Part shown: positions 1 through 64,000 of the stretch, piece after piece
Layout: the number at the start of each line of letters is the position of its first letter
Position numbering within the stretch: the stretch's first letter is position 1
From: Polyangiales bacterium
GTDB taxonomy: Bacteria > Myxococcota_A > Polyangia > Polyangiales > Ga0077539
Assembly (NCBI GenBank): GCA_044229975.1
Contig: JBGARZ010000009.1
Span: 91,947-155,946, forward strand
Direction: 5' to 3'
Length of the DNA stretch: 64,000 nucleotides
The notes under the pieces: model-generated
What the model was told of the DNA's origin: nothing
The model's database searches: none
The model's input: only the letters and a program-made list of their open reading frames with translations
Program-made: the position numbers and the translations under genes

Positions 1-186
1 CTGCTCGCGTGATCCGCGGCGCTTCGCGTGGTCACCCGTGACCGAGCTGCTCGCGCACGCGGCGGAGGTGATCGAAGACCGCGGCGAGTGGTTCGTGACG
101 TCCGCGGGGTGGACGTATCAGGTGGGCGAGCGCTGGCGGGGATTGTCCGTCGCGCCGCTCGGGTGGGTGCCGCGGGCGGCGGTGCG

Positions 187-1002
187 TTAGGACACCGGGG
201 CGACGACGGTGCGCATGGCGACCGGGCGAGCGGGGCCGGGGAAGCCCGCGAGCGTCGTGGCGATGAGCTTGTTGGTGTCGAAATAGACCTGCCAGTAGTG
301 GTCGTTGTGGCAATAGGGGCGCACGCAGAGCACGGGGCCAAACTCATTGAACTCGATGATCTCCACGTCGGGCCCGGAGGTGAGCTGGACGTTGGGGATC
401 TTCTTGATGCCTTCCTTCAGGAGGGTGATGGCCTTCTCGAAGTCGGCGCCGCTCGCGAGCTGGGCCTTGAGGTCGACGCGGCGGTTCTGGTTGGTGTTGA
501 AGTTGAGGATGTCCCCGCCGAAGACCTTGTTGTTGCCGACGAAGGTGCGGACGTTGTCGGGGGTGTCGATGGCCGTCACGAAGAGGCCGATCTCTCGCAC
601 GGTGCCCGTGAGGCCCGCGATGGTGACGAAGTCGCCCACCTTGAAGGGCCGCAAGATCACCATGAACGCCCCGGCGGCGAAGTTGGCGAGCATGCCGGCC
701 CAGGCGGTTCCGATGGCGAGGCCGGCGCCGGCGAGGAGGGCTGCGAAGGAGGTGGTCTCGACGCCGAAGCGGCCGAGGATGGCCATCGCGAGGAAGATGT
801 TGAGGGCCACCACCAGGGTGTTGATGACGTAGGTGGTGATGGTGTGGTCGATGTGCCGGGCGTTGAGGGCGCGCCGCAGCAGCGAGCTCACCGCGGTGAT
901 GAGCCACCGGCCGATGACCCAGATGGCGATGGCGCTCAGCGCCTTCAATCCGAGCGATAGGAAGGCGATCTTTATGGTGTTGAGGAGGTTGGTGACGTCC
1001 AC
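187..1002 (-). CDS. Small-conductance mechanosensitive channel (MscS family)
   Basis: 271 aa with N-terminal TM helices and the conserved MscS beta-domain (FVGNNKVFGGDILNFNTNQNRRVDL...). GTG start at 1002 with AAGGGA about 9 nt upstream. Confidence 0.85.
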   Translation of the reverse strand: MDVTNLLNTIKIAFLSLGLKALSAIAIWVIGRWLITAVSSLLRRALNARHIDHTITTYVINTLVVALNIFLAMAILGRFGVETTSFAALLAGAGLAIGTAWAGMLANFAAGAFMVILRPFKVGDFVTIAGLTGTVREIGLFVTAIDTPDNVRTFVGNNKVFGGDILNFNTNQNRRVDLKAQLASGADFEKAITLLKEGIKKIPNVQLTSGPDVEIIEFNEFGPVLCVRPYCHNDHYWQVYFDTNKLIATTLAGFPGPARPVAMRTVVAPVS

Positions 1003-1081
1003 GGCGCGTTCCCTTTCAAAAGGTGTGTGACCCCGAAACGTCGCGACGCTACGCCTCCGTGCGGCTGAGGTGATAGCGGAT

Positions 1082-1945
1082 TCAGGCTCGCGCGATGTCG
1101 CCCGCCTCGCGACGGTTCTTCCAGGCTTGCGCGGCGTCGATGCCGAGCGCCTCGAAGCGCGGGACGATCACCTCGGTCACCGTCTTGTAGAAGAGCGAGC
1201 GGGCGTCTTCGCCTTCGCACATCCCGACGGCCTCGCGCTGCGCCCGCAGCTCCGACGGGATGGCGGGCGGCGTGAGCGGGAGCAGGTCGACCTCGCGGCG
1301 TTCGAGGTAGGCGAAGGCCACGCGGAGGTAGCGCTCCATGCGCGCGACGGCGCCCGCTTCGAGGCGCGGGAGGTTGTGCGTGAGGTAGAGCCAGCCGAGG
1401 CGGGCGTGGGCGACCTCGTCGGGGAGAATGCGGTCGAGCGTGGCGCGCACGAAGGGCTCGTCGGCGAGCTCGCGCTCCTCGGCGATGAGGGCGACGGCGA
1501 CGGTCTCCGAGAGGCAGCCGACGAAGGTGACGTTGCGCACGGCGCGCTCCAGCGCAGAGAGACCCTCGTGTTCGGGCATGCGCACGAGCGTGGGTTCGGC
1601 AGTCGCAGAGGCGTCGCCGCCGAAGGCGCGCACCACGTCGCCGCAGAGGGTCGCGTGGTAGATCTCGTCCGTCGCGGCGCGGAGGGCCACGGTCTGCACG
1701 TCGATGGTGGAGCTCGCCTCGATGAGCTGCGGAACCAACGACGCAAACACCGCCGCCGACCGGTGCTCGTTGACCATGCGGTCGCGCCAGGTGTGCACCG
1801 CGGCCTCGCGCACGGTGTCGTCGTAGCGCTCGCGGAGCACGTCACCCGCTGGGAGCTCGACGGGGCCCTTCTCCAGACCGCGGACGATGCGCGCGTGGTC
1901 GGCGCGGAAGGGCGAGGCGGAGACGTCCATGGTGAGCGTTCGCAT
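1082..1945 (-). CDS. Ferritin-like domain protein (hypothetical)
   Basis: 287-aa coherent ORF with paired EExxH-like helices (LIAEERELADEPF, LPDEVAHARLGW). Its start overlaps the stop of the upstream lipoprotein gene, which suggests an operon. Confidence 0.55.
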   Translation of the reverse strand: MRTLTMDVSASPFRADHARIVRGLEKGPVELPAGDVLRERYDDTVREAAVHTWRDRMVNEHRSAAVFASLVPQLIEASSTIDVQTVALRAATDEIYHATLCGDVVRAFGGDASATAEPTLVRMPEHEGLSALERAVRNVTFVGCLSETVAVALIAEERELADEPFVRATLDRILPDEVAHARLGWLYLTHNLPRLEAGAVARMERYLRVAFAYLERREVDLLPLTPPAIPSELRAQREAVGMCEGEDARSLFYKTVTEVIVPRFEALGIDAAQAWKNRREAGDIARA

Positions 1946-1948
1946 GGC

Positions 1949-2368
1949 TCAGGCGGCCTCGCCGTGCATCGACGGCGGCATGAACGGCCCCCACGCCTGA
2001 CACCCACGCCGCCAGTCCCAGTTGATGCGCTCGCAGCACTCCGACCACGACAGCGCGGCGTCGCCCTCGTTGCTGCACACCTCGCCGAGGTCCCCGGCCA
2101 CCTCGCTCGCGTCGACCATATCGACCGCGTCGACGGGGGCGCCGGCGTCGACGGCGAGGGCGACGTCCACGGCGGCGGGCGTATCGGCGGTGGCGACGGG
2201 GGTGTCGACGGCGGGTGCGACGTCGGCGGCGACGACACTGCCGTCGACGGTGGAGGCGCAGCCGGCGAGGACGGCGGTCATGGTGAGGGTGACGGCGCGG
2301 GCGGCGCGGAGGGCGCGCTCCTGGGCGCGACGGACTCGCTCAACGGACTCGGGGGCGGTGCTGCGCAT
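1949..2368 (-). CDS. Small lipoprotein (hypothetical)
   Basis: Internal ATG at 2368 gives MRSTAPE...LTMTAVLAGCAS, a signal peptide with lipobox L-A-G-C. Mature part is Ala/Val/Asp-rich and ends in a Cys/Trp-rich module. The upstream part of the track ORF (1949..2602) is judged non-coding. Confidence 0.5.
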   Translation of the reverse strand: MRSTAPESVERVRRAQERALRAARAVTLTMTAVLAGCASTVDGSVVAADVAPAVDTPVATADTPAAVDVALAVDAGAPVDAVDMVDASEVAGDLGEVCSNEGDAALSWSECCERINWDWRRGCQAWGPFMPPSMHGEAA

Positions 2369-2510
2369 GGCGGTGGGTCTCCGGCGGACGAGAGGGAAGA
2401 TCGGTCGGCTCGAAGACCATGATGAGCGTGTGGCGGAGCGTTGAGAATCGGTATGTCGTGTATGCGATTGTATCGAATCGGTTGATGGTGAGGCGACTGC
2501 GACAGGAGAC

Positions 2511-2634
2511 GGGCCGCAAGGGCGCAAGGGTCGCAAGGTCTGAAATGAAAGAGGGAATGGGCTTGGACACGCTTCGCCGAAGCCCAACCAATCATCATTC
2601 ACTTCTGACCCCTGCGCCCCTTGCGCCCTTGCGG
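2511..2634. repeat. Long imperfect hairpin; 18-bp arms GGCCGCAAGGGCGCAAGG (2511-2528) and CCTTGCGCCCTTGCGGCC (2617-2634)
   Basis: Exact reverse-complement arms separated by an AT-richer loop of about 88 nt. The same 27-nt motif family recurs at 39893-39988. Confidence 0.7.
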
Positions 2635-2683
2635 CCGTCGTCTCTCCGCGGCCGTCGTCTCTCCGCGGCCGTCGTCTCTCCGC
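2633..2683. repeat. 17-bp perfect tandem repeat x3 (GGCCGTCGTCTCTCCGC)
   Basis: Three contiguous identical copies at 2633-2649, 2650-2666 and 2667-2683, directly abutting the right arm of the hairpin above. Intergenic. Confidence 0.9.
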
Positions 2684-2695
2684 GGCTGGCGGGTG

Positions 2696-3451
2696 TCAGC
2701 GGATGGCGCGGCGGATGACGGCGGGGTCCCAGCGGTCGGCGGCGATGTCGTCGAGGGCCTCGCGCAGCGGGAGGTCGGCGCTCGCGGCGGCGGCGACGCG
2801 CACGCGGGTGCGGCCGTCGTCACCGCCCGCGGCGAGGGCGATGGCGGCGGCGACGCGCAGCTCGGGGGTGGCGTCGCGGGCGGTGACGGCGCGTTCGAGG
2901 TCGGTGAGGTCGACGGCGGCGTCGCGGTAGGCGGACGACCCGACGGCCAGCGCGCGGAGGGCGTCGCGCCACTCGGTGACGTCGCGGTTGCGGCGCTGGA
3001 GGGCGGCCAGCGCGGTGCTCGGCGCGTCGGGCGGATGGGCGATCTCGGCGCGCAGGTCGGCGACGAGGCGGCGGTCGCGCGCGGGCTCGGGGCTGCTCAC
3101 GCGGAGGGTGACCTGCTCGCCGGAGTGGAGCGTGAGGGCGATGTCGAAGCGCACCTGCTTCACCGCGCGAACGAATCGCCACGGGATGAAGCGCGGCCGA
3201 CGACCCGAGAGGATGGTGAGCCCGTCGTGGCCGAGCAGCAGCTCCACGGGAGCAAACGCGCGCATCGACTGGAGCAGGATGAGCGCCGACGCGAGCATGA
3301 TGACGAGCACGACGACCCACGGGGTCTCGCGGAAGAGCAGCAGCGTGAGCGCGACGATGGGGGTGAGCTGGAGGCCGAAGAAGGCCAGCGCGAGGAGGCC
3401 GCGGAGGGGTCCGTGCCAGGGGGTTCCGAGGAGCACGCGGCGGAGGGTCAA
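2696..3451 (-). CDS. Hypothetical membrane protein (2-3 TM helices plus Ala/Arg/Asp-rich soluble domain)
   Basis: The C-terminal ~250 aa of track ORF 2696..4042 is protein-like (GLLALAFFGLQLTPIVALTLLLF...). Upstream of it the ORF is Arg-rich frame noise. Probable TTG/GTG start near 3436-3451. The next gene ends at 3490. Confidence 0.4.
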   Translation of the reverse strand: MTLRRVLLGTPWHGPLRGLLALAFFGLQLTPIVALTLLLFRETPWVVVLVIMLASALILLQSMRAFAPVELLLGHDGLTILSGRRPRFIPWRFVRAVKQVRFDIALTLHSGEQVTLRVSSPEPARDRRLVADLRAEIAHPPDAPSTALAALQRRNRDVTEWRDALRALAVGSSAYRDAAVDLTDLERAVTARDATPELRVAAAIALAAGGDDGRTRVRVAAAASADLPLREALDDIAADRWDPAVIRRAIR

Positions 3452-3489
3452 GGCGTCGGAGCTGGGCGGGTCGGAGGGCGGCACCGGGT

Positions 3490-4482
3490 CTATCGGGTCG
3501 CGGGGCGGAGGGCGGTGGGGACGCCGTAGCGGTGGTCGAGCGCATCGAGCGCGCGGGCCCAGCGGGAGCCGGAGAGCCCGCGGGCGCGGTCGATGCGGAG
3601 CTGCGCCTGGTGCCACGCGACGACGTGACGGAAGGGCGGGCGGGCGACGTGGCGCGCGAGCAGCGAGGCGTGGTGGAGGGCGTCGAAGGCGCGCTGGTCG
3701 GCGCGTGTCCAGGGGAGCTCGAAGGCGTCGCGCCAGCGCGGTGGGAGCAAGCCCGCGGTGACCACGCGCTCGAAGGGCGTGTGGGAGAGCGGCGTGTCGA
3801 GGAGGGCGCGAGCGACGGTGCGCGCGTGGCGGCCGACGTAGAGATCGGGGTCGTCGAGGGCAGCATCGAACCACGCGTCGAAGGCGGCGCGGTCGACGGG
3901 CCAGCGATCGGGACGAACGCCCGACAGCGCGGAGCTGAGGACGAAGTCGTCGTAGTCGCGCTTGGACTCGGCGGAGGTGAGCGGTCGGACGAAGATCTCG
4001 AAGGCGGCGGTGGAGCCGACGCGCACGGTGGCGGCGACCCAACGCAGGAGGTGCTGGTCGTTGGCGCGGTAGGGGCGACCGTGGAGGGGGCTCTCGGGGG
4101 CGTCGATGGTTCCGCGCACGCGGCAGTGGATGTGGTGCAGGCGGCGGGCGGCGGCGAGGGCCTGGGAGGTGGTTCCGAAGATGAACTCGTAGAGGGTGGC
4201 GGAGGTACGGCGCGCGCGGCCGGCGAGGTCTTCGATGAAGTTGCTGTGCTCAGCGACACCCGTCGCGATGGCGGGATGCGCCATCTGGAGGAGCACCGCC
4301 GCGAAGCCACCCGCGAGGAGCGCGGGCTCGCGGACCTTCACCCACGCGAGGCTGCCGGGCCCGAAGACCCCTTCGACCTCGCTGGCACCGTGGGCGCGCA
4401 CGTAGTCCATGCAGTACGCGAAGTCCTCGGCGTCGAGCGCGTCTTCGGCGGAGCGTGGGTCCACGGCAGCGCGAGCGTACAT
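3490..4482 (-). CDS. DUF2236 / MpaB-like (ER-bound oxygenase family) protein
   Basis: 330 aa from the ATG at 4482 (MYARAAVDPRS...). Conserved DUF2236 features are present (FGPGSLAWV, LLAGGFAAVLLQMAHPAIATGV, RLHHIH). The track ORF is extended 5' by frame noise. Confidence 0.7.
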   Translation of the reverse strand: MYARAAVDPRSAEDALDAEDFAYCMDYVRAHGASEVEGVFGPGSLAWVKVREPALLAGGFAAVLLQMAHPAIATGVAEHSNFIEDLAGRARRTSATLYEFIFGTTSQALAAARRLHHIHCRVRGTIDAPESPLHGRPYRANDQHLLRWVAATVRVGSTAAFEIFVRPLTSAESKRDYDDFVLSSALSGVRPDRWPVDRAAFDAWFDAALDDPDLYVGRHARTVARALLDTPLSHTPFERVVTAGLLPPRWRDAFELPWTRADQRAFDALHHASLLARHVARPPFRHVVAWHQAQLRIDRARGLSGSRWARALDALDHRYGVPTALRPATR

Positions 4483-4584
4483 CGCCCGGCGCGGGAGCGT
4501 CCTCCCGGACGATGACCGCAGCGCGCAGGCCACCGTCCCGCTCGCGCCCGGCGCCGCGACGCGGTAGAGCCCTCTGCGCAACCG

Positions 4585-5469
4585 ATGACCGACACCGACC
4601 CCGCCGAGCGCCTCGCCCGATGGAGCCTCGCCACGGGCGTCGCGGTGCTGCTCCTCAAGGGCTTCGCGTGGCGCCTCACCGGCTCGGTGGCGCTGCTCTC
4701 CGACGCGCTGGAGTCCATCGTCAACGTGGTGGCCTCGCTCGCGATGTTCGTCGCGCTGCGCGTGGCCCGCCTCCCGGCCGATCGCAACCACCCCTACGGC
4801 CACGGCAAGGCGGAGTACCTCTCGGCCGTGCTCGAAGGCGTGCTCATCGCCGTCGCCGCCGTGATGAGCCTCCTCGTCGCGTCGGGACGGCTGCTGCACC
4901 CGCGAGCGCTCGTGGACGTCGGCGCGGGCCTCGGCGTGTCCGTCGCCGCCAGCGCGCTCAATGGTCTGCTCGCGTGGCGGCTCATCGTCGCCGGCAAGAA
5001 GCACCGCTCGCCTGCCCTCGCGGCCGACGGGCAGCACATCCTCTCCGACGTGGTCACCACGGCGGGCGTGCTCGTGGGCGTCGGGCTCGCGCGGCTCACC
5101 GGCTGGTGGCGGCTCGACCCGATCCTCGCGTGCGTGGTCGCGGTGAACATTCTCTGGATGGGGTGGAAGCTCGTTCGCCGCTCGGTGGGTGCGCTGATGG
5201 ACGAGGTGCTCGACGAGGACGAGGTCGCCCACGTGCGCGCCGTCGCCGAGCGCGTCGCCCGCGAGGGCGGGGCCGTCGGCGTGAAGGGCTTCCGACTCCG
5301 GCGCACGGGGGCGTCGGGCCAGTGCGACATGACCCTGGTGGTGCCCGGCGAGATGACCGTGCGGGCAGCCCACACGATCTGCGACCGCATCGAGGACGCG
5401 CTGCACACCGATGAGCCTGCGCTCGGGGTGGTGGTGCACGTCGAGCCTGAGCCCGGCAGCGGGGCATAG
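4585..5469 (+). CDS. Cation diffusion facilitator family transporter (CzcD/FieF-like)
   Basis: 294 aa with 6 TM helices, SDALESIVNV, the HPYGHGKAEY motif and a C-terminal cytoplasmic metal-binding domain (HVEPE). Confidence 0.9.
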   Translation: MTDTDPAERLARWSLATGVAVLLLKGFAWRLTGSVALLSDALESIVNVVASLAMFVALRVARLPADRNHPYGHGKAEYLSAVLEGVLIAVAAVMSLLVASGRLLHPRALVDVGAGLGVSVAASALNGLLAWRLIVAGKKHRSPALAADGQHILSDVVTTAGVLVGVGLARLTGWWRLDPILACVVAVNILWMGWKLVRRSVGALMDEVLDEDEVAHVRAVAERVAREGGAVGVKGFRLRRTGASGQCDMTLVVPGEMTVRAAHTICDRIEDALHTDEPALGVVVHVEPEPGSGA

Positions 5470-5491
5470 TCGCTCGCGGCGGCACGCCTCT

Positions 5492-6034
5492 TCAGGACCG
5501 CAGCGCGAGTCTCATGTGCACGCGCGTCGACCAGTCGAGGCCCTCGGCCGTCTGGTCGCGCTCGATGGCCCGCAGTCCCTCGCCGCACTGATCGCGCGGA
5601 ACCACCACGAAGCCGTGACGCGCGTACCACGGGGCGTTCCACGGGACGTCGACCTGCGTGTTGAGCACGATGGACGCCTCACCGTCGCCGCGCGCCCGCT
5701 CGATGACGGCGCGTAGCAACGCGTCGCCCACGCCGCGTCGCCCATGCGCGATGGCCACGCTGATCTGCCCGAGGCACGGCTCTCCGTCGACGCGGCCGAC
5801 GTAGGCCCAGCCCGCGAGCTCGCCGCCCACCTCGGCGACGGTGACGCAGCCCTTCGCGATGAGCCGGCGCGCCACGTCGAGCGGGATGCCATCGCCGTCC
5901 GCGAGCTCGGGGTGCCCCACCGCGGCGAAGCGGGTGTCGGCGTCGAGCGCCACGCGAACGATCTCCGCGATGTCTTCGTCGCGCGCGAGGCGCAGCGTGA
6001 GGGAGAGACGCTGTGGGTCGGGGCGTTGGTCCAT
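5492..6034 (-). CDS. GNAT family N-acetyltransferase
   Basis: 180 aa from the ATG at 6034. Acetyl-CoA binding motif QISVAIAHGRRGVGDALL; C-terminal YARHGF. Confidence 0.8.
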   Translation of the reverse strand: MDQRPDPQRLSLTLRLARDEDIAEIVRVALDADTRFAAVGHPELADGDGIPLDVARRLIAKGCVTVAEVGGELAGWAYVGRVDGEPCLGQISVAIAHGRRGVGDALLRAVIERARGDGEASIVLNTQVDVPWNAPWYARHGFVVVPRDQCGEGLRAIERDQTAEGLDWSTRVHMRLALRS

Positions 6035-6050
6035 GGTCGGGTGCTGTGTC

Positions 6051-6377
6051 CTACGCCTCGGCGATGCCCCGCTCGCGGCGCGCCTTGAGGCAGTCGTCGG
6101 ACCCTGCCTCCACCCGTCGGCACGGCGCCGGGCGCAGCGCGTAGATCTCGCAGCGCACCTTGCGCCCGAGCTTGCCCGAGAGCGCGGTGCACCGCTGGCC
6201 CGCGTCGAGCTTGAGGTGCGCCTTCCCCTCGGCGTCGCGCGTGACGTACCGCTGAACGAGCTTCTGGTGTCGCCAGAGGCCCTCGCGCTCGGACACGTCG
6301 ACATAGGCGACGTAGCCTTCGGCGCGGTTCTCGTCGGGGTTGGTGCAGCATGCGCCGCAGCGGGTGCAATCGAGCAT
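6051..6377 (-). CDS. YkgJ-family cysteine-cluster (zinc/iron-chelating, CxxCxxCC) protein
   Basis: 108 aa MLDCTRCGACCTNPDE...LSGKLGRKVRCEIYALRPAPCR. Typical of the UPF0153/YkgJ family. Confidence 0.75.
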   Translation of the reverse strand: MLDCTRCGACCTNPDENRAEGYVAYVDVSEREGLWRHQKLVQRYVTRDAEGKAHLKLDAGQRCTALSGKLGRKVRCEIYALRPAPCRRVEAGSDDCLKARRERGIAEA

Positions 6378-6494
6378 CGATCGCGAACCATAATCCCAAA
6401 CGCAGCGCTTCTCGCGGGGTCGTACGTCCCACCGGTTGGGACTTCGCGACGACCGATGACGATTTCCGGTCACGAAACACACCCCCACCCGAAC

Positions 6495-7067
6495 ATGCGA
6501 GACGACCCGATGGGAGCCGAAGCAGCAGTGGTCTGGGACACCGATCCGATTGGTCAGGCGCTCGCGGCCGGCGACCCTCGCACCGCCATCGCCCTCTGCG
6601 CGCGCCGACACGGCGCGTCCATCGGGCGCCTGTGCATGGGCTGGCTGGGCTCTCAGACCGAAGCCGAAGAGGCCGTGCAGGAGACCCTCCTCGCGGCCTT
6701 CGACGGCGCGGCCAACTATCGTGCGGAGGGCAGCATCACCGCGTGGCTGTACGGCATCGCGCGGCGGGTGTGCGCCCGTCGCGTCGAGGTGCGCGGCCGA
6801 CGAGAGCGCCAGCTCCGGCTGGTGGGCCCGGAGGTCGACCACGCCGACGGGGCCGACGTGCTGCTCGCCGCCCGACGCCGCGGGGAGCGGGTGCGCGTGG
6901 CGCTGGAGCAGCTCAAGCCGTCGGAGCGCGATGCGGTGGTGCTGCGCTACGAGGGGGAGCTGTCGTTTCGTGAGGTAGGGGAGAGCTGTGGCATCGACGA
7001 GGCCACCGCGCGCAAGCGGGTGAGCCGCGCCCTGGAGAAGCTGCGGTCGACGCTCGTCGACGAGTGA
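6495..7067 (+). CDS. ECF (sigma-70 family, group IV) RNA polymerase sigma factor
   Basis: 190 aa with region 2 (EEAVQETLLAAF...ITAWLYGIARRV) and a region 4 HTH (LKPSERDAVVLRYEGELSFREVGESCGIDEATARKRVSRALEKLR). Directly followed by the anti-sigma gene. Confidence 0.85.
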   Translation: MRDDPMGAEAAVVWDTDPIGQALAAGDPRTAIALCARRHGASIGRLCMGWLGSQTEAEEAVQETLLAAFDGAANYRAEGSITAWLYGIARRVCARRVEVRGRRERQLRLVGPEVDHADGADVLLAARRRGERVRVALEQLKPSERDAVVLRYEGELSFREVGESCGIDEATARKRVSRALEKLRSTLVDE

Positions 7068-7076
7068 GGACATCCA

Positions 7077-10000
7077 ATGATCAACCGATATGACTGCGCG
7101 CGGGTTCAAGAAGAGCTCGCGGCGCTGGCCGATGACGCCATCCCGGAAGAGGCCGCCGCGCACCTGGCCGGGTGCGACGACTGCCGCGACCTGCTCCACG
7201 ACGCGCGCATCGCCGCCCAGACGCTGCGAGGCGGAGCGGGCGCGGACTTCGTCGCGATGGACGGCGACGCGCTCGCCGCGAAGGTGCTCAGTGCCATCGA
7301 CGGGCGGATGTCGAAGGCGACGCCCGTGCACGGGACGCCGATGGCGGTGACCGTCGCGCAGACCTCACCCCCCAGCCCTCTCTCCCTGGCAGGAGAGGGG
7401 GAGCCGAAGGGAGAGGCACCTCTTCCCGTCGCTGTTCCTACGGCCGTTGCCTCTGCCTCTGGCTCCCCCTCTCCTGCCAGGGAGAGGGGGTTGGGGGGTG
7501 AGGTCTCGCCCCCAAAGGCGAGAGGTGAGGTCGCCCGTCGACGCATCGGCGCGTCCATCTGGGGCGCGGGGTTGTTCGCGGCGGCGGCGTCCGTGGCGGT
7601 CGTGGTGGTCGCGATGCGCGGCCCGTCGACGACACCCGCCAACGCGCCCGATGGCTCCTCGCCCGAGACGCCGCGCGGCCCCGTCGGGCCGTGGCACGCG
7701 ACGCTCGGCCGGGCGCTCGGCGCGGGCGTCGAGGTGAAGGCCGCGGGCGCGTCGGACTTCGCCGCGCTGCGTGAGCGCGGGGTCATCGGGCAGGGAGCGA
7801 CGGTACGCACCGACGCCCGCACCCGCGCCCGCATCGACCTCGACGACGGCACCGTGCTCGTCCTCGATCGCGCGACCACGCTGGTGCTCGACCCGAGCGC
7901 GCCACGCCACGCCCGCATCGTCGAGGGAACCCTCGTCGCCGACGTCGCCCACCGCGACGACGCCCCGCCCGCGGTGCTCACCACGGCGCAGGGAGACGTG
8001 CGGGTGCTCGGGACGAAGTTCGCCGTGAGCGCGTCCAACGATCACACCACCGTGCAGGTCACCCGCGGCGTGGTGCGGCTCGGCCAGGCGTCGAGCGACG
8101 GCGTCGAGGTGAAGACCGGCCAGGAGGCCGTGCTCGCCCGCGGTCAGGTGAGCGTGTCGCCGGCCGTCAACCTGGGCGGTCGCGTGGCGTGGTCGGAGCT
8201 CAACGCCCCCGACGACACCACCACCAGCTCCGGCCTCGGTGAGCTGCGCGCGCGCCGCCCCGGCAGCACCGCCGAACGCGATCAGGCCGTGCACCTCGCC
8301 GAGCATCAGGTGCGCGTTCGCATCGTCGGCAACGTGGCGCGCACCGAGATCGAGGAGGTGTTTCGCAACGACACGGGCAGCGAACTCGAAGGGCTCTACC
8401 GCTTTCCGCTGCCGCCCGAGGCGCAGGTGGAAGAGCTCGCCCTCGACGTCGACGGTCGCATGGAACCCGGCGCCTTCGTCGACCGCGACCGCGCGGCGGC
8501 CATCTGGCGCGGGGTCATCCACCACGCGGCGCCCAACACGCCGCCGCCGAGGGAGGAGTACGTCTGGGTGCCTGGTCCGTGGCGTGATCCGGCGCTGCTG
8601 GAGTGGCAGCGGGGTGGGCGCTTCGAGCTGCGGGTGTTTCCCATCCCGGCACGCGGCGCGCGGCGCGTGCGCATCGCGTACACGCAGACCATCGCGCCAT
8701 CGGGCGGCGGACTGCGGCGCTACGTCTACCCGCTGCCCCACGACCCGGGGGGGAGCACCCGCGTCGATCACATGAGCATGGACGTGCAGGTGCTCGGCCA
8801 CAGCGGGACGCAGCCCGCCCGCGTGCTGGGCTACCCCTTCGCGGCCGCCGACACCTCCGCCGCGGCCTCGCGGTGGACCTTCGCGCGCGACAACTTCACC
8901 CCGTCGGGCGACGTGGTGATGGAGTACGCGCTCGGCGACGCGACCGTGCCGGTGACGGCCTGGGGCTACGCCGAGCCGACCAACACCGAAGGGGCGTACG
9001 TGGCCCTCGCGCTGCGACCGCAGCTCCCGCGCTGGGGCGAGGCGAGGCCGCGGGACTACGTCTTCGTGGTCGACGCGAGCCGCTCCATGGTGGGCGAGCG
9101 CTACGCCCGCGCGACCCGTCTGCTCAGCTCCATCGTCTCGGAGATGGACCGCCGCGATCGGCTCACGGTGCTCGCCTGCGACGTTCGGTGCGTGGCGATG
9201 CGGGAGGGGATGGTCCCGGCGAGCGCGGAGGTGTCGCGGCAGGTGAGCGGGTGGTTGCAGGCGCGCGAGCCCGCCGGCGGGAGCGACCTCGGCGCGGCGG
9301 TGCGGGCGGCGGCGAGCGCGACGCGTTCGACCCCGGACGACCGCGACGTGCGCGTGGTGTACCTGGGCGACGGCGCGTCGACGGTGGGCCACCGGCGCCC
9401 GACGACGCTGGCGCTGGAGGTGACGACGGCGCTGCCCGCGCGCAAGGCGACGTTCACCGCGGTGGCGGTAGGAGCAGAAGCGGACACCACGACGCTCGCG
9501 GCGATGGCGCGGGCGGGTGGTGGGGTGGTGGTTCCGTACCTGCCGGGCGAGGCGAGGACGGGGGCGGCGCTCTCGGTGCTCGAAGCGACGTATGGGGCGG
9601 TGCTGCGCGACCCGGAGGTGACGCTGCCGTCGGGGCTGGTGTCCATGGCGCCAGCGCGACCCGACAACCTGCGCGCGGGCTCCGAGGCCGTCATCACGGC
9701 GCGGATGCTCCCCGGCGTGCGCGAGGTCGAGGGCGAGGTGGTGCTCCGCGGAACGGTCGCCGGCGAAGCCTTCGAGGCGCGCTACCCGATCACGGTGCGG
9801 GCGACGGAGGACGCGGGGAATGCGTTTGTTCCGCGGCTGTTTGGCGCGGCGCGCATCGCTGATCTCGAAGCGGGCGGCGAGCCCGGCGCGCGGGCCGAGA
9901 TGGTGGCGCTGTCGCAGCGGTTTCACCTGGCGAGCCGGTACACGTCGCTGCTGGTGCTGGAGAGCCCGGCGATGTTTCGCGCCTTCGGGGTGGAGCGCAC

Positions 10001-11450
10001 GGCGGGCGGCGTGACGTGGACGGGCGAGACCGAGGCGCTCGCGACGGGCGCCACGGCGACCACGGCCGATGCGAGCGGCGAGGAGGAGCAGCGCACGGCC
10101 GCGGAGGACAACGCATCGACCGAGGCGCTCGGCGGCCTGGCGGCGGCGCACGGCCGCGGAGGCGCGGCGAGCGAACGAGCGTCGACGGAGCCGGAGCCCG
10201 ACATGGTCGAAGCGCCCCGTCGGGAGAACAGCGCGGGGTACGGCCATGTCCAGCAGGTGCCGGCGACGACGACGACGATGCCGCGGCCCGCGCCGGTGGT
10301 CGCGGCGGCGCCGGCCGCGCCTGCGGCGATCTCACAGGCCAACAGCGGGATGCTCGACAACGACGACCTCCAGCGGAGAGGTCCGGCGGCGGCGGCGACC
10401 CGGATGCGTCGCGACGTGGCGGTCGATCGACCGTGGGCGGGAGGCGGTCGCTGGATGCGACGGACGTGGGTGCGTCACGCGGCGGTGAGCGCGCCGGTCG
10501 TGTCGGCGGAGTCGCTGCGGACGCGCATCGAGGCGGCGCGGCGCGCGCTCGGGGAGAACCCCAACAGCCGCGATCGTCACCGGGAGTTGTTCCGGTGGCT
10601 GTCGCTGGCGGGCGAGCTCGACGAGGCGGCGCGGGTGGCCGAGGCGTGGATCGCGCGCGACCCGCTGGACGCCGACGCGCTGATGCGGCTGTCGGACGTG
10701 GCGGCGCGGCGGGGCGATCGTCTGCGGGCGATGCGCTGGCTGGGCGGCGTGGCGGACGTTCGGCAGGACGACGCGCTGCTGCTCGACCGGCTGGCGATGA
10801 TGCACGCGCGGGCCGGGGACGCCGAGACGGCGTGCGCGTACCGGGTGGCGTCGGCGGAGTCGCGGAGCAGCGACGCGACGAAGGTGGCCGAGGCGGTGCG
10901 GTGCGAGCGGGCGCTGGGGCGCGAGATGTTCGCGGGGCGGATGCTCGATCTGTTGACGGACGCGGCGCAGCGATCGCGGGCGGAGTCGCTGGCGATGGGC
11001 AGCGGGGCGGACGTGTTCGCGAGCGTGCGCGGCGAGCTGCTGGCGCAGGCGACGTGGGACGTGGGGGTCGACCTCGACGTGGTGTTCATTGATCCGAACG
11101 GGGTGCGCGTGTCGTGGCAGGGCGGCCGCGCGGGGACGACGGTCAACGAGCCGATGGGCAACGGGCGCGAGTCGCTGGCGCTGGGTCGGCTGGCGACGGG
11201 CGACTGGCGGGTGGAGGTGGTGCGCACCGACCGCGAGGTGACGGGCGCGCAGGACGAGGACGACGCGACGCCGCGGACGGTGGTGCGCGGGAGCGTGACG
11301 CTGACGGCGCTGGGCGAGCGGCGGGTGCTGCCGTTTACGCTGACGGGGACGCGCGCACCGGTGGGCCGCGTGGTGGTGACGCGGGAGGAGCAGCTGGTGC
11401 CAGCGGGTCCGCCGCCGCCGGGCGCGCAGTTGGAGATGAGGCGCTGGTAG
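7077..11450 (+). CDS. Giant anti-sigma factor: zf-HC2, TM, FecR, VIT, vWA and TPR-like C-terminal region
   Basis: 1457 aa. N-terminus has the zf-HC2 motif (C..HLAGCDDC). A TM helix (IGASIWGAGLFAAAASVAVVVVAM) follows. Then a FecR domain (GATVRTDARTRARIDLDDGTVLVLDRAT), a VIT domain (VRIVGNVARTEIEEVFRNDTGSELEGLYRFPLP), a vWA domain (DYVFVVDASRSMVG...VVYLGDGASTVG), and helical repeats plus a beta-rich tail. Confidence 0.8.
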   Translation: MINRYDCARVQEELAALADDAIPEEAAAHLAGCDDCRDLLHDARIAAQTLRGGAGADFVAMDGDALAAKVLSAIDGRMSKATPVHGTPMAVTVAQTSPPSPLSLAGEGEPKGEAPLPVAVPTAVASASGSPSPARERGLGGEVSPPKARGEVARRRIGASIWGAGLFAAAASVAVVVVAMRGPSTTPANAPDGSSPETPRGPVGPWHATLGRALGAGVEVKAAGASDFAALRERGVIGQGATVRTDARTRARIDLDDGTVLVLDRATTLVLDPSAPRHARIVEGTLVADVAHRDDAPPAVLTTAQGDVRVLGTKFAVSASNDHTTVQVTRGVVRLGQASSDGVEVKTGQEAVLARGQVSVSPAVNLGGRVAWSELNAPDDTTTSSGLGELRARRPGSTAERDQAVHLAEHQVRVRIVGNVARTEIEEVFRNDTGSELEGLYRFPLPPEAQVEELALDVDGRMEPGAFVDRDRAAAIWRGVIHHAAPNTPPPREEYVWVPGPWRDPALLEWQRGGRFELRVFPIPARGARRVRIAYTQTIAPSGGGLRRYVYPLPHDPGGSTRVDHMSMDVQVLGHSGTQPARVLGYPFAAADTSAAASRWTFARDNFTPSGDVVMEYALGDATVPVTAWGYAEPTNTEGAYVALALRPQLPRWGEARPRDYVFVVDASRSMVGERYARATRLLSSIVSEMDRRDRLTVLACDVRCVAMREGMVPASAEVSRQVSGWLQAREPAGGSDLGAAVRAAASATRSTPDDRDVRVVYLGDGASTVGHRRPTTLALEVTTALPARKATFTAVAVGAEADTTTLAAMARAGGGVVVPYLPGEARTGAALSVLEATYGAVLRDPEVTLPSGLVSMAPARPDNLRAGSEAVITARMLPGVREVEGEVVLRGTVAGEAFEARYPITVRATEDAGNAFVPRLFGAARIADLEAGGEPGARAEMVALSQRFHLASRYTSLLVLESPAMFRAFGVERTAGGVTWTGETEALATGATATTADASGEEEQRTAAEDNASTEALGGLAAAHGRGGAASERASTEPEPDMVEAPRRENSAGYGHVQQVPATTTTMPRPAPVVAAAPAAPAAISQANSGMLDNDDLQRRGPAAAATRMRRDVAVDRPWAGGGRWMRRTWVRHAAVSAPVVSAESLRTRIEAARRALGENPNSRDRHRELFRWLSLAGELDEAARVAEAWIARDPLDADALMRLSDVAARRGDRLRAMRWLGGVADVRQDDALLLDRLAMMHARAGDAETACAYRVASAESRSSDATKVAEAVRCERALGREMFAGRMLDLLTDAAQRSRAESLAMGSGADVFASVRGELLAQATWDVGVDLDVVFIDPNGVRVSWQGGRAGTTVNEPMGNGRESLALGRLATGDWRVEVVRTDREVTGAQDEDDATPRTVVRGSVTLTALGERRVLPFTLTGTRAPVGRVVVTREEQLVPAGPPPPGAQLEMRRW
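7361..7506. repeat. MITE-like element with ~41-bp near-perfect terminal inverted repeats, inserted inside the anti-sigma CDS
   Basis: Left arm gacctcaccccccagccctctctccctggcaggagaggggg (7361-7401). Right arm ccccctctcctgccagggagagggggttggggggtgaggtc (7466-7506) is its reverse complement with about 3 mismatches. The ORF reads through it as a Pro/Ser/Gly/Glu-rich linker. Confidence 0.75.
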
Positions 11451-11466
11451 ACGGGCGGGTGGGGAC

Positions 11467-11487
11467 GGGGACGGTTTCAGCTTTTCA
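11467..11487. repeat. Left copy of a 21-bp inverted repeat (ggggacggtttcagcttttca) bracketing a ~3.5-kb insertion
   Basis: Its reverse complement occurs at 15011-15032 (gtgaaaagctgaaaccgtcccc), 21/22 identical. A 21-mer match is not expected by chance in 64 kb. Confidence 0.75.
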
Positions 11488-11571
11488 ACTTGTTAGGGCG
11501 CCGCAGCAAAGTGCTCGGGCTGAACGGGCGTAGGGTGTCCAGCGCTCGCCAGAGCTCCCAGGCAGTCGGGC

Positions 11572-12084
11572 ATGCAACTCGCGACCAACGTGACGAAGGT
11601 GTTGAAGGAGACGGCCGCCGCCTTGAAGGGCAGCGAACGTCGGCGGTTCATGGCGCGGACGGTGCGCGACCTGTTCGACGGCGTGATGAACCGAGCCGTT
11701 CGCGCGCTCGACTGGGACGAGCGGACGTTGCGCAAAGGCAAGAACGAGCTGCGCTCCGGGATCGAGTGCCTCGACGGTCGCTCCGGCGGCGGACGTCCGA
11801 CGGCGCAATCGCGACTGCCGAACCTGATGCGGGATCTGCGCGACCTCGTCGATGGTCAGAGTCAGACCGATCCGCGCTTTCAAACGCAGCGGCTCTACAC
11901 ACGCATCACGTCGGCCGAAGTCCGTCGGCAACTCATCGCGCAGAAGGGGTACACGGACGAGGAGTTGCCGTGTGAGGAGACGATCCGCGTCAAGCTCAAC
12001 GACCTGGGATATGGGCTGCGCGCCGTGGCCAAGACCAAGCCGAAAAAAAGGTCGCCGCGACGGACGCCATCTTCGAACAGATGA
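11572..12084 (+). CDS. Transposase orfA (N-terminal part of frameshifted ISAzo13-like transposase)
   Basis: 170 aa. Ends 3 codons after an A7 run (12043-12049, cgAAAAAAAgg). Confidence 0.6.
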   Translation: MQLATNVTKVLKETAAALKGSERRRFMARTVRDLFDGVMNRAVRALDWDERTLRKGKNELRSGIECLDGRSGGGRPTAQSRLPNLMRDLRDLVDGQSQTDPRFQTQRLYTRITSAEVRRQLIAQKGYTDEELPCEETIRVKLNDLGYGLRAVAKTKPKKRSPRRTPSSNR

Positions 12085-12794
12085 GTCGTGAGCGGGCGAC
12101 GGCCGCGCGTTCGCCCAACGTGCTGGAACTGTCGATGGACGCCAAGGCCGTCATCAAGGTGGGGGAGTTCTCTCGGTACGGCGTCAGTCGCGTGCTGGTG
12201 TTTGCGCTCGATCACGACCACGGGGCCGAGGCGAAGGTGACGCCGTACGGCATCCTGCTCACAGCCCACAACGAGCTGACGGTGTCTCTGGCGACGGGGC
12301 CCGTCACGGCGGACTTCATCGTCGATCGGATCGAGGCGTGGTGGTGCGCTCACCGGGCGCGCTTTCCGGAGGTCGATACGCTCCTTTTGCTTCAGGACAA
12401 CGGGCCCGAAAACCAGAGCCGTCGCACACAGTTTCTGTCGCGGATCGTGGCCTTTGCGCAGGCCCATCGGATCAACGTACGCCTCGCCTACTACCCGCCG
12501 TACCACAGCAAGTACAACCCCGTGGAGCGCTGCTGGGGCGTCCTCGAACAGCACTGGAATGGGAGCATCTTGGACACCGTGGAGACGGTCGTGAACTTCG
12601 CTCAGACCATGACCTGGAAAGGGGTCGCGCCCGTCGTGCAACTGGTCACCACGACGTACGCCAAGGGGATCTCGCTCACGCGTGCGGCGATGGCGAAAGT
12701 CGAGGCGCAGGTCCAGCGTCTCGCGGGCTTGGAAGCGTGGTTCGTGGAGATCCTCTGCGCGCCGAAGGCCGTGCGGGGCGACGGAGCGCACTGA
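12081..12794 (+). CDS. Transposase orfB (DDE catalytic part, in -1 frame relative to orfA)
   Basis: 237 aa with DHDHGAEAKVTPYG...LLLQDNGPEN...YYPPYHSKYNPVERCWGVLEQHWNG. Overlaps orfA by 4 nt. The -1 frame is open from the A7 run, so orfA and orfB together give about 400 aa. Confidence 0.6.
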   Translation: MSRERATAARSPNVLELSMDAKAVIKVGEFSRYGVSRVLVFALDHDHGAEAKVTPYGILLTAHNELTVSLATGPVTADFIVDRIEAWWCAHRARFPEVDTLLLLQDNGPENQSRRTQFLSRIVAFAQAHRINVRLAYYPPYHSKYNPVERCWGVLEQHWNGSILDTVETVVNFAQTMTWKGVAPVVQLVTTTYAKGISLTRAAMAKVEAQVQRLAGLEAWFVEILCAPKAVRGDGAH

Positions 12795-12835
12795 ACGCAC
12801 CAGCACCCCGACGAGAAAACTGCGACGCCCTTACT

Positions 12836-13131
12836 GGGAGCACCGGGTCTCGCCCGCGGATGGACTCCAGGTCGCCGATGAGGTCGCTGCCTCCGTAGAG
12901 GCCGATGCCGTAGAGGTTCTCGCCGCCGCGGTTGCGGAAGAGCGTCCCGCGCGCGGCGTTGACCAGCAGCCCGAAGCGCTCGCTCGCGGAGACCTCGTTT
13001 TCCACGAACTGCGTGTCGCCGCGGGTGCCGTTGAGGTGCATCCCGTCAGCCATGGTGACGCTCCCGCTCGACGTCACCAGGCGTGCCCATGAGGGTCCGC
13101 GAAATCGCTGTCGACAGTGACCATGGCGCAT
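12836..13131 (-). pseudogene. Possible 5' remnant of a gene truncated by the IS insertion
   Basis: Minus-strand ORF (MADGMHLNGTRGDTQFVENEVSASERFGLLVNAARGTLFRNRGGENLYGIGLYGG...) reads protein-like and has high GC. It runs uninterrupted into the right end of the IS, so its original C-terminus is missing. Confidence 0.3.
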
Positions 13132-13227
13132 GCGCCCACCATCAAGGCGTCACCCACCGGACCGCTGGTGACCGTAGCGAGAAGCGTTCTGGCGAGCGAG
13201 GCGGGGCGCGGCTCGATCAGGTGAGCG

Positions 13228-14541
13228 TTACCGAACCCGGATGATCCAATTCACGCTGGCGTTCAGGGGACGACTCTCGCCGCCACCCGCAGCCTGGACT
13301 GACACCGTAACGGGAAGGGGATGACGCGAAACACCCGCGTTACCGTTGTCGTGAAAGTTTCCGCCGGTCGAAAATCCATTTCGCATCTCGCTATTTCCAA
13401 TCGCTGTGCTCGAAAACGGATTTCCTCCCATCACCGCTGACGCCCCATGGTTGTGTGACCCGACCGCGCCAGACTGAACCGTGCCGACCGCGTCACCGCT
13501 CCGTCCTCCCGCTGCCATCGACGTGCGCCCGCCGCGATCTGGGTCACGTCCTGCGTTTAGATCTGCGCCGCGCAGGAAGTAGCCTCGGTAGTCAGGAAGG
13601 TTGAAGGTCAGAGCGTCTGGGGTGCCATGCGCGGTACCGATGGCCGTAAAAAGCCCAGGATAGCCGGTTCGAGAGAGGGGTCGGCCGTCGCAAAGCAACC
13701 AGCCCGAGGGAGGCGTGTCGCCCGCAAACGCAACAACTCCCCCGATCGGTGTCGTGACAGGTGGAGGCGCATCAACCTCCGCCGCCTCTGGGATGATAGT
13801 CACTAGAGCCCCACCCCCGGTCGAAACGACCAACTGCGCAGGGGGGGCAAAGATCCGCCGTCCTGGCGCAGCGCTCGGCGAACTTGCTACGCGTCGGCGA
13901 CACGACATTGACAGAAAGGAGTTGCCGATCATGGTCAGCTGACTCCTGGGTCCGGTAGGTTGATTCCGGCGCGCGTCCCAAAGTTCGCCAGCACACTGGA
14001 ATGCGTCATCGGGAATCACGCGAACGTCCTGAAGGCCGATGCCCGAAGTACCCGGGCCGTTATATGACAGAGCAAGCGTGACCAGATCCGATTCGCTCCC
14101 TGAAATGGTGCGCCTGAAGTGTAGTCCTTGTCGCTCCGCCTCGACGCAAGCTCGATAAGCTTGCATCGCATCAGGCGAGATGGTTTGGGTGAGCAGATCC
14201 TGCTCTTGCGCGGACATACTACGAGTGTCCGAGTTGGTGCACAGCGATCGCGCCAATGTCTCCAACTGAGCATACGACATACGAGCATCGACTCCGAAAA
14301 ACGGAGCGTCGACCATCACGCTTGCAGCGACGTTGGTTTGCGATAGTGACTGGTACGTCGAGCACATCGACTGCACCGCGGAGGAAGCTTGCTGCGCCGT
14401 ACTGCGGGTTCGGACGGAGTTGTACACCCCGAGCCGGAGTTGATCGACGCACGATGTATTGAGATTGTTTTGCGCACAGACCTCCACTGAGGAGATGAAT
14501 AGTGCCAGAGCTGTTACTATGGCGATTCCGAACTTGTTCAT
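13228..14541 (-). CDS. Secreted protein with C-terminal phage tail-collar domain (MdpB / tail-fibre-like)
   Basis: 437 aa. Signal peptide MNKFGIAIVTALALFISSVEVCAQ. C-terminus has the tail-collar motif (FAGDTPPSGWLLCDGRPLSRTGYPGLFTAIGTAHGTPDALTFNLPDYRGYFLRGADL...GSHNHG). GC is markedly lower than the flanks (many AT-rich stretches between 13.2 and 14.9 kb). Confidence 0.7.
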   Translation of the reverse strand: MNKFGIAIVTALALFISSVEVCAQNNLNTSCVDQLRLGVYNSVRTRSTAQQASSAVQSMCSTYQSLSQTNVAASVMVDAPFFGVDARMSYAQLETLARSLCTNSDTRSMSAQEQDLLTQTISPDAMQAYRACVEAERQGLHFRRTISGSESDLVTLALSYNGPGTSGIGLQDVRVIPDDAFQCAGELWDARRNQPTGPRSQLTMIGNSFLSMSCRRRVASSPSAAPGRRIFAPPAQLVVSTGGGALVTIIPEAAEVDAPPPVTTPIGGVVAFAGDTPPSGWLLCDGRPLSRTGYPGLFTAIGTAHGTPDALTFNLPDYRGYFLRGADLNAGRDPDRGGRTSMAAGGRSGDAVGTVQSGAVGSHNHGASAVMGGNPFSSTAIGNSEMRNGFSTGGNFHDNGNAGVSRHPLPVTVSVQAAGGGESRPLNASVNWIIRVR

Positions 14542-15010
14542 TCGCTACTCCGAAGATTGAGTGTTGCACTGGGAGCTTTGATCAGAGACCGACGCTAGTT
14601 GGTCGTCGCACAGGAGTCTTCAGCCGAGCGCACGGAATGTGATGTTGTGTGCACCGAAGTCGAGCACCATGCCTTTGGTATGGACTCAGCAGCCACCCGT
14701 AGCTCGGTGGTAGTCCGCTACGGGCTTCGCCGTCAAGTCCTCAAGTGAGCACGCGACCATCGCTCCTGACAAGCGAAAGTACCAAGTGCGTCTGAGCTTC
14801 TGGCGATACGTCGCAGCCGCAATGCTTCGCCCCCGCCACGCGCCACCTTCCCCCTACCTACGCGACAGCGACGATCGGCTCTTCGCCAACGTAACCCTAC
14901 CCATGTGCCCGCTTGGCGACGGCCGCTCCACGACACAATGATCGCTCTACCATTGGGTCTGGCGAGGCCGCGAAAACAGGTTCAGCTTTTCGCCTCTGCC
15001 CCAGCACAAC

Positions 15011-15032
15011 GTGAAAAGCTGAAACCGTCCCC
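15011..15032. repeat. Right copy of the 21/22-bp inverted repeat. A partial third copy (ggttcagcttttc, 14969-14981) forms a local hairpin with it
   Basis: gtgaaaagctgaaaccgtcccc is the reverse complement of 11467-11487. 14969-14981 can pair with 15013-15026 to give a 13-bp stem. Confidence 0.7.
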
Positions 15033-15038
15033 TCCCCC

Positions 15039-16268
15039 TCACCCGTACATCCACCGCCCGCGTTCGCCCGCCCGCCACTCGGCCATCCGCTCGCTCCCGA
15101 CCCTCATCAGCTCCTCCACGCTGGCCCCTGCGTCGATCCCCTCGCGCACCCGTTCGTCGCCGGTCAGCAGGTCCACCGCGGGCACGTCGTCGACGAACTC
15201 ATACCGCTCCGTCCGCCACCCGAAGCCCTCCATCCGTCGGCACGCCCGCAGCGCCGCCAAGTACGCCCGATACGGCGCAAACGCCCGCTCGTCCGTCACG
15301 TGCACCTGCACCCCCTGGCACGTCGCCCCCGCGTGCTTCTGGAACATCGGCCGGAAGCTCATCGCCCGCGCCGTCATCCCGCCACCGCCCTCGCTCATCA
15401 ACGCCGCCGCCAGCACCGCACCGTCCACCCACGGCGCGCCAAACACCTCGAACGGCCGCGTCGTCCCCCTGCCCTCCGACAGATTCGTCCCCTCCAACAA
15501 GCACCCGCCCGGATACACCACTGCCGTGTCCGGCGTCGGCATGTTGGGCGACGGCAGCACCCACAGCAGCCCCGTGTCCGCCCAGCGCATCGACCGCGCC
15601 CACCCCTCCATCGGCACCACCGTCACGTTCGCGAGCGACTCCTCCCGCGCGCGCCACGCCACCACCTCACCCAGCGTCAGCCCGTGCCGCACCGGAACCG
15701 CCTCCAACCCCACGAACGACCGCAACTCCGCCCGTTGCGGAGAGCCCTCCACCACGTCGCCACCCAGCGGGTTGGGCCGATCGCACACCAGCACCTCCAC
15801 TCCCTTCGCCGCGCACGCCCGCGCCATCAGCACGGCCGTCCACACGAAGGTGTAGTACCGCGAGCCCACGTCCTGGAGGTCGATGACCACGGCGTCCAAC
15901 CCGTCCAGCCACTCGCTCCGCGGCGTCAGCGACGAATACTCCGCCCCGTAAAGCGAGTACGCCCGCACACCGACTCCACCGCCGCCGTCCGCGACGCCCT
16001 CCATGTCCTGCGCCTCGCCGCCCACGCCGTGCTCCGGCCCGAAGAGCGCCGTCACCCGCGCGCCCGCCGCCGTCAGCACCTCCCGCGCGTGCCGCAGCTC
16101 CGACGTCACGCTCGCCGGGTGCGCCAGCAGCCCCACCGCGCGACCCCTCACCCGCCCGGTCTGCGCGGTCGCCAGCACCTCCAGGCCCGTTTGTACGCGC
16201 GCGCCCATCACAGCAACCCGTCGAGGATGCGCGTCAGCCGCTCGTCGCCGCCCGCGGGCGGTTCCCAC
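15039..16268 (-). CDS. DUF1343 family protein (NamZ-like exo-beta-N-acetylmuramidase family)
   Basis: About 400 aa. LQDVGSRYYTFVWT matches the DUF1343 'DIQDVGxRFYTY' signature. N-terminal extent is uncertain; an internal Met at residue 21 is possible. Confidence 0.55.
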   Translation of the reverse strand: MGTARGRRRAADAHPRRVAVMGARVQTGLEVLATAQTGRVRGRAVGLLAHPASVTSELRHAREVLTAAGARVTALFGPEHGVGGEAQDMEGVADGGGGVGVRAYSLYGAEYSSLTPRSEWLDGLDAVVIDLQDVGSRYYTFVWTAVLMARACAAKGVEVLVCDRPNPLGGDVVEGSPQRAELRSFVGLEAVPVRHGLTLGEVVAWRAREESLANVTVVPMEGWARSMRWADTGLLWVLPSPNMPTPDTAVVYPGGCLLEGTNLSEGRGTTRPFEVFGAPWVDGAVLAAALMSEGGGGMTARAMSFRPMFQKHAGATCQGVQVHVTDERAFAPYRAYLAALRACRRMEGFGWRTERYEFVDDVPAVDLLTGDERVREGIDAGASVEELMRVGSERMAEWRAGERGRWMYG

Positions 16269-16404
16269 GCCACTACCATCACGGCCACGCCCTCCGAGCG
16301 CGGCCCCTCCGCCAACGCCTCCAAGCCCAACTGAACCACTCCCGCTCTTACACCGAAGGTCCCGTACGCGTCCTGCTCGTGCTCGTCGTCTCTGCTCACG
16401 TCGC

Positions 16405-17946
16405 TCACCCTTCCTCCGGCAGCAGCGCCAGCGCCGCCGTCACCGCGGACGTGTGGTCGGGCATCACGTTCACCCCCAGCGCCGTGAGCGCCGCCACCAC
16501 CGTCGACCGCCGCTGCACGTCGTCGTCCGTCCCCACCACCACGGCCACCACCGAGATCTCGCCGCCTCGCGAACGCGATCGCTCCTTCACCGCCGTCAGC
16601 GCGTCGCGCATCGCGCCCACCGGGTCGGGCTGCGCGCCGTAGCCCAGCACCACGTCGAGCAGCAGCACCGCCACCGCCTCGTCGTTGGCCGCGTTGTAGA
16701 TCGCATCGACGCGCAGCGACGGATCCATCGCCGCCGGCGCGCGACCGCGCGTGTACTCCGCGTCGCCGAGGTCGAGCAGGTGGTGGCCCGCCATGCGGAA
16801 GCGCGAGCTGCGGGCGACGCCCTCTACGGACAGGTTCGTCGTCAGCGGCGCGAGGTGACGGCAGCGCTCGACGGCCTCCGCGCAGAGCGTTCCGCCCACG
16901 TACAACGCCCGCAGCCACCGTTGCGACGGCGCGTACGCCGGGCGCACCACCGACGGCATCACCCACGGTTCGACCCGCACGCCCGACGCCTCGGCCGCCC
17001 GCCACGCCGCGTCCGCGATGGACGTCGCCCAGGTCACACCCGCCACCGCTGGGAGCTTCGTCTCGCCCAACAGACACGCGACCACCGGCCGCCCCGTCGC
17101 CCCGGCCCGCTCCACCGCCCGCAGCGCCACCTCGCGCGAACACCGCCGCGCCAGCAGCACCAGCACCTTCGTCGATGCGTCGCTCGCGAGGCGATCGAGC
17201 GCCGTCAGCGTCGTGCGTCCGCCCACCGCCTCCGTGAGGTCGCGATCGCCCGTCCCGACCGCGTGCGACACGCCGGCGCCCAATCGGTGCAGCAGCGTGG
17301 TGAGCTCCTGCATGCCCGTCCCCGAGGCCGCGACCACGCCGACGTCCCCGCGCCTCAACGCGTTGGCGAAGCCCAGCGGAACCCCATCCAACAACGCCCC
17401 ACCACACTCCGGTCCCATCACCATCAACCCGCGCGCGTCGGCCAGGGTCTTGAGCGAGACCTCCTCCTCCACCGTCACGCCGTCGCTGGTCAGCAGCACC
17501 GAGAGGCCGTGCTCCAGCGCGCGCTTCGCCTCTCGCGCCGCGAAGGGACCCGGCACCGACACCACCGCCAGCCGACTCTCGGGCTGCCGCGCCAACGCCT
17601 GCGACAGCGTCCGCGGCGCGTCGTCCGACGGGACACCGTGACCCGCCAGCGCCCCTGCCACGGGGCGCGCCGAGAGCCACGCGTCGCAACGCTCGATGGC
17701 CGCCGTCGCCGCGGCGTCGTCGCGGGCCGTCAACAACACCAGCAGGTCGCCCGGCTTCGGCGTCGTGGGCCAATGGTCGGGCGCCATGCCCATCTTCCGC
17801 AGCACGTCCTGGTTGCCCGCCGTCCCCATCATCGCGACCACCCGCTGAACGCCGTCCAGCGTCTCGATGTGTCGGGTGAGCGCCAGCAGCGTTCCCGCGT
17901 CGCGGTACTCGCTCGCGCGAATCATCGCCCGCCGCGTCGCGCTCAT
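16405..17946 (-). CDS. FdrA family protein (CoA-binding, succinyl-CoA synthetase alpha-like)
   Basis: About 514 aa from the ATG at 17946 (MSATRRAMIRASEYRDAGTLL...). CoA-binding and ligase-CoA domains are present (VVAASGTGMQELTTLLHRLGAGVSHAVGTGDRD). Confidence 0.75.
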   Translation of the reverse strand: MSATRRAMIRASEYRDAGTLLALTRHIETLDGVQRVVAMMGTAGNQDVLRKMGMAPDHWPTTPKPGDLLVLLTARDDAAATAAIERCDAWLSARPVAGALAGHGVPSDDAPRTLSQALARQPESRLAVVSVPGPFAAREAKRALEHGLSVLLTSDGVTVEEEVSLKTLADARGLMVMGPECGGALLDGVPLGFANALRRGDVGVVAASGTGMQELTTLLHRLGAGVSHAVGTGDRDLTEAVGGRTTLTALDRLASDASTKVLVLLARRCSREVALRAVERAGATGRPVVACLLGETKLPAVAGVTWATSIADAAWRAAEASGVRVEPWVMPSVVRPAYAPSQRWLRALYVGGTLCAEAVERCRHLAPLTTNLSVEGVARSSRFRMAGHHLLDLGDAEYTRGRAPAAMDPSLRVDAIYNAANDEAVAVLLLDVVLGYGAQPDPVGAMRDALTAVKERSRSRGGEISVVAVVVGTDDDVQRRSTVVAALTALGVNVMPDHTSAVTAALALLPEEG

Positions 17947-19178
17947 CGCAGGCCCCGCTCGGACGCGAAATGCTCGATGGCCTTGGTGAAGCACTCCAGC
18001 GGAACCCTCGTGAGCCCCGCCCCCACGCCCGCCCGCCCCGCCTCGCGGTGCGCGATGGCCGCCCCGATCACCGGAAGTATCCCCGTGTCGAGCACCCGCC
18101 GCGCGTCGACGCCCACCGGCGCTCCCGCGGAGTCCAACGCCGCCACCGTGTACCGCGGGTGCCTCGCGACCGTGATCTCTCCCATGTCGAGCGTGACGCG
18201 CATCCCGTCCGCGTGCCGGGTGCCAAAGCGGGCATGCAACGCCGGCGCGCCCGCCAGCACGAAGGCCCCGAGCCCCGCCGTCTCGCCGATGGCCGAGTCA
18301 CCCACGTCGCCTCCCGCGTCGTCCCCCTCGACCCCGTCGGCGAGTCGTCCCCGCACCGTCGGCGCCAGGGCCGTAAACCAACGCTCGCCCGTCCCCGACA
18401 GCCGCACCCCGCAGCGCGCCCCGTTGCGGCTCATCGCCGTCACCACCGTGCTGTCCTCTACGCCGTGCGCCGCGTCGCACGCCAGTTTCGCCGCCGCCAG
18501 CGAGAGCGCCTGCGAGAGACCGCTCGCCGGGCCCTCGGCCCGCGCAAGGGCCGCCAGCGTCCCCGCGTGCGACAGCGCCGCGAGCAACCGCCCGTCCGCC
18601 GCCTGCGTGCGGTGCACCAGGTCGTCCCCCTCGTGCAGCGCCTCGGTCACCACGTCGTCGAAAAACACCCCGCCTCCCCGTCGCAGCGCGTCGTCCACGG
18701 CCGGCGCGAGGTCGTCTCGCCACGCGCGCCTCCGCCCCACGGCCTCGTCGTCGAAGGCCCCGAGGTCGGTGCGCGGCGACTCGATCAGCGCCCACGCCGT
18801 CGCCCCCTGACGCGTACCCGGCTCCCACTCCTCCACCACGCACACCGGGGTGTTGGGAGACCCGACGCCCGCGAGCGCGCCAACACCACCCGCGTGGTGG
18901 TTGGGACGCAGCGTGACCTCGGCCCGATCGAGCATCGCGCGCGCCTCGGCAGGCGTCGCGGCCCACCCCTCGAAGAGCACCGCGGCGAGGACCGCGCCCT
19001 GCTGCGCGCCGCCCATCTCCCGCCAGAGAATCGGCGGCCCGCTGTGGGTCAGCTCGTACGCTCCGAGGTCGAGCACCACGTCGCGCAGCGCACGTACACC
19101 GACCCAGCGGGCGCGGCTCGCCGTGAGCCGCCGGACGGCCTCGGCGTTGGCGTGGTCGATGCGATCGGCGAGCCTCAT
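17943..19178 (-). CDS. DUF1116 domain protein (YlbE/AllG-like partner of FdrA)
   Basis: About 412 aa. Stop overlaps the fdrA start by 4 nt. Likely start is MRLADRI (19178) with GGAG 10 nt upstream. Colocation with FdrA is typical. Confidence 0.65.
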   Translation of the reverse strand: MRLADRIDHANAEAVRRLTASRARWVGVRALRDVVLDLGAYELTHSGPPILWREMGGAQQGAVLAAVLFEGWAATPAEARAMLDRAEVTLRPNHHAGGVGALAGVGSPNTPVCVVEEWEPGTRQGATAWALIESPRTDLGAFDDEAVGRRRAWRDDLAPAVDDALRRGGGVFFDDVVTEALHEGDDLVHRTQAADGRLLAALSHAGTLAALARAEGPASGLSQALSLAAAKLACDAAHGVEDSTVVTAMSRNGARCGVRLSGTGERWFTALAPTVRGRLADGVEGDDAGGDVGDSAIGETAGLGAFVLAGAPALHARFGTRHADGMRVTLDMGEITVARHPRYTVAALDSAGAPVGVDARRVLDTGILPVIGAAIAHREAGRAGVGAGLTRVPLECFTKAIEHFASERGLR

Positions 19179-19293
19179 GGTGGGGCTCCGGGGGCTCTGA
19201 CTCATACGGATCCTTGTAAGCAATGGGCGGGCGGCGGGGCGGCGCCGCGATGGTACCCGAAACTCACGCTCCACCTGTGGTACCGGTTGAGCC

Positions 19294-20439
19294 ATGGGCT
19301 ACCTGTTCGAGACCGACGAGCACCGGGAGCTGCGCGCCCAGATGGAGCGCTTCGCCTCAGCGGAGATCGCGCCACACGCCGACGCGTGGGAAGAGGCCGA
19401 GGAGTTTCCGCGCGAGCTCTACACGAAGGCCGGATCGCTGGGGCTGTTGGGTCTCGGCTACCCCGAGGCGTACGGCGGCGGCGGGGGCGACCTCTCTCAC
19501 GTCGTCGCCGCGAGCGAGTCGATGGTGCTCGCGGGTCGCTCGGTGGGCGTCACCGTCGGCCTCGGGAGCCACGGCATCGCGCTGCCTCCCATCCTCCGAT
19601 CGGGGACGGAGGCGCAGAAGCAGCGGTGGGTTCCGCCGGTGGTGCGCGGGGAGAAGATCGCGGCGCTCGCCATCACGGAGCCCGGCGGCGGCAGCGACGT
19701 GGCCAACCTGAAGACGCGCGCCGAGCGGGTCGGCGATGAGCTGGTGATCAATGGGAGCAAGACGTTCATCACGTCGGGGGTGCGGGCCGACCTGGTGACG
19801 GTGGCGGTGCGAACGGGCGGCAGCGGGCACGGCGGCGTGTCGCTGGTGGTGGTCGAGCGCGGCACCCCGGGGTTTACCGTGGGTCGTAAGCTGAAGAAGA
19901 TGGGCTGGTGGGCGTCGGACACGGCGGAGCTGCACTTCGAGGACTGCCGCGTGCCGATGGAAGACGTCGTCGGCGAGGTCGACCAGGGCTTCGTGACGAT
20001 CATGCAGAACTTCGCGACGGAGCGGGTGTTTCTCGCGGCGCAGTGCGTGGCCATCGCGACGCTCGCGTACCAGGAGTCGGTCGCGTACGCGCGGGAGCGG
20101 GTGGCGTTTGGGAAGCCGCTGAGCGGCTTTCAGGTGACGCGGCACAAGCTGGCGGAGATGGCGACGCGCATCGCGGCGGCGCGGGCGCTGACGGGCGAGG
20201 TGGTGACGCGGGTGATGGCCGGCGACGTCGCGGCGACGGGCATGGCGGCGATGGCGAAAAACGTCGCGACGGACATGTGCAGCGCGGTCTGCGACGAGGC
20301 GGTGCAGATACACGGCGGGTACGGCTACATGCGCGGCTACCTGGTCGAGCGGCTCTACCGCGACGCGCGGCTGTACCCGATTGGGGGTGGCACGCGCGAG
20401 ATCATGAATGAGATCATCGGCAAGCTCGAAGGGTATTGA
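19294..20439 (+). CDS. Acyl-CoA dehydrogenase
   Basis: 381 aa with canonical ACAD N-terminal, middle and C-terminal domains (ALAITEPGGGSDVANLKTRAERVGDELVINGSKTFITSG; catalytic region IHGGYGYMRGYLVERLYRDARLYPIGGGTREI). Confidence 0.9.
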   Translation: MGYLFETDEHRELRAQMERFASAEIAPHADAWEEAEEFPRELYTKAGSLGLLGLGYPEAYGGGGGDLSHVVAASESMVLAGRSVGVTVGLGSHGIALPPILRSGTEAQKQRWVPPVVRGEKIAALAITEPGGGSDVANLKTRAERVGDELVINGSKTFITSGVRADLVTVAVRTGGSGHGGVSLVVVERGTPGFTVGRKLKKMGWWASDTAELHFEDCRVPMEDVVGEVDQGFVTIMQNFATERVFLAAQCVAIATLAYQESVAYARERVAFGKPLSGFQVTRHKLAEMATRIAAARALTGEVVTRVMAGDVAATGMAAMAKNVATDMCSAVCDEAVQIHGGYGYMRGYLVERLYRDARLYPIGGGTREIMNEIIGKLEGY

Positions 20440-20468
20440 GCACAACGGCTGAGGGAGACAGTGACGAC

Positions 20469-21416
20469 ATGAGCAAGAAGATCATCGCGGTGACCGGCGC
20501 CACGGGCGCGCAGGGCGGCGGCCTCGCCCGCGCCATTCTCGACGACGCCTCCGGGGAGTTCACGCTGCGCGCCATCACGCGCAAGCCCGACAGCGACAAG
20601 GCTCGCGCGCTCGCCGACCGCGGCGCCGAGGTGGTGGCCGCCGACCTCGACGACCAGGCCAGCCTGGAGAGGGCCTTCGCGGGCGCGTATGGGGCGTTCT
20701 GCGTGACCAACTTCTGGGAGCACTTCTCGGGCGAGAAGGAGACCGCGCAGGCCCGCTCGCTCGCGGCGGCGGCGAAGGCCGCGAAGGTCTCGCACGTGAT
20801 CTGGTCGACCTTCGAGGACACGCGCGACCTGGTGCCCCTCTCCGACGACCGGATGCCGACGCTCCACGGGAAGTACAAGGTCCCGCACTTCGACTCGAAG
20901 GGAGAGGCGAACAGCGCCTTCACCGGGTCGGGCGTGCCCACGACGCTGCTGCTCACGTCGTTCTATTGGGACAACCTGATCCACTTCGGGATGGGGCCGA
21001 AGAAGGGCGCCGACGGAAAGCTGTCGTTCGTGCTGCCGATGGCCGACAAGAAGCTCCCGGGCATCGCCGCGGGCGACATCGGCGGCTGCGCCTACGGCGT
21101 CTTCAAGCGGGGCACCGAGTTCCAGGGGAAGACCGTCGGCGTGGCGGGCGAGCACCTCACCGGCGACCAGATGGCGGCGGCGCTCTCGCAGGCGCTGGAG
21201 CAGCCCGTCTCCTACGCGTACGTCCCGCCGGAGGTGTACCGCACGTTCGGGTTCCCGGGCGCCGACGACCTGGGCAACATGTTCCAGTACAAGCGTGACT
21301 TCGAGACGCAGTACTGCGGCGCCCGCGACGTCGCCCTCTGCCGCTCGCTCAACCCGGGCCTCCAGACCTTCGCGCAGTGGCTCTCGCGCCACAAGGCGCA
21401 GATCACGGTCGGCTGA
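20469..21416 (+). CDS. NmrA-family NAD(P)-binding protein
   Basis: Start MSKKIIAVTGATGAQGGG (Rossmann GxxGxxG) with GAGGGAGA upstream. NmrA/HSCARG-like fold throughout. Confidence 0.8.
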   Translation: MSKKIIAVTGATGAQGGGLARAILDDASGEFTLRAITRKPDSDKARALADRGAEVVAADLDDQASLERAFAGAYGAFCVTNFWEHFSGEKETAQARSLAAAAKAAKVSHVIWSTFEDTRDLVPLSDDRMPTLHGKYKVPHFDSKGEANSAFTGSGVPTTLLLTSFYWDNLIHFGMGPKKGADGKLSFVLPMADKKLPGIAAGDIGGCAYGVFKRGTEFQGKTVGVAGEHLTGDQMAAALSQALEQPVSYAYVPPEVYRTFGFPGADDLGNMFQYKRDFETQYCGARDVALCRSLNPGLQTFAQWLSRHKAQITVG

Positions 21417-21460
21417 CAGAGAGCCCTCTCATTCAAGCGGGCGGTGATGTTGTCCGCCCG

Positions 21461-21707
21461 GACGCCGGAGTTCGCGTGCCCCCATGAGGCGGGGTGCAGT
21501 CGCTCACTCCGGGCTATTTCAGGTCGTCACCCCGCGACGCGGGGTTGCAGAGAATCCGCTCGTCTTCACGCCTGTGATGGGTTTGTTGAGTGAGTGGCCG
21601 CGGACACGACCCTGACCCTGCAACCCCGCGTCGCGGGGTGACGACCTGAAATAGCCCGGAGTGAGCGACTGCACCCCGCCTCATGGGGGCACGCGAACTC
21701 CGGCGTC
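21461..21707. repeat. 247-bp near-perfect palindrome (about 90-bp arms, about 67-bp loop); family copy 1
   Basis: Arms 21461-21550 and 21618-21707 are exact reverse complements (gacgccggagttcgcgtgcccccatgaggcggggtgcagtcgctcactccgggctatttcaggtcgtcaccccgcgacgcggggttgcag). Lies between the convergent genes ending at 21416 (+) and 21736 (-). Confidence 0.9.
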
Positions 21708-21735
21708 CACCGGACGAGATCACCAACCACTCAAA

Positions 21736-22383
21736 TCAGGGCACCACCGACACCGTCCGCCGGGCCACCACGTGGCCGTCCCACTCCAGCACCAGCCGAT
21801 ACTCTCCGGGCGCGGGCATCAGCGCTTCGATGATGGTTCGCGCGTCGCGCACGACGTGCCCAGCCGGGAGATCGAACCACTCGTTGACCCGCGGCCCGTT
21901 GCCAAAGGCCAGGTCGAACACCTGCGACGGAACCCCGTTGACCAGCAGCCGCAGACGATCGCGCTCGGGCTGCACCACACCGGATGAATTGTTGGTCGCG
22001 GAGATCTCCAGGCGGGTCGTCGCTCGCGCGCTCATGCGGATGCCGTCGGAGAGCGTGAGGTGCCACGTAAGCAGCGCCACCGCGGGCGGCAACGGAGTGG
22101 GGCGCGGCCGCGGCGGAGCGCCGTACGGAGCGACGATGGCGGGGTGCGCTTCGACGTACGCATCGGCGCGCGGCGGCGGGTTGGCGAGGGCCGCGCCGCG
22201 CTCGCATCCGGTGAGGGTGAGCGACGCCCCGAGGGCGACGAGCGCCGCACGCGACGCCCCGCGGGGAAGCTCCAACGACGGTGCGTCGTGAGTCACCACA
22301 AGCGCCGCGCAGAAGGGGCACCGCGCGTCCGTGGAGCGCACGTGCCGCGAGCATCCGACACACACCACCAGCATCGTCGACAT
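21736..22383 (-). CDS. Hypothetical protein with N-terminal zinc ribbon (CxxC...CxxC), a TM segment and a Pro-rich linker
   Basis: 215 aa from the ATG at 22383 (MSTMLVVCVGCSRHVRSTDARCPFCAALVV...). The upstream part of the track ORF is noise. Confidence 0.45.
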   Translation of the reverse strand: MSTMLVVCVGCSRHVRSTDARCPFCAALVVTHDAPSLELPRGASRAALVALGASLTLTGCERGAALANPPPRADAYVEAHPAIVAPYGAPPRPRPTPLPPAVALLTWHLTLSDGIRMSARATTRLEISATNNSSGVVQPERDRLRLLVNGVPSQVFDLAFGNGPRVNEWFDLPAGHVVRDARTIIEALMPAPGEYRLVLEWDGHVVARRTVSVVP

Positions 22384-22449
22384 GGCGGGCGATGATACGC
22401 GAGGGCCCGGTGGCACCACCCGATTCAGCGTGATAGTCGGACACCGGTC

Positions 22450-23154
22450 ATGGGGATTCCGTCGCTCGACAGCCCGGAGGTGCAGCGGCTCTCCATCCGG
22501 GAGGCGATCCAGCCGCAGCTCGCGCGGCTGCTGCTTCTCGTGGGTGGAGTCACCGACGCGAAGATGAAGCTCGCCATCGGTGGAGCGGTCGCCGCGCGTG
22601 ACGCCGGGTGGAGGCGCTACACCGACGACCTCGACGTCTTCGCCCGCCCCGTGAGCGCGAAGCGGCTCGTGCGCGCGCTGGCCGCCGAGGGGATGAAGAC
22701 CTTCTGGATCACCGACTCCCACGGCGTCGCGTGGCTCGAAGAGGACAACGCCGCGACCACCGCCAAGGGCGAGGCGCCCGCCGTCCGCATCGACGTGGTC
22801 AGCACCATCACCGAGCTCGAAGCCAGGGCGATCCGCACGGCCGTTGAAGCGCGCACCCTCGGCGTGCCGGTGAAGGTCTTTCGCCCCGACCATCTTGCGG
22901 CGATCAAGTTCCTCGCCGGGCGGCCGCTCGATCTCATCGACTTCGATGAGCTCATCCGACTCGGCGTCGACCTCGAACGGGTGCGCTTCATCGTCGCCAC
23001 CGCCGACGAGACCCGGGTGGCCGCGGTGATGTCCCGCGGGCGCCGTGCGCTCAAGCCGCCAGGAGTGCGAGAGAAGCAGGTCCCCTATCTCGGTCGCGCG
23101 GCCCTCGATGAAGCGTGGAAGGCGACCGCCGCCACCCGTCAGCGCTCTTCGTAG
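22450..23154 (+). CDS. Nucleotidyltransferase-fold protein (MNT/AbiEii-like motif), hypothetical
   Basis: 234 aa. KLAIGGAVAARDAGWRRYTDDLDVF fits the G[GS]x9-13Dx[DE] minimal nucleotidyltransferase signature. Family assignment is tentative. Confidence 0.4.
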   Translation: MGIPSLDSPEVQRLSIREAIQPQLARLLLLVGGVTDAKMKLAIGGAVAARDAGWRRYTDDLDVFARPVSAKRLVRALAAEGMKTFWITDSHGVAWLEEDNAATTAKGEAPAVRIDVVSTITELEARAIRTAVEARTLGVPVKVFRPDHLAAIKFLAGRPLDLIDFDELIRLGVDLERVRFIVATADETRVAAVMSRGRRALKPPGVREKQVPYLGRAALDEAWKATAATRQRSS

Positions 23155-23688
23155 TCAGGCCGACCCGCGCCCTTCCAGCACCGCGCAGTCGTCCATCGCG
23201 TCGACCATGATCGCGACCTCCTGCATCAGGTAGCGCCCCGGCCCCTGCGTCCCGCACGAGCCACACCCCGCCATCGCCGCCTGCGACGCCGCGTACATCT
23301 CCCTTGCGCGCCGCGGGTCGCCCGCGCACGCCTCGGCCAGCACCGCCAGCGCCGCCGTCTCGCCGCACCCGCCGTCGAGCGTGCGGGCCGCCTCGGCCAG
23401 CGCCGGAAGCGCGTCGTAGCGCTCCACCCGCGCGGCCATCACGGCGAGTGAGACCACGGCGTTTTTCCGTCGCAGCGTCGCCGGGTCGACGTCGTCGAGC
23501 AGCGCGTCGAGCGACGAGCGCGCCGCGGCCGGATCTTCGCCGAAGCCGAAGCCCTCCCACGCGGCCTCCACCCGCTCGTCGGCGGTGGGTCCATCGGTCG
23601 CCTTCTTGTGGTCGTGGCGCTTGTTGATCCACGACACGACCGCGGTCAGCAGCACCAACCCCATCACCAGCGCGACTGCGTTTTCCAT
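23155..23688 (-). CDS. Hypothetical single-pass membrane protein with C-terminal CGSCG motif
   Basis: About 177 aa from the ATG at 23688 (MENAVALVMGLVLLTAVVSWI...). A short TPR-like helical region follows. Confidence 0.4.
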   Translation of the reverse strand: MENAVALVMGLVLLTAVVSWINKRHDHKKATDGPTADERVEAAWEGFGFGEDPAAARSSLDALLDDVDPATLRRKNAVVSLAVMAARVERYDALPALAEAARTLDGGCGETAALAVLAEACAGDPRRAREMYAASQAAMAGCGSCGTQGPGRYLMQEVAIMVDAMDDCAVLEGRGSA

Positions 23689-23764
23689 GATGTCTGGCGG
23701 CGTTGGTACCACGAGCGATGGCGCTGTTGGCGGCCGCCACCTCCGGTACTCTCGCGGGCTCGTG

Positions 23765-24451
23765 ATGCGATCCACCCTGGTCCGTTGGCTCACCCCAGAG
23801 CGCCGCCGCGTACTGTGGGTGCTGCTCGCCTCGGTGGTGTTTCGCTACCTGTGCGTGAAGCTGATGATCGCCCTGTCGCTCTGGGCCGAGCGGCAGCCCG
23901 CGCCCACGTTGGCCGACGCCCTCGTCGACCGCATCCCGCTCGTCCCGTGGATGGACAACGTCAACTACCTCGTGTGGGGTCTCGGGTTTGTTCCGGTGTC
24001 GCTGGTGATGCTCTTCACCGACCCGTCGCGCTACGCCCGCTACTCGGTGACCGACGGCATCCTCTCCGCCGTGCGCGGGTGCTGCGTGGCCGTCACCAGC
24101 CTCGGCCCCGTGCGCGGGATGAACCACGCCGCGGCGGTCGCAGCCAACACCAACGGCCTCACCATGGCGGCGGCGCCGGTCAACGGTGCGCTCGCGGAGT
24201 CCAGGCAGCTCTTCCTCACGCACGACATGTTCTTCTCGGGTCACACGGCGACGACGTTCTTGCTGCTGCTGTACGTGATGCGCGCGCCACGGCTGCGGGC
24301 GGCGATGGTCGTCACGCACGTCGCGGTGGTGGTGACGCTGCTCTTCGGTCACATGCACTACACCATCGACATCATCGGGGCGTGGGCGGTGACCTTCACC
24401 GTGTTCTGGCTGCGCGAGGGCGACGTGCGGGCATTCCTACGCGGCGGGTGA
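23765..24451 (+). CDS. PAP2-superfamily membrane protein (sphingomyelin-synthase-like PAP2_C)
   Basis: About 228 aa, multi-TM. Catalytic motifs FFSGHTATTFLLLLY and HYTIDIIGAW (SGH...HxxxD). 3' end overlaps the convergent kinase gene by about 15 nt. Confidence 0.6.
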   Translation: MRSTLVRWLTPERRRVLWVLLASVVFRYLCVKLMIALSLWAERQPAPTLADALVDRIPLVPWMDNVNYLVWGLGFVPVSLVMLFTDPSRYARYSVTDGILSAVRGCCVAVTSLGPVRGMNHAAAVAANTNGLTMAAAPVNGALAESRQLFLTHDMFFSGHTATTFLLLLYVMRAPRLRAAMVVTHVAVVVTLLFGHMHYTIDIIGAWAVTFTVFWLREGDVRAFLRGG

Positions 24452-26395
24452 CCGGCGGGCGCGCAGCCAGCCGAAGTACATCCCCAGGAGGATCATCCCG
24501 TTGGTCCCGACGCCGTACCAGAGGAGCGCGCGGGCGGGCACCAGCACGGTGGCGACGGAGCACAGGCCCGTCCACACCGCGAGCCAGCCGAGCCACGGGC
24601 GGATGGTCACGGCGCCGATGGTGTTGAGGGCCGCGAGCACCACGAGGTCGCCCCCGATCACGGTCGGGATCGACGTCTGCCCCGTACGCCACGCCACCAG
24701 GCGGTGCGCGAGGGTCGTCACGACGCACACCGCCGCGAAGGCCGCGAACTGCCGGCTGATGCGGTTGACCATCAGTCCGCGCCTTCCGACGAAGAGCCCC
24801 AGCAACACCAGCGACGCCATCCCGGCGTTGACGAACACGAGGTGCCCGATGCCCGCCCGGTCGGCGCTCGGCGCCCAGAGGCGCACGAGCACGGTCACCA
24901 CCGACCCGGCCATGACCACGCCCAACAGCGGCGCCCGCGCGCCGAGTCCCTGGGAGATGTCCGTCTCCCTCGCCTCTTCGACGGCGGCGGCCTCGCGTTC
25001 GCGGCGCAGTCGTAGCGCCTCGGCCAGCGCGGCGAGGCGCTGCTCGGTCGACGCGTCGCGGTCGCCGAGCTCGTCGGCGAGGGCGCGGGCGGCGTCGAGG
25101 TTCTCGCGCGCGAGCTCGTGCTCCAGGAGGAGCCGCAGGGTGTGCCCGAGGCCGTCGCGCGCGCGGATGTTGCCGGGCCAGACTTCGAGCGCCTGCGCGA
25201 AGCCGAAGCGGCACTCGATGGCGAGGCGGTGGATGCGCGCCGGGTCCGGCCCCGACGCGCGAGCGGTGAGGTCGCGGAGCACCGCGAGGCGCACCGTGGC
25301 GGAGGCGGCCAGCGTGAGGCTGGCGCGGTGGCGGACGTACTCGGTGAGGCGACGACGAAACTCCAGGGCGCTCTGCGGGCGGCGCTCGGGGTCGGGGTGC
25401 GTCGCCTGGTTGCAGAGCTCGGCGAGCTCGACCGGGACGTCCGCGCCGTACTCCACCGGCTGCGAGAGGTGCGCCGCGAAGAGCACGGCGTAGATGGTCG
25501 CCCCGAGGTGGCGATTGGTACCGGTGAGAACGGCGTGGAGCGTCGCGCCCAGGAGGTACACGTCGGTGCGCGCGTCGACCTTCGACACATCCCCCGCGAC
25601 CATCTCCGGAGCCATGAACGCCGGGGTCCCGCGGATGGACGGAGCCTTCCCCTCTGGGCGCTCCGCGGGGCGATCGCGGTCGAGCCGCGCGGCGATGCCC
25701 CAGTCGACGAGGTAGACCTCGCCGAAGGCGCCGACCATGACGTTTTCGGGTTTGATGTCGCGGTGCACGACGCGGCGCGAGTGGGCGTAGTGGACCGCGT
25801 CCGCGACCCGGATGAGCACCTCGATGTTGGCCGTGGCGCGATCACCGTGGGCGTCGAGGAGGGGCGTCCACGCCGGGTGGTCGGGGCTCTCCAGCAGGGT
25901 GCACCAGCTCGTCCCCTCGACGCGCTTCATCACGAGCACGGGCCGGCCCTGGTCGTCGCGCCCGAGGGCGTGCACCGGGACGATGTTGGGGTGCTCGACG
26001 CCGCCCATCACCACCGCCTCGCGGAGCAGCGCGAGCGCCCCGTCGTGGTCGGCCGTCTCGGGCCGGAGCACCTTCACCGCGACGTCGCGGGCGAGCGAAC
26101 GCTGGCGCGCGAGCAGCACCTTGCCCATGCCGCCTTCGCCGAGGGTTCCGACGACGCGGAGGTCGTGCGTGCCGGGGTCGCCGTCGACCGCATCGCCGAC
26201 AGCGTCACCGCTCGTCGAGAGGTCGAGGGAGATGGAGGGCAGCGGCGGCGGCGTGAACGAGGCCGCCGGAACAACGGGCGGCGCGGCGGTGGCGGCGAAG
26301 GTGCGCGCGGTGACCGTCTGCCCGAAGGCCACCACGTCCTTGATCTGGTCGAGGTGGTGCTCCTGCCAGAGGGTCTCGAAGTCGTCGGTGGACAT
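24437..26395 (-). CDS. Ser/Thr protein kinase with C-terminal polytopic membrane domain
   Basis: 652 aa from the ATG at 26395 (MSTDDFETLWQ...). Kinase motifs GEGGMGKV, VAVKVL, HRDIKPENVMV, DWGIA and APE are present. Six or more TM helices follow after residue ~480. Confidence 0.85.
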   Translation of the reverse strand: MSTDDFETLWQEHHLDQIKDVVAFGQTVTARTFAATAAPPVVPAASFTPPPLPSISLDLSTSGDAVGDAVDGDPGTHDLRVVGTLGEGGMGKVLLARQRSLARDVAVKVLRPETADHDGALALLREAVVMGGVEHPNIVPVHALGRDDQGRPVLVMKRVEGTSWCTLLESPDHPAWTPLLDAHGDRATANIEVLIRVADAVHYAHSRRVVHRDIKPENVMVGAFGEVYLVDWGIAARLDRDRPAERPEGKAPSIRGTPAFMAPEMVAGDVSKVDARTDVYLLGATLHAVLTGTNRHLGATIYAVLFAAHLSQPVEYGADVPVELAELCNQATHPDPERRPQSALEFRRRLTEYVRHRASLTLAASATVRLAVLRDLTARASGPDPARIHRLAIECRFGFAQALEVWPGNIRARDGLGHTLRLLLEHELARENLDAARALADELGDRDASTEQRLAALAEALRLRREREAAAVEEARETDISQGLGARAPLLGVVMAGSVVTVLVRLWAPSADRAGIGHLVFVNAGMASLVLLGLFVGRRGLMVNRISRQFAAFAAVCVVTTLAHRLVAWRTGQTSIPTVIGGDLVVLAALNTIGAVTIRPWLGWLAVWTGLCSVATVLVPARALLWYGVGTNGMILLGMYFGWLRARRSPAA

Positions 26396-26614
26396 CGTCG
26401 GCGCGCGAGTGTGCACGAAGCCCGCGGGCCACCGCCACCTGCCGCTGCCACACCATTGGCGCCCACCTCCTCACCTCGTAGCGTCGGGCAGCGGAAGTTC
26501 CCCCTCCCCTCCTTCGACGGCTCTGCCTCGGACCTCTCTCGCTCAACAGCCGCCATCGGTAGCTCGCCGTCGCCGCCGTACTCGCGCTCACCATCACCAC
26601 GCAGGTCGGCTTGA

Positions 26615-27112
26615 TTCTCTGGCCGGTGTTCGGGGCGTTTCGCGGACACCATCGCTGCCGGCAGCCCGGGCACACACGTCTCGTATCTCGACGGTGCCTT
26701 CCCCTTCGGCGGTCTGCCGCTGCTCCCGCACCTCTCCCACGGCGACGGGCGCAAGCTCGACCTCGCCCTCTTCTACGTCGATCGCGAGGGTCACCCATTG
26801 GAGGTCGGCGGATCGCCGCTCGGCTACTTCGGCTACGTCCAACCGCCCCGCCCGCGAGACGCCGCGTGTCCGTCGCGCTGGTTCGATCTCCGCTGGGACC
26901 TCTCCGCGCTCCAGTCGTGGCTCATGCCCGACGCCCTCGATCGTGGGCGAACCCGTCGCCTGCTCACGGCCGCGCTGCGCCACCCCGCGATCGATCGCGG
27001 CCTCATCGAGCCGCACCTCCAACGAACGCTCGGTGTCCGCTCTCCGCGGCTGCGCTTCCAGGGCTGTCGCGCGGCCCGTCACGACGACCACGTGCACCTC
27101 CAGCTCCGTTAG
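26615..27112 (+). pseudogene. Protein-like ORF without a canonical start (possible gene remnant or TTG-initiated small protein)
   Basis: Frame is open from 26615 and translates to GSPGTHVSYLDGAFPFGGLPLLPHLSHGDGRKLDLALFYVDREGHPLEVGG...HDDHVHLQLR. The only in-frame start is TTG at 26798. It lies in a 960-bp gap with no other convincing gene. Confidence 0.25.
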
Positions 27113-27384
27113 AACCCTCAATCGACATCATTTTCGATATCTTTCATTGACGGCCATTTCGACATGGCGTACAAGCAGACCGTCGCCATGTCGCTCTCGT
27201 CATTCACCTTCGCTGCCCTCACCACCCGTCGCCTGCTGGGCGCACGGGGAGGGCGCGGTCGCGGTACCGGCCTCGGGCGTTAGAACCCTCCAGGGGTTCA
27301 CGTCCGAGGACGACCGGAAGGTTCGACGCTGACATTGCGGGAGTGAATCGCTGGAAACGGCGGTTTTTCCCGATGTCCGCGCGC

Positions 27385-27459
27385 GCGGGAGTAGCTCAAT
27401 GGTAGAGCGCCTGAGTGCCCCTCAGGCTGTTGCGGGTTCAAGTCCCGTCTCCCGCTCCA
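27385..27459 (+). tRNA. tRNA-Gly (anticodon GCC)
   Basis: Cloverleaf read by eye: acceptor GCGGGAG/CTCCCGC, D arm GCTC-AATGGTA-GAGC, anticodon stem CCTGA/TCAGG with loop GTGCCCC (GCC), T arm GCGGG-TTCAAGT-CCCGT, encoded CCA. Confidence 0.85.
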
Positions 27460-27481
27460 CGGCAGCGATGCCGTGTCCGTT

Positions 27482-27552
27482 GCGGCGCTGGTCTAGTGGC
27501 TGGGCCTCAGGCTTCCAACCTGATGAGGTCGGTTCGATCCCGACGCGCCACA
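27482..27552 (+). tRNA. tRNA-Gly (anticodon UCC); 3' CCA not encoded, one C.A mismatch in acceptor stem
   Basis: Acceptor GCGGCGC/GCGCCAC, anticodon stem TCAGG/CCTGA with loop CTTCCAA (UCC), 4-nt variable loop, T arm GTCGG-TTCGATC-CCGAC. Lies 22 nt after tRNA-Gly(GCC). Confidence 0.6.
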
Positions 27553-27726
27553 CTTCGTTCATCGATGACGGTCTTCATCCATGTACCGTTGGTGCCAATG
27601 GTCACATTGGTGTGCTTTATCAGGGTTGAGTGGCTGAGCTGAGCGCCGCTTCGCCCGCAGCGTATCAACCGCCAGCGTGCCGTCGCCCCTCTGGACGGGA
27701 GCTCCGGGATTCTGTAGTCGCAGCCT

Positions 27727-28077
27727 ATGAGCGACGCCGCCACCGACGTGCCGAGTCCCGACGGCCTGACGATCAAGCAGGCCCGAATCCTGGAGAGCTA
27801 CTACTCGCTCCGACAGCGCCTTCCCGGTCCGAGCATCGGGAGCCACGAGGTCTTGCAGGAGCTTCGGCGCAAGGGCCCGCTCGTCGACCTTCCGAGCGAG
27901 GCGTTGATCCGAGACGTGCTGGCCTCTCACGACCTACCGCGTCGACGGGGCGGGCGACCGCGCCTGTCGTCCAAGGAGGTCGCGCCGCCGGACGACCCTT
28001 TGGTCGCGTCGGCGAGCGGGGCGCCGACGAGCCCCGCATCGAGCAGTCGGTCGGGACGCTCCTCCTCCCGGCGCTGA
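27727..28077 (+). CDS. Transposase N-terminal (HTH) ORF of the IS
   Basis: MSDAATDVPSPDGLTIKQARILESYYSLRQRL... (frame 1). Continues into the frame-0 ORF around 28000-28077 via a probable -1 frameshift. Confidence 0.5.
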   Translation: MSDAATDVPSPDGLTIKQARILESYYSLRQRLPGPSIGSHEVLQELRRKGPLVDLPSEALIRDVLASHDLPRRRGGRPRLSSKEVAPPDDPLVASASGAPTSPASSSRSGRSSSRR

Positions 28078-29558
28078 TCGCAGGACCGTTGCAGGCGATC
28101 GCGGCGCAGGTCGCGTCGTCGCCGCGCGAGGTCGCACGAACGACGACGATCCTGAGCGCGTTGGCGGGTCGCTTGCTGACACGAGGAGGGCTCGCCGCCG
28201 CGTCGCGTGACGCGGGCGCAGAGACCCTGTTCACGGGGCGAGCGCGCCCGTACAGCGAGGCGTGGCTGCGGCAGGAGGCCGAGCGAATCGAGCAGGCGGG
28301 CGGCGCGATCGCGTGTGCGCAACAGGTGTTCGCGCAGGTGACTACCGCGGCTCGGGGCCACGTGGTCACGGCGTTCACCGACATGTTCGATCAGGTGTGG
28401 TGGACCAAGCGGCCCGCGCACGCCGGTCCCATCGGCCGTCTGGCCAACCGGTGCCTGGGGGCGGTGTACTTCGGCGTGACGACGGTGCACATCGCGCTCG
28501 ATACGTCGCCCGGCCTCACGCTCGGACTGCACCTCTCGGCGCACAAGCCCGCGACGCCGCTGTACGACGCCATCGAAGACCTGTCTGCCGACGAGGAGCG
28601 TCGGCGCTGGCTCCAGTCGGTGCATCACTTCGTCGTCGATCGCGGCGGCAACGGGAAGCGAACGCTGCGCTTCATGCACGACGCGCGCTTGCCGTACCTG
28701 ACGATGGCCCAGCGATCGACCGAGCTCCCCGCCGTCGCCGAGGCCACCGACTTCACCGAGTCGGGGTTGCCGTTGCGGGTCACCCCCGACCTCGACCTCG
28801 CGGGCGACGTGGCCCCGAACGCCGACGAGCCAGGCCCGCGTCGGATCGCCTTTCCCGCGAACCCTGATCGCGGCGCCGCGTGTGAGACGGCGATCGTGTA
28901 CCTCGTGGACGCCACGCTCACGCCCGACGAGCTGCGCAACCTCGACGCGGTTTACAAGGGTCGCTGGGGCGGCGGGGAGAACGTGCTCAAGGCGTGGCAG
29001 GCGGTGGGCTTCGGCGTCAATCGCAGCCGCCGCATCGAGCTCGCGTGCAGCCGCGGCGACGACGGCAAGTTGGAGCGCAGCGCGGCGCGGTACGAGGCAC
29101 TGGCCGAGACCCTTCAGTCGATCAACCACCGTGGGAGCCCGAAGGAGGCCCGGCACTTCGATCGAACGTTGATGAAGATCGGCGCCGAGACGCTCAAGGC
29201 GCAGCAGATTCGTGACAAGCCCACGACGAAGCACGTCCGCGTGGTCGATGGCACCGGCGAGATGCTGGCCAAGTGGCTGATGCTGCTGCTCACCAACGCG
29301 CTCGCGATCACGCTGGGTTGCAGTCGCATCCCGGCGGTCCGCACGATGACGCCCGCGCGCCTGAACGAGTTGCTGCTCGGACGAAGCACCATCGCGGCGA
29401 TCGGCGCGGCGGAGATCGCTCTCTACCTGGAGCCCATCCACGAATACCGAGATCGCGAACATCAGCGAGAGTTGGTGAGGGTCTTCGACGAGGCCGCCCT
29501 CACGCTGAGGGGGCGAACGTTACGCCTGCGCCTGCGCAAAACCCGAGGGATCGGCTGA
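28020..29558 (+). CDS. Transposase catalytic ORF (DDE, YREK-like motif YKGRWGGGENVLK)
   Basis: Frame-0 reading from about 28020 (RIEQSVGTLLLPALIAG...) to the stop at 29558. Candidate acidic residues HFVVDRGG and IVYLVDATL, plus Y-x2-R-x4-E-x3-K, resemble IS4/IS701/IS1634-type transposases. The upstream part of track ORF 27630..29558 is noise. Confidence 0.5.
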   Translation, partial: GADEPRIEQSVGTLLLPALIAGPLQAIAAQVASSPREVARTTTILSALAGRLLTRGGLAAASRDAGAETLFTGRARPYSEAWLRQEAERIEQAGGAIACAQQVFAQVTTAARGHVVTAFTDMFDQVWWTKRPAHAGPIGRLANRCLGAVYFGVTTVHIALDTSPGLTLGLHLSAHKPATPLYDAIEDLSADEERRRWLQSVHHFVVDRGGNGKRTLRFMHDARLPYLTMAQRSTELPAVAEATDFTESGLPLRVTPDLDLAGDVAPNADEPGPRRIAFPANPDRGAACETAIVYLVDATLTPDELRNLDAVYKGRWGGGENVLKAWQAVGFGVNRSRRIELACSRGDDGKLERSAARYEALAETLQSINHRGSPKEARHFDRTLMKIGAETLKAQQIRDKPTTKHVRVVDGTGEMLAKWLMLLLTNALAITLGCSRIPAVRTMTPARLNELLLGRSTIAAIGAAEIALYLEPIHEYRDREHQRELVRVFDEAALTLRGRTLRLRLRKTRGIG

Positions 29559-29774
29559 TGCTGGCGGTTTTCGAGGCCCACCACTCAACCCTGTTTATCT
29601 GACGAGCATCCGTCTTCGCCACGACCGTTGAGGTGAAGCGCGCGCTGGTGCGAGTCGATCGCGACGGCGGCACGGGATCATCCTCGGACCGATGAATGCT
29701 GGTCGGATTCGCGGCACCTGCTGGCGTTGCGCGCGGGGAGCGGGTGTAGCCTCGCGCGGAAGGGTAGCGGGGCC

Positions 29775-32390
29775 ATGACATTCAACCGACGAGCAGTGGG
29801 ATGGGCGACGCACGGACTCGCAGCGCTCGCGCTGGTGGGGTGCAGCGCACCTGCGACCGGTCCGATCGATGCGGCGCGGACATCGGACACGCCGACGACG
29901 GACCTCTCGGGCGACGACGCGACGGCGCGCGAAGTGCTGACAGGAACCATCGGCCCCGCAGGAGGTGAGCTGCGGGGCGCGGGGGTGGTGTTGCGCGTCC
30001 CGGAGGGGGCGCTCGACCGAACGGTGACCCTGCGCGCCGAGGACACGGGGCTCTCCCCGCCGCCTCCCTACGACGGCTACAGCAACGTCTGGCGATTCAC
30101 CCCCGAAGGGCTGACGTTCGCGCGCCCGGTGACCGTCTCGCTGCGCTTCCGTCGCGGCCCCGACCCGGCCGTCGCGTGGTCACGCGCGGGAGCCGAAGGT
30201 TACGAGTGGCGGTCCAGCGAGGTCGCGGGCGACGTCATCAGCGCCTCGGTCGACCACTTCAGCACCGGCTTCGTCGCGGCGCGCACGCCCGTCGACGCCG
30301 CGGTCCCGGACGCCGCGGCCGATGACCGCGCGGCGCTCCCCGACGTGCCCGACATGACCGATGCGCCCGATGTGCTCGATGTGCCTGCTCGCCCTGACGC
30401 GAGCTCCAGCGACGCCGCCCCGAGCGTTGATGCCTCCACCGATGCCGACGTGACGACCGATGTGCCCGCTCGTGAGGACGTTCCGATCGACAGTCCCCCA
30501 CCGACCTTCGACGCACCCATCGTCGACGTCGGTGCGACCCCTGACGCTGGCGTCGCCGAGGACGTCATCGCCTGCCGCTCCGGCGACGTCGGACCCGACG
30601 GCGGCGGCGACCCCGACCTCTTCCCGGGCGCGGAGATCATCCCTGACGCCCCCGCCTTGACCGTCGACTTCGATCGCGTGCGCACCGGCCTCAACGCGGG
30701 CCTGACGTGCCTCTCGGACACTACGGAGTCGCGAGACGCCGTGCTGCACTTCCGGCTGACCGAGTCCCGCGACGTGACCTTCAGCGTCACCGCCGAGATG
30801 AGCACCCAGTACACCTACGTGCAGCTCCAGCGCTCGTGCGTCCCCGGCGCGCCGACCCTCGGTGCGTGTCGCGTCGGGCGGGCGCAGACCAACTTCCGCC
30901 GAGCGCTCCCGGCCGGTGACTACTACCTGGTGCTGGGAGCGTTCGGGCCCCGCCAGAGGCACGCGGTGCAGGTCCGAACCGCTCCGCCGACCACGCCGCC
31001 GCCGGGGGACACCTGCGGCAACCCGATGGAGGTCACACCCAACGGCCCTCCCTCGGCTCTCCCTCCCACCAACCTCGGCCTCGACGCCGACGTCGGTCTG
31101 GCTTGCGCGACGCCCGCCGACCACTACGAAAACACCGACGGCGTCTGGCACTTCCGCCTCGACACCACCAGCAACCTCACCGTCACCACCACCGCCGGGC
31201 CCTCCCAGGTGTGGTGGCGACTCCAGCGCTGGGGTTGCGCCGTGGACAGCACCGCCGTCGGCTTCTGCACCGCCACCGGCGCGACCTCGATTCGCACCTT
31301 CGCGGGGCAGACGCCCGGCGACTACTACCTCATCGGCGAGTGGCGATCGGGCTACACGGGCAGCGTCGCGGTCTCCGTGGCGACCTCTCCCGTGACGGGG
31401 CGCCAGCGGGGCGACCTCTGCTCCGATCCGCTCGTGGTGACACCTGACGGGCCGCCTGTGAGCATCCGCCGCGACCAGCTCGCGGCGGGCGACGACCACG
31501 GGCTGCGCGGCAACTACACCGAGAGCAACGCCTCCACTCGTCGCGACGCCGACTTCGTCTACACACTCTCGGAACCACGCGACGTCGTGGTGACCGTCGA
31601 GGACACCGAGGGCACCGGGTCGACCTACTTCGAGGTGCACCGCCGCTGTGGCGAGTGGCCGCCCGACCTCGGCTTGAGCCGCCTCGACACGCGGGACTCC
31701 ACGCGCGAGCTGGTCATCCCGCGACAGGCAGCGGGGACGTGGTTCATCGCCGCGTCACTGGCCAATGGGTCCGTCGTCGCGACGGCTCGCGTGCGCACCT
31801 TCCCGGCTGGGACCTTCAACACGTACAGCCTGTCGCAGCCGACCTCGGTCGTGTGGACGCCTGCGTGCGGCGTCCCGGGCTCGACGGTGCTCATCGCCCC
31901 GGCGAGCGGGTCGACCGCGCAGATGCCGCTGCCCTTCGCGCTCCGGTATTGGGGCGTCGACATCCCGGCGGGCTTCTCGGTGAACGTCTCGCGCTACGGC
32001 CACCTGAACCTCGACGGCATCGTCACCTCGGGGGGCGGGACGCTGCCCTCCCCGACTGCCCCCAATGGCATCGTCGCGCCGGCGCCGCGCAGCGACTGGC
32101 GGGTGCGCGCGCCCGGCCTCTGCACGGTGGTGCTCGGCACAGCGCCCAACCGTCGCTGGGTCATCCAATGGAACAGCTCCACGGCGCCGCTGGTCGGGAC
32201 CGGCATTCCCGCCGACTACGAGGTGATCGTGAGCGAGGGGACCAACACCCTCGACTTCGTGTACGGCGTCAGTGCTGGAGTCGGTGCAGCGGGTCGCCCT
32301 GGCATCGAAGACCTGTCGGGTACCAACGCGGTGACCTGGGACTATGGCATCGACGAAGGCACGCGCATCCGCTTCACGCCGACGCGTTGA
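29775..32390 (+). CDS. Large secreted lipoprotein with ZU5-like N-terminal domain and repeated beta-rich modules
   Basis: 872 aa from the ATG at 29775 (MTFNRRAVGWATHGLAALALVGCSAPA; lipobox LVGC). N-terminus GELRGAGVVLRVPEGALDRTVTLRAEDTGL...YSNVWRFTPEGLTFARPVTVSLRF is ZU5-like. A Pro/Asp/Ala-rich linker follows, then two similar Cys-containing modules (...DYYLVLGAF... / ...DYYLIGEW...). Confidence 0.6.
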   Translation: MTFNRRAVGWATHGLAALALVGCSAPATGPIDAARTSDTPTTDLSGDDATAREVLTGTIGPAGGELRGAGVVLRVPEGALDRTVTLRAEDTGLSPPPPYDGYSNVWRFTPEGLTFARPVTVSLRFRRGPDPAVAWSRAGAEGYEWRSSEVAGDVISASVDHFSTGFVAARTPVDAAVPDAAADDRAALPDVPDMTDAPDVLDVPARPDASSSDAAPSVDASTDADVTTDVPAREDVPIDSPPPTFDAPIVDVGATPDAGVAEDVIACRSGDVGPDGGGDPDLFPGAEIIPDAPALTVDFDRVRTGLNAGLTCLSDTTESRDAVLHFRLTESRDVTFSVTAEMSTQYTYVQLQRSCVPGAPTLGACRVGRAQTNFRRALPAGDYYLVLGAFGPRQRHAVQVRTAPPTTPPPGDTCGNPMEVTPNGPPSALPPTNLGLDADVGLACATPADHYENTDGVWHFRLDTTSNLTVTTTAGPSQVWWRLQRWGCAVDSTAVGFCTATGATSIRTFAGQTPGDYYLIGEWRSGYTGSVAVSVATSPVTGRQRGDLCSDPLVVTPDGPPVSIRRDQLAAGDDHGLRGNYTESNASTRRDADFVYTLSEPRDVVVTVEDTEGTGSTYFEVHRRCGEWPPDLGLSRLDTRDSTRELVIPRQAAGTWFIAASLANGSVVATARVRTFPAGTFNTYSLSQPTSVVWTPACGVPGSTVLIAPASGSTAQMPLPFALRYWGVDIPAGFSVNVSRYGHLNLDGIVTSGGGTLPSPTAPNGIVAPAPRSDWRVRAPGLCTVVLGTAPNRRWVIQWNSSTAPLVGTGIPADYEVIVSEGTNTLDFVYGVSAGVGAAGRPGIEDLSGTNAVTWDYGIDEGTRIRFTPTR

Positions 32391-32442
32391 CCCGAACGTC
32401 GAAGGCGGCCGCGCACCACGGGCGCAACGTCGCTCGCATCGG

Positions 32443-33330
32443 TCAAAGACCGAGCGCGCGCAGGTCGAGGCGCCCGCCCGTCACCGGCGGGCACCAGTAG
32501 TACGAGCCCGTCACGGGTCGCGAAAACGTGAACAACCCATCGGCGGTTCCGTCTTCGAGGCCCAGCATGCGGGACATCACGCGCTCGAAGCGGTCGAGCG
32601 ACTCGCCGAACGCGATGAACTCCAACCCCTGCTCACGCGCGCCCGCCCACGGCATCGACCGCCGCAGCATGAACGCCGCCGGCTCGAAGCTCTCCTGCGC
32701 GCTGCGCTTCACGTGCGCCGACACGGGCGCCTCGTCGTACTCCTCGTTGGTCTCCAGCCGCCGACCGAACACATCGTCGCGCTCGCCGTGCGCGAACCCG
32801 CGGAGGCGCGTGAGGTCGTGCACCCAGCGCTGCACCGCGACGAAGCTCGACCCCGCGAGCCCGTCGCCCTCCGCCACGATCGCCGCCTCGACGGCTTCGT
32901 CGCCGTCGGGGTTTTCGGTTCCGTCTTCGTAGCCGGAGAGGTCGTGGCCGGTGCGGTAGCGAAAGGTGTCGATCGCGTCGTCGAGGATGAAGCCATCGCC
33001 CAGCAGGTCGTGGACGGTGTTGCCCAGGTCGAAGAGGTCGCCGCGGGTGTCGTGACGGAGCTGCACCCAGAGCGCCTGCTGCGTGCTCGGCACCGCGCAC
33101 CCGACGCCCGCGAGGCCCGGAAACGCCCGCAGCCCCGCGAGGCGCACGCCGAGCGCGAGGGTGAGCGGCGCGCCGAGGCCCACGATCGCCCGCTCGGGCG
33201 AGAGGGCGTCGCGCAGACGACGGAGCGGCTCCGCGGGACGGCACCCCGGCGCGAGGCGAAACGTGAGCGCGCGAGCGATGGAAGGAACCGACTGGAGGAT
33301 GGCGGGCTGCGCCCGGTCAGCGATGGACAT
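32443..33330 (-). CDS. Dyp-type peroxidase
   Basis: 295 aa. Dyp family motifs present (GxxDG region FGYEDGTENP, distal Asp/Arg, C-terminal haem-binding region). Confidence 0.85.
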   Translation of the reverse strand: MSIADRAQPAILQSVPSIARALTFRLAPGCRPAEPLRRLRDALSPERAIVGLGAPLTLALGVRLAGLRAFPGLAGVGCAVPSTQQALWVQLRHDTRGDLFDLGNTVHDLLGDGFILDDAIDTFRYRTGHDLSGYEDGTENPDGDEAVEAAIVAEGDGLAGSSFVAVQRWVHDLTRLRGFAHGERDDVFGRRLETNEEYDEAPVSAHVKRSAQESFEPAAFMLRRSMPWAGAREQGLEFIAFGESLDRFERVMSRMLGLEDGTADGLFTFSRPVTGSYYWCPPVTGGRLDLRALGL

Positions 33331-34276
33331 GGGCCGCGGACGCTACCATCGGCCGAGCGCGGCGAAGGGAGCTGAAGACGAAGGCCGCCGCGGCGAGGCA
33401 GAGGCCCGCGCAGACGTCGATGAGGTAGTGCCAGCGGAGGTACATCGTCGCGACGATGATCTGCGACGCGACGAAGGCCACGACCGGCCACGTGTAGCGG
33501 AAGGGCCGCTCGCGGCGATGGTGAAACGAGAAGAGCGCGAGGAAGGTCGGCGCCGCCGTGTGCAGGCTGGGGAACACGTCCGCGCGCGCCCCGCCCGAGG
33601 CCACGATGCGGCGCATGAGGGGGTACCAGAAGGGGCCGTCGAGGTCGTGGGAGAAGGTGTTGGCGAGGTGCACGTAGGGCCCGTAGGCGGGGACGATGAC
33701 GTAGAGCATCTGGCCCGCGCAGTAGAGTGTGGCGATGCCGAGGGTGAACTCCGCGACGATGTGTCGCCGCCGCTCGACGAACACGATCGGGACGAGGTGC
33801 ACCGCCAGCAGCGCGAAGTAGCTGAGGTAGAAGAACGACAGCCACTCCGTCGCGGCCGTGGTCACGTGGGCGTCCCAGGCGACGGATGGTTCGTAGCGTA
33901 GCCAGCGCTCATCGAAGCCCAGGAGCCGGTCATCGAGACGCCGCCACCGCGTCGCGGCCGGCAAGATGAGGTGGAGCTGCGTGAAGGTCGAGAGCACCGG
34001 CATGCACGCGGCGATGCGGTACGCGCGCGGCGAGGCCCGCGTGGGGGCGTCGCCACGAGACACCGCGACGGCACAGCAGAAGAGCACGAGGTCGAACGAG
34101 AGCCACGCGAGGGCCGCGCCGCGGGTGGACCCGGCGCCCTGGGCGACCGCGAGCAGGAGGAAGAGCAGGTAGGCGATCTGGATGCGCTCGATGAGAGGCG
34201 TCGCACGGAGCGCGTCGAGCGTGGGGATGCCGACGAAGCGGCCATTCGGGCCGTCGATGGTGCCAGGGGTGTTCAT
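33317..34276 (-). CDS. PAP2-superfamily membrane protein (AUR1/inositol-phosphorylceramide-synthase-like)
   Basis: 320 aa from the ATG at 34276 (MNTPGTIDG...). Six TM helices. Catalytic motifs FPSLHTAAPTF and WHYLIDVCAG. Confidence 0.65.
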   Translation of the reverse strand: MNTPGTIDGPNGRFVGIPTLDALRATPLIERIQIAYLLFLLLAVAQGAGSTRGAALAWLSFDLVLFCCAVAVSRGDAPTRASPRAYRIAACMPVLSTFTQLHLILPAATRWRRLDDRLLGFDERWLRYEPSVAWDAHVTTAATEWLSFFYLSYFALLAVHLVPIVFVERRRHIVAEFTLGIATLYCAGQMLYVIVPAYGPYVHLANTFSHDLDGPFWYPLMRRIVASGGARADVFPSLHTAAPTFLALFSFHHRRERPFRYTWPVVAFVASQIIVATMYLRWHYLIDVCAGLCLAAAAFVFSSLRRARPMVASAAHVHR

Positions 34277-34514
34277 GCGGTCGCTTCCTCGCCGACGGTG
34301 GAGCGCGTCGGATGGCGGGTCGCGAAGTCCTTGAGCAAGGCACGCGCCGCAAGGCGAAGACCCGCGGCTGCCACGCATCGGATGGCGCAAACGCGGTCGA
34401 CGAAGAGGACGTGCGTGTGGGGCGCGCGGCGAGCGCCGTGGTCACCTCACGCGCCGGTGGCGTGCGCGCTGGCCACCTGCGGAGGTGCGTCGTTGGGGTG
34501 GCGGTGTGAAGAGC

Positions 34515-35423
34515 TCAGTCGTCGGCGAAGACGGCGTCGAGGGAGACGGCGTCGAGGGCACGGTCGGCCCAGCGCTCGATGCGCGCGACGTCGGTCGTCG
34601 CGAGCAGACGCGCCTCGACGTCGGCAGTCACCGCGAAGCCCCTACGTCGGAGGATGCGCATGAGCAGTCGGGCTTCACCGCGGGCTTCACCGCGGGCTTC
34701 ACCGCGAGCCTCGCCCTCGGCGCGGAGGTCAGCCTTCCACTGCTCCAGCGCCGGGTTCTTGGGGAGTTGATTGATGTCGATCATCGCGGCTCTCCTCACC
34801 TGCTCCAACACCGACGGGTGCAGCACAGACATGATGCCTTCCTGCGTCGCCCGTCGCAATCGTTCGTCCTCTACCGCGTCGCTGCGATCGAGCGCACGTC
34901 GCGCCAGGTCGAGCGCGCGGCGACCCTTGCGCCCCTGCGTCACCCACGCGGCGAACACCGCCATCTCGGGCGGTCCCTTCGCGAGGATCACCTCCGCTTC
35001 GGCGAGCCCCAGGAGCAGCACGGTGGGCACGACGCCCCAACGGGTCGTTCCCTTCTTGTGCATCGCCACGCGCTGAGCCCAGCGCGCGACCGCCGCTGCA
35101 GCCGTGATGACGATGAGCTCTCCGTGGGGCCCGAAGCGATCGCCCATGATCGCCATCGCGAGCGGCCATCGCCGCGCCTTCTCCGCGTCGCGCTGCCGCT
35201 GCACCTCGATGATGACCCAGCGGCGCACCTTGCGAGCGTCCGGGCTTCGCAGCACCAGGTCGGGCGCCACATCGACGGTCAGCGCCGTGCGCAGCACCGA
35301 GTCCTCCACCTCCAACTGCGAGGGGCACGGCGCGTGACCCGTGAGGTCGAGCAGCGTGCGGAGCTGCGACGGATCGTCCCGCAGCCACAGGAGCACCGAT
35401 TCGTGGATCGTCGTAGGTGGCAT
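34515..35423 (-). CDS. Rpn/YhgA-like family protein (PD-(D/E)XK recombination-promoting nuclease / putative transposase) with C-terminal DUF4351-like region
   Basis: About 302 aa from the ATG at 35423 (MPPTTIHESVLLWLR...). Core VIIEVQRQRDAEKARRWPLAMAIM. C-terminal LRILRRRGFAVTADVEARL. Contains an in-frame (EARG)x4 repeat. Confidence 0.65.
   Translation of the reverse strand: MPPTTIHESVLLWLRDDPSQLRTLLDLTGHAPCPSQLEVEDSVLRTALTVDVAPDLVLRSPDARKVRRWVIIEVQRQRDAEKARRWPLAMAIMGDRFGPHGELIVITAAAAVARWAQRVAMHKKGTTRWGVVPTVLLLGLAEAEVILAKGPPEMAVFAAWVTQGRKGRRALDLARRALDRSDAVEDERLRRATQEGIMSVLHPSVLEQVRRAAMIDINQLPKNPALEQWKADLRAEGEARGEARGEARGEARLLMRILRRRGFAVTADVEARLLATTDVARIERWADRALDAVSLDAVFADD
34670..34717. repeat. 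12-bp tandem repeat x3 plus a partial copy (gggcttcaccgc), in-frame inside the Rpn-like gene
   Basis: Copies at 34670-34681, 34682-34693 and 34694-34705, then a diverged copy. Encodes AEGEARGEARGEARGEAR on the minus strand. Confidence 0.85.
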
Positions 35424-35531
35424 GCGACGCAGACATCGCAGCGTGCATGCCACGCGTATTCATCGAAAAACAAAGCATCGCCGGGGTGGCGGCGGGGTGG
35501 CGGCGAGGGGTGGCGGTGACGTGCCGCGAGC

Positions 35532-36086
35532 CTACACCGTCCCGATGAGGCGCTCGCGCTCCCGATCGATAGCTTGCTTGATCTCGTGCGCGGCCCAGGC
35601 CGGTCCGAGCTGCACGTCGACGTGCGGTGTCTTGTCTCCTGGAGCGGGATTGAAGATCAGGGCGCAGTTCTCCGGCGCGGGCCACCAGGCATCGTCGCCG
35701 AAGTCGTCGGGATGGACGTCGATATGGGCCTGCGCCGCGGGCATCTTCCGCCGCCACCACGGAACACCCAGGAAGCGACGCGACAGGACGAAGAGTCCGT
35801 CCTCCCAACGCAGGTCGAAGGTCAGCGTCAGGCGGAAGAACGCCCACCCCACTGGCACCCATGCCGCCATCTTGAGTGCCGACCGTGGCGCCTCGAAGAG
35901 AAGCGGGAGGCACAAGTAACCGGACAGGAGAAAGAGCGCGAGACCCAGGCTGATGAGCGCCCATTGGTCGTAGCCGCCGACCGCGAAGCCCGATGGCATC
36001 GACCGCATCCACACCTGTCGCGCGAGACGCACCCGACGGCCCGTCGGCGGTGGGGGCGGCTCTGGTGATCGAAACGGGTGGTCCAT
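35532..36086 (-). CDS. Hypothetical membrane protein
   Basis: 184 aa with two central TM helices (WALISLGLALFLLSGYLCLPLLF; MAAWVPVGWAFFRLTLTF). No recognisable family. Confidence 0.45.
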   Translation of the reverse strand: MDHPFRSPEPPPPPTGRRVRLARQVWMRSMPSGFAVGGYDQWALISLGLALFLLSGYLCLPLLFEAPRSALKMAAWVPVGWAFFRLTLTFDLRWEDGLFVLSRRFLGVPWWRRKMPAAQAHIDVHPDDFGDDAWWPAPENCALIFNPAPGDKTPHVDVQLGPAWAAHEIKQAIDRERERLIGTV

Positions 36087-36446
36087 GGGTGGGTATCAGA
36101 GGGAGACCATGGGACGGTGTTCGTGTCGATCCAGGAGGCGATCGACGAGCTCCCTCGGCGTCCCGTCATCGCACCACCCGTCCGCCGTCCATACACCCCG
36201 CACCGGAATCCGTGCATGACTGTTCGATAGGACCATCGCGGCAGGGGGCCGCACCATGTCTCGATCGCCACGATCGTGTGTCGCGCCCCCCGCGCTCAAC
36301 GCTGGGAAAGCGCCGATTCTCGGCGCGCATGCACGGGCACGTCTCGTGGATAGGGCGGCCACGCCTCGGTCGCCGGTGCCGCCGGGGTCGCGTCGCCGTG
36401 CGTCGGCGGCGCTTCATTCGACCGATGGCGGAAGGGGAGTCATCCA

Positions 36447-36971
36447 ATGGGCGTGTGGGATTCGGTCTTGAACACCGTGAGTCGCATCACGGGCAGCGCG
36501 GCGGACGTGACGATGCGCTTCGGGCCACACGGCGTGATGCCAGGCGAGGACGTCAAGGTGGAGATCGAGGTGATCGGGGGGAAGACCGCGGTGGAGGTGC
36601 GAGAGATCATCGTCGACATCGAGGCCAACGAGCACGTCACGCTCAAGAGCGTCGAACGCACGCTCGATGAGCTCGCGGGCGCGCTCGACCAGCACGGGCG
36701 ATCGCGACCGACGTCGCGACCGGCGAGCTTCTCGCCGCACACCGTCAACGTGTTTCGCCAGAAGGTGCGAGTGGCTCAACCGTTCACGCTCGGAGCCGGA
36801 GAGAAGAAGTCGTACTCCGGCCGCTTCCGCCTGCCCGACAACGCACAACCCACTTACGAGGGGACCAACGTTCGCCACTATTGGCAGATCCGCGCTCGTC
36901 TCGACATCCTGGGCGCCGACCCGACTAGCGACTGGTGCGCCCTGGCCGTCGGGCGCCGCGTCACGGGCTAA
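36447..36971 (+). CDS. Spo0M-like (arrestin-N-like fold) protein
   Basis: 174 aa. MGVWDSVLNTVSRITGSAADVTMRFGPHGVMPGEDVKVEIEVIGGKTAVEVREIIVDIEA matches the start of the SpoOM family. Confidence 0.6.
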   Translation: MGVWDSVLNTVSRITGSAADVTMRFGPHGVMPGEDVKVEIEVIGGKTAVEVREIIVDIEANEHVTLKSVERTLDELAGALDQHGRSRPTSRPASFSPHTVNVFRQKVRVAQPFTLGAGEKKSYSGRFRLPDNAQPTYEGTNVRHYWQIRARLDILGADPTSDWCALAVGRRVTG

Positions 36972-37086
36972 CGGTCGCGGCCACCCACGTTGCCAGTGGC
37001 TCTTCCACGGGCCGACGACGATGCGCGTCCGCGCGGCTGTTTCATCGAGCCTCCAAGCGGCACGCAGGATGCGTTGATGGCTGCCC

Positions 37087-37587
37087 ATGTCGTTCGCCAA
37101 CATTGCATCGCAGTTCAGGGCGATGCGCTGGCGGCTCTGCACTTTGCTCGTCTTCGCGGCGCTCGCGGTCGTCGCGTGGCAGCGCCACTACTCTCTCGTC
37201 GTGGTCAGCGCCGACGTCCCCGCCGTCGACCCGTTTCAGCTCTTCTGCGCAACCTGGGACTGCACGCCGCTGCCCCGCAGCGCACCCGACCCCTACGTCA
37301 TGGTGACGCCCTGGGCGCGCGGCGTCCGCGACTCCCACACCTCCACGCGCCGCGACACCTTCGCTCCCCACTGGAACCAGGTGGTGATCGAGAACGAGAC
37401 CGCCGACGTGCTCATGCAGCCCATCGCCCTCCACGTCGTCGATCAGGACGACGAGACCTTCAACGTCGACGACACCATCGCGCGCTTCCAGCTTCGACTC
37501 ACGCGCGAGCAGCTCCGACCCGGACGCATCGTGCTGACGACCCCGGTAGGTGCCCGCACCGCGACGCTGACCCTCGAAGTGCGCTGA
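37087..37587 (+). CDS. Hypothetical secreted/membrane-anchored protein (possible C2-like beta-sandwich)
   Basis: 166 aa. N-terminal hydrophobic anchor LCTLLVFAALAVVAW, then beta-rich DQDDETFNVDDTIARFQL. Confidence 0.4.
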   Translation: MSFANIASQFRAMRWRLCTLLVFAALAVVAWQRHYSLVVVSADVPAVDPFQLFCATWDCTPLPRSAPDPYVMVTPWARGVRDSHTSTRRDTFAPHWNQVVIENETADVLMQPIALHVVDQDDETFNVDDTIARFQLRLTREQLRPGRIVLTTPVGARTATLTLEVR

Positions 37588-37648
37588 GCCGGAGGTGCGA
37601 CAGTCGCCACCCGGAGCGAGGGAGAGAGCTCGCGCCGCGGAGCGCTGG

Positions 37649-37993
37649 TCAGTCGGCCACGCGCTCGGCGGCGTCGAAGAGCGGTTGGTAGAACTCGAGC
37701 CGCTCGCGCCCGATGCGCTCGGCGAGCACGGCCCAGGGGACAGGACGATCGGCGTCGTCCAGGCCGACCGCGTCGACGAGGAAGAAGTGGCCCGCGTACA
37801 TGCCGCGCGGCTGATCGGCGGACTCGCGGATGTCGTAGAAGGCCGTGATCGCCTGGACGAAGTGCGCCACGATGGCGTCGCGGTCTTCGCCGAGGGCGGG
37901 CAGCGCATCGACGAACCAGGCGCCGAGGCGATCGAGCAGACGTTCGCGGCCGTCGGACGTCGTGAGCTCGTCGGGGTCGATGGGAAACGCCAT
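37649..37993 (-). CDS. Hypothetical small acidic protein
   Basis: 114 aa coherent ORF with no recognisable motif. Immunity-protein-like composition. Confidence 0.4.
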   Translation of the reverse strand: MAFPIDPDELTTSDGRERLLDRLGAWFVDALPALGEDRDAIVAHFVQAITAFYDIRESADQPRGMYAGHFFLVDAVGLDDADRPVPWAVLAERIGRERLEFYQPLFDAAERVAD

Positions 37994-38099
37994 CGCCGGA
38001 CGCTACGAGCGCACCGACCGACGCCGCAAGGTCGCGAGCCGGCGTCGCAGCGCGGCGGTCGCTTGCCCGGCCCGCAGGCAAACGCCCAACCCCCGTCCG

Positions 38100-39356
38100 T
38101 CAGCGTCCCGTCGCCCCCCGCTCACGCACCTCGGGCACCCGCGGCCACCACAGCCACGCCAGCGTCCCCGGAATCACCCACGCCGCGAGCACCAGCAGCA
38201 CCTCGCGGTACCCGCTGTGGGCCTCCACCCCGCGCCCGATCAGTGGGTTCGCCACCGTGAACGCCAGCGCCTGCGCCGACGCGCACCAACCGCCCGCCGT
38301 CGACACACCCCGCGCCGGAATGCGCGCCAGCATGTCCGAGGTGATCATCGCGTAGGTCCCGCCGCCGCCGAACATCGCCACGCCCGCGAAGCCCATCGCC
38401 ATCCACGCCGACGTGGCCGTCGTCATCGCCGCCGTCCCGCCCGCCGCCAGCGCGCCGCTCAACACGATGAGCCCAGGGTGCGTCCCGCCGCGCACGTTGC
38501 TCGCGTGACGCGCGAGCCGCGCCGACACATCACCAAACACCACGCTCCCCAGGTCGAACATCAGCGGCGGCAGCCAGATGAACGCCGCCACCCCCTTCTG
38601 CGTCACCCCCCACGTCCGCACCAGGTACTTCGCGCTCCACGTGAGCACGAGCCCGATGGCGGGCGACGACGCCACGATGAGCGCCAGCGTCCGCACCACC
38701 GCGGGCGACCGCCACGCGCTCCACCGCTCCGTGACCTCGCCCTCGGCCACCGTCTCGGGTGCCGCGTCGAGCACCTCGCGCCCCGGCGAGCGCCACGCCA
38801 CGCCCATCCACAACGGAACCCACACGAGCCCCGCCAGCGCCGACACCAGCAGCGCCCCGCGCCACCCGAACGCCCCCATCAGCCCCACCGCGATGGGCGG
38901 CGCGATCATCGACCCGATGGAGCTTCCGGTGAACAGCACCCCGACCCCTCGCGGCCGCTCGGACGGCGGCAGCGCGCGGTGCACCGTCTGCGACGCCCCC
39001 GGAAACGACGGCGACTCCGCGAAGCCCAGCAGCACGCGAAACACCACCAGCGCTCCGAAGCCCGGCGCCAGCGCGTGGAGGGCCGACGCGACGGTCCACA
39101 CCAGCACCGCCGCCAGCAGTCCGCGGCGGGCGCCGACGCGGTCGATCCACCGTCCCGCGAAGGGCGCGCCGATCAGGTACGCCAGCGAGAACGTCGACAT
39201 CATCAGCCCGTACCGCGTCTCCGAGATGTGCAGCTCGCGGGTGATGGTGGGCGCCAGCACCGCCAGCGCCTGCCGGTCGACGTAGCTGATGGTCATGGTG
39301 AAGGTCGCCGCCAGCACCAGCATCCACGACTGTCCGCGGGTCAGCGTCGACGTCAT
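38100..39356 (-). CDS. MFS transporter
   Basis: About 418 aa from the ATG at 39356 (MTSTLTRGQSWMLVLAATFT...). 12 TM helices; MFS motif GRWIDRVGARRG. Confidence 0.85.
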   Translation of the reverse strand: MTSTLTRGQSWMLVLAATFTMTISYVDRQALAVLAPTITRELHISETRYGLMMSTFSLAYLIGAPFAGRWIDRVGARRGLLAAVLVWTVASALHALAPGFGALVVFRVLLGFAESPSFPGASQTVHRALPPSERPRGVGVLFTGSSIGSMIAPPIAVGLMGAFGWRGALLVSALAGLVWVPLWMGVAWRSPGREVLDAAPETVAEGEVTERWSAWRSPAVVRTLALIVASSPAIGLVLTWSAKYLVRTWGVTQKGVAAFIWLPPLMFDLGSVVFGDVSARLARHASNVRGGTHPGLIVLSGALAAGGTAAMTTATSAWMAMGFAGVAMFGGGGTYAMITSDMLARIPARGVSTAGGWCASAQALAFTVANPLIGRGVEAHSGYREVLLVLAAWVIPGTLAWLWWPRVPEVRERGATGR

Positions 39357-39838
39357 CGGGGCTGCGTCCGCTCGAAGTCGGCGAGGGTCATCCGCTCGAC
39401 GCGACCCTTGAGCGCCGACGCCGGGATGAGATCGCCCGCGAGGTAGCGCCACCCCACGCCGTCGTGCGCGAAGTACGAACGCTCCACGAAAGACCGGTCG
39501 CTCTTCCCTTCTTGAATGCGCGCGTAGAAGAGCACCTCGGCGAGGCCGTCGCTCCCTGTGGGACGACGGTCGAGCACCCGCAGACCCTGGTAGCGGTACA
39601 CCCGAAACGTCTGCTTCAACGACCGCCGCACCGCCTCGACCCCACCCTCCAGGTCGGCGTGATCGGCGTGCATCGTTCGCAACAGGTACGAGTCGTCACC
39701 GCGCGCGAAGGCCACGTAGCGCGAGCGCATCAGCGCCTCGGCGTCGGGCGCCTCGCGCTCACCCCGGTGGTACGGACCGCAGCAGCTCTCGTAGTCCCGC
39801 CCGGTGTCGCACGCGCACCGCCTGTCGTCGGTTGGCAC
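39353..39838 (-). CDS. YchJ family protein (UPF0225) with SEC-C metal-binding motif
   Basis: 161 aa. N-terminal CACDTGRDYESCCGPYH and C-terminal nuclear-transport-factor-2-like domain. Confidence 0.7.
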   Translation of the reverse strand: MPTDDRRCACDTGRDYESCCGPYHRGEREAPDAEALMRSRYVAFARGDDSYLLRTMHADHADLEGGVEAVRRSLKQTFRVYRYQGLRVLDRRPTGSDGLAEVLFYARIQEGKSDRSFVERSYFAHDGVGWRYLAGDLIPASALKGRVERMTLADFERTQPR

Positions 39839-39892
39839 CGTCGGAGTCCTCTCGGCTAGTACTGCTTCGCCAGCGTTCTGACGGGTTGGAGA

Positions 39893-39988
39893 GGCCGCAA
39901 GGGCGCCAGGGTCGCAAGGGAGGAACGAACAGCGCGACTCATCAACACCTCATCTCATCTTGTCCTTGCGACCCTGGCGTCCTTGCGG
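39893..39988. repeat. Hairpin of the same motif family as 2511-2634 (arms ccgcaagggcgccagggtcgcaagg / ccttgcgaccctggcgtccttgcgg, about 38-nt AT-rich loop)
   Basis: About 25-bp arms, 24/25 complementary. Shares the CGCAAGGGCGC[AC]AGGGTCGCAAGG core with 2511-2538. Confidence 0.7.
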
Positions 39989-39991
39989 CTT

Positions 39992-41074
39992 TCAACCGTT
40001 CAGAACTCTTGCGATGCGACCCCAGGCGGGCTTCATCGCCGCGTCGACGCGCGCGCGCAGTTCGCCCTGTCGGTCGATCACGCTCTTCGCCAACGACCAC
40101 TGCCCGCGCGCTCGCACCAGGTTGTGCCCGCCGCGCGTCGCGTGACGTGACGGGTCCCATCCGAAGTAGCGCTCGTTGAGGGCGTCCGCCGCGAAGCGCG
40201 CCGCGAGCTCCGTGCAGATCGTCGCCAGTCCGTCGACGAGGGCATCCGTCTCCTCGGGCGTCACGAGCTCGCCCGCCGTGCTCGCGTAGCCCGCTACCGC
40301 CCGGCCCAGGCGCTCGGCGTCGACCGCGCAGTCCGTCGCGTCCTCGCCCGACGGGTTGCACCACGAGCGCAGCGCATCACCCAGCTCGAAGGGCAGCACC
40401 ATCCGGCCGACGGTGTCGAGGTCGACGAGGCACACCCCGCGCAGATGCTCGTCGAAGAGCAGGTTGGAGAGCTTCAGGTCACCGTGCGCATGACGCAACG
40501 GAAGCGCCCCGAAGGTCGGCAGCGCCGCACCCGCGCGCTCGATGTCATCGGCCAGGGGCGCGACCTGCTCATAGAGCGCGTGGGCGCGACCGTCGTCGAC
40601 GGCCTGCGCGAGCGTCGCGAGGTGCGCGCGGGTGTCGTGAACGCCCGGCCGCGTGAAGCGGTACGCGTGGTCGAGGTCGCCGAGCGCGCGGTGAAACGAA
40701 CCCACCAGCGCGCCGGCCGCGAAGACGTGATCGGCGCTCACCGGTCGGTCGAAGGTCTGCGCGTCGGGGACGAAGGTCTGCGCGCGCCAGATCTCGGTGC
40801 GCTCACTCGTCGGGCGTTCGACCCAGAGGGCGCCATCGCGCGTCGGGAGGAGCCGCGGCGTCACCATCGCCTTCGCCGCGAGGTGCGCGGTGACGGCCTC
40901 GATGTCGTGGTGCACCGCCGCGCCAAACACCGGGTGCAGTCGCTGGAGCACACACCGCCGACCGTCCGCTTCGAGCAGGAACGTATCGTTGATGAGCCCC
41001 CGCCCATACGGTTTCGCGGCGGCGCCCTCGAAGCCCTCGAAGCGCGCGAGCACCTCCGGGGGAGGTGAGGTCAC
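39992..41074 (-). CDS. Phosphotransferase enzyme family protein (APH/choline-kinase-like)
   Basis: 360 aa. Brenner motif HGDLKLSNLLFDE and VDLDTVG (DxD) typical of the APH fold. Confidence 0.75.
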   Translation of the reverse strand: MTSPPPEVLARFEGFEGAAAKPYGRGLINDTFLLEADGRRCVLQRLHPVFGAAVHHDIEAVTAHLAAKAMVTPRLLPTRDGALWVERPTSERTEIWRAQTFVPDAQTFDRPVSADHVFAAGALVGSFHRALGDLDHAYRFTRPGVHDTRAHLATLAQAVDDGRAHALYEQVAPLADDIERAGAALPTFGALPLRHAHGDLKLSNLLFDEHLRGVCLVDLDTVGRMVLPFELGDALRSWCNPSGEDATDCAVDAERLGRAVAGYASTAGELVTPEETDALVDGLATICTELAARFAADALNERYFGWDPSRHATRGGHNLVRARGQWSLAKSVIDRQGELRARVDAAMKPAWGRIARVLNG

Positions 41075-41853
41075 GGATCGACCGGCAGCGGCGGAGCCTC
41101 GAAGGGCAGCGTCACCTCGCCCACCTCACCCGCCGTCACCTCGGCTTCGGCGTTGAGGGTCTGGAGGACGGTTCCGTTGCCGTTCATGACGCGGTAGATG
41201 CGGCCGACGACGGCGTAGCGACCGGGCTGCACGCCCTCCATCTCGGGCGCCGGGATGCCAGTGCCGCGGGTCGGCCCATTGAACGTGATGACCCCGGAGG
41301 TGCAGTTGGCCTGCCGCGACCCGAGCAGCCGCACATCGACCTGGACCACCGACGCGGTGGTGGTCGGGCACGTCGGGCGGGCGACCTCGCCGTTGACGGT
41401 CCAGCGCACGGAGAGGCGGCCGGGCGGCGAGAAGTCGACGACGGCGTTGGTGGTGGTGTCGGAGGTGACGCTGGCCTCGACGGCGTAGCGGTAGATGGCC
41501 GTGCCGTTGGCGCGCAGGAGGTTGGCGCCGATGTTGTAGTTACCCGCCGGAACCGACGGCTCCATGAACGACCCCTTCGTGCACGGGAAGGTCATGCTGC
41601 CGCCGAAGGAGAGCTGGAGCTCGACGCGATCGGCGCCCACGGCGGCGCAGGCCGCGGCGGGCGACATGCCGTTGATGGTCCACGTCACGTTGAGGGACCC
41701 GGGGCCCACGAAGAGCGGGATATCCCCGGCGTCGGTGCCCGCGTCGACCCCGGCGTCGACCGGGGTGATTCCGGGCGCGGCCGTTGAACAACCGAGCGCC
41801 CCGAGGAGACAAAGCGCGGCAAACGAGCCCTTCACGAGACGTTGAACCTCCAT
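41071..41853 (-). CDS. Lipoprotein with two homologous beta-rich modules
   Basis: 260 aa from the ATG at 41853 (MEVQRLVKGSFAALCLLGALGCSTAA; lipobox LGALGC). Internal duplication (LNVTWTINGMSPAAAC... / LSVRWTVNGEVARPTC...). Confidence 0.55.
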   Translation of the reverse strand: MEVQRLVKGSFAALCLLGALGCSTAAPGITPVDAGVDAGTDAGDIPLFVGPGSLNVTWTINGMSPAAACAAVGADRVELQLSFGGSMTFPCTKGSFMEPSVPAGNYNIGANLLRANGTAIYRYAVEASVTSDTTTNAVVDFSPPGRLSVRWTVNGEVARPTCPTTTASVVQVDVRLLGSRQANCTSGVITFNGPTRGTGIPAPEMEGVQPGRYAVVGRIYRVMNGNGTVLQTLNAEAEVTAGEVGEVTLPFEAPPLPVDP

Positions 41854-41971
41854 CGCGGCGCATGAAGCACTGCGACCCCGGTCAGTGTCAACGACGCCCG
41901 CCGCGGGGCCCTTGCGTCCAGAGCGGGAGTGCGGTTGAACCCCGCGCGCAGTTTCTACGTCGGAGCCACCC

Positions 41972-43093
41972 ATGCACTTGAACCTCTCCCCTCGCGGGAC
42001 CCTCGTCACCCTCCTCGGCCTCTCCCTCTTCGCGGTCTCGACCGGCCACGCCCAGCACCATCGGCGCGGCCCAGCGGCCCCGGCCTGCACGGTCGCCCAG
42101 CACCCCTCCGACGGCCACTGCTGCGACGGCGGCGAGGAGTGGGTTCCAGCCCGCGCGCGCTGCATGTGCGTCGATGGTGTGGACATCTGCCAGCGCCTCG
42201 CGGCCGCTGCCGCTGCCGCTGCTGCACCCCCGCCTGCACCGCCGCCGGTGGTGGTCGTCGCCCCGCCGCCGCCTCCCCCGTCGCGCTGCGGCCCGGACAT
42301 GGTGCTGGTGGAAAACGCCATCTTCAACATGGGCGCCGCCGCGGGTCAGCCGGGCGACCGCAATGAGACGCCCGCCCACCGCGTGTCGCTCTCGCCGTAC
42401 TGCATCGACCGCACGGAGGTGAGCGTTCATCGCTACCAGGAGTGCACCACCTGCGCCTCGACCAGCACCGTGCAGTTTCCTGCCATCCCGGCCGCGCAGG
42501 TCCCGGCCTGGAACCAGCTCTGCAACGCCAACCGCGCCGACCGCGCCGACCATCCGATGAACTGCGTCGACTGGGCGCAGGCCAACGCCTACTGCCGCTC
42601 GCGCGGCGCCCGTCTCCCCACCGAGGCCGAGTGGGAGTTCGCCGCCCGCGGCGCCGAGACGCGCACCTACCCGTGGGGCGAGGCCGCTCCGTCTCCCGAC
42701 CGCGTCAACGCCTGCGACGCCGACTGCGTGGCGCTGCTCACCCGCAGCAACATCCCGCGCCCGACCGGGGTCTTCCCCGGCAGCGACGGCCACGGCGGAA
42801 CCGGCCCGGCGGGCGCGTACATCAGCGGCGCCTCGCCCCTCAACCTCCTCGACATGGCGGGCAACGTGATGGAGTGGACCGCCGACTGGTTCGGCCCCTA
42901 CAACGCCGCCCCGGCCATCGACCCGACGGGCGCGACCGCGGGCACCGACCGCATCGCCCGCGGCGGCCACTGGTTCTCCAGCGCCCCGACCGCGCTGCGC
43001 ACCACCGCCCGTGTCCCGGCCAACCCGAGCTTCCGCCTCGCCACGCTGGGCTTCCGCTGCGCCAGCGCGCCGCTCCCCGCGCCGCCGCGCTGA
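41972..43093 (+). CDS. Formylglycine-generating-enzyme (FGE/SUMF1) sulfatase-modifying domain protein
   Basis: 373 aa. Signal peptide, Cys-rich module, poly-Ala/Pro linker, then FGE domain (HRVSLSPYCIDRTEV...MNCVDWAQANAYCRSRGARLPTEAEWEFAARG...GNVMEWTADWF...ARGGHWFS...RVPANPSFRLATLGFRC). Confidence 0.8.
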   Translation: MHLNLSPRGTLVTLLGLSLFAVSTGHAQHHRRGPAAPACTVAQHPSDGHCCDGGEEWVPARARCMCVDGVDICQRLAAAAAAAAAPPPAPPPVVVVAPPPPPPSRCGPDMVLVENAIFNMGAAAGQPGDRNETPAHRVSLSPYCIDRTEVSVHRYQECTTCASTSTVQFPAIPAAQVPAWNQLCNANRADRADHPMNCVDWAQANAYCRSRGARLPTEAEWEFAARGAETRTYPWGEAAPSPDRVNACDADCVALLTRSNIPRPTGVFPGSDGHGGTGPAGAYISGASPLNLLDMAGNVMEWTADWFGPYNAAPAIDPTGATAGTDRIARGGHWFSSAPTALRTTARVPANPSFRLATLGFRCASAPLPAPPR

Positions 43094-43097
43094 CCCG

Positions 43098-43439
43098 ATG
43101 CGCGTCCTCACACCACTCGCCGTCGTCGCCCTGCTGGGGTGCTCGTCTGGCCCCACGCACCACTTCCACGTGCTCAATGTTCGGCACACCGCGCGGCCGA
43201 CGCCGTGCGTCCCGGCCGAGGTGCAGGTGCACACCGACCGCGGCCCGTCGACGGCGCGCGAGATCATCGCCGTGCTCACCGCCGAGTGCGACAACGACCA
43301 CCCCGATCAGTGCCGCAGCGCCCTCCAGCGCGCGGCCTGCGAGGTCAACGCCGACGCGGTGGTGACGGCGCTCGCCCGCCCGCTACCCCGCAGCCGCCTG
43401 CGCCTCATCGGCGACGCCGTGGAGTGGCAGGCGCCGTAG
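43098..43439 (+). CDS. Small lipoprotein
   Basis: 113 aa from the ATG at 43098, which overlaps the FGE stop. MRVLTPLAVVALLGCSSG (lipobox LLGC). Confidence 0.5.
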   Translation: MRVLTPLAVVALLGCSSGPTHHFHVLNVRHTARPTPCVPAEVQVHTDRGPSTAREIIAVLTAECDNDHPDQCRSALQRAACEVNADAVVTALARPLPRSRLRLIGDAVEWQAP

Positions 43440-43450
43440 CCCCGCCCGAG

Positions 43451-43710
43451 GCCGCTGCGCCCGCGGGCCGGAGTTCGCGTGACCCCATTGCGGGTGCGTG
43501 CAGTCGCTCACGCCGGGCTATTTCACGGGGTCACCTCGCTGCGCGAGGTTGCAGGAACTCTCGATCGGCGATGGACGAGGCGACGGGTTGCTCGTTGAGA
43601 CCAGAGCTGCAACCTCGCGCAGCGAGGTGACCCCGTGAAACAGCCCGGCGTGAGCGACTGCACGCACCCGCAATGGGGTCACGCGAACTCCGGCCCGCGG
43701 GCGCAGCGGC
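43451..43710. repeat. 260-bp near-perfect palindrome; family copy 2 (same family as 21461-21707)
   Basis: Arms share the blocks ccggagttcgcgtg, tgcagtcgctcac and ccgggctatttca with copy 1. The inner stem differs (cacctcgctgcgcgaggttgcag versus caccccgcgacgcggggttgcag), but each copy remains self-complementary. Lies between the convergent genes ending at 43439 (+) and 43716 (-). Confidence 0.9.
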
Positions 43711-43715
43711 CCTCC

Positions 43716-44591
43716 CTATCCCCCGGCGGTCGCCTCGTGAGCCCACGGGTCGCGCCCGTTGGTGCGATCGATCACCGACTCGCCCCGCAGCTCGCGCACC
43801 ACCACCGAGGCCGCCACGAGTCCGAAGGTGCCCGTCACCCACGCGGCGCTGCCGTCGATGCGCGCGCGCTTCTCACACGTGTGCATCCCGTTGTCGGACT
43901 GCGGGCACACACACTGGAACCCGTGGTCGTGGTCGTACGCGAGCTCCGTCGGCGCGATGGGCGTCTCCTCACTGAACACACACGGAACCCCCGTCGGCAT
44001 CGACGGGCGCAGCCGCCAGCCGTGCTTGGTGCGCATGATCTCGCGGAAGTGGTGGGCCATCGGGTCGTGCCGGGTGCGCGCGAGGTCGTCGACCCGGACC
44101 TTCGTCGGATCGATGCGGGCCGCCGCGCCCATCACGCTCACCACCGGGATTCCCCTCCGACGGCAGGTCGCCACGAGGTGGGCCTTGGCGGTGAGGTTGT
44201 CGATGGCGTCGACGACGTAGTCCACCCCCTCGCCCAGCACCGCCTCGCTGTTGTCCACGTTGTAGAACTCCGCCCTCGCCGTGACGCTCCCCGTCGGGTG
44301 GATGAGTCGCAGTCGCTCGGCCACGACCTCCACCTTCGGGCGCCCGATGTTGCCGCGCATCGCGTGGAGCTGGCGGTTGGTGTTGGTCACGCACACGAGG
44401 TCGAAGTCGACCAGGGTGATGTTGCCCACCGCCGTGCGTGCGAGCGCTTCGGCGGCGAAGCTCCCGACGCCGCCGAGGCCGACGACCATGACCTTTGCGC
44501 TCGCGAGGGTGCGCATCGCGGGCTCGCCGAGGAGCCTCGCCGCGCGGTCGAAGCGACGGTGGGTGCGGTAGCTCTCGTCGACGTCTGCCAT
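43716..44591 (-). CDS. ThiF/MoeB-family protein, tRNA threonylcarbamoyladenosine dehydratase (TcdA/CsdL)-like
   Basis: About 292 aa from MADVDESYRTHRRFDRAARLLGEPAMRTLASAKVMVVGLGGVGS (E1-like Rossmann). TcdA-type C-terminus. Confidence 0.8.
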   Translation of the reverse strand: MADVDESYRTHRRFDRAARLLGEPAMRTLASAKVMVVGLGGVGSFAAEALARTAVGNITLVDFDLVCVTNTNRQLHAMRGNIGRPKVEVVAERLRLIHPTGSVTARAEFYNVDNSEAVLGEGVDYVVDAIDNLTAKAHLVATCRRRGIPVVSVMGAAARIDPTKVRVDDLARTRHDPMAHHFREIMRTKHGWRLRPSMPTGVPCVFSEETPIAPTELAYDHDHGFQCVCPQSDNGMHTCEKRARIDGSAAWVTGTFGLVAASVVVRELRGESVIDRTNGRDPWAHEATAGG

Positions 44592-44671
44592 GGCCGTCGG
44601 GTCTTCTACCGTATGCCGCAACATTTAGCGCCCTTGCCGGTGCTGCGGCGTGAGCGTATGTCGCCCGCACC

Positions 44672-46588
44672 ATGGCAGCGCGCTTTCTTGAGGCCCTTCG
44701 CGATCACCCCCTCGTGGCCGACGGCGCCATGGGCACCCAGCTCTACGAGCGCGGCGTGCTCTACACGCAGAACTACGAAGAGATCTGCGTCACCCGCCCC
44801 GACCTCATCAAGAACATCCACAAGGAGTACCTCCGCGCCGGCGCCCAGGTGATCGAGACCAACACCTTCGGGGCCAACCGCTATCGGCTCGCGAAGTTCA
44901 ACCTGGAGAAGCGCGTCGCGGAGTTCAACGAGGCGGGCGTTCGCATCGCGCGCGAGGCCGTCGCCGAGGCGGGCCCCGCAGCCGCGGGCGCTTGGGTCGC
45001 GGGCAACATCGGCCCCACCGGATTGCCCACGCTCAAGGGCCTCACGCAGCGCGACTTCGCCGACATCCGCGCGGCCTTCGAGGAGCAGGTCGCCTCCCTC
45101 ACATCGGCCGATCTGCTGGTCATCGAGACGATGCGCTCGCCCGAGGAGATGCGCCTCTGCATCGAGGCGGTGCGCGCCACCACCGACCTCCCGCTCGTAG
45201 CCATGGTGAGCTTCGACGCCTTCGGAACCATGGCCGACGGAACCACGCCCGAGGTCATGGCCGAGCGCCTCGCGCAGTGGGGCGCCGACGTCATCGGCGT
45301 CAACTGTGGCGACGGCCCGGCCGGCGTCTTCGACACGCTGGAGCGCATGCGCGGCGTCGGGCTCCCGCTGGCGGCGATGCCCAACGCGGGCATCCCCCGG
45401 CGCATCGAGGGCCGCATGCTCTACATGGCCAACCCGGAGTACTTCGGGGTGTATGCGCGGCGCCTCATCAAGCTGGGCGTTCGCCTCGTGGGCGGCTGCT
45501 GCGGCACGACCATGGACCACATCCGACGCGCGGCCAACGCCGCCCGGATGCACGCCCACGAGGGCGCTGCGACGCCCATCGACGGCGGCTCGGTGAGCCT
45601 GTCGATGCCCCCGACGCCAGCCGGAACCACGCAGGAGCCCAACGACCCGACGCTCTCCATCGTGAGCCTGGAGCCTGCGCCGGGGGTGCGGGTGGTCCCG
45701 CTGGCGGAGCGCAGCCCCTTCGCGTCGAAGCTGGGCAAGGAGTTCGTGGTGAGCGTGGAGGTCAACCCTCCCGCCGGGATGGACCCGTCGAAGGCCGTCG
45801 CCGCGGCGAAGCACCTGCTGGCCCACGGCGTCGACGTCATCAACATCGCCGACGGTCCGCGGGCGAGCGCGCGCATGGGCAACCTCGCGCTGGCGGTGAA
45901 GCTGTTGCGCGAGGGCGTCGAGCCGCTGCTCCACGTCTGCTGCCGCGACCGCAACACCCTGGGTCTCGTCGGCCACGTGATGGCGGCGCACGAGCTCGGT
46001 GTTCGCAACCTGGTGGTCATCACGGGTGATCCGCCGAAGATGGGCGACTACCCCGACTGCACGGCCGTCTACGACCTCGACTCCATCGGGCTGTTGCGGC
46101 TCTTGCGCGGGCTCAACCACGGGCGCGACCCCGGCGGAAAGGCACTGGGTGGCGTGACGGAGTTTGCGCTCGCGACCGGGGCCGAGCCCGCGGCGATGGA
46201 CTACGCGCGGGAGATCGCGCGGCTGCGAAAGAAGATCGAAGCGGGCGCCGAGCTGGTGATGACGCAGCCGGTGTACGACCCGGCGGTGCTCACGCGCTTC
46301 CTCGACGACGTGGCGCCGTGGGGGGTTCCGGTGATGGTGGGCATCCTGCCGCTGGCGAGCTACCGCAACGCGGAATTCCTGCACAACGAGGTGCCCGGGA
46401 TGCGCGTGCCCGACGAGGTGCGCGAGCGTATGAGACTCGTCGGCAGCGGGCCGCAGGCGCGGCAGGAGGGCGTTCGCATCGCGCGCGAGATGCTGCTCGC
46501 GGTGAAGCACCGGGTGGCGGGCGCGTACGTGATGCCGCCGCTCGAACGCTGGGAGATGGCGCTCGAAGTCATCGACGGCGTGAAGTAG
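44672..46588 (+). CDS. Bifunctional homocysteine S-methyltransferase / methylenetetrahydrofolate reductase (YitJ-like)
   Basis: 638 aa. N-terminal Hcy S-methyltransferase domain (VADGAMGTQLYERG...IETNTFGAN...GGCCGTT). C-terminal MTHFR domain (FVVSVEVNPP...VINIADGPRA...LHVCCRDRN). Confidence 0.85.
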   Translation: MAARFLEALRDHPLVADGAMGTQLYERGVLYTQNYEEICVTRPDLIKNIHKEYLRAGAQVIETNTFGANRYRLAKFNLEKRVAEFNEAGVRIAREAVAEAGPAAAGAWVAGNIGPTGLPTLKGLTQRDFADIRAAFEEQVASLTSADLLVIETMRSPEEMRLCIEAVRATTDLPLVAMVSFDAFGTMADGTTPEVMAERLAQWGADVIGVNCGDGPAGVFDTLERMRGVGLPLAAMPNAGIPRRIEGRMLYMANPEYFGVYARRLIKLGVRLVGGCCGTTMDHIRRAANAARMHAHEGAATPIDGGSVSLSMPPTPAGTTQEPNDPTLSIVSLEPAPGVRVVPLAERSPFASKLGKEFVVSVEVNPPAGMDPSKAVAAAKHLLAHGVDVINIADGPRASARMGNLALAVKLLREGVEPLLHVCCRDRNTLGLVGHVMAAHELGVRNLVVITGDPPKMGDYPDCTAVYDLDSIGLLRLLRGLNHGRDPGGKALGGVTEFALATGAEPAAMDYAREIARLRKKIEAGAELVMTQPVYDPAVLTRFLDDVAPWGVPVMVGILPLASYRNAEFLHNEVPGMRVPDEVRERMRLVGSGPQARQEGVRIAREMLLAVKHRVAGAYVMPPLERWEMALEVIDGVK

Positions 46589-46650
46589 CCGCGGGCCCAC
46601 GCCGCGGCGTCAGCGCGGCGCGTGGAGGTCAGGCCCGCAGTAGCCCACAC

Positions 46651-47976
46651 CTACAGCCGATAGCGCACGATCACCACGCCGCTGCCGCCCGCCGCGTCGC
46701 CGCCGCCCCCGCCGCCCGTGTTCGCCGCCCCCGCCCGCTCCGGCCCGCCGCCACCGCCCGCCCCCGCGCTGCCGTTGCTGCCCTCGCCGCGGCCGGCGCC
46801 GCCGCCACCGCGCGTGACCATCATGCCCGTGATGTCCGACGCCAGGCCCGCTCCGCCGTTGCCGCCGGTGCCCCGATCGCCGCCGCCGTTGGTGCCCGCC
46901 GCGCCCGCGCCGCCGCCACCACCGCCCGCCGTGTAGTTGCCGTCGCGCGACGCGCCGCCCGCGTTGCCCTGCCCCGCCGTGCCCGCGGTGCGCCCGATGA
47001 GCTTGAACCCGCTGCCGCCGCTCGACCCTCCGACGAGCCCCGCCGTGCCGCGCCCCCGATCGCCGAAGCCGCCACCGCCGCCGCCAAGCGCCATGATCGC
47101 GCCCAGCGAAGACGGACCGCCCGTCACGCCCACCGCACCGCCGCCACCGACCGCCGTCGCCGTCGCGCCGACCTGCACCACCAACGACCCGGTGAGGTAT
47201 CCGCCCGCGCCGCCGCCGCCACCGTTGCGACCGCCGCCACCGCCACCACCGCCGCCGCCGATGACGAGGTAGTCGACCGTTCCGGCCGTGGCGCAGGTCA
47301 GCGCCGACGCGCCCATCGCCGTGAAGACGTGAACCCGATAGCTGGCTGCGCCGACCATGATGTCCGCGGTCGTTCCGCCCGTGCATCCCGTCGGCGCCAC
47401 CGCCACGCACGCGCCGCCCACGCAGCCCTGCCCCACGGCGCACGCCGTCCCGCACGCGCCACAGTGCTGCGCGGTGTTGAGCGCCGCCTCGCAGCCGTTC
47501 GCAGCATCACCATCGCAGTCCGCGAAGCCCATCGTGCAGACCGACCCGCAGCGCCCCGCCGCGCACGTCGCAGCAGCGTTCGCCGACACCGCGCAGACCG
47601 TCCCGCACGCGCCGCAGTGGGCGACGTCGGTGCTCGTCTCGACGCAGCGACCGCCGCACTCGGCGCTCCCCGTCAGGCACCCGCATCGACCTGCGACGCA
47701 GCTCAGCCCCGCCGCGCACACCGCGCCCGCGTCGGCGGCGCAGCAGTCTTCGCCGGACATCCCGCACACCACCGGAGCGACGTCCGGAACATCGACGGCG
47801 GCGACGTCCTCGGGCGTCACGCCGAGGTCCGGCGGCGCGACGACCACGTCATCGACGCTGACGTCGGCCGTGGTGCCACCACCGTCGGGCGACACGATGA
47901 CGGACGGATTGCCGAGCTCGCACCCGCACACGAGCAGTGACGTGATGGACAGGACTCGTCGAAGACCGTGGCGCAC
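46651..47976 (-). CDS. Lipoprotein with myxobacterial cysteine-rich repeats and long glycine-rich C-terminal region
   Basis: 441 aa. MRHGLRRVLSITSLLVCGCE (lipobox). Repeats of the CGACG..C......C..GFADCDGDAANGCE type. The C-terminal half is poly-Gly (GGGGGGGGGGRNGGGGGAGGYLTGSLVV...) ending VVIVRYRL. Confidence 0.6.
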   Translation of the reverse strand: MRHGLRRVLSITSLLVCGCELGNPSVIVSPDGGGTTADVSVDDVVVAPPDLGVTPEDVAAVDVPDVAPVVCGMSGEDCCAADAGAVCAAGLSCVAGRCGCLTGSAECGGRCVETSTDVAHCGACGTVCAVSANAAATCAAGRCGSVCTMGFADCDGDAANGCEAALNTAQHCGACGTACAVGQGCVGGACVAVAPTGCTGGTTADIMVGAASYRVHVFTAMGASALTCATAGTVDYLVIGGGGGGGGGGRNGGGGGAGGYLTGSLVVQVGATATAVGGGGAVGVTGGPSSLGAIMALGGGGGGFGDRGRGTAGLVGGSSGGSGFKLIGRTAGTAGQGNAGGASRDGNYTAGGGGGGAGAAGTNGGGDRGTGGNGGAGLASDITGMMVTRGGGGAGRGEGSNGSAGAGGGGGPERAGAANTGGGGGGDAAGGSGVVIVRYRL

Positions 47977-48215
47977 GCCGCGACTCTACCGAAGAACCAC
48001 CCGCGATCGATCCCGCCGTCACGCCCTTCGTCAGTGCGACAAACCGAGCGCACTCCATCCCGGCGGCGTCTGGAAGCGCCGCACCTGTCGGCACACCCTC
48101 GCGCCACGGCCCCACATCGCGCCTGATTCATACATTGCCGAGCGTTTCGCGATCGCGGAAGGATGGTTCGTCCAGTTCCACCATTGCCCTTGATCACCTC
48201 CACAGGGAGCCTTCG

Positions 48216-49958
48216 ATGAACGCCCAACCCGGAGCGCGCAGATCTTCTCCCCCGCCCGCTGGCCCGACGCGCATCGGCCGCTACGACCTCCTCACCGAGC
48301 TCGGCCGCGGCGGCATGGCCAGCGTCTTCCTCGCGCGCGGCTTCGGCAGCGCCGGGTTCGAGCGCCTCGCCGCCGTGAAGGTGCTCCACCGAGAGCTCTG
48401 CCTCGACCCGGACTTCGTGGAGATGTTCCTCGATGAGGCGAGGGTCGCGGCGCGGCTGCACCACCCCAACGCGACGGCCATCATCGACCTCGGGGCCGAG
48501 GGCACGCGGCTCTACATGGTGATGGACTACGTCGAGGGCGACACGCTCCACGCCGTGCAGACGGCGGCCTCGGCGCTGCGTCGCGCGGTGCCGTTGGGCA
48601 TCGCGCTGCGCATCGTGCTCGACGCGCTGGAGGGCCTCGACGCCGCGCACGAGCTGAAGGACATCGACGGCGCCACCCTCGGTCTCATCCACCGCGACGT
48701 CACGCCGCACAACGTGCTCGTCGGGGTCGACGGCTCGGCGCGCCTGGTGGACTTCGGCATCGCGCGCGCGGCCTGTCGCACGGGCATCACCACCGTCGGC
48801 GTCGTGAAGGGGAAGGTGCCCTTCATGGCCCCCGAACAGATCCGCGGGAAGCCCGTCGACCGCCGCGCCGACATCTTCGCGATGGGCGTCACGCTCTGGG
48901 AGACCATGGCCCTGCGACGGTGCTTCCCGATGCGCGAGGGCGCCCCGTTGTCGCGCCTCGCCAACGAGGCGTACCGCCCGCTCATCGAGGTCGCGCCGCA
49001 GGTGCCCGCGGCGCTCGACGACATCTGCCGCCGCGCGCTCGCGTTCGACCCGGCCGACCGCTTCCCCACCGCCGCGGCCTTCGCCGAGACGCTGGAGAAC
49101 GACTTCCGCGGCCACGTCGCGACCCAGCGCGAACTCGGGCAGTTCATGTCCGTGGTGGCGGCCGACAAGGTGCGCCGCGAGCGCGAGGCCGTCCGCACCT
49201 CCGCGTACCCGATGCCCAACCGAACCGTTCCGCCGTCGGCGCTGCGGGACATCTCTCGCACGGTCTCCGTCCGCGAGCCCAGGCCCTCACACGCGCGCGG
49301 GACGCCCGTCCACTCGCTGCGCGCCCCGATGGGCGACGGCCTCTTCGACGGCGAAGACCTCACCGCCGTCGCGCCCTCCAAGCAGCCGCCCTCCATGGCC
49401 CCGTCGCGGCGCCCCGTGACGCTCCCTCCGCTGCCCGAGCGCTCGCCGAGCTCCATCGCCCCGCCGCCTGCCGCGGTCGACCCGTCGTCGGTCTACGAGG
49501 TGGCGACGCAGGCCTTCACGCTCCAGCGCTCGCGCCCGCCGCCCGTCTCCCCGAAGGCCGAGCGCCCCAACACGTTCTGGCCGGCCGCGCCCGTGCGCCC
49601 CGCCAACGACGTCGCGCGCGCATCCGTCGTGCCGCCGCCGTCGCCCCCGGCGCGGAAGCCCGTCGCCGAAGCGCCATCGCCGCCGCCCGTCGTGGTCGCC
49701 GAAGCGCCCGCGGCTCCCGTCGCCGAGGCGCCCGCCCCGGTCGTCGAGGAGCCCGCTCCCGAGCCCGCGGTCCTCGTCGAGCTGACCGTGCACTCCCTCG
49801 CCCCGCCGGCGCTCCCTGCGCTCGTCGTCGAGGCGCCCGTCGTCGTCGAGGCGCCCGTCGTCGAGGCGCCGACCGCTCTCGCCCTCTCGGAGCCTCCCGC
49901 CCCTCCGCGCGGGCTGCTCGCCCTCCTCCGTCGCTGGTGGTCAATGCTCGTGGGCTGA
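48216..49958 (+). CDS. Ser/Thr protein kinase with Pro/Ala-rich C-terminal region
   Basis: 580 aa from the ATG at 48216. Kinase motifs GRGGMASVF, AAVKVL, HRDVTPHNVLV, DFGIA and APE. C-terminus is low-complexity (PAPVVEEPAPEPA...). Confidence 0.85.
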   Translation: MNAQPGARRSSPPPAGPTRIGRYDLLTELGRGGMASVFLARGFGSAGFERLAAVKVLHRELCLDPDFVEMFLDEARVAARLHHPNATAIIDLGAEGTRLYMVMDYVEGDTLHAVQTAASALRRAVPLGIALRIVLDALEGLDAAHELKDIDGATLGLIHRDVTPHNVLVGVDGSARLVDFGIARAACRTGITTVGVVKGKVPFMAPEQIRGKPVDRRADIFAMGVTLWETMALRRCFPMREGAPLSRLANEAYRPLIEVAPQVPAALDDICRRALAFDPADRFPTAAAFAETLENDFRGHVATQRELGQFMSVVAADKVRREREAVRTSAYPMPNRTVPPSALRDISRTVSVREPRPSHARGTPVHSLRAPMGDGLFDGEDLTAVAPSKQPPSMAPSRRPVTLPPLPERSPSSIAPPPAAVDPSSVYEVATQAFTLQRSRPPPVSPKAERPNTFWPAAPVRPANDVARASVVPPPSPPARKPVAEAPSPPPVVVAEAPAAPVAEAPAPVVEEPAPEPAVLVELTVHSLAPPALPALVVEAPVVVEAPVVEAPTALALSEPPAPPRGLLALLRRWWSMLVG

Positions 49959-50657
49959 CGGCCCTCGCCGTCGCAACCGCATCGCGATGTCTTCGAGGTC
50001 GACCTGCTCGCCGACGAGCAGCGGGAGAAACTCCGCCGACGGGCACGCCCCGTAGCGCTGGCAGCGCGGTCGCCCGGCGTTCGACGCGTCGACGACGGCG
50101 AGCGACTCACCGCAGCCGAGGGTGATCATCAGGCGACCGGCCGACGAGCGCACCGCGACGCCCGCCTCGCGCGGATCGCGGTGGATGAAGGGCGTCACCG
50201 TGGAGCGCGTCGCGACGAAGTCGAGGGAGCTCCCGGTGACGGGGTACGGCCCCCAGACGTCGGAGTCGGGCTCCGTCTGCGTCTGCGCGAAGTCGACGTC
50301 GTCGAGGGTCTCACAGTCGAGCAGGGCGCCCGCGCGCGACGCCTGCTGGTACGCCGCGCGGGCCTCGACGACGTGGGCCCTGAGCCGGTCAGCGTCCCCG
50401 CGAACGATCCCCAGCGGCGACTCCGCGACGGCGACGGCGACGCGGTCGGCGAGGGTGAGCGCGCGCAGCAGCGAGCGCATGCCGGGGGTGGAGGCGATCC
50501 AGCGGGCGGGCGCGACGGGGCGGGCGCGCGAGGCCATGGTCGGCACCGCGGGGCGCGACGAAGCACAGCCCGAAGCGGCGAAGAGCACGAGCATGACCGA
50601 CGCGAGCACCGTGGTTCGCACGGCGGACGTGTCCACCGTCCGGGGCGGCGATGTCAA
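49941..50657 (-). CDS. Hypothetical lipoprotein
   Basis: 238 aa. VLASVMLVLFAASGCASS (lipobox). 3' end overlaps the convergent kinase gene by about 18 nt. Confidence 0.5.
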   Translation of the reverse strand: MTSPPRTVDTSAVRTTVLASVMLVLFAASGCASSRPAVPTMASRARPVAPARWIASTPGMRSLLRALTLADRVAVAVAESPLGIVRGDADRLRAHVVEARAAYQQASRAGALLDCETLDDVDFAQTQTEPDSDVWGPYPVTGSSLDFVATRSTVTPFIHRDPREAGVAVRSSAGRLMITLGCGESLAVVDASNAGRPRCQRYGACPSAEFLPLLVGEQVDLEDIAMRLRRRGPSAHEH

Positions 50658-50746
50658 CGCGGTCGCGGCGATGGTGCTTGCCGGGGCGTCGGGCGGGAGC
50701 TTAGCGTCCTCGCCGCCTCGAACGAGCCGCTGGCAGGGAGAGACCG

Positions 50747-51553
50747 ATGATTCCGATCGACCCGGGGATCAAGGCGCGCGTGGAGCGTGTCGCGCTGCCC
50801 TTCAACCGCTACGGCTACGACCCCTACGGCATCTCCAAGCGACACCTCGCGGAGATGTTCACGGCCTTCGGGTTCTTCTACCGCAACTACTTCCGGGTGT
50901 CGGTACACGGCATCGAGCACGTCCCCACCGCCGGGCGCGTGATGCTCATCGGCAACCACTCGGGCGGTTACGCCATCGACGGCGCGATGCTCATCACGTC
51001 GATGTTCATGGAGCTCGACCCGCCGCGGCTCGCGCAGGGCATGGCGGAGCGCTTCATCAACCGGGTCCCGTTCGCGTCGCTGTGGTCGTCGCGCACGGGG
51101 CAGTTCACCGGCCTCCCCGAGCACGCCGAGCGCCTGCTCGAAGACGACCGCATGCTCATGGTCTTCCCCGAAGGCGCGCGCGGCACGGCCAAGCTCTACT
51201 GGGAGCGCCACTCGCTGGTGGAGTTCGGCACGGGCTTCTTGCGGCTCGCGATGAAGACCCGCACGCCCATCGTCCCGGTGGGCATCCTCGGCGGCGGCGA
51301 GGCGATTCCGTCCGTCGCCAACTCGGCCACGCTGGGCAAGCTCGTGGGCGCGCCGTACGTGCCCATCACGCCGTACCTCCTGGCGCTCCCGCTGCCCGCG
51401 AAGATGGAGCTGCGCTTCGGCGAGCCGATGTTCTTCGACGGAACGGGCAACGAAGAAGACGAGGCCATCCACGAGGGCGTCGAGTCGGTGAAGTCGCGGG
51501 TCGCATCGCTCATGGCCGACGGGCTCCTCGCCCGCGAAGGGGCGCAGCGATGA
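50747..51553 (+). CDS. Lysophospholipid (1-acyl-sn-glycerol-3-phosphate) acyltransferase family protein
   Basis: 268 aa. Acyltransferase blocks HSGGYAIDG (HX4D variant) and FPEGARG. Confidence 0.75.
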   Translation: MIPIDPGIKARVERVALPFNRYGYDPYGISKRHLAEMFTAFGFFYRNYFRVSVHGIEHVPTAGRVMLIGNHSGGYAIDGAMLITSMFMELDPPRLAQGMAERFINRVPFASLWSSRTGQFTGLPEHAERLLEDDRMLMVFPEGARGTAKLYWERHSLVEFGTGFLRLAMKTRTPIVPVGILGGGEAIPSVANSATLGKLVGAPYVPITPYLLALPLPAKMELRFGEPMFFDGTGNEEDEAIHEGVESVKSRVASLMADGLLAREGAQR

Positions 51554-52476
51554 AGGTCCTCCTCACGGGCGTCGCGTCGCCGGTGGCGCAGGTCGTCGCG
51601 CACAAGCTCCTCGCCGAAGGTCACCAGGTCATCGGCGTCGACCGTCGCCCTTGGTTGGGCGCGCCGGCCAGCATCGAGATGCACGCCGTCGACATCCGCA
51701 AGCGCGCCGCCGAGGACATCTTCCGCAAGTCACGCCCCGAGGCCGTGGTGCACATGGCAACGGTCACGCACCTGCGCTTCCGCAGCGAGGAGCGCTACCG
51801 CATCAACCTCGGCGGCACCCGCGCGATCCTCGAATACGCGCAGCAGTATGGCGCCTCGCAGGCCATCTTCGTCGGACGCCACACCTACTACGGCGCCGGC
51901 GCCGACCACGCGCTCTACCACCAGGAGGACGATCCTCCGATGGCGGTGACGACCTTCCCCGAGCTCGCCGACCTCGTGGCCGCCGACCTCTACGCGTGCA
52001 CGTCGCTGTGGCGCGTTCCGACGCTCACCACGTCGGTGCTGCGCATGTGCTACGTGCTCGGCCCCACCGGGCAGGGGACGCTCGCCGCCTTCCTCAAGGG
52101 CAGGCGCGTGCCGGCCATCCTCGGCTACGACCCGCTCTACCAGTTCATGCACGAGGAGGACATCGCGACGGCCATCGTGAGCGCCCTCGACCACAAGCTG
52201 CGCGGGGTGTTCAACGTCACCGGGCCGCAGCCGCTCCCGCTCTCGGTGCTGGTGCGTGAGTGCGGGCGCGAGCGCGTGCCGATGCCGGAGCTGGCGTTCC
52301 TCGCGCTGACGGGGCGCTTCGGTCTGCCGAAGCTGCCGCCGGGCGCCGTCGCGCACATCAAGTACCCCGTGGTGGTCGACGGCCGCGCCTTCGCGAAGGC
52401 CACCGGCTTCCAGCACGCGCACGACGAGCTCGGTTGCATCGCGGACTTCCGCGCGGCCTATCCAGTGCCCCGCTGA
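51550..52476 (+). CDS. NAD-dependent epimerase/dehydratase (SDR family)
   Basis: 308 aa from the ATG at 51550, which overlaps the upstream TGA (ATGA coupling). [20 protein letters not shown] (Rossmann). The upstream 1.4 kb of track ORF 50122..52476 is noise. Confidence 0.8.
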
Positions 52477-52779
52477 AGCAGTGACAGCCTACGTCACACA
52501 CCCGTTGGACTCCGCGCCGCCGCGGGTGTGAGCTGACACCCATGAACAACGTGCGAGCGGTGCGTCTCGAAGTGTGGCGGCGTGGGGTGACGGTGACCGT
52601 GGCGCTGCGGGCGGTGGGCAGCGGCCGCGTGGTGTACCGCGCGTCGCGGCGCAGCGAGCGCGGCACCGAGGCGGCGGTGCTGGGCGCCGAGCGGTACTGC
52701 GTGGCGGAGGGCTGGGTGCTGGTGATGCCGCCGGCCAACGACGGCGCGGTCGACGCGGCCGACGTGGCGTAGCGACTGG

Positions 52780-53517
52780 TCAGCGCTTGGGGAGGCCGGG
52801 GAGCTCGATGCGCTCCCAGACTTCGAGCGGTAGGCGGACGTCGACCTCGGCGCCGTGCTCACGGCGCGAGGCCACGAGGCGCGTGTGCACGACGGTGGCG
52901 AGGTCGCGGCGGGCGCGCCAGCGCTTCTCGACGGCGGTGAAGCGGCGCTTCTCGTCGGGCGTGGTGGTGAACCCGCGCGAGCGCTTGCCCTGCTTGGCGC
53001 CGCGCACCAGGCGAAAGCTGCGCGCGGCCTCGCGCACCTCGGCGGCGGTCGCCCCGCGCACCACCAGCTTGCCGCCCGTCGGAAGCTGGAGCGTCGCGTC
53101 GAGGAGGTTGAGCGGCCGGTCGTCGGCCGGGACGGCGTCGACGAGGGCGAGGAGGGCGCTCGCCCGGTCGCGACCGAGGTCACGTTCGAGGTCGTGGGCG
53201 ATGCGATCGGAGAGCGAGATCATGGCGTCGACGGTGGACTCGGTGAGGTCGAGGTCGCGCGCACAGACGTCGTCGAAGTCGGCCCGCCCGAGGGCCTCGA
53301 ACATCCCTTCGCTCTTCAACACGCGCAGCGCCTCGCCGACGTCGAGGAAGTCGTCGGCCAGGGTCGCGCGACGCTTGCGGATGAGGGAGATCGCGGCGCG
53401 GCCCTTCTCGCGGAGGCGCTGCGAGCGGGGCTTCTGGACGGACTTCACCTTCGGGGCACCAACGGGCGCGGGCTTCTTCTTCGGGGCGGGAGACTTCGAC
53501 TGCTTCGCTCGTGCCAT
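52780..53517 (-). CDS. Hypothetical protein with Lys/Pro-rich histone-H1-like N-terminal tail
   Basis: 245 aa. MARAKQSKSPAPKKKPAPVGAPKVKSVQKPRSQRLREKG... followed by an Asp/Leu/Arg-rich helical body. Divergent from hcp. Confidence 0.5.
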   Translation of the reverse strand: MARAKQSKSPAPKKKPAPVGAPKVKSVQKPRSQRLREKGRAAISLIRKRRATLADDFLDVGEALRVLKSEGMFEALGRADFDDVCARDLDLTESTVDAMISLSDRIAHDLERDLGRDRASALLALVDAVPADDRPLNLLDATLQLPTGGKLVVRGATAAEVREAARSFRLVRGAKQGKRSRGFTTTPDEKRRFTAVEKRWRARRDLATVVHTRLVASRREHGAEVDVRLPLEVWERIELPGLPKR

Positions 53518-53823
53518 GCGGCGAGCTTACCGGAGAGCGTACGCGGGGGGGAAGCGCCTTCGCGCTTGCGAATACCTGACCGTGTATTCGAGGCGACGCC
53601 CGGCGCGACGTCGCGGTCGTGCGAAGGCGTTGGGACAACCGTCCAACGCCATGGCGTCGTGTCCAACCCTCGGGCGGGAAAGCTCAAAGAGGGTCGCGCC
53701 CGCAGCGACGACGGCTCCGAAGTCGCGACGTGTGTGCAGGGAGTCCAAACGGCGAAGGGCGATCCCAGACGCGAAACGCCGGTCATCGGCGAAGAATCGC
53801 CTTCGAGGCGATCTGCGCTGGTA

Positions 53824-53840
53824 CTGGCACGGACGCTGCT
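53824..53840 (+). promoter_or_regulatory. Candidate sigma-54 (-24/-12) promoter upstream of hcp
   Basis: cTGGCACGgacgCTGCTct. The GG and GC elements are spaced exactly as in the TGGCACG-N4-TTGCW consensus, with one mismatch in the -12 box. About 85 bp upstream of the hcp ATG. Confidence 0.55.
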
Positions 53841-53922
53841 CTAGCGTTCTGCGCCGAACGCAGCGGGCAGCAGGTGCCCAGCGATCGAAAAAACCCTCAC
53901 CCCACCTGCACGAGAGACCACC

Positions 53923-54414
53923 ATGGCCGAAACCGTACATCTCTATCTCAAGGCGAACGGCACCGAGATCAAGGGCGACAGCACGCAGACCAGCCTGGGT
54001 CGCGAGGGCTCCATCGAGTGCGTCTACTACGAGCAGGCCGTGAAGACCGCCCGCGAGTCGGGCTCGGCCCTCGCCACCGGCCGCCGCCAGTACGAGCCGC
54101 TGCTCATCCGCAAGCGCATCGACAAGGCGACCCCGCTCCTCGCCAAGGCCCTCTGCAACAACGAGGTCATCGAGGGCAAGTTCAAGTTCTTCCGCCCGAA
54201 CCCCAACGGCGACGGCACGACGGAGCAGTTCTTCACGGTCGAGATCAAGCAGGGCCGCATCAACTCGCAGAAGCAGATCGTGCCCGACACGATCGTCCCC
54301 GCCACCTCCACCGAGCCCCCCTTGGAGGAAGTGACCTTCGTGTACCACTCCATCAACTGGACGTACACCAACGGCGGCATCACCCACGAGGACACCTGGG
54401 ACGCCCAGCGCTGA
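53923..54414 (+). CDS. hcp: Hcp (TssD) type VI secretion system tube protein, orphan copy
   Basis: 163 aa. MAETVHLYLKANGTEIKGDSTQTSLGREGSIECVYYEQAV...KATPLLAKALCNNEVIEGKFKFFRPNP aligns to Hcp1 family (PF05638) signatures: N-terminal beta strand, K/SSP.L...C..G..I at the matching position, size about 160 aa. Confidence 0.7.
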   Translation: MAETVHLYLKANGTEIKGDSTQTSLGREGSIECVYYEQAVKTARESGSALATGRRQYEPLLIRKRIDKATPLLAKALCNNEVIEGKFKFFRPNPNGDGTTEQFFTVEIKQGRINSQKQIVPDTIVPATSTEPPLEEVTFVYHSINWTYTNGGITHEDTWDAQR

Positions 54415-54544
54415 TCGAGCGCTGACACCAGCCGACTCAACGCGCGGCCCCGCAGCACCGAAAGGCGCTGTCGGGGCCGTCGCCCATTTACGTCCCCAGC
54501 GATCGGTTTACACCGCGCTCCGCGACGGTCTAGCCTGCGGGCCG

Positions 54545-56221
54545 ATGCTCACCTTCAGCGATGATCCGCGCGCCGCCGAGCAGCAGATGCAGGCGATCAT
54601 CTGGTACCTCACGGCCATCGGGCACCTCGACGGGGACTTCGACGAGAGCGAGCGCGAGTACGTCCGCGACCACGTCGCGCAGCTCGTGATGCGCCGGGCC
54701 AACGCCGCCCTCGCCCACGACGCCGAGCTCCGCCACAGCGTGGTGGAGAAGTGGACGGGGCACTTCCACGAGATCGCCGACAGCGTGGCCGCCGAGGTCG
54801 GCGCGTACTTCACCGAGTCGGTCTCCGAAGGCGAAGACACCCACCAGTTCGTGACGGCGAAGCTCAAGCTCCGGTGCTTCGAGCTCTTCCAGCGCTTCGA
54901 CGCGCCGGGGCGCCGGCAGCTCATGACCGTGGCCGACGCGATGATCGAGGCCGACGGCGTGGTGCACCCGGCCGAAGCTGAGTTTCGCCGCGAGCTCGCC
55001 GCGCTCCTCGACGCGCCCGAAGAGCTTCCCGACATCGACGTCGAGCCCATCACCGACGGCATGACCCTCATCGAGGCCACCGAGGTTCGCGTCCCCCGAC
55101 AGGACGATCACCCCTTCCTGCAATCGTTCGAGCGCGACTGGGACCGTAATCCCTCAGCGTTCGCGACGCAGGCCGAGGCCGACCTGCGGCTCATCCAGGC
55201 CGTGCACGAGCGCCTCGACAAGATGCGCGTCGAGGGTCGCGGTCGCCTCGACGGCAAGAAGGACGTCGGCGAGTTCGCCGGGCAGGAGCCCTTCCTCGAC
55301 GGGCACGTCCACGTGCTGCCGCCGAAGCCCGGCGCGGAGTACGAGCTGCTGGTCATCGGCGACCTCCATGGTTGCTACTCGTGCCTCAAGGCCGCGCTGC
55401 TCCAGGCCGACTTCTTCGCGAAGGTCGAGGCCCACCGCAGCAATCCGACGAAGAACCCCGCGATGAAGCTGGTGCTCCTCGGCGACTACATCGACCGCGG
55501 GCGCTTCAGCTACAACGGCATCCTGCGGGCGGCCATGTCGCTGTTCCTCGTCGCGCCCGAGGACGTCTACATGCTGCGCGGCAACCACGAGTACTACGTC
55601 GAGCTCAACGGCCGCGTGCTCGCGCCGGTGCGGCCCGCCGAGGCGATGACGTCGCTCCAGGGCATCGCGACGCAGGAGGTGTTCGGCGCGTACATGAAGC
55701 TCTTCGAGGCGCTGCCCAACATGCTGCTCTTCGATCGCACCATCTTCGTGCACGCGGGCATCCCCCGCGATGACAGCTTCGCCGAGAAGTACAAAGACCT
55801 CTCGTCGCTCAACGACAACGACCTGCGCTTCCAGATGCTGTGGAGCGACCCGAGCACCTCCGACGTGGTGCCCGCCGAGCTCCAGAACGCCAACGCGCGC
55901 TTCCCCTTCGGCCGCAAGCAGTTCCAGCGCTTCATGAGCGCGCTCGGGCTGCGGACGATGGTGCGCGGCCACGAGCGCGTCATCGAAGGCTTCAAGAAGG
56001 TCTACGGCGAGGGCGACGCCATGCTGCTGAGCCTCTTCTCGGCGGGCGGCAAGACCAACGACGACCTGCCCGAGACCAGCAACTACCGCGAGGTCACGCC
56101 GATGGCGCTGACCATCCGCCACCGCCATGGCGTGAGCGAGGTGGTGCCCTTCGCCATCGACTACGCCCGGTACAACGACCCGAAGGTCAACCAGTTCTTC
56201 CAGACGCAGATCGCGGTCTGA
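54545..56221 (+). CDS. PPP-family Ser/Thr protein phosphatase (metallophosphoesterase) with N-terminal TerB-like domain
   Basis: 558 aa. C-terminal half has the PPP motifs GDLHGCY, GDYIDRG, GNHE and HAG. N-terminal ~150 aa has the TerB-like DGDFDESEREYV and a second D/E-rich repeat. Confidence 0.8.
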   Translation: MLTFSDDPRAAEQQMQAIIWYLTAIGHLDGDFDESEREYVRDHVAQLVMRRANAALAHDAELRHSVVEKWTGHFHEIADSVAAEVGAYFTESVSEGEDTHQFVTAKLKLRCFELFQRFDAPGRRQLMTVADAMIEADGVVHPAEAEFRRELAALLDAPEELPDIDVEPITDGMTLIEATEVRVPRQDDHPFLQSFERDWDRNPSAFATQAEADLRLIQAVHERLDKMRVEGRGRLDGKKDVGEFAGQEPFLDGHVHVLPPKPGAEYELLVIGDLHGCYSCLKAALLQADFFAKVEAHRSNPTKNPAMKLVLLGDYIDRGRFSYNGILRAAMSLFLVAPEDVYMLRGNHEYYVELNGRVLAPVRPAEAMTSLQGIATQEVFGAYMKLFEALPNMLLFDRTIFVHAGIPRDDSFAEKYKDLSSLNDNDLRFQMLWSDPSTSDVVPAELQNANARFPFGRKQFQRFMSALGLRTMVRGHERVIEGFKKVYGEGDAMLLSLFSAGGKTNDDLPETSNYREVTPMALTIRHRHGVSEVVPFAIDYARYNDPKVNQFFQTQIAV

Positions 56222-56283
56222 CCGTGGCCGCCGCGGGTTGAAAACCCACGGCAGCCGGGCGCGACGTCAAGACGACAGGGAGA

Positions 56284-58176
<1,893 letters not shown>

Positions 58177-58207
58177 TCAATCGGCGACGTCCGACCGACT
58201 GCCCATC

Positions 58208-59908
58208 TCACATGCAGCCGTAGAAGCCGCCGCCCTGGTTGCGGCAGAACGTCCCGCCCCGGCACAGCGCCCCGACGTTGGCCGCGTTGCACTGCTCGCA
58301 CCCGCCGGCGCGGCACACCTCGGAGCAGAAGGAGCCGCACGAGCCGCAGTTGTTGGGGTCGTTGGAGATCGCGGTCTCGCAGCCGTTGCCGACCTCGCCG
58401 TCGCAGTTGCCGAAGCCCGTGTCGCAGGTCCCGATCTCGCACACGCCGCTGCGGCACGCCGGCGTCGAGCGCGGGGGCCGGCAAGGGCTGTTGCAACCGC
58501 CGCAGTTGTTGATGTCGGTCTGGCGGTTGACCTCGCAGCCGTCAACCGGGCTGCCGTTGCAGTTCTCGAAGTTGGGCGCGCACGACCCGACGGCGCAGTG
58601 ACCCTCGTCGCAGACGTTGACCGCGTTGGCCAGGGAGCAGCGCACGTTGCAGCCGCCGCAGTTGTTCACCGAGGCGCCGGTGTTGACCTCGCAGCCGTTG
58701 GACTCGTTGCCGTCGCAGTTGGCCGAGTCGAGGTCGCAGCGAAGGATGTGGCAGGTGCCGCTCGTGCACGTCGCCGTCGCGCTGTCGAACTCGCACACGG
58801 TGCCGCAGGTGCCGCAGCTCGCCACGTTGCTGCTCGTCTGCACCTCGCAGCCGTTGGCCGCGTCGCCGTCGCAGTTGCTGAAGCCCGCCGTGCACGTCCC
58901 GAGCGAGCACACGGCGTCGCGGCACACGCCCGCCGCGTTGGCGTAGGTGCAGCGGGTCGGGCAGGTGCCGCAGTGGGTCGCGTCGGTGCGGAGGTTGACC
59001 TCGCAGCCGTTGCTCGGCTCACCGTCGCAGTCGGCGAAGCCCGCGTCGCACGACCCCACCGTGCACGCGCCCGCCGCGCACGCGCCCGTCGCGTTGGCCG
59101 GGGCGCAGCGGGTCCCGCACGCGTTGCAGTTGGCCGCGTCGGTGCGGGTGTTCACCTCGCAGCCGTTGGCCGCCATGCCGTCGCAGTCGGCGAAGCCGGC
59201 GGTGCAGCTCGCGACCGTGCACGCGCCCGCCGCGCACGCCCCCGTCGCGTTGGCCGGAGCGCACGCCATCCCGCAGCCGCCGCAGTGGCTGAGCGTCGTC
59301 GCGAGAACCGTCTCGCAGCCGTTGCTCGCCATGCCGTCGCAGTCGCCGAAGCCCGCGTTGCAGGTGCCCACCACGCACATCCCGCCGGCGCAGGCGGCGG
59401 TCGCGTTGGCCACGGTGCAGCGCGTCCCGCACGCGCCGCAGTTGTTCACGTCGGCGCGCGTCTCGACCTCACAGCCGTTGGACGCCGTCACGTCGCAGTC
59501 GGCGAAGCCCGCGTTGCAGGCGCCCATCGCGCACGCGCCCGCGGCGCAGATCGCCGTGGCGTTGGCGGAGATGCACGGCGCACAGCTCGCGGCCCCGCAG
59601 CCGGTCGACGGGTCGGTCAGCGCGACGCAGCGATCGCCGCACACCCGCTCGCCCGCGGCGCAGCGGAGGCAGGGGCCGCCGTCGAGCTGTGTTCCGCCGT
59701 CGCAGTTGTCGACGACCACGTCGACCGCGTCGATGGCCGGGACGTCGGGCGTGTCGAAGCCCACGTCGAAGCCCGCGTCGAAGCCGATGTCCGTCTCGAC
59801 CTGGACGTCGGCGGTGGCGGCGTCGGGCATCGCGGCGGGGTCGCTGCTGCACGCGGAGAGCGAAGCAAGGGTCGCGACGAGGGTGACCTGGAGGGCGCGT
59901 CGGTTCAT
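58208..59908 (-). CDS. Lipoprotein composed of about 12 tandem myxobacterial cysteine-rich repeats
   Basis: 566 aa from the ATG at 59908 (MNRRALQVTLVATLASLSACSS). Repeating unit is about 38 aa: CxxGFADCDGxxxNGCEVxxxxDxxNCGxCGxxCxxANAxxxCxxGxC. Confidence 0.7.
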   Translation of the reverse strand: MNRRALQVTLVATLASLSACSSDPAAMPDAATADVQVETDIGFDAGFDVGFDTPDVPAIDAVDVVVDNCDGGTQLDGGPCLRCAAGERVCGDRCVALTDPSTGCGAASCAPCISANATAICAAGACAMGACNAGFADCDVTASNGCEVETRADVNNCGACGTRCTVANATAACAGGMCVVGTCNAGFGDCDGMASNGCETVLATTLSHCGGCGMACAPANATGACAAGACTVASCTAGFADCDGMAANGCEVNTRTDAANCNACGTRCAPANATGACAAGACTVGSCDAGFADCDGEPSNGCEVNLRTDATHCGTCPTRCTYANAAGVCRDAVCSLGTCTAGFSNCDGDAANGCEVQTSSNVASCGTCGTVCEFDSATATCTSGTCHILRCDLDSANCDGNESNGCEVNTGASVNNCGGCNVRCSLANAVNVCDEGHCAVGSCAPNFENCNGSPVDGCEVNRQTDINNCGGCNSPCRPPRSTPACRSGVCEIGTCDTGFGNCDGEVGNGCETAISNDPNNCGSCGSFCSEVCRAGGCEQCNAANVGALCRGGTFCRNQGGGFYGCM

Positions 59909-59958
59909 GGCGACCGCGAGCCTATCCCGACCAGCGCACCAACCGGAACCCCTCAACA

Positions 59959-61896
59959 TCACGGCCTGCGCCGCGCCGCCTCCCGCGCCGCCGCTGCCGC
60001 ACCCTCCCGATCACCCAGCGACCGCAGATACTCCGACAGGTTGCGCCACGCCCTCGGGCGCTCGGGCTCCAGGTCGAGCGAGCGCCGCGTCATCACCACC
60101 GCCTCGCGCAGCCGCCCGGCCCGCGCCTCCGCCACCGCGAGGTTGGTCCAGGCCGCGGGGTGATCGGGCCACACGCCCAGCGCAGCCCGCCACAACGGAA
60201 CCGCCCGCTCCAGCGCCCCCCTCCCCTCGCGCGCCCCGGCGGCGAAGAGCGCGGTCGCACCGAGCCGCTGCGCGCCCACCCCGGCAACCTCCATCGGCGG
60301 CAGCCGCGGCAGCACCCAGCGCAGGGCCTCGCGGTCGATCGAAGCGTCCCCCACGGGCGCCCCGATGCGCGCGAACACCGGCGTCTCCCCGGCGCTCAAG
60401 CGCAGCCACGGAAACGCCCGCCCGTCGCCCTCCCAGCGCACACGATCGCCTGCTCGCTCCAGCAGCCAGCGCAGTCGCCCGTCCGCCGTCGACGGCGCTT
60501 CTTCCCTTCGCAGGAGGGAGCGCCGGGCGTCGATCCGTCGCCACGTCGTCGGCTGGTGCAGGTCGCCTTGCGGCAGCACCGTCACGTCGGGGCGTTCGCC
60601 TTCGACCCACTGCGCGTACATCGATCCGCCGCAGGCGTCGTCCGAGCCGCACAGCACCACGGCACGCGACGGAACCTCACCCAGCGCACCGGCACCACCG
60701 GGGATCTCGCTCGCCGCCCACCCGTCCGCCGCGCCCGACCAGTGCGCATCGACGCGCGCCAGCGTCGCGATCACGGCAGCGACAGCGACCACGAGCGAGA
60801 GCTCCGCGCGACGACGATCGGGGAGGCGCGTGAGCAGCGACCCGAGGGCCAGCGCGGCGAGCACCGCCATCCCTGCTTCGGTGACGAAGAGGGTCTGGCG
60901 GTCGGTGGTTCCCATGGGGTTGATGGCGACGGCGTAGGCGAGGTCGACGATGGTCACCGCGAGCAGCGGCCACGCCGCGCGACGACGCGCCGCAAGCGCA
61001 GCGCCGACGAGGGCGAGCAGCGACAGCGGGATGCCCAGGTCGTCGACGAGGACACGCAGCGCGGCGCCGAGGTCTTCGGGCAGGCGCCACGCCACCATGA
61101 TGCGATCCGCGTAGCTGGCGCGGATGGAGCGCGCGGTCAGGTGTTCGATGAAGCGCGCGGGCGTCTGCGGATCGCCCCAGTCGATGGGTCCATCGCGGAG
61201 GGAGGCGAGCGGGAGATAGGCCACCGTGAGGGCGCCCACGAAGGCGAAGGCTACGAGCGCGGCGACGGTTCGCGGGCGGCGGAGCGAGGGCCACGCGACG
61301 AGGCAGAGGGCGACGAGTGCGGCGGGTCGACTGGTGGTGTGGGTGGCGAGTGTGAGGCCGAGCGCGAGCGCGGCGAGGCGCGCACGAACGGGCGCGGGTG
61401 CAGCGCCTTCGGTGAGGGTGAGCGCCACGAGGCCGAGGAGGAGTGAGCCCGCATAGACCTCCATGGCGGTGGCCGCGCGCAGCACCGTGGACGAGGCCAT
61501 GAGCGCGGCGGCGGGGAGCGCCGAGACGGCGAGGCGAGCGGACGGAGCGAGGCTCGGGAGAAGACGGAAGGCGAGGACCGAGGCGCATCCGCACGCGAGG
61601 GCCATGAGGGCGGCGACGGCGAGGTTGGCGCGGAAGGCGAGGTCGCCGATGGGGACGAGCATCGCGAGGCGGACGACGAGGAGGTCGCCGGGGAAGCCGG
61701 TGGGGTGCGCGACGTCGAGGAGGAAGGAGGCGGCGGTGAGCTCACCGGCGTCGCGGAAGGCGACGGAGGGGGCGGCGCGGAGGGTGAACCAGAGCGCGGC
61801 GGGGATCGCGCCGAGGGCGAAGGCCCGCTGCGACACCCTACAGGGCGCAGTTGGTGAGGATGAGGTTGACGTCGGCCTCGATGACGCGCGAGTCAC
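59959..61896 (-). CDS. DUF2723-family polytopic membrane protein (glycosyltransferase-like) with C-terminal TPR repeats
   Basis: About 645 aa. N-terminus LGAIPAALWFTLRAAPSVAFRDAGELTAASFLLDVAHPTGFP matches the DUF2723 start; about 11 TM helices. C-terminus ERAVPLWRAALGVWPDHPAAWTNLAVAEARAGRLREAV is TPR-like. Start codon uncertain (GTG at 61896). Confidence 0.65.
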   Translation of the reverse strand: MTRASSRPTSTSSSPTAPCRVSQRAFALGAIPAALWFTLRAAPSVAFRDAGELTAASFLLDVAHPTGFPGDLLVVRLAMLVPIGDLAFRANLAVAALMALACGCASVLAFRLLPSLAPSARLAVSALPAAALMASSTVLRAATAMEVYAGSLLLGLVALTLTEGAAPAPVRARLAALALGLTLATHTTSRPAALVALCLVAWPSLRRPRTVAALVAFAFVGALTVAYLPLASLRDGPIDWGDPQTPARFIEHLTARSIRASYADRIMVAWRLPEDLGAALRVLVDDLGIPLSLLALVGAALAARRRAAWPLLAVTIVDLAYAVAINPMGTTDRQTLFVTEAGMAVLAALALGSLLTRLPDRRRAELSLVVAVAAVIATLARVDAHWSGAADGWAASEIPGGAGALGEVPSRAVVLCGSDDACGGSMYAQWVEGERPDVTVLPQGDLHQPTTWRRIDARRSLLRREEAPSTADGRLRWLLERAGDRVRWEGDGRAFPWLRLSAGETPVFARIGAPVGDASIDREALRWVLPRLPPMEVAGVGAQRLGATALFAAGAREGRGALERAVPLWRAALGVWPDHPAAWTNLAVAEARAGRLREAVVMTRRSLDLEPERPRAWRNLSEYLRSLGDREGAAAAAREAARRRP

Positions 61897-62335
61897 CGGT
61901 GGCGCGAACGCCCGTGCAACGGGTGACGACGTGCAGGCTGTCGCTGGTCGTGGTGGTGGTGTCGACGCAGGTTCCGCTGGCGGCGAAGGTGGTGGCGCCG
62001 ATGTCGAAGGTGGCCTGCGGGGACTCGCGGGCCTGGCCGAGCGCAGGGATCGGGATGCTCAGGTGGAGGTGCTTGAACTCATCGGCGCCTGGAGACTCGC
62101 GGGCGATGTCGACCTCCCAGCGGTTGGCCACCTGGATGCAGCTCCCGTTGAAGCCGGAGCCTGCTTCGAGGGTGGTCGAGCGGGCGCTGAAGTCGAAGCC
62201 CATCCGGGTGGGGGTCTGGCCGGCGATGGTCGAGGTCAGGATCGCCGTCCCCTGAGCGCTCAACGCATCGCTGGCACAACCAGAGAGCAGCGCCAGAGAG
62301 GCGGCGAGAAAGGTCGGGGCGGAGAAGTTCTTCAT
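61838..62335 (-). CDS. Hypothetical lipoprotein
   Basis: About 166 aa from the ATG at 62335 (MKNFSAPTFLAASLALLSGCAS), with GGAGAGG 9 nt upstream. 3' end overlaps the start of the DUF2723 gene. Confidence 0.5.
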   Translation of the reverse strand: MKNFSAPTFLAASLALLSGCASDALSAQGTAILTSTIAGQTPTRMGFDFSARSTTLEAGSGFNGSCIQVANRWEVDIARESPGADEFKHLHLSIPIPALGQARESPQATFDIGATTFAASGTCVDTTTTTSDSLHVVTRCTGVRATGDSRVIEADVNLILTNCAL

Positions 62336-62385
62336 GGGGTTCATCCTCTCCGTGAGCGCGAGGCACGGAGCGAGCCACTGTTGCG

Positions 62386-63168
62386 ATGTGCTGGGATGCC
62401 GAGGGTTGTAGCAGAGATCGCGCGGTCGGCGTGGGAGGGGGTTCGCGGTCGGGGGTGTCAACGGCCGTGCACGGTGGGCGGTGGTTGGCGCTACCTTCCG
62501 CCGCAGTGCCCACGCCGAGGTCTCAGCTCGCCGCCCGCCTTGGTCTGGTCGTCGTGGTGGCGGTGGTGCTGCTGGTCGCGCAGCGGATGGGGTTGCTGGC
62601 GCAGTTCGCCGACCTTGGGAGGGCGAGGGCGACGCTGGTGGGGCTCGGGGTGTGGGGCTACGTGGCCTTCGTCGCGGCGTACGCGATGTTCCAGCCGTTC
62701 GGGGTTCCGGGGACGGTGTTTGTCTGGGTGGCGCCGCTGGTGTGGCCTTGGCCGGTGGCCTTCGCGCTGTCGATGACCGGGACCATGGCCGCGAGCGTGG
62801 TGGGGTTCTCGTTCGCGCGCTTCGTGGCCCGCGACTGGATCGCGCCGCGCATCCCGGAGAGGTTCCGCCGCTACGACGAAGCGCTGGCGGAGCGGGGGTT
62901 CCAGACGGTGGCGTTGTTGCGGTTCATCTTCTGGATGCCGCCGCTGCTGCACGCGTTCTTCGGGGTGTCGAAGGTGCGCTTCGCGACGCACTTCTGGGGA
63001 TCGCTGGTGGGGTATCTGGTTCCGCTGTTTCTGGTGAGCTACTTCGGGCAGCGGCTCTTCGACCTGGCGAAGCGGGTGCCGGTGGCGGGGTGGGTCGGGC
63101 TCGGCGCAGCGACGGTGGTGGTCGGGGTCGCGGTGTGGCTGGTGCGACGGCGGCGAAACCAGGGTTGA
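62386..63168 (+). CDS. TVP38/TMEM64 (DedA-like) family membrane protein
   Basis: PFGVPGTVFVWVAPLVW...AFALSMTGTMAASVVGFSFARFVARDW...ALLRFIFWMPP is typical of the SNARE-associated/DedA fold. The true start is probably an internal GTG/ATG near 62560-62600. Confidence 0.65.
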   Translation: MCWDAEGCSRDRAVGVGGGSRSGVSTAVHGGRWLALPSAAVPTPRSQLAARLGLVVVVAVVLLVAQRMGLLAQFADLGRARATLVGLGVWGYVAFVAAYAMFQPFGVPGTVFVWVAPLVWPWPVAFALSMTGTMAASVVGFSFARFVARDWIAPRIPERFRRYDEALAERGFQTVALLRFIFWMPPLLHAFFGVSKVRFATHFWGSLVGYLVPLFLVSYFGQRLFDLAKRVPVAGWVGLGAATVVVGVAVWLVRRRRNQG

Positions 63169-63171
63169 CCC

Positions 63172-63312
63172 TGGGGAGGGGGGTGGGTTGACCGTGGGGG
63201 CGGGGGTGGGTTGAGGCTGGGGAGGGCAGAGGGTCGAGGGTGGGGACGGGGGTGGGTTGAGGGTGGGGACGGGGGTGGGTTGACCGTGGGGAGGGTAGAG
63301 GGTTGAGGGTGG
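63172..63312 (+). repeat. G-rich ~23-bp tandem repeat array, about 6 copies (consensus cgggggtgggttgasggtgggga)
   Basis: Six successive units with G-tracts of 3-5 on the plus strand, immediately after the DedA-like stop. C-rich on the minus strand. Confidence 0.85.
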
Positions 63313-63506
63313 GGTAGCGGTCAATCGATCTGGTAGCGTCGACCCCATGCGGGTCGCGTGCGTGGTCGTGGTCGCCTTGAGCGCGTGGGGATGCGCCGGC
63401 ACGGCGACGAGCCGGGGCGCCGACGCGGGGGACGACGGGCCGGGTCTCGACGCGCCCGCCGCCGCGTGGAGCTGCGTCGTCGGGCCGCTGCCCCGCGCGC
63501 CGTCCG

Positions 63507-64000
63507 CTACTTCCCCCTGAGCTGTCGCCGCTTCAGGTCGACCAGGTCGCGCGCCACCCGGTACACGGTGCGCCATCCCGCGCTCTTGCTCTGCCCCGCG
63601 CGCCGCGGAACACACTCGATGGTCACCACCTTCGAGCGCACCCCGCGTTGCATCGCCCTGATCGGGAACTCGAAGTTCAGGAAGAACGTATCCGGCACCA
63701 GCTCGCGCGCGCTGAACAGCTCCCGCTTGAACAGATACGGCCCGTCGGAGCGCATCGTCACCCCGTGCACCGCGCGGATGAGCCCGCGCACGCCCGCCGA
63801 GAACACCTTCCGCAACAGCCCATCATCCCGGTCGCGGTACACCGAGAACACCACGTCGGCGTCCCCCTCCCCCGCCGCCGCCAGCAACACGTCGAGCTCC
63901 CCCGGCGGAATCTGCCCATCACACGGCAGGAACGTCACCCAAGGCCGCGTCGCCGTCGTCACGCCCGCCTTCAGCGCCCCGCCGATGCCGCGGTTGGCAC
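63507..64000 (-). CDS. Glycosyltransferase family 2 (dolichyl-phosphate/polyprenyl-phosphate sugar transferase-like), 5'-partial at window edge
   Basis: The C-terminal half of a GT2 fold is visible (VVFSVYRDRDDGLLRKVFSAGVRGLIRAVHG..., FKRELF). The N-terminal DXD region would lie beyond 64000. Confidence 0.55.
   Translation of the reverse strand, partial: ANRGIGGALKAGVTTATRPWVTFLPCDGQIPPGELDVLLAAAGEGDADVVFSVYRDRDDGLLRKVFSAGVRGLIRAVHGVTMRSDGPYLFKRELFSARELVPDTFFLNFEFPIRAMQRGVRSKVVTIECVPRRAGQSKSAGWRTVYRVARDLVDLKRRQLRGK

Follow-up and report, generated by a model that had tools for sequence, protein, structure and literature searches.

The described elements closest to the repeats analyzed here are the extragenic palindromes known as REP, BIME and REPIN (Nunvar, 2010, PMC2817692; Bertels and Rainey, 2011, PMC3116915; Ton-Hoang, 2012, PMC3333891). 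Like them, the hairpins found in the window (the whole 64-kb stretch of DNA that was analyzed) and in other contigs are extragenic and dispersed, consist of two inverted, conserved arms that form a long hairpin around a variable spacer, lie just past stop codons, sometimes with clusters of arms (L031, L036), show no target duplication, and are kept at orthologous sites across related lineages; they differ in that the arm is built of tandem 8-nt units (TCANNTTT) rather than a small palindrome, in showing no GTAG-type head, and in their host, Myxococcota. Insertion sequences that enter REP sequences are also documented (Tobes and Pareja, 2006, PMC1525189; ISPpu9, PMC12288879), and here too an IS sits within an extragenic palindrome, at the inner end of one arm, although it belongs to the ISAzo13 family and one insertion was seen. 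Mobile insertion cassettes and MITEs resemble the locus in having inverted repeats around a gene with no transposase acting on the repeats. Campbell-type integration, or deletion, between dispersed repeats resembles it in that repeat copies in what appears to be the same orientation flank a variable segment, and in that a relative (L007) carries a single copy and no segment.

The preliminary description had proposed a low-GC insertion bracketed by 21-bp inverted repeats between convergent anti-sigma and DUF1343 genes, and this outline holds. An exact search of the 64-kb window finds GGGGACGGTTTCAGCTTTTCA at 11467–11487 on the forward strand and its exact reverse complement at 15012–15032 (the left copy as previously placed, the right copy starting one base later than the 15011 given before); the search for further copies of the 21-mer that had been suggested yields only these two in the window, even with three mismatches allowed (0.00 expected from 100 shuffles), and inward extension of the inverted repeat reaches 27 nt with two mismatches. 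On the left, the segment is flanked by the gene for a 1457-aa anti-sigma-like protein (7077–11450, forward strand; FecR, VIT and VWA domains by Pfam), which ends in a TAG stop codon at 11448–11450, and on the right by the convergent NamZ (DUF1343) exo-beta-N-acetylmuramidase gene (15039–16205, reverse strand; Pfam matches PF07075 and PF20732), whose stop codon is 6 nt away from a hairpin designated hp1. GC content over 13.2–14.9 kb is 0.54–0.64 versus 0.72–0.77 in the flanks, and this is the sole substantial island below 0.66 in the window. The arm has one more copy, a degenerate third one overlooked in the preliminary description, at 14972–14991, where it pairs locally with the right-hand 21-mer. 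The interior between the 21-bp repeats is an ordinary patchwork of a late IS, a broken native gene and one acquired gene, a collar gene. The 430 nt upstream of the latter (14542–14971, GC ~0.60) belong to the non-native segment and show no similarity to L007, to a plasmid collection or to the contigs that carry a homologue of the collar gene (L002–L006). Neither 13210–13227 nor the surroundings of 14971 revealed an integrase, att site or IS end.

As arms, the 21-bp repeats belong to an older and dispersed hairpin family located after genes in these myxobacteria. The family arm is ~30 nt long (GGGGACGGTTTCA-NN-TTTTCA-NN-TTGT-TAC) and consists of a direct tandem, TCANNTTT-TCANNTTG, with GGGGACGGT in front; by inspection there is no self-complementarity within it, in contrast to a REP, each of which is a short imperfect palindrome. 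The loop varies from 12 to 36 nt and the hairpin usually begins a few bases past a stop codon; in the full copies (n=10) arms measure 27–31 nt and spacers 12–36 nt. A pattern search finds the family in three GTDB myxobacterial MAG contigs and 17 JGI metagenome contigs, nine of the latter from one metagenome sample but in unrelated contexts, most with both arms; in addition, family hairpins stand at contig ends in 12 Logan samples, and the 64-kb window and 21 kb of L007 contain one family locus each. Two full copies have fold energies of −71 and −77 kcal/mol (z = −9.6 and −12.3), covariation between the arms is seen at three base pairs, and arm conservation is strict across genomes of 57–76% GC, with compensatory changes confined to two dinucleotides. 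Outside the arms GGGAC stands on one side and TCCCC on the other, so that the palindrome continues, as it does in other copies; no target duplication was found outside the 21-bp repeats in the window or in other family copies, and none of 37 loci has kb-scale spacing between its arms. No description of REP-like elements of this sort in Myxococcota was found in the literature searched, and the family seems to be undescribed so far.

Comparison with related genomes, proposed earlier as a check for an empty site, did reveal one. In the close relative L007 the NamZ gene with its TGA stop codon, a single 43-nt hairpin and the anti-sigma stop codon follow one another with no insert between; its hairpin is made of both outer arms, and BLAST homology of the window to L007 ends at 11468 (96.5% DNA identity in the anti-sigma gene up to that position) and restarts at 15006 (91.7% on the NamZ side). 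A hairpin lies 6–18 nt past the NamZ stop codon in four related lineages (the window, L007, L008–15/L021 and L046–49), with NamZ proteins in the latter three that are 86–96% identical to that of the window, and the hairpin after NamZ is ancestral. Around the hairpin, all four combinations of flanks (NamZ or a beta-helix gene with lipoprotein X or the anti-sigma gene) are seen across the window, L007, L021 and L038; the last two are short metagenome contigs, and their different left flanks at a near-identical 74-nt hairpin could be an assembly collapse. None of the relatives compared shows NamZ and the anti-sigma gene with a beta-helix gene in between. An independent Logan contig of the same strain (L001) reproduces NamZ, hp1, the collar gene and the gene remnant at 100% identity and breaks inside the IS, at window position 12805.

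Hairpin hp1 (14972–15032, reverse strand) lies directly after NamZ and is matched over its full length by the family covariance model R1 (15032–14972; 31.7 bits, E=7.6e-5; the best match in the window), with an RNA fold of −43.4 kcal/mol. Its arm A (15032 to 15006) contains the right-hand 21-mer and is orthologous to the post-NamZ hairpin of L007, L008–15, L021 and L046–49; the loop comes next, followed by a degenerate 3' arm, a' (14991 to 14972; GAAAAGCTGAACCTGTTTTC), which is identical to the canonical arm at 15/20 positions. This arm shares with the other arms an exact core of 11 nt and the 'GC' variant specific to the locus, and its decay consists of the loss of the inner 8–10 nt and four C-to-T changes; it could have an origin other than as the partner arm of hp1. 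Hairpin hp1 probably still acts as the NamZ transcription terminator; its stem has UGUUUUC on the NamZ mRNA strand, a tract that the minimum-energy fold pairs with GGGGACGG, and hp1 is missed by a consensus terminator scan, its loop being longer than 8 nt. The left-hand arm, A' (11467–11495, forward strand; GGGGACGGTTTCAGCTTTTCAACTTGTTA from outer to inner end), recognized by the exact 21-mer and the family arm match, has its last base (C) at 12834, past the IS. Without the IS, A' matches the 3' arm of the hairpin in L038 at 31/33 positions, and its outer part, together with the spacer to the anti-sigma stop codon, aligns with L007. We interpret A' as the probable 3' arm of a second hairpin, hp2, the one natively located after the beta-helix gene; since the NamZ-side arm has a partner of its own and A' aligns with the L038 3' arm, two hairpin copies fit better.

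What had been taken for a probable gene remnant comes from a beta-helix lipoprotein gene, of which it is the 3' end (12834–13223, reverse strand; phmmer and tblastn). It corresponds to residues ~347–390 and ~479–561 of a 569-aa homologue, with ~345 codons missing at the N-terminal end, ~9 at the C-terminal end and a further stretch in the interior; all of its phmmer matches fall in the C-terminal ~70 residues of proteins of 534–569 aa, its homologues bear Beta_helix/NosD domains, and the parent gene encoded about 550–570 aa. Its GC3 of 0.94 represents host-like codon usage. In L038 a beta-helix gene with 90.5% DNA identity to the remnant is followed, 9 nt past its end, by a full family hairpin, and the window has the same arrangement minus 83 nt.

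The IS noted previously within the segment is a 1335-bp member of the ISAzo13 family (PF07592, NF033519; forward strand), the limits of which are corrected from 11492–12834 to 11496–12830. Its 11-bp terminal inverted repeats (GGGCGCCGCAG, 11496–11506; GGGCGTCGCAG, 12830–12820) are bordered by a duplicated TTA (11493–11495 and 12831–12833, read from the sequence). Target duplications in the ISAzo13 family are 0–4 bp (ISfinder), a range into which TTA fits. The element resembles its family in its transposase, in the 3-bp duplication and in short terminal inverted repeats whose first bases are GG. It differs in that a frameshift at an A7 run (12043–12049) breaks the transposase into 11572–12084 and, in the −1 frame, 12081–12794, which may represent slippage or a dead copy; there is no single uninterrupted transposase ORF in the IS. 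The two halves match PF07592 (DDE_Tnp_ISAZ013) with E=1e-9 and 4e-58 (38 and 197 bits, cut-off 26.9) and NF033519 with 73 and 177 bits (model positions 3–149 and 160–385 of 387), each below the 200-bit cut-off of the latter because the gene is split. One copy of the IS is present in the 64-kb window. Excision of the IS with one TTA yields ...CAACTTGTTAC, the family arm consensus, and restores the hairpin arm. The IS thus arrived last, into the inner end of A', duplicating TTA, which bears out the suggestion that it had landed in the segment later. IS1397 is an IS, additional to those cited at the outset, that likewise inserts into REP sequences.

The 437-aa ORF (13228–14541, reverse strand) does carry the tail-collar domain attributed to it (PF07484 Collar, E=6.5e-19; 68 bits, cut-off 24). 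Its N-terminus, judged by eye, looks like a Sec signal peptide, followed by an N-terminal domain (residues ~30–250; a helical bundle and a beta-sandwich) found in five proteins only, and by a T4 gp12-like collar and receptor-binding module (263–437). Residues 263–437 align with the full collar-plus-head module of gp12 (PDB 1OCY, E=3.5e-10), including the HxH (H363 and H365, aligned with the HxH of gp12, its zinc site) and the C-terminal GG-E(T/S)RP-N motif, and gp12 gives the best Foldseek matches. Unlike gp12, the protein has the apparent signal peptide and the rare N-terminal domain (235 residues), and no phage genes lie near it: there is no phage tail or tailocin cluster around the collar gene, whose neighbors are the IS, the remnant, NamZ and the anti-sigma gene. 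Viral contigs yield relatives of the C-terminal module only, at 33–35% identity; besides gp12, the known proteins closest to it are the bacterial 'microcystin-dependent protein' or tail-collar proteins (COG4675). GC content is 0.60 in the collar gene and GC3 is 0.62, versus a GC3 of 0.89–0.93 in host genes, and because of this difference, together with homologues in other contexts, the gene is considered foreign; the foreign composition previously ascribed to the low-GC region therefore applies to the collar gene but not to the adjacent remnant. The closest homologues (84% and 68% aa identity) occur in other contexts without the repeats, and DNA homology to them is confined to 13214–14566, ending within 25 nt of the gene; the one with 84% identity stands next to an IS3-type fragment, within a separate low-GC islet of another genome (71% GC), and the 21-mer is absent from L002–L006. 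The collar gene is horizontally acquired and phage-tail-fibre-like, and its predicted product most likely is secreted, forms a trimer and binds surfaces or carbohydrates.

We somewhat favor the explanation that two hairpin copies flank an insertion/deletion difference made by recombination between them, with the IS arriving last; the same modest preference extends jointly to the view that the family is REP/REPIN-like, belongs to Polyangiales-type myxobacteria and predates the segment at this locus. The locus would preserve what is left of two copies that point the same way, hp1 (A plus the decayed a') and hp2, with only the 3' arm A' of hp2 left after the 83-nt deletion, and the inverted repeat of the preliminary description would be the 5' arm of hp1 together with the 3' arm of hp2. 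The acquired low-GC collar gene would abut the rest of the beta-helix gene as patchwork, not as transposon cargo. Presence of the segment here and its absence from L007 would result from homologous recombination between hairpin copies, either by Campbell-style integration of a hairpin-bearing circle into hp1 or, with equal standing, by the reverse deletion between hp1 and hp2 in L007; the ISAzo13-family IS inserted last, into the inner end of A'. In comparison with known Campbell-type systems the repeats are only ~60–75 bp and both copies are damaged, and here we infer both the circular intermediate and which way the event went. It is possible, but doubtful, that a single hairpin (A-loop-A') was instead split by a 2.2-kb mosaic fragment, comprising the collar gene and the beta-helix remnant, that entered the loop by illegitimate recombination, with the IS following. 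Consistent with such a split, NamZ and the anti-sigma gene are separated by exactly one hairpin in L007, A matches A' at 21/21 positions and shares the rare 'GC' variant with it, and the window-specific DNA begins and stops within the hairpin; however, arm a' would need an ad hoc origin while R1 scores A plus a' as a complete hairpin, and it would be mere coincidence that in L038 the parent gene of the remnant natively precedes the same hairpin and that, apart from 83 missing nt, the window agrees with L038. Of the earlier suggestion that an insertion had split a pre-existing hairpin, the pre-existing hairpin stands (post-NamZ in four lineages, and at the L007 empty site), but a single split is probably too simple in view of the partner arm a' and the L038 match of A'.

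The alternative put forward earlier, that the repeats (21–30 bp) are the termini of a non-autonomous transposon (a mobile insertion cassette or large MITE) carrying the collar gene, with the short hairpins elsewhere as internally deleted copies, is very unlikely. Conserved ends and variable centers in a dispersed family are MITE-like, and the arms start with GGGG, as do the ends of the Tn3 family; but there is no target duplication at the arms (GGGAC versus TCCCC), hairpins occupy both the empty site and the post-NamZ position in four lineages, the cargo includes a truncated native-type gene and does not travel with the repeats (the L002–L006 homologues have no arms, and homology stops within 25 nt of the gene), and arms at kb-scale spacing are missing from the 37 loci. 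With arms at the empty site and cargo elsewhere without repeats, a cassette bounded by the 21-bp repeats is close to refuted. Delivery of the segment by the IS, through composite or one-ended transposition with a surrogate end near 15005, is highly improbable: the IS adjoins the segment, in a repeat search the inverted repeat runs on into the end of the IS (75% over 55 nt) and the collar homologue of L002 is likewise beside an IS fragment, yet the IS is bordered on either side by a 3-bp duplication of its own and so moved in alone, the extension inside the 27-nt arm is only ~60% matched and overlaps a', which explains it without an IS end, and the L002 fragment is of another family (rve_3). 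Mis-joining of the contig at a multi-copy IS, such that the 21-mers are not truly 3.5 kb apart, is exceedingly improbable; the independent Logan assembly does break inside the IS, leaving the junction of IS and anti-sigma gene without a second witness, but TTA is found on both sides, the join restores a consensus arm, L007 independently places NamZ beside the anti-sigma gene, and L001 confirms the order from NamZ through hp1 and the collar gene to the remnant at 100% identity.

Beyond this locus, the hairpins might be portable recombination sites for swapping, capturing and losing gene blocks, with the collar islet as one captured block, a reading that we regard as unlikely. The four flank combinations, in which one and the same hairpin links NamZ or a beta-helix gene to lipoprotein X or an anti-sigma gene, would be products of such exchange. 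If it were true, the strict conservation of the arms would reflect recognition by a dedicated putative protein, and the GGGGACGGTTTCA hairpins would be more than passive REP-like terminators.

The exact 21-mer GGGGACGGTTTCAGCTTTTCA (11467-11487, plus strand) recurs as its exact reverse complement at 15012-15032 (minus strand), and a search of the 64-kb window at up to three mismatches yields these two copies and no third, where chance would predict none. The inverted similarity runs on inwards to 27 nt with 2 mismatches. Between the repeats lies the window's only substantial low-GC island (GC 0.54-0.64 across 13.2-14.9 kb vs 0.72-0.77 in the flanks), and Pfam identifies an ISAzo13-type transposase and, in a 437-aa protein, a phage tail collar domain; the left-flank FecR/VIT/VWA anti-sigma-like gene and the right-flank NamZ (DUF1343) gene are convergent. 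The feature is thus real, and the inverted 21-bp repeats, low GC and gene content reported in the preliminary description are confirmed with slight correction of coordinates. That description offered two explanations, a pre-existing hairpin split by the insertion or a mobile cassette with the repeats as its ends.

The empty site that would distinguish these was located by tracing NamZ homologues to their contigs. In L007 (GCA_044228995.1), a close relative with 92-96% identity to the window across both flanks, the NamZ stop codon is followed by a 43-nt hairpin (GGGGACGGTCTCAAGTTTTCAAGTTGT-CGAG-AAGACCGTCCCC; L007:11172-11214) and then by the anti-sigma stop codon, while BLAST homology with the window stops at 11468 and restarts at 15006. 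The repeats are therefore present where the insert is absent, which excludes their arrival as cassette ends; the hairpin at the NamZ site predates the insert, and the first of the two explanations is right in substance, in that it starts from a pre-existing hairpin. Four lineages have a hairpin of the same family 6-18 nt past the stop codon of NamZ: the window, L007, contigs L008-L015 with the metagenome contig L021, and contigs L046-L049. More distant NamZ relatives (L016, L044, L045) carry a Metallophos gene downstream and no hairpin, and for that reason do not tell the ancestral state. In the L007 MAG itself, gene prediction divides NamZ into a 286-aa protein and a 64-aa ORF (L007:10001-11165), which suggests a frameshift or sequencing error.

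The hairpin belongs to a wider family. A slightly degenerate 21-mer, scanned against species-representative genomes, was found in 3 myxobacterial MAG contigs, and the family pattern was found in 17 further metagenome contigs (9 of them from one sample). At most of these loci a second, inverted arm lies 12-36 nt away, in unrelated genomic contexts, and the hairpins usually begin a few bases past a stop codon. The arm is ~30 nt long, GGGGACGGT(T/C)TCA-NN-TTTTCA-NN-TTGT(T/C/G)(A/G)C, with variable loops. Differences among arms (compared at arm positions 14-15, 22-23 and 28-29 in L021-L038) fall mainly at the two NN dinucleotides (AG, GC, AC, GG), and the partner arm changes in step; at positions 28-29, TG opposite CA in three copies gives G.U pairs, which can form on one strand only. 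Folding of two full copies gave -71 and -77 kcal/mol (z = -9.6 and -12.3). Rfam returned no match for 11000-15500 at E<=1, and a literature search found no paper on such repeats in Myxococcota, for which the family appears to be undescribed. Closest in form are REP doublets (REPINs, as defined in PMC3116915); unlike the small palindrome of REP/REPIN, the arm here is a tandem of 8-nt units.

Several further observations concern these and other hairpins. In contig L030 (169-300) a family hairpin is directly followed by a tandem (GGCCCCCC)n run. Logan contigs of 12 sequencing runs, from two NamZ lineages (L008-L015 and L046-L049), have their 3' ends inside or a few bases before the NamZ hairpin, which fits a breakdown of assembly at k=31 on either a near-perfect palindrome of 31 nt or a repeat present in multiple copies. 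The window also holds a second palindromic element of ~180 nt (21492-21676 and 43493-43668; arms ~55 nt, GGGTGCAGTCGCTCAC..GGCTATTTCA..GTCACC..), which looks MITE-like and is picked up as a weak match by the hairpin covariance model, and, twice, a third kind of long hairpin with arms of GCAAGGG-type units (2505-2642 and 39896-39987).

The interior of the islet is a mosaic of four parts. The leftmost is the ISAzo13-family IS (11496-12830), which has terminal repeats of 11 bp and is flanked by TTA on each side. When the IS and one TTA are taken out, ...CAACTTGTTAC is restored, which is the consensus inner end of the arm; the IS is therefore a simple, late insertion into the arm, as the preliminary description had proposed in having it land later. 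REP-type repeats are well known to receive IS insertions (PMC1525189). The transposase is split into two ORFs at an A7 run (12043-12049), the second in the -1 frame; possible causes are slippage during transcription or translation, a copy that is dead, or a sequencing error in the homopolymer.

Next to the IS lies the 3' end of a beta-helix lipoprotein gene (12834-13223, minus strand). Its identity comes from full-length homologues (534-569 aa, Beta_helix/NosD), all of which match the remnant with their last ~70 residues, since Pfam and NCBIfam on the remnant alone gave just a non-significant NosD match (E=0.2). Reading it as an N-terminal fragment starting from the ATG at 13053 is wrong, as the piece is the C-terminal end of the gene. 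It aligns to residues 347-390 and 479-561 of a 569-aa homologue with nothing between (13092-13097), reflecting either the loss of ~88 internal codons or a match to an adjacent beta-helix repeat. In L037:560-916 an AcrB-type gene (minus strand) is joined through its 3' end to the same beta-helix fragment, at nearly the window's breakpoint; this contig, with 1.5x coverage, was set aside as possibly chimeric.

The third part, the collar gene (13228-14541, minus strand), is atypical in codon usage, with GC3 0.62 vs 0.89-0.93 in its neighbours; the foreign composition first ascribed to the segment holds for this gene and not for the remnant, whose GC3 of 0.94 is like that of host genes. Its only close homologues (84% and 68% aa identity) occur in other contexts, with DNA homology confined to 13214-14566. 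The 84%-identical homologue (L002:1-3800) lies in a low-GC islet (0.58-0.68) of a 0.71 GC contig, beside an IS3-type rve_3 fragment and an uncharacterised 295-aa gene on the opposite strand. Residues 263-437 align over their whole length, HxH pair included, with the gp12 receptor-binding domain of the T4 short tail fibre (PDB 1OCY, E=3.5e-10), and gp12 is also the first Foldseek match. The N-terminal 235 residues, after a signal-peptide-like start, are found in just five proteins of a large database, and viral contigs contain relatives of the C-terminal module only. From these comparisons the product is most likely a trimeric binding protein that is secreted, not a phage component. The AlphaFold monomer has a mean pLDDT of 56 with the C-terminal module poorly modelled; it was used solely for the N-terminal fold, predicted with modest confidence to be a helical bundle plus a beta-sandwich, and its Ig-like Foldseek matches were left uninterpreted. 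The fourth part is a 430-nt segment upstream of the collar gene (14542-14971), followed by a degenerate third arm, a' (14972-14991). A scan for promoter and terminator consensus sequences found nothing above shuffles.

This third arm bears on whether the locus holds one split hairpin or two. The family covariance model scores the right-hand arm A (15032-15006) and a' jointly as one complete element, at 31.7 bits (E=7.6e-5), the best match in the window and higher than the L007 hairpin; a' has in common with the other arms an exact core of 11 nt and the 'GC' dinucleotide specific to this locus. The metagenome contig L038 carries a beta-helix gene that shares 90.5% identity with the remnant, with a full family hairpin 9 nt beyond the end of the gene. 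Once the IS is taken out, the window follows L038 as far as GTGCTCCC and picks up again at GTAACAAGTTGAAAAGCTGAAACCGTCCCC; missing in between are 83 nt of L038, which hold the gene's nine terminal codons and its stop codon as well as the 5' arm and loop of the hairpin. The complete element formed by A and a' and the hairpin after the beta-helix gene in L038 favour two hairpins rather than one. Most simply, the left-hand 21-mer would belong, as its 3' arm, to the hairpin proper to the beta-helix gene (hp2), and the right-hand 21-mer, as its 5' arm, to the NamZ hairpin (hp1).

A segment lying between two same-orientation repeats here, and a single copy without the segment in L007, is the signature of homologous recombination, and recombination between hairpin copies would account for the segment's presence in the window and absence from L007. 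A hairpin-bearing circle may have integrated into hp1, or the reverse deletion may have occurred in L007. Recombination is supported by the differing neighbours of the hairpin across genomes, where all four pairings of left and right neighbours occur: NamZ with lipoprotein X (L021:558-631), the beta-helix gene with lipoprotein X (L038:876-949), NamZ with the anti-sigma gene (L007:11172-11214), and the beta-helix remnant with the anti-sigma gene (window hp2, 11467-11495). L021 and L038 are short metagenome contigs, and the four pairings represent either real recombination or collapsed repeats. The cassette, for its part, falls on three defining tests: target duplication is absent, the repeats occupy the empty site, and the cargo occurs elsewhere without them. 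Prolonging the inverted repeat into the IS (55 nt, 75%) as a second IS end was rejected as chance, the match inside the 27-nt arm being only ~60% and overlapping a'. GTTAGGG resembles an integron attC site, and the GGGG start Tn3; such ends were rejected because GTTAGGG spans the IS end and neither likeness is backed by any test. Viral contigs searched with the arm pattern, and a plasmid collection searched with the 2.2-kb islet, gave no match.

The locus amounts to an ordinary islet, sited at a palindromic repeat, plus a late IS, and for this window the result is routine: a small foreign gene and an IS pile up at a palindromic intergenic repeat. It also cautions that an inverted-repeat pair around an islet need not be transposon ends. 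More useful, as a by-product, is the hairpin family, with its strongly conserved 30-nt arms, its position past stop codons and its persistence at orthologous sites. It occurs at synteny breakpoints, where it apparently plays a role, and it breaks short-read assemblies. If it proves to be high copy in whole genomes, the hairpin would be a marker of rearrangement hot spots and assembly gaps in these large, poorly assembled genomes, and a candidate REPIN-like system beyond the Proteobacteria and Cyanobacteria in which REPIN elements were defined.

Follow-up and report, generated by a model that had tools for sequence, protein, structure and literature searches.

The perfect palindrome between two convergent genes of a Polyangiales bacterium is the inner part of a 304 bp insertion (copy 1), which sits on a TCA stop codon in the 10 nt gap that separates these genes. 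The insertion very probably represents a lineage-restricted family of non-coding, non-autonomous mobile palindromes of the Polyangiales (Myxococcota), which are MITE-like in kind and REPIN-like in symmetry. In members of the family, a core arm of 85 nt and an oriented loop of about 52-67 nt are conserved; the outer arms vary, yet they are palindromic as well. This is selfish DNA of a familiar kind in a new family, not a new regulatory device. The whole stretch of DNA that was analysed, 64 kb in length, is referred to as the window.

Copy 1 and its empty sites

The repeat search defined two arms of 91 nt (21460-21550 and 21618-21708), which are 100% complementary and are separated by 67 nt. The perfect palindrome is thus 249 bp long and extends one base further at each end than the previously noted region (21461-21707). 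The original prediction of a near-perfect palindrome with exact arms of about 90 bp and a 67 nt loop holds, and the true element is larger, as an imperfect inverted repeat continues beyond the perfect arms to a full extent of 304 bp (21432-21735). When the insert is aligned with its own reverse complement, the outer ~28 nt show 7 mismatches and 1 indel, and the ends are palindromic to the last base (TTCAAGCGGGCGGTGAT... / ...ATCACCAACCACTCAAA). Such a repeat had been called far beyond chance, and this is also our estimate: at 71% GC, about 2e-41 arm pairs of this kind are expected in the 64-kb window.

The left neighbour of copy 1 is an NmrA-family ORF on the forward strand (20469-21416), the homologues of which carry PF05368. 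The convergent ORF to its right, which ends at 21736 on the reverse strand, is Cys-rich and has CxxC...CxxC motifs. An NmrA-family and a zinc-ribbon gene had been named as neighbours; the convergent ends at 21416 and 21736, PF05368 and the CxxC motifs support this assignment, while the right ORF has no Pfam match. Copy 1 has the following features.

21429..21431, forward strand: left flanking TCA, a putative 3-bp target-site duplication (comparison with empty sites)
21432..21735, no strand: whole element, 304 bp, present in the window and absent from related genomes (junctions read directly and aligned)
21432..21459, no strand: left outer arm, imperfect, starts with TTCAAGCGG; with homology to its counterparts in L036 and L032
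21460..21550, no strand: left perfect arm, 91 nt, of which 21467-21550 is the family-defining core that starts with GGAGTTCGCGTG
21528..21547, no strand: small internal hairpin of the left arm, hp2 (CACCCCGCG-ACG-CGCGGGGTTG), from the fold of a single arm
21551..21617, forward strand: loop, 67 nt, not palindromic, with weak homology to the loops of other copies
21618..21708, no strand: right perfect arm, 91 nt (repeat search)
21621-21640: mirror image of hp2 in the right arm (coordinates computed)
21709..21735, no strand: right outer arm, imperfect, ends with ...CCACTCAAA (self-alignment)
21736..21738, forward strand: right flanking TCA, which is the stop codon (TGA on the reverse strand) of the convergent gene (comparison with empty sites)

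As the loops are homologous among copies and are not palindromic, the element has an orientation.

Empty sites were found in two relatives. No record matched the NmrA protein of the window exactly; a protein search with it led to a syntenic contig of GCA_044228995.1 (L015), in which the NmrA gene has 97% nucleotide identity to the window. The second relative is represented by ten Logan contigs (L020-L029) with 92% nucleotide identity in the NmrA gene. In both, the same convergent genes are only 9-10 nt apart, and exactly the 304 bp are missing. The flanks align without interruption on either side, window 15006-21431 with L015 4519-10961 and window 21736-23785 with L015 10959-13007. All empty sites read ...CCCTC TCA GGGCACC..., while the junction in the window reads ...CCCTC TCA (304 bp) TCA GGGCACC.... 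The single TCA of L015 and L020 is thus present on both sides of copy 1, as for a target-site duplication compared with its empty site. As the right TCA serves the downstream gene as stop codon, that gene is left intact. The third codon positions of the NmrA gene are 94% identical between the L015 lineage and the window and, given the empty sites in these relatives, copy 1 was inserted after the split from the closest sampled relative.

A family of copies in one Polyangiales lineage

A second family member had been proposed at 43451-43710. It is indeed present, at 43450-43711, and again lies between convergent genes (43011-43439 on the forward strand and a ThiF/TcdA-type gene at 43716-44624 on the reverse strand).

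43450..43711, no strand: copy 2, with arms 43450-43554 and 43607-43711 (105 nt, 1 mismatch, 99% complementary) and loop 43555-43606 (52 nt)
43470-43554 and 43607-43691: family core of copy 2
43450-43469 and 43692-43711: outer arms specific for copy 2, 20 nt each

The four arms of copies 1 and 2 have a common core of 85 nt, which starts with GGAGTTCGCGTG and ends with GGTTGCAG. No further copy, not even a diverged one, was detected in the 64-kb window beyond these two.

A survey of further copies and their contexts, which had been proposed as a check, yielded, besides the two window copies, at least 7 distinct loci, all in organisms closely related to the source. Most of these are at contig ends. 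The two-block arm pattern occurs in six contigs, all from the JGI metagenome Ga0075163. Five of the six break inside the element, and a complete copy is found in L036. Contigs that end inside a repeat are the usual sign that the repeat has broken a short-read assembly. When 185,579 species-representative genomes were probed with one exact 19-base core pattern (GCAGTCGCTCACNCCGGGCT), no true copy was found: the 14 loci obtained are all single chance matches of 20-24 nt that have no second arm. There was also no match in plasmids, either with the element or with the TTCAC end of the insertion sequence described below (similarity search), or in viral contigs (exact two-block arm motif). A protein search with a chance ORF that crosses the element returned a single spurious gene call from 5.8 billion proteins, and the same one hit from 1.84 billion representatives. 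The literature searched contains no description of a Myxococcota repeat or MITE of this type. On the sequence data covered, the repeat family thus appears in only one narrow Polyangiales lineage. The assignment of this lineage to the Polyangiales (Myxococcota) follows the names that TcdA homologues carry.

Copies range from 262 to 304 bp, with arms of 85-120 nt. Compared with one another and with copy 2, the arms in the relatives show 93-98% identity, but only 84-87% to copy 1, which thus represents a separate subfamily. In L036 and L032, the outer arms have homology to the outer arms of copy 1 (TCA followed by TTCRRGCG...), and L034 has the mirror form (TGA followed by TTCG...). In the remaining copies, including copy 2, the outer sequences are short or different, yet they are palindromic. 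Conservation within the repeat family is lowest in the outermost sequences, the opposite of a typical MITE, the termini of which are transposase binding sites. For 6 of the 8 copies that have a readable flank, a stop codon is found within 0-20 nt; the copies in L031 and L032 are upstream of genes, not downstream. In L032 the loop is expanded to at least 10 tandem copies of a 12-nt unit (GTCGATGGACGA), which run off the contig end and are of uncertain true length and reality. L036 carries, in addition, another TCA-flanked palindrome. A TIR motif shared with that palindrome (TGTCCGYYGG) was considered and dropped, as it has no support in the window.

In most respects the copies correspond to MITEs. 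They are short (262-304 bp, with <~500 bp for MITEs) and non-coding, with stop codons in all three outward-reading frames of the arm and only chance ORFs crossing the element. Terminal inverted repeats reach both ends of the 304 bp insert and match at 111 of 112 positions in L036. The elements are dispersed and multicopy (2 in the window and at least 7 loci in relatives). A target-site duplication is seen for copy 1 by comparison with the empty site; in L036, TCA is found on both sides (2064-2066 and 2348-2350), and no duplication is seen for copy 2. The long-form ends in L032 and L034 likewise adjoin TCA or TGA. Among the readings first offered for the palindrome, that of a REP/MITE-type mobile element is the one supported by the precise empty sites in two lineages, the TCA duplication and the copies elsewhere. 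Copy 2 and several of the metagenome copies have neither the TTCRRGCG ends nor a recognizable duplication, and the mobile unit may thus differ among copies.

We propose that the element would be moved in trans by a transposase encoded elsewhere. A search for the element ends at other positions of the 64-kb window, as expected for an autonomous partner, gave no match. When 33 ORFs or ORF segments from the window were compared to Pfam, the only transposase was of the ISAzo13-type DDE family, and it belongs to a 3.5-kb island that is unrelated and has other ends. A staggered cut of 3 bp, with a preference for TNA-type targets, is made by some IS5-group and Harbinger-type DDE transposases and would fit the TCA/TCA flanks. 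Insertion of the IS200/IS605 type shows target preference without duplication; a single-strand insertion next to TCA by an HUH/RAYT-type enzyme would fit the flanks as well. A 3-bp repeat is too short to tell a duplication from a TCA-specific target, and TCA at every readable end could mean target preference without duplication.

The element might accordingly be REPIN-like: a RAYT/IS200-type HUH tyrosine transposase would move it as a hairpin of single-stranded DNA, and TCA would be the target and cleavage sequence. We consider this unlikely. REPINs have two conserved inverted ends, a less conserved spacer and arm changes that stay complementary (PMC3116915), and the symmetric layout and complementary arm changes of our family resemble them. 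Each arm has a small REP-like hairpin, all long-form ends that can be read have the same TCA, as suits a target that is sequence-specific, and a genuine REP-like unit exists in the genome (56232-56256) and forms an inverted doublet in contig L051. Against this stands the size: a REPIN is a hairpin of ~100 nt made of two inverted REP units of 20-40 nt, while the arms measure 85-120 nt and the elements 260-304 bp, about three times as much. Singlet arms were not seen, and none of the 33 window ORFs or ORF segments scanned with Pfam has the Y1-transposase domain of RAYTs. REP hairpins carry a GTAG or CGTC tag at their foot (PMC3733652); CGTC precedes hp2 in copy 1 only, and all other copies have GGTC, so that there is no consistent tag. 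Finally, the first candidate for an arm hairpin varies without compensation. A structured small RNA in each arm was dropped as a candidate, as a hypervariable patch (columns 13-26 in an alignment of 12 arms) is uncompensated, hp2 shows only one compensated change and the local RNA or ssDNA structure of a single arm is not significant (z = -1.8 relative to shuffled sequences).

Probable exchange between arms and possible turnover at the TcdA junction

The arms match nearly perfectly within each copy (91/91 in copy 1, 104/105 in copy 2, and 111/112 in L036), while different copies deviate from each other by 2-16%. At the site of copy 2, eight contigs from relatives (L037-L044), which represent five kinds of data set, have a copy directly after the TcdA stop codon, and every contig ends inside the element. 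TcdA orthologues that have the element (96% protein identity) come from JGI, an ENA wastewater metagenome, Logan and an NCBI MAG. Copy 2 and the same-site copy of the more distant relative C show 4 differences in the arm, and all four are present in both arms of copy 2. Three of these are in the readable part of the second arm of C, and the C variant is found in both C arms. One difference alone is found in one arm but not in the other. The loops match at 46 of 52 positions (88%) only after one of them has been reverse-complemented; aligned without this step, they give a negative score.

With 95% in the arms and 88% in the flipped loop, identity is at or above that of the third codon positions of TcdA (83%), as would be expected for an old orthologous copy. 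If the same-site copy of C is orthologous, copy 2 is probably older than the split from this lineage.

The simplest account is recombination between two close inverted repeats of 85-105 nt, in which a crossover would flip the loop while conversion would homogenize the arms. The same process at the repeat boundary would let the palindrome erode or grow at its edges. This could account for the imperfections at the extremes of copy 1, and also for the additional 19-20 palindromic nt on each side of copy 2, which are absent from C on the TcdA side. It had been suggested that the palindrome is a recombination site. There is no more than a grain of truth in this: the loop of copy 2 is inverted with respect to the same-site copy of a relative, and another insertion sequence uses the arm hairpin as a target.

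A different palindrome is found at the TcdA junction of GCA_044228995.1 (L051, relative B). It has arms of 59 nt (5137-5195 and 5223-5281) that are 97% complementary. A REP-like hairpin in its arm has a single counterpart in the window (56232-56256, likewise flanked by convergent genes), and this unit forms the inverted doublet of L051 (5137-5281). Relative B does not have the last three TcdA codons, which are shared by the window and lineage C. It retains GCAACGGCC followed by TCG where the outer arm of copy 2 in the window ends with GCAGCGGCC followed by TCG. The family element may have been replaced by the other palindrome in the lineage of relative B, but the evidence is thin. A derivation of the 20-nt outer arms of copy 2 from the palindrome of relative B was considered and rejected, as the similarity is short (CCGCGGG, GCAxCGGCC). 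The matching sequence is better read as a remnant of a window-type outer arm that relative B has kept after replacement, since the replaced segment also removes the three TcdA codons common to the window and C.

The arm hairpin is itself a target. In four contigs (L031, L034, L035, and L040), hp2 (CCTCGC-TGC-GCG^AGG) is interrupted by a sequence that starts with TTCACYTCGGGACACA, which could be read for only ~60-140 nt as the contigs end there. In L034 this element is in the second arm and in mirrored orientation. The copy interrupted in L040 is the TcdA-linked one; in L043, which comes from a similar type of sample, this copy is intact. All four interrupted hairpins have an extra C (ACC-C-TCGC) that is found in none of the 9 intact arms. 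The same IS end is located inside an unrelated hairpin (CCCTCTCCC-AAAA-GGG^) in contigs from a more distant lineage (L045-L050). A candidate explanation was that the arms are terminal repeats of this TTCAC element, from which the palindrome would derive by internal deletion. It was rejected for two reasons: the IS of L034 begins only after one full arm, the loop and a portion of the other arm, and the same IS end occurs in the unrelated hairpin of L045-L050.

These observations could be joined into a bolder picture, to which we give only little credence. The family would be a self-homogenizing 'foldback' mobile element, in which flip-flop recombination together with gene conversion keeps the arms identical and the palindrome erodes or grows into the flanks. 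Hp2 would serve as landing pad for a hairpin-specific IS, and different palindromic elements would replace one another at the same convergent-gene junctions. The element might even move as a single-stranded hairpin, by an enzyme not yet linked to such large substrates.

The copies at the TcdA junction could also be independent insertions of different masters into a hot spot, with the arms being perfect because each transposition would restore the whole palindrome from a single arm. Loop orientation and the presence of 19-20-nt outer arms differ between copy 2 and the copy of relative C, and the different palindrome at the same site in relative B indicates that the site turns over. Nonetheless, such an origin is improbable, as identity of arms and flipped loop relative to the TcdA third positions is what orthology predicts, the junction on the TcdA side is within a few nt of the same position, and recombination of inverted repeats of 85-105 nt suffices for both the flip and the homogenization.

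Folding, function, and comparison with known elements

Folding of each strand had been recommended as a check, and the whole element indeed forms one very stable hairpin on either strand (RNA -268 and -272 kcal/mol, DNA -160 kcal/mol, z from about -23 to -25). At the gathering score, Rfam 15 has no family for the element and detects only two tRNAs in the whole window. With a relaxed E-value, there are only sub-threshold matches to eukaryotic miRNA-precursor hairpin models, which is generic behaviour of long hairpins.

With such a hairpin on either strand, and with both window copies and most others located just after stop codons and often between convergent genes, the primary role could be that of a bidirectional terminator or 3′-end RNA stabilizer that is selected to insulate convergent genes. 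This is improbable. An intrinsic terminator combines a GC-rich hairpin with a U-tract, and copy 1 does not have this combination: in the region 21000-22200 there is no U-tract terminator, no terminator-like match and no sigma-70-like promoter, and no T run follows either arm. Close relatives keep the same gene pair at 9-10 nt without a hairpin, so that a terminator role is not required and the element is dispensable. In addition, the copies in L031 and L032 are upstream of genes, and the element of L040 is interrupted by an IS at a site where a relative has it intact. The post-stop placement is equally explained by purifying selection elsewhere: convergent genes can be 10 nt apart and few spots tolerate 300 bp, so that in a tightly packed genome the copies would survive only where this length is harmless, between convergent genes. 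A terminator or RNA-stabilizing effect is plausible as a by-product. A transcript that reads in from either gene would form a perfect RNA hairpin of ~110 bp, which could stall or protect 3′ ends, as a side effect of the insertion and not its cause.

That the palindrome is a unique assembly artefact, a collapsed or chimeric inverted duplication, had been named as the finding that would overturn the original prediction, and the breaks of the relatives' short-read assemblies within the element attest that it is hard to assemble; such an artefact is next to impossible, as the family occurs in independent JGI, ENA, Logan, and NCBI assemblies, L036 is complete with unique flanks, each copy in the window is bounded by unique sequence and contains a conserved loop that is not palindromic, and the insert has defined ends and a flanking repeat.

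The mobile palindromes form a repeat family not described before, from an uncultured lineage of the Polyangiales that has been little studied, and provide a reason why short-read assemblies break at particular gene ends in these organisms. In compact form they offer a natural case of arms that evolve in concert, of a spacer that is inverted, and of a hairpin that serves as IS target. For annotation they carry a warning, as neither ORFs nor 'terminators' should be called across such elements. The general view of bacterial gene regulation is unchanged by this family.

Large inverted repeats, such as those of chloroplasts and the palindromes of sex chromosomes, undergo gene conversion from arm to arm and an 'ebb and flow' at their boundaries. 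Our elements resemble them in having arms that are near-identical despite divergence between copies, an inverted spacer, and edges that are variable but palindromic. They differ in scale, ~100 nt compared to kilobases, and in that the process is deduced here from three lineages only.

Closer in size are the palindromic MITEs (review: PMC3184786), namely the Correia elements of Neisseria, the enterobacterial ERIC/IRU elements, and the Rickettsia palindromic elements. They have in common with our family that they are short, non-coding and multicopy, have inverted-repeat ends, a short flanking duplication and insertion polymorphism, are intergenic near gene ends, and give rise to a long transcript hairpin. 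In contrast to these, the arms of the Polyangiales elements are far longer (85-120 nt) and essentially perfect within a copy, and the conserved part is internal while the termini are variable but palindromic. Furthermore, our family was seen in one narrow lineage only and has no known matching full-length IS. The loop expansion by a 12-nt unit in L032 recalls a Porphyromonas gingivalis MITE that contains a minisatellite (PMC4596501), with sequence and host being unrelated.

With REPINs (PMC3116915), the family shares symmetric halves with maintained complementarity, extragenic dispersal, a small hairpin in each half, and a possible alternative clover-like fold. Unlike REPINs, it is about threefold larger, does not have the GTAG/CGTC tag, was not seen as singlets, and is not accompanied by a RAYT in the window. 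It is flanked by a TCA repeat, while no duplication is described for REPINs.

Its hairpin has a counterpart in REP sequences, which are specific targets of insertion sequences such as ISPa11, ISPpu9/10, and ISRm19/22 (PMC1525189); in the IS110/IS1111 group, insertion is directed by a guide RNA (PMC11187229). The TTCACYTCGGGACACA element resembles both in using the same hairpin position in four independent copies. Unlike for the REP-targeting insertion sequences, its target is a hairpin inside a larger mobile palindrome and not a free-standing REP.

Insertion sequence in palindrome-arm hairpins

The small hairpin inside each arm of the palindrome family is interrupted, in four independent copies, by an insertion sequence starting with TTCACYTCGGGACACA. 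Three of these copies are on contigs of metagenome Ga0075163 (L031, L034, L035) and one is in L040, a relative with a TcdA-linked palindrome. All four interrupted arm hairpins contain an extra C, which intact arm hairpins lack. The same insertion sequence occurs in a more distant TcdA lineage (L045-L050), there within an unrelated hairpin, CCCTCTCCC-AAAA-GGG^. Its readable part is the first ~60-140 nt, where all of its contigs stop.

L031 4955-, in palindrome arm
L034 116-1, (-), in palindrome arm
L035 107-1, (-), in palindrome arm
L040 1624-, in palindrome arm
L045-L047 7412-, in unrelated hairpin
L050 3256-, in unrelated hairpin

The hairpin targeted in L045-L050 is very similar to a different palindrome of the window, which lies in-frame within the gene at 7077-11450 and, once translated, forms a linker in the encoded 1457-aa FecR/VIT/VWA protein. 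The contig of GCA_044228995.1 with the empty site for copy 1, L015, has this palindrome at the equivalent position, together with additional partial copies.

7360-7506, palindrome AGACCTCACCCCCCAGCCCTCTCTCCC..., 59-nt arms, 92% complementary

Variation among copies and differences from L015

On metagenome contig L032 (1-105), the palindrome loop has grown to at least 10 tandem 12-nt units of GTCGATGGACGA and runs past the contig end. The unit is present one and a half times at this position in other copies. Downstream of TcdA in L045-L050 (TcdA 87% identical), the main palindrome family is absent; about three tandem ~55-nt repeats (GGACGGAGGCGCACATGGGGGCCATGAGCGGGTGGGTTGCGTT...) are found 90-330 nt past the TcdA stop.

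The window carries an island that is not present in L015, and L015 has two additional genes (402 and 1602 aa) missing from the window, with otherwise syntenic surroundings. The only Rfam matches in the window at gathering score are two adjacent tRNA genes.

11469-15005, island of 3.5 kb with reduced GC content (56-68%) and with TTTCAGCTTTTC / GAAAAGCTGAAA in inverted orientation at its boundaries
11572-12084 and 12081-12794, ISAzo13-type DDE transposase of the island, split over two ORFs
13228-14541, - strand, 437-aa island protein with phage tail-collar domain
23785/23786 and 24436-24447, sites of the extra genes (L015 13007-14229 and 14890-19777)
27385-27456 and 27482-27552, + strand, tRNA genes

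Further palindromic and inverted-repeat families

A third inverted-repeat family has two window copies, both devoid of any ORF. Its repeats flank a 149-aa PD-(D/E)XK (PDDEXK_3) gene in L031 (1440-1995), suggesting that the copies in the window are gene-less derivatives.

2512-2636 (71-nt loop) and 39894-39989 (44-nt loop), with GGCCGCAAGGGCGCAAGGGTCGCAAGG arms
56232-56256, REP-like hairpin unit CGCGGGTTGAAAACCCACGGCAGCC, one occurrence, between convergent genes 54335-56221 and 56284-58176
L036 839-1016, palindromic element with TCA at both ends (TCA|GGCCTGTCCGTTGG...CCAACGGACAGGCC|TCA)

The REP-like unit recurs in GCA_044228995.1 (L051 5137-5281) as an inverted doublet with 59-nt arms, at exactly the position that copy 2 occupies in the window. 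Most of the TCA-flanked element, from a metagenome contig that also carries a complete palindrome copy, is unrelated to the main family. Several palindromic families may be mobilised by one enzyme.

Follow-up and report, generated by a model that had tools for sequence, protein, structure and literature searches.

A mobile palindromic element of a Polyangiales bacterium, probably a MITE with arms homogenised at the DNA level

The long palindrome at positions 43450-43711 of a 64,000-nucleotide stretch of DNA from a Polyangiales bacterium (the window) is probably a non-autonomous MITE that exists in several copies, each about 280-304 bp long, and its arms are probably homogenised by exchange at the DNA level. 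The element is built from two long inverted arms, each composed of an 87-nt highly conserved core and a variable outer part of 11-33 nt, around a conserved spacer of 52-67 nt, and it inserts as a discrete unit with TCA on each side. After insertion, exchange between the arms, by homologous recombination or gene conversion between close inverted repeats or by template switching during replication, would place each substitution on both arms, would occasionally invert the spacer and could extend the palindrome outward into the flanking DNA. The "compensatory" changes would then arise as a side effect of arms that evolve in concert as DNA. The blocks that do not vary are probably sites required for mobilisation by a transposase encoded elsewhere, and an effect of a transcript hairpin between the convergent genes, if there is any, would be secondary.

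Structure of the two copies in the window

The palindrome under study, designated copy 2, is an inverted repeat with arms of 105 nt each (43450-43554 and 43607-43711), complementary at 104 of the 105 positions (99%), around a spacer of 52 nt. The lone arm-to-arm mismatch, an A at 43520 opposite a C at 43641, corrects the preliminary description, according to which the copy was perfectly self-complementary. On the lipoprotein side the arm begins with a locus-specific outer mirrored segment, GGCCGCTGCGCCCGCGGG (43450..43467), to which, as to the other outer features named below, no strand is assigned. It is followed by the core left arm of 87 nt, CCGGAGTTCGCGTG...GGTTGCAG (43468..43554, plus strand), which contains invariant blocks and the intra-arm hairpin B (43533-43549). 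The spacer (43555..43606, plus strand) is homologous among the copies and includes two 12-nt units, CGATGGACGAGN and CGAYGGGTTGCT. The core right arm, likewise of 87 nt (43607..43693, minus strand), leads to the outer mirrored segment on the ThiF side (43694..43711), which repeats 43450-43467 exactly in inverted orientation. The single-strand fold of copy 2 has an energy of -274 kcal/mol (z = -30).

Copy 1 lies at 21432..21735 and comprises, as judged by comparison of the filled with an empty site, a complete inserted element of 304 nt. Its perfect palindrome has arms of 91 nt (21460-21550 and 21618-21708) that are 100% complementary, and a spacer of 67 nt (21551-21617). The true ends of copy 1 are situated 33 nt outward of the perfect palindrome and form an imperfect inverted repeat (21432-21464 and 21704-21735), TTCAAGCGGGCGGTGATGTTGTCCG... 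versus TTTGAGTGGTTGGTGATCTCGTCCG..., with the termini TTCAAGCGG... and TTTGAGTGG..., which corresponds to the terminal inverted repeats of a MITE. The outer ends are only about 70% alike, whereas the inner arms are perfect. The same comparison places the left copy of a duplicated target TCA at 21429..21431 and the right copy at 21736..21738, where it coincides with the TGA stop codon of the minus-strand gene at 21736-22374.

Alignment of the two copies in both orientations defines a common core that spans CCGGAGTTCGCGTG to GGTTGCAG. The three outer blocks that were described as common to the copies, CCGGAGTTCGCGTG, TGCAGTCGCTCAC and CCGGGCTATTTCA, are found in each of the four arms but at no other site of the window, for which looser matches to the shared blocks are expected by chance 0.3-3.4 times. 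The two copies differ in 14 of the 87 core columns, and all 14 differences are mirrored on the opposite arm, in agreement with the matching changes seen initially; one further column is unmirrored. The inner stems are copy-specific, as had been stated, and each is also a local hairpin within a single arm. In copy 2 this is hairpin B, ACCTCGC-TGC-GCGAGGT, located at 43533-43549 and 43612-43628, and in the arm of copy 1 it reads ACCCCGC-GAC-GCGGGGT. Neither the arms nor the outer ends of the element recur elsewhere in the window, the long inverted repeats of which are copy 2, copy 1 and an unrelated one at 7360-7506.

Copy 2 is approached from one side by a gene for a small lipoprotein of 113 amino acids with the lipobox LLGC (43098..43439, plus strand), recognised by the GC3 frame plot and its translation. 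The gene has a GC3 of about 0.95, and contig L061 encodes a 95% orthologue, P0121. From the other side converges the gene of a ThiF-family tRNA threonylcarbamoyladenosine dehydratase (TcdA-like; 43716..44624, minus strand), identified by Pfam PF00899 and the names of homologues. The convergence of the two genes, with ends at 43439 and 43716, was part of the preliminary description and is upheld. The genes that converge on copy 1 encode an NmrA-like protein (20436..21416, plus strand; Pfam PF05368 and GC3) and a hypothetical protein of 212 amino acids that is identical to P0126 (21736..22374, minus strand). Like copies 1 and 2, the copy on contig L049 is located between convergent genes, and the gene ends that adjoin the metagenome copies are 3' ends in five of seven cases; the copies on L044 and L045 are located at gene 5' ends. 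In the window, which has a G+C content of about 71%, coding composition is absent from every reading frame that crosses the element, as is expected of a MITE.

Distribution and conservation of the family

The nearest ThiF relatives belong to uncultured Myxococcaceae/Myxococcales genomes, and the material closest to the window comes from wastewater-type metagenomes. The two-block arm pattern matched six contigs of metagenome Ga0075163, each of which represents another locus, and further copies were found on L052, L053, L056 and L061 through the 96% ThiF and the 95% lipoprotein orthologues. The family of palindromic, mobile and noncoding elements that had been postulated is thus real: it has at least nine further loci in related genomes and a pair of filled and empty sites. 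With two copies in the 64-kb window and at least seven loci in the Ga0075163 relative, the element is dispersed in the manner of a MITE.

The core, CCGGAG to TTGCAG, is present in every copy, as is a spacer homologous to that of the other copies. Across 13 arms, 58 of the 87 core columns are invariant, and several whole blocks are without variation. The arms are near-perfect and 91-112 nt long; their variable outer part amounts to 11-33 nt, the range of lengths of the right outer segment. Between copies, 3-14 of the 87 positions differ, whereas arm-to-arm mismatches within a copy number 0/91, 1/105, 1/112, 0/42 and 0/57; the metagenomic copy on L061 has three mismatches between its arms over 63 nt. 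The arm-to-arm mismatches include A/C and G/C transversions, and wobble-compatible changes are not preferred. In L045 the spacer contains a 12-nt unit, ACGAGTCGATGG, in at least eight tandem copies up to the end of the contig (L045 1-105). Relative to the asymmetric ends of the element, the spacer has the forward orientation in roughly five copies and the reverse orientation in two.

Since about 0.6 Mb of Myxococcota loci with ThiF identities of 90% or less contained no copy in searches with an arm profile (nhmmer), the family is confined to a narrow lineage. The exact pattern of the central blocks had no match in 185,579 GTDB representative genomes, plasmids and phages gave no match to the arms (blastn), and viral contigs gave none to the two-block pattern. 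At the gathering threshold Rfam recognised two tRNAs in the window and nothing on the element; permissive E-values added only generic matches to microRNA-precursor hairpins, which reflect the long hairpin. No synteny was apparent between the window and the metagenome contigs; given the coverage, none was expected. The inverted repeats on L007, L009, L010 and L011 were considered as relatives and rejected, as they are unrelated mirrored tandem arrays.

Insertion and target site

Comparison of filled with empty sites demonstrates directly that the element is mobile. In the 91% (L066-L075) and 89% (L065) relatives, the convergent pair of the copy 1 locus, a hypothetical gene and an NmrA-like gene followed by an acyl-CoA dehydrogenase gene, is separated by 9-10 nt, whereas the window has 319 nt at this place. 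L065 has the empty site TGA-CGGAGCCCTC-TCA-GGGCACC and the window the filled site TGA-CAGAGAGCCCTC-TCA / 304 nt / TCA-GGGCACC, and deletion of 21432-21735 together with one TCA recreates the empty site of L065 exactly. The TCA that is single at the empty sites of L065 and L066-L075 is present on both sides of copy 1, as would be the duplicated target of a MITE. A 3-bp duplication of the "TNA type" may point to the IS5/IS1031-like groups. Because the duplicated TCA is itself the TGA stop codon of the gene at 21736-22374, the gene was left intact.

The target of copy 1 is the loop of a small hairpin, GCCC-TCTCA-GGGC. The element on L049 has 281 nt, TCA on both sides and the left end TCA/TTCAGGCG, from which the target GGGG-TCTCA-CCCC is reconstructed; the left end on L045 reads TCTCA/TTCGAGCGG. 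TCTCA precedes all three recognisable left ends, and both targets that can be reconstructed consist of a short G/C stem with a TCTCA loop near gene ends. An element with a terminal TCA of its own that inserted 3' of TCTCA would leave the same 3-bp repeat as a true duplication, and the two are indistinguishable. A rule by which a TGA stop codon always adjoins the right end was abandoned, as it is proven for copy 1 only; in L046-L048 the arrangement may be coincidental (24 of 34 genes end in TGA).

Copy 2 at the orthologous locus

In the 96% ThiF relative, copy 2 is found between the same two genes, ThiF and lipoprotein. The outer segment GGCCGCTGCGCCCGCGGG has a counterpart there, GGTCGCTGCGCCTGCGGG, which agrees with it at 16 of 18 positions, versus 5-9 of 18 in comparisons with the other copies. 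The spacer of copy 2 is also closest to that of this relative, with 46 of 52 matches as the reverse complement and 13 of 52 in direct orientation. Three independent assemblies show the opposite orientation of the spacer, L061 when read from the lipoprotein gene and L056 and L052 when read from ThiF; the orientation in the window derives from the assembly alone, in which perfect repeats of about 100 nt could cause mis-assembly. The relative carries the outer segment on the lipoprotein side only, with just GGG between the ThiF stop codon and the core, and the palindrome of the window extends 19 nt beyond that of the relative, immediately beside the ThiF stop codon. The 19-nt difference may represent a gain in the window or a loss in the relative.

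The matches of the outer segment and the spacer argue against independent insertions and suggest that copy 2 is shared with the 96% relative by descent. Independent insertions in opposite orientations, less likely in view of these matches, are kept as a caveat because the stretches between the lipoprotein stop codon and the outer segment, 10 nt in one lineage versus 21 nt in the other, are unalignable. The argument for homogenisation of the arms in place rests on this probable orthology.

The fourfold-degenerate sites of the two flanking genes diverge between the window and the relative by 21% and 17%, and the neutral divergence was taken as about 20%. Independent decay of the arms would have led to roughly 15 or more arm-to-arm mismatches; observed were 1 in 105 positions in the window and 0 in 57 in L056. 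Over the 57 nt for which both arms of the relative are known, three of the substitutions between the window and the relative are mirrored and one is unmirrored. The arms at the orthologous locus diverge about 3.5 times more slowly than the fourfold sites (5/87 versus 47/237, p = 0.002).

Why the arms match

The mirrored substitutions, the inverted spacer and the 19-nt extension of the palindrome point to recombination or gene conversion between the arms. The slower-than-neutral divergence of the arms is beyond what unbiased gene conversion alone accounts for, and selection at the sequence level or exchange between copies is also needed. Slow divergence together with the invariant blocks indicates that the primary sequence is constrained as well, which fits sites for mobilisation. 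The preliminary description had proposed selection or gene conversion for structure rather than for primary sequence. The part concerning gene conversion is favoured by the data, whereas selection for structure over primary sequence lacks support, in that blocks are invariant in the 13 arms and covariation is about zero. Within the arms, the covariation term of RNAalifold amounts to 0.18 kcal/mol, with one double-changed pair, and the program yields a plausible two-hairpin fold without covariation. Single arms fold no better than shuffled sequences, except for one orientation of copy 1.

Exchange of this kind has precedents. In the human Y palindrome P6, gene conversion reportedly proceeds from arm to arm, and such conversion is the accepted cause of near-identity between the arms of large palindromes. 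Recombination between the terminal repeats of an insertion sequence inverts its interior (Ling and Cordaux 2010, PMC3004938). These systems resemble the element in that exchange between the arms inverts the interior and keeps the arms nearly identical while they diverge from those of relatives. However, the precedents concern full-length insertion sequences with short terminal repeats or palindromes of many kb, whereas here the same process would act on an element of 300 bp, as judged from one orthologous pair.

The arms could instead have become identical only at transposition and have decayed independently thereafter, which we regard as rather unlikely. A single-stranded DNA consisting of one arm and the spacer, or of a hairpin, might have acquired its second arm by fold-back priming; alternatively, an HUH/Y1-type enzyme (IS200/IS605- or RAYT-like) might recognise hairpins and insert 3' of TCTCA without a true duplication. 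The TCTCA hairpin loops at both reconstructable targets and the TCTCA ahead of the three recognisable left ends are in line with such a route, as are the asymmetric ends, with a right outer segment that varies from 11 to 33 nt, and the use of hairpin B of each arm as a target by a separate IS-like end, the module X described below. The recent copy 1, perfect inside and with outer ends that are about 70% alike, suggests that perfection was already a property of the master copy. Against identity acquired only at transposition stands copy 2, which appears to be older than the split from the 96% relative, at a neutral divergence of about 20%, yet matches at 104 of 105 positions in the window and at 57 of 57 in L056. 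Since an old copy is still nearly perfect in both lineages, homogenisation in place is needed. In addition, long terminal inverted repeats are missing from IS200/IS605 elements, and the window and the fetched loci showed no Y1/HUH gene.

A broader scheme, unlikely in our estimate, would amount to a hitherto undescribed mode of mobility. The element would move via a long single-stranded DNA hairpin intermediate that is aimed at small hairpin loops at gene ends, often at a stop codon. The first arm would serve to rebuild the second, whether during transposition or through ongoing template switching, and the palindrome could thereby grow outward into the host sequence. In a variant of the scheme, the host would have adopted the element as a flip-capable hairpin boundary between convergent genes.

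That selection maintains the palindrome as a transcript hairpin, be it a bidirectional terminator, a stabiliser of 3' ends or an RNase III site, and that the arm changes are truly compensatory for pairing in RNA or a cruciform, is improbable. The window copies and L049 do lie between convergent genes, five of the seven adjoining gene ends are 3' ends, the predicted hairpin is extremely stable, and hairpin B contains one double change, UA to CG, that preserves pairing. But a bidirectional intrinsic terminator consists of a short G+C-rich stem-loop with a U-tract; the element has a stem of about 100 bp and neither a U-tract nor a T-run, and a terminator scan of 43000-44200 was negative. No Rfam family matched. 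Because one mismatch hardly alters the energy of a -274 kcal/mol stem some 100 bp long, selection for pairing acts weakly here and could not hold the arms 99-100% identical, and the mismatches that occur include A/C and G/C transversions, beyond wobble pairing. The placement of the L044 and L045 copies at 5' ends of genes, the closest relatives that do without the element and have 9-10 nt between the same convergent genes, and the near absence of intra-arm covariation likewise speak against a selected transcript.

A programmed DNA switch, in which a dedicated recombinase acts on the arms and flips the 52-nt spacer with a regulatory signal on it, would explain why the spacer occurs in both orientations among copies and between orthologues, but is very improbable, as a promoter scan found nothing in or around the spacer, no recombinase gene adjoins either window copy, the convergent ends of the neighbouring lipoprotein and ThiF genes offer nothing obvious to regulate, and arms of about 100 bp far exceed recombinase sites while sufficing for homologous recombination.

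Comparison with known mobile elements

According to the preliminary description, the family is not a standard annotated feature. Elements of this kind, MITEs and REPINs, are already described, and in its architecture the element is closest to REPINs, in its mobility signature closest to MITEs.

MITE-type comparators are Correia/CREE, Nezha and MITEAba12 (reviews PMC10969869, PMC11602168). Like these, the element is about 300 bp long, noncoding and multicopy, has terminal inverted repeats and a short target repeat, resides in intergenic DNA, is polymorphic for presence and absence between close relatives and encodes no transposase. The sizes of 304 nt (copy 1) and 281 nt (L049) fall within the range of about 50-800 bp for MITEs, and the element agrees with MITEs in every property that could be tested. 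Unlike in typical MITEs, the inverted repeats occupy about 80% of the length, the inner 87-112 nt are 99-100% identical within a copy whereas the true termini are only about 70% alike, and the target is the loop of a small hairpin. A parent insertion sequence, or any transposase partner with matching ends, was not found in the window or the fetched loci.

REPINs are doublets of REP sequences that form hairpins and depend on RAYT transposases for their mobility; the paper that describes them already reports compensatory changes in the two halves of the hairpin (Bertels and Rainey 2011, PMC3116915). The element shares with them two inverted modules, each with a small hairpin, that are joined by a spacer and fold into one long hairpin. 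In both, the modules are highly conserved, compensatory changes in the hairpins are common, and dispersed extragenic copies persist at orthologous loci. In contrast to REPINs, with REP units of 20-40 nt and a total length of about 70-110 nt, the arms have 87-120 nt and the element 281-304 nt, that is, about three times the length. It further differs by the 3-bp flanking repeat and by the lack of sequence similarity; no GTAG/CGTC-type REP head was seen in it, and no RAYT-type gene adjoins either window copy.

A possible resemblance to palindromic elements derived from IS200/IS605, which insert 3' of a fixed target of 4-5 nt, and to other mobile DNA that targets hairpins is no more than a lead. 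It concerns the association with hairpins, the asymmetric ends and TCTCA 5' of the three recognisable left ends. Long terminal inverted repeats and target duplications are foreign to the IS200/IS605 family, whereas the element has long inverted repeats and a TCA repeat open to both readings. TnpA and TnpB were not seen with the element.

Other repeats in the window and on related contigs

The third long inverted repeat of the window (7360-7506) is an unrelated palindromic element of the same build. Its arms of 59 nt are 92% complementary and each include a CCCTCTCTCCC/GGAGAGGGGG hairpin, and its spacer measures 29 nt. The motif of the arms is found again in the 85% ThiF relative (L003 11400-11428), and its family seems to be more widespread than that of the element studied here.

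Several contigs contain a further sequence, module X (GTTCACYTCGGGACACA...), at L047 1-119, L048 1-110, L053 1621-1723, L044 4952-5017 and L003 11433-11502. It always joins 2 nt past a hairpin loop, either that of hairpin B in one or the other arm of the MITE or that of a CCCTCTCCC hairpin in L003. The contigs break about 100-125 nt into module X, and the terminal open reading frame, which looks coding, has a tail of 25 amino acids that ends in ...DLISHGMA*. Module X resembles one end of a different insertion sequence that is present in several copies. That it is the interior of a full-length parent of the MITE was rejected: it joins hairpin B from either arm (L044, L048 and L053 versus L047) and also the unrelated hairpin of L003, and by the same token it appears to be a separate element that targets hairpins. 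At the ThiF locus of L053 (1545-1723), from a wastewater assembly, the proximal arm is joined to module X, where L056 and L061 continue into the spacer and the second arm; the junction reflects either an IS that has truly inserted in some members of the population or a chimeric assembly at the repeat.

Inverted arms of a CGCAAGG unit (...CCGCAAGGGCGCAAGGGTCGCAAGG...) are found in the window at 2514-2538 and 39895-39991, in L044 at 1440-1995 and in L004 at 11222-11376. They enclose about 490 nt with an open reading frame in L044 and about 50 nt in the window, where the repeat is possibly a remnant. A stretch of about 140 nt in the window (35378-35516) is 83% identical to L044 2041-2178, on contigs that cannot otherwise be aligned. 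It matches in several frames, looks noncoding and ends in repeats of the GGTGGCGGCGG type, and could represent a small RNA, a conserved leader or a further repeat. Within L044, at 1533, 14 nt match the right terminus of the element, an observation that led no further.

Large mirrored arrays occur in other Myxococcales MAGs (L007 11930-12570, L010 8790-9470, L011 9370-9750, L009 9476-9635, L003 10995-11140). They consist of several tandem units of 34-60 nt with inverted copies opposite and a central segment between them; in L003, 48-nt tandem repeats follow directly after ThiF. The arrays of L003, L007, L009, L010 and L011 have no sequence relation to the element.

The proteins of the window are also recorded in run SRR28480386 and in NCBI assembly GCA_044228995.1. 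This assembly holds two copy 1 loci, L063 (contig JBGATW010000151.1), which is 100% identical to the window and carries the element, and L065 (contig JBGATW010000039.1), which is 89% identical and lacks it. Since both versions of the locus are present, the bin seems to mix two related populations. Short-read contigs of the source organism end within palindromes, and Logan contigs break inside a conserved block of the element.

Significance

For Myxococcota, no MITE or REPIN family came to light in the literature searched; the element adds to the phylum a well-delimited MITE family with unusual traits: very long homogenised arms, a target that combines a hairpin loop with a stop codon, and a spacer that flips. 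One orthologous locus displays mirrored substitutions, inversion of the spacer and extension of the palindrome together. The element is a clean natural example of why a selected RNA structure should not be deduced from mirrored changes in a palindrome of DNA. Short-read assemblies break at its perfect repeats, which are about 100 bp long; a number of MAG and Logan contigs stop within them, and some assemblies join an arm to other repeats, which matters for the binning and annotation of wastewater Myxococcota. The preference for hairpin loops and stop codons, and the IS-like element that lands on the hairpin of the MITE, are testable leads on how such elements choose their targets.

Follow-up and report, generated by a model that had tools for sequence, protein, structure and literature searches.

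The window, by which we mean the whole 64-kb stretch of DNA analysed here (71% GC), carries an hcp (tssD) gene for the T6SS tube protein, separated from a divergently transcribed neighbour by a 405-bp intergenic region (Table 1). The Hcp open reading frame (ORF) matches PF05638 over profile positions 1–129 of 129 (E 9e-22; 78.2 bits, cut-off 23.5) as well as TIGR03344 (104.1 bits, cut-off 58.9), and the protein is 68–85% identical to the products of 80 hcp genes, nearly all from Myxococcota and with copies embedded in T6SS core clusters among them. The 245-amino-acid product of the divergent neighbour has no match in Pfam or NCBIfam. On the other side, 130 nt after hcp, a plus-strand gene (54545–56221) encodes a protein with TerB and calcineurin-like (PPP-type) metallophosphoesterase domains that carries the motifs GDLHG, GDYIDRG and GNHE, followed by an ORF (56284–58035) that we take by eye to encode a CTP synthase. 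A Ser/Thr kinase gene lies upstream of hcp (48135–49958, plus strand).

Table 1. Features of the hcp locus, in window coordinates
Feature	Position	Strand	Basis or remark
Divergent neighbour, 245 aa (cluster c13)	52780–53517	−	bounds the 405-bp regulatory region
Candidate enhancer (UAS) site 1, TGGGACAACCGTCCAA	53631–53646	.	one mismatch to TTGGAC-N4-GTCCAA; 194 nt upstream of the −24 element
GTCCAA half-site 2	53661–53666	+	invariant in six syntenic loci; 20 nt past the right half of site 1
GTCCAA half-site 3	53743–53748	+	invariant in six syntenic loci; 82 nt upstream of the −24 element
Probable sigma-54 −24/−12 promoter, TGGCACGGACGCTGCT	53825–53840	+	conserved island; GG, C and TGC invariant in 27 of 27 aligned promoters
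Predicted 5' leader, about 72 nt	53851–53922	+	start from sigma-54 promoter geometry; conserved blocks in the syntenic alignment
hcp (tssD), 163 aa, T6SS tube protein	53923–54414	+	PF05638, TIGR03344
GC-rich hairpin followed by CATTT, likely transcription terminator	54442–54483	+	folding of 54412–54500

The initial annotation had described this hcp as an orphan, and within the window the description holds. Genes were called with GC3 guidance, and Pfam scans of about 35 ORFs of the window returned no T6SS core gene and no sigma-54 activator. Likewise, tblastn searches of the window with myxobacterial TssA, TssB, TssC, TssE, TssF, TssG, TssM, ClpV, TagF, VgrG and the FHA-domain enhancer-binding protein (FHA-bEBP) of related loci found no match. 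The span covered extends 54 kb upstream and 9.6 kb downstream of hcp, and its Pfam content consists of Ser/Thr kinases, an ECF sigma factor with a FecR-VIT-VWA partner, metabolic enzymes and an ISAzo13-type transposase. The transposase (DDE family, PF07592, E 5e-62; 11524–12794, plus strand) is split across two overlapping ORFs and may be frameshifted or decayed. A 584-amino-acid protein encoded at 58208–59962 on the minus strand contains many cysteine-rich repeats (...C.AGF.DCDG...NGCE...), which by eye we presume to be akin to the MopE-type repeats found beside the activator gene of one related locus (L067).

The region after hcp is strongly structured. The 89-nt stretch at 54412–54500 folds with a predicted dG of −43.2 kcal/mol (z −4.2), a value reached by none of 200 shuffles, and the main feature of the fold is a hairpin starting 28 nt past the stop codon. 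A consensus scan for intrinsic terminators across 53300–54700 gave no match, missing this hairpin because no T-run follows it. We folded the equivalent region of 11 other orphan loci (L001, L003, L007, L011–L013, L015–L017, L024 and L067), and most have a hairpin and CATTT after hcp with differing stem sequences, the case of L067 being unclear. The hairpin looks like a lineage-typical terminator that lacks a U-tract, and its conservation after hcp indicates that the gene is probably monocistronic.

The probable promoter element and its conservation

The 405-bp intergenic region contains a −24/−12 element that points toward hcp. The sequence as read is cTGGCACGgacgCTGCTct, with TGGCACG at 53825–53831, and the element agrees with the sigma-54 consensus TGGCACG-N4-TTGCW at 15 of 16 positions, the −14 position being C where the consensus has T. 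Its GG (53826–53827) and GC (53838–53839) have a G-to-G distance of 12 with 10 nt between them, which is the canonical spacing. The GC ends 84 nt before the hcp start codon (53923) and the motif begins 98 nt before it. The initial annotation had reported a consensus match with correct spacing about 85 bp upstream of hcp, and both observations stand.

Taken by itself, the match is not statistically compelling. The element is the only match with at most one mismatch on either strand of the 64-kb window, but shuffled windows contain a mean of 0.5 such matches and 33 of 100 shuffles contain at least one, so that the window match alone lies within chance expectation. More relaxed sigma-54 patterns are rarer in the window than expected (39 observed against 59). 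The motif gains significance from lying between genes in the orientation of hcp and, most of all, from being conserved in relatives. As hcp is divergent from its upstream neighbour, it needs a promoter of its own. A scan of 53300–54700 for the sigma-70 promoter consensus found no match, which is weak evidence because the sigma-70 promoters of myxobacteria are a poor fit to the E. coli consensus.

We compared 80 hcp loci from a survey in which each species was represented by a single genome, frequently with several loci from the same MAG, and searched the 400 nt upstream of each gene for GG-N10-GC motifs. About 26 loci carry TGGCAC(G/A)-N4-(C/G)TGC(T/A) 97–140 nt before the hcp start codon; that of the window lies at −98. 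Across 27 aligned promoters the GG, the C that follows it and the TGC of the −12 element never vary, while the spacer and the flanks do. A weak motif in one core-type locus (CGGCAAG..., L053) was rejected as a promoter for its poor match and the absence of a palindrome of the kind described below. Separately, the string TGGTACCGGTGCAGCA, kept about 223 nt upstream of core-embedded hcp genes, falls inside the tssC coding sequence.

Five loci (L001, L003, L015, L016 and L017) are syntenic with the window, hcp being followed in each by the TerB-phosphoesterase gene. An acyltransferase gene and the c13 neighbour are also present in L001, L003, L016 and L017, and not in L015. When these loci are aligned with the window, the intergenic DNA of all six has diverged around a small number of conserved islands: the divergent gene's start and leader, the palindrome TGGGAC-N4-GTCCAA, two further GTCCAA hexamers, the −24/−12 element, and parts of the hcp leader that include the ribosome-binding region. 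This alignment is a classical phylogenetic footprint. The island nearest the divergent gene spans about 45 nt (53525–53570; CTTACCGGAGAG.GTACG...GGGGGAAGCG), is kept in all six loci, and is presumably the leader or promoter of the 245-amino-acid protein gene.

These comparisons bear directly on the possibility that the sigma-54 match arose by chance in GC-rich DNA and that an unrecognised sigma-70 or ECF-type promoter serves hcp. The chance rate in shuffled windows, the weakness of the empty sigma-70 scan and the existence of orphan copies that manage without the element (L002, L005, L008 and L050) would all be compatible with such an origin. However, chance matches would not be expected to show invariant promoter positions around a variable spacer at a fixed distance from hcp in 27 loci, nor to form a conserved island between diverged flanks. 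Moreover, the motif co-occurs with the palindrome and with the sigma-54 activator genes described below, and the window's best sigma-54 match and its only palindrome share one intergenic region. We consider a chance origin very unlikely. By contrast, we hold with good confidence that 53825–53840 is a functional sigma-54 (RpoN) promoter of a monocistronic hcp cassette, a reading carried by the footprint and by the recurrence of the element at a similar distance from hcp in about 26 loci. The single-sequence call of a sigma-54 promoter was thus right, although it was statistically unsupported without comparative data.

From the geometry of sigma-54 promoters, transcription would start at about 53850–53852, 12 nt after the C of the GC element. 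The 3' end of the predicted leader is the conserved ribosome-binding region CCTGCACGAGAGACCACC. The idea of a riboswitch or other leader RNA was dropped, as an Rfam search of 53500–54560 returned no family and the predicted leader fold was no better than that of shuffled sequences (z +0.74).

A palindrome upstream of the promoter and its distribution

Upstream of motif-bearing hcp genes, GTCCAA/TTGGAC hexamers reach a density of 7.3 per kb, compared with 0.39 per kb upstream of the remaining hcp genes, and they resolve into a 16-bp palindrome, TTGGAC-N4-GTCCAA. Scanning the 80 loci and the whole window (892 kb, at most two mismatches) located this palindrome 53 times at sigma-54-linked hcp genes, in about 25 loci with one to three copies each, and only twice elsewhere in the 892 kb. 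Copies are spaced 18–23 nt apart and start 70–220 nt upstream of the −24 element. This enhancer sequence did not appear in the literature that we searched by topic.

The initial annotation had suggested looking for enhancer sites upstream of the promoter, and such a scan identifies candidates: a palindrome 194 nt upstream of the −24 element and GTCCAA half-sites beginning at 53661 and 53743. Site 1 is the only palindrome match with at most two mismatches in the window and is conserved in the six syntenic loci. Where the window has one full palindrome and two half-sites, loci in which an activator gene adjoins hcp have up to three full palindromes. The window's sole palindrome and sole good sigma-54 match thus fall within a single 405-bp intergenic region; by a rough estimate, the chance of two motifs, each expected about once per window, being so ordered within 405 bp is of the order of 1e-5.

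About 115 nt separate the palindrome from the start codon of the divergent gene, and the minus strand has a sigma-54-like string, TGGCACGAGCGAAGCA, at 53501–53516. These features raise the alternative that the conserved elements regulate the 245-amino-acid protein gene and not hcp. We do not accept the minus-strand string as a promoter: it overlaps the divergent gene's start codon (M-A-R-A-K), is directed into the coding sequence and is kept in orthologues as protein-coding DNA. Such a false positive should be borne in mind in motif scans. The −24/−12 element, moreover, faces hcp, and the combination of promoter and palindrome (hereafter, the module) accompanies hcp into contexts that lack the 245-amino-acid neighbour. 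Regulation of the divergent gene by these elements is therefore very unlikely, and we treat them as belonging to hcp.

Clustering of flanking ORFs and Pfam scans of representatives allowed us to class the hcp loci by context. In the core-embedded class, which includes Corallococcus, Hyalangium, Archangium, Cystobacter, some Nannocystaceae and others, the gene order is tssM-tagF-tssA-tssB-tssC-hcp-tssE-tssF-tssG-clpV. The module is present at 25 of the 31 non-core hcp loci and at none of the 47 core-embedded ones (Fisher p 4e-15), a figure that overstates independence because the two classes are largely different lineages: core-embedded copies are mostly from Myxococcia and module-bearing copies from Polyangiales-like MAGs, so that the contrast is confounded by phylogeny. 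Since a core-embedded hcp follows tssC, it may need no promoter of its own. The initial annotation had proposed co-regulation of this orphan with a distant T6SS core locus. This proposal found no support in the 47 core-embedded loci, which all lack the module and come mostly from Myxococcia, from genomes other than that of the window, those of its closest relatives and the module-bearing ones.

The paralogues of hcp are not uniformly regulated, as judged by the loci that lack all or part of the module. Orphans L002, L005, L008 and L050 have no module and a different upstream region; L005 and L008, and also L002 and L050, share another conserved sequence there (GGGGGCTTGCAGC...). L005 resides in the same MAG as the module-bearing L017 and L024, which indicates that paralogues within one genome are regulated differently. 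An Enhygromyxa MAG (L074) has a perfect TGGCACACGCCTTGCT at 5939–5954, 62 nt before an hcp-vgrG pair, with no palindrome; this element is probably a sigma-54 hcp promoter under a different activator.

Two loci contain three tandem copies of hcp (L006, 3691–6489; L042, from 1167 on). Every copy in L006 comes with a sigma-54 box of its own (3807, 4720 and 5894), and two have upstream palindromes, which suggests that the cassette has been amplified as a unit. Judging from these tandem copies and from its occurrence in several genomic contexts, the putative enhancer-promoter-leader-hcp-terminator unit appears to behave as a cassette.

An independent scan of metagenome contigs for an exact version of the module returned 33 matches. 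Three lie outside ORFs in contigs of 66–72% GC, and all three have hcp 93–101 nt downstream. Another 29 are in contigs of 33–62% GC without similarity to the reference proteins used, and the same absence of reference similarity applies to a match in a 66% GC contig (L082). The one non-hcp match that we inspected (L097) falls inside a 511-amino-acid ORF. The 30 matches other than the three at hcp are taken to be chance occurrences, for which a rough estimate is about 5–60. No regulon member other than hcp emerged among the 33 module matches.

The candidate activator

At 12 module-bearing loci the gene divergently adjoining hcp encodes a protein with an FHA domain, a Sigma54_activat domain and an AAA lid (PF00498, E 1e-13 to 1e-17; PF00158, E 1e-66). 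A GAFTGA loop is present in 8 of these 12 activators; in L024 the loop reads GAYTGA, and GAFTGA is absent from the remaining three. The GAYTGA variant is functional and occurs naturally in HrpS, an active activator (PMC3105312). The C-terminal tail resembles a helix-turn-helix (HTH) and reads ...GLDRSYVYRLIRKHEL or a close variant in 11 of the 12, the remaining protein (L042) being cut by the contig end. No named NCBIfam equivalog scored above threshold for the FHA activator.

A window-type locus and an activator-linked locus occur together in each of three MAGs (JADJAE01, JAUSAZ01 and CAIOSS01). In JADJAE01 the palindromes of the two are nearly identical, TGGGACGATCGTCCAA at the window-type locus (L017) and TTCGACGATCGTCCAA beside the activator gene (L024). 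The suggestion in the initial annotation of an enhancer-binding-protein regulon finds strong support and takes concrete form, in that a palindrome accompanies the promoter and an FHA-bEBP gene stands divergently beside hcp in 12 related loci. The cognate activator of the window's hcp is most likely an orthologue of this FHA + AAA+ + HTH protein, encoded outside the 64-kb window; our confidence in its identity is lower than that in the promoter. From what relatives carry, we assume that both rpoN and the activator gene are present in the window's genome. According to Keseler and Kaiser (1997), as cited in PMC12316311, rpoN is essential in M. xanthus.

The palindrome is provisionally assigned to the FHA-bEBP from gene adjacency. 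In a competing reading the promoter is real, but another protein, for instance a repressor or a different activator, occupies the palindrome, and the FHA-bEBP does not regulate this copy. In window-type loci the neighbour is c13 and there is no more than one full palindrome, and the L074 element, with its perfect sigma-54 box and no palindrome, implies that other activators can serve hcp. Several observations speak for the FHA-bEBP instead. Tandem 16-bp inverted repeats 70–220 nt upstream of a −24/−12 element are the classical layout of a bEBP enhancer, the palindrome is essentially confined to these hcp promoters, and the activator that adjoins hcp in relatives has an HTH tail. Within one MAG, furthermore, the site at the window-type locus nearly equals that at the activator-adjacent locus. 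Binding of the palindrome by another factor is on balance rather unlikely, and we retain the FHA-bEBP as the candidate regulator.

The phosphoesterase gene is a neighbour of hcp in all five window-type loci, and the kinase gene is also found in L003. As a speculation, the kinase encoded at 48135–49958 and the TerB-PPP phosphoesterase might feed the signalling of the FHA-domain activator.

Proposed mechanism and known systems

We propose the following model for the control of this hcp. In line with the established mechanism of sigma-54, RNA polymerase holoenzyme containing sigma-54 would sit on the GG and GC of 53825–53840 as a closed complex. An FHA-type bEBP encoded elsewhere would bind the palindrome at 53631–53646 together with the two GTCCAA half-sites, form an AAA+ ring, loop to the promoter and open the complex at the expense of ATP. 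Transcription would then run from near 53851 to the hairpin terminator. FHA domains bind phosphothreonine, and the presence of one in the candidate suggests that Ser/Thr kinase signalling may gate the activator.

The regulon seen so far comprises only non-core hcp genes, and the supply of tube subunits therefore appears to be switched apart from the rest of the machinery. A wider reading, which we regard as possible but doubtful, is that Polyangiales-like bacteria have a "tube-subunit supply" regulon in which scattered and tandem hcp cassettes all answer to one FHA-bEBP that has no other targets. In Pseudomonas, the PpkA-Fha1-PppA system exerts phosphothreonine/FHA control of the T6SS post-translationally; if the wider reading is true, the same logic would move from post-translational control to transcription of hcp. 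T6SS regulation in Myxococcota is essentially uncharted. The analysis yields consensus sequences for the 16-bp enhancer and for the promoter, both open to testing, along with a candidate regulator, and these could be used to predict T6SS arming in largely uncultured predators and to annotate hcp paralogues in MAGs.

Control of hcp by sigma-54 and a bEBP is already known from other bacteria, as the initial annotation correctly stated (PMC3439928; PMC10482370). In V. cholerae V52, ChIP showed enrichment of RpoN at the hcp promoter, and a vasH mutant had 1000-fold lower hcp expression with vipAB unaffected (PMC3439928). RpoN and VasH in V. cholerae activate the satellite hcp operons (hcp1 and hcp2-vgrG) and not the main cluster (PMC3439928). 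The window resembles this arrangement in having a probable sigma-54 promoter before an hcp that lies away from a main cluster, and we likewise propose that the tube protein is gated by a dedicated bEBP and the sheath and baseplate cluster separately. VasH, however, lacks an FHA domain and has its gene within the main cluster, whereas the candidate here is an FHA-bEBP encoded beside an hcp paralogue in relatives. Unlike the V. cholerae satellite operons, the window's hcp has no vgrG or effector gene downstream and is probably monocistronic with its own predicted terminator, and its phylum is Myxococcota and not, as for V. cholerae, Gammaproteobacteria.

A second parallel is the RpoN/Sfa2 system of P. 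aeruginosa, which activates the H2-T6SS and its orphan vgrG/effector loci, as reviewed in PMC10482370. There, as proposed here, a bEBP and sigma-54 act on orphan T6SS loci scattered in the genome. In contrast, Sfa2 is encoded in, and activates, a core cluster, while the module is absent from all 47 core-embedded hcp loci and hcp genes are its sole targets so far. A sigma-54 promoter before an auxiliary hcp is thus shared with the VasH/Sfa2-type systems; an activator gene inside the main cluster is not, the activator genes of the 12 related loci lying beside orphan hcp genes amid housekeeping or unrelated genes.

A third point of comparison is offered by the FHA-domain EBPs of M. xanthus, which belong to the same phylum and have the same plan (FHA + sigma-54 AAA+ + HTH), with a presumed link to Ser/Thr kinases. 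These proteins were reportedly studied by Jelsbak, Givskov and Kaiser (PNAS, 2005) for their part in fruiting-body development. We know of no M. xanthus FHA-domain EBP linked to hcp or the T6SS, and our literature search returned none. Nor did this search find a paper on sigma-54 control of hcp in myxobacteria, and a 2023 review of T6SS regulation leaves Myxococcus unmentioned, the sigma-54/bEBP examples in those of its parts that bear on the subject being all from Gammaproteobacteria (PMC10482370).

The regulatory principle is therefore known from VasH and Sfa2, and it is the phylum, the type of activator and the enhancer sequence that are new. Four differences set the proposed system apart from those of VasH and Sfa2: its phylum, the FHA sensory domain of its candidate activator, the location of the activator gene, and targets that appear to be hcp alone. 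If the model is true, separate sigma-54 gating of the tube protein arose or persisted in a distant phylum, where it is equipped with an FHA sensory module.
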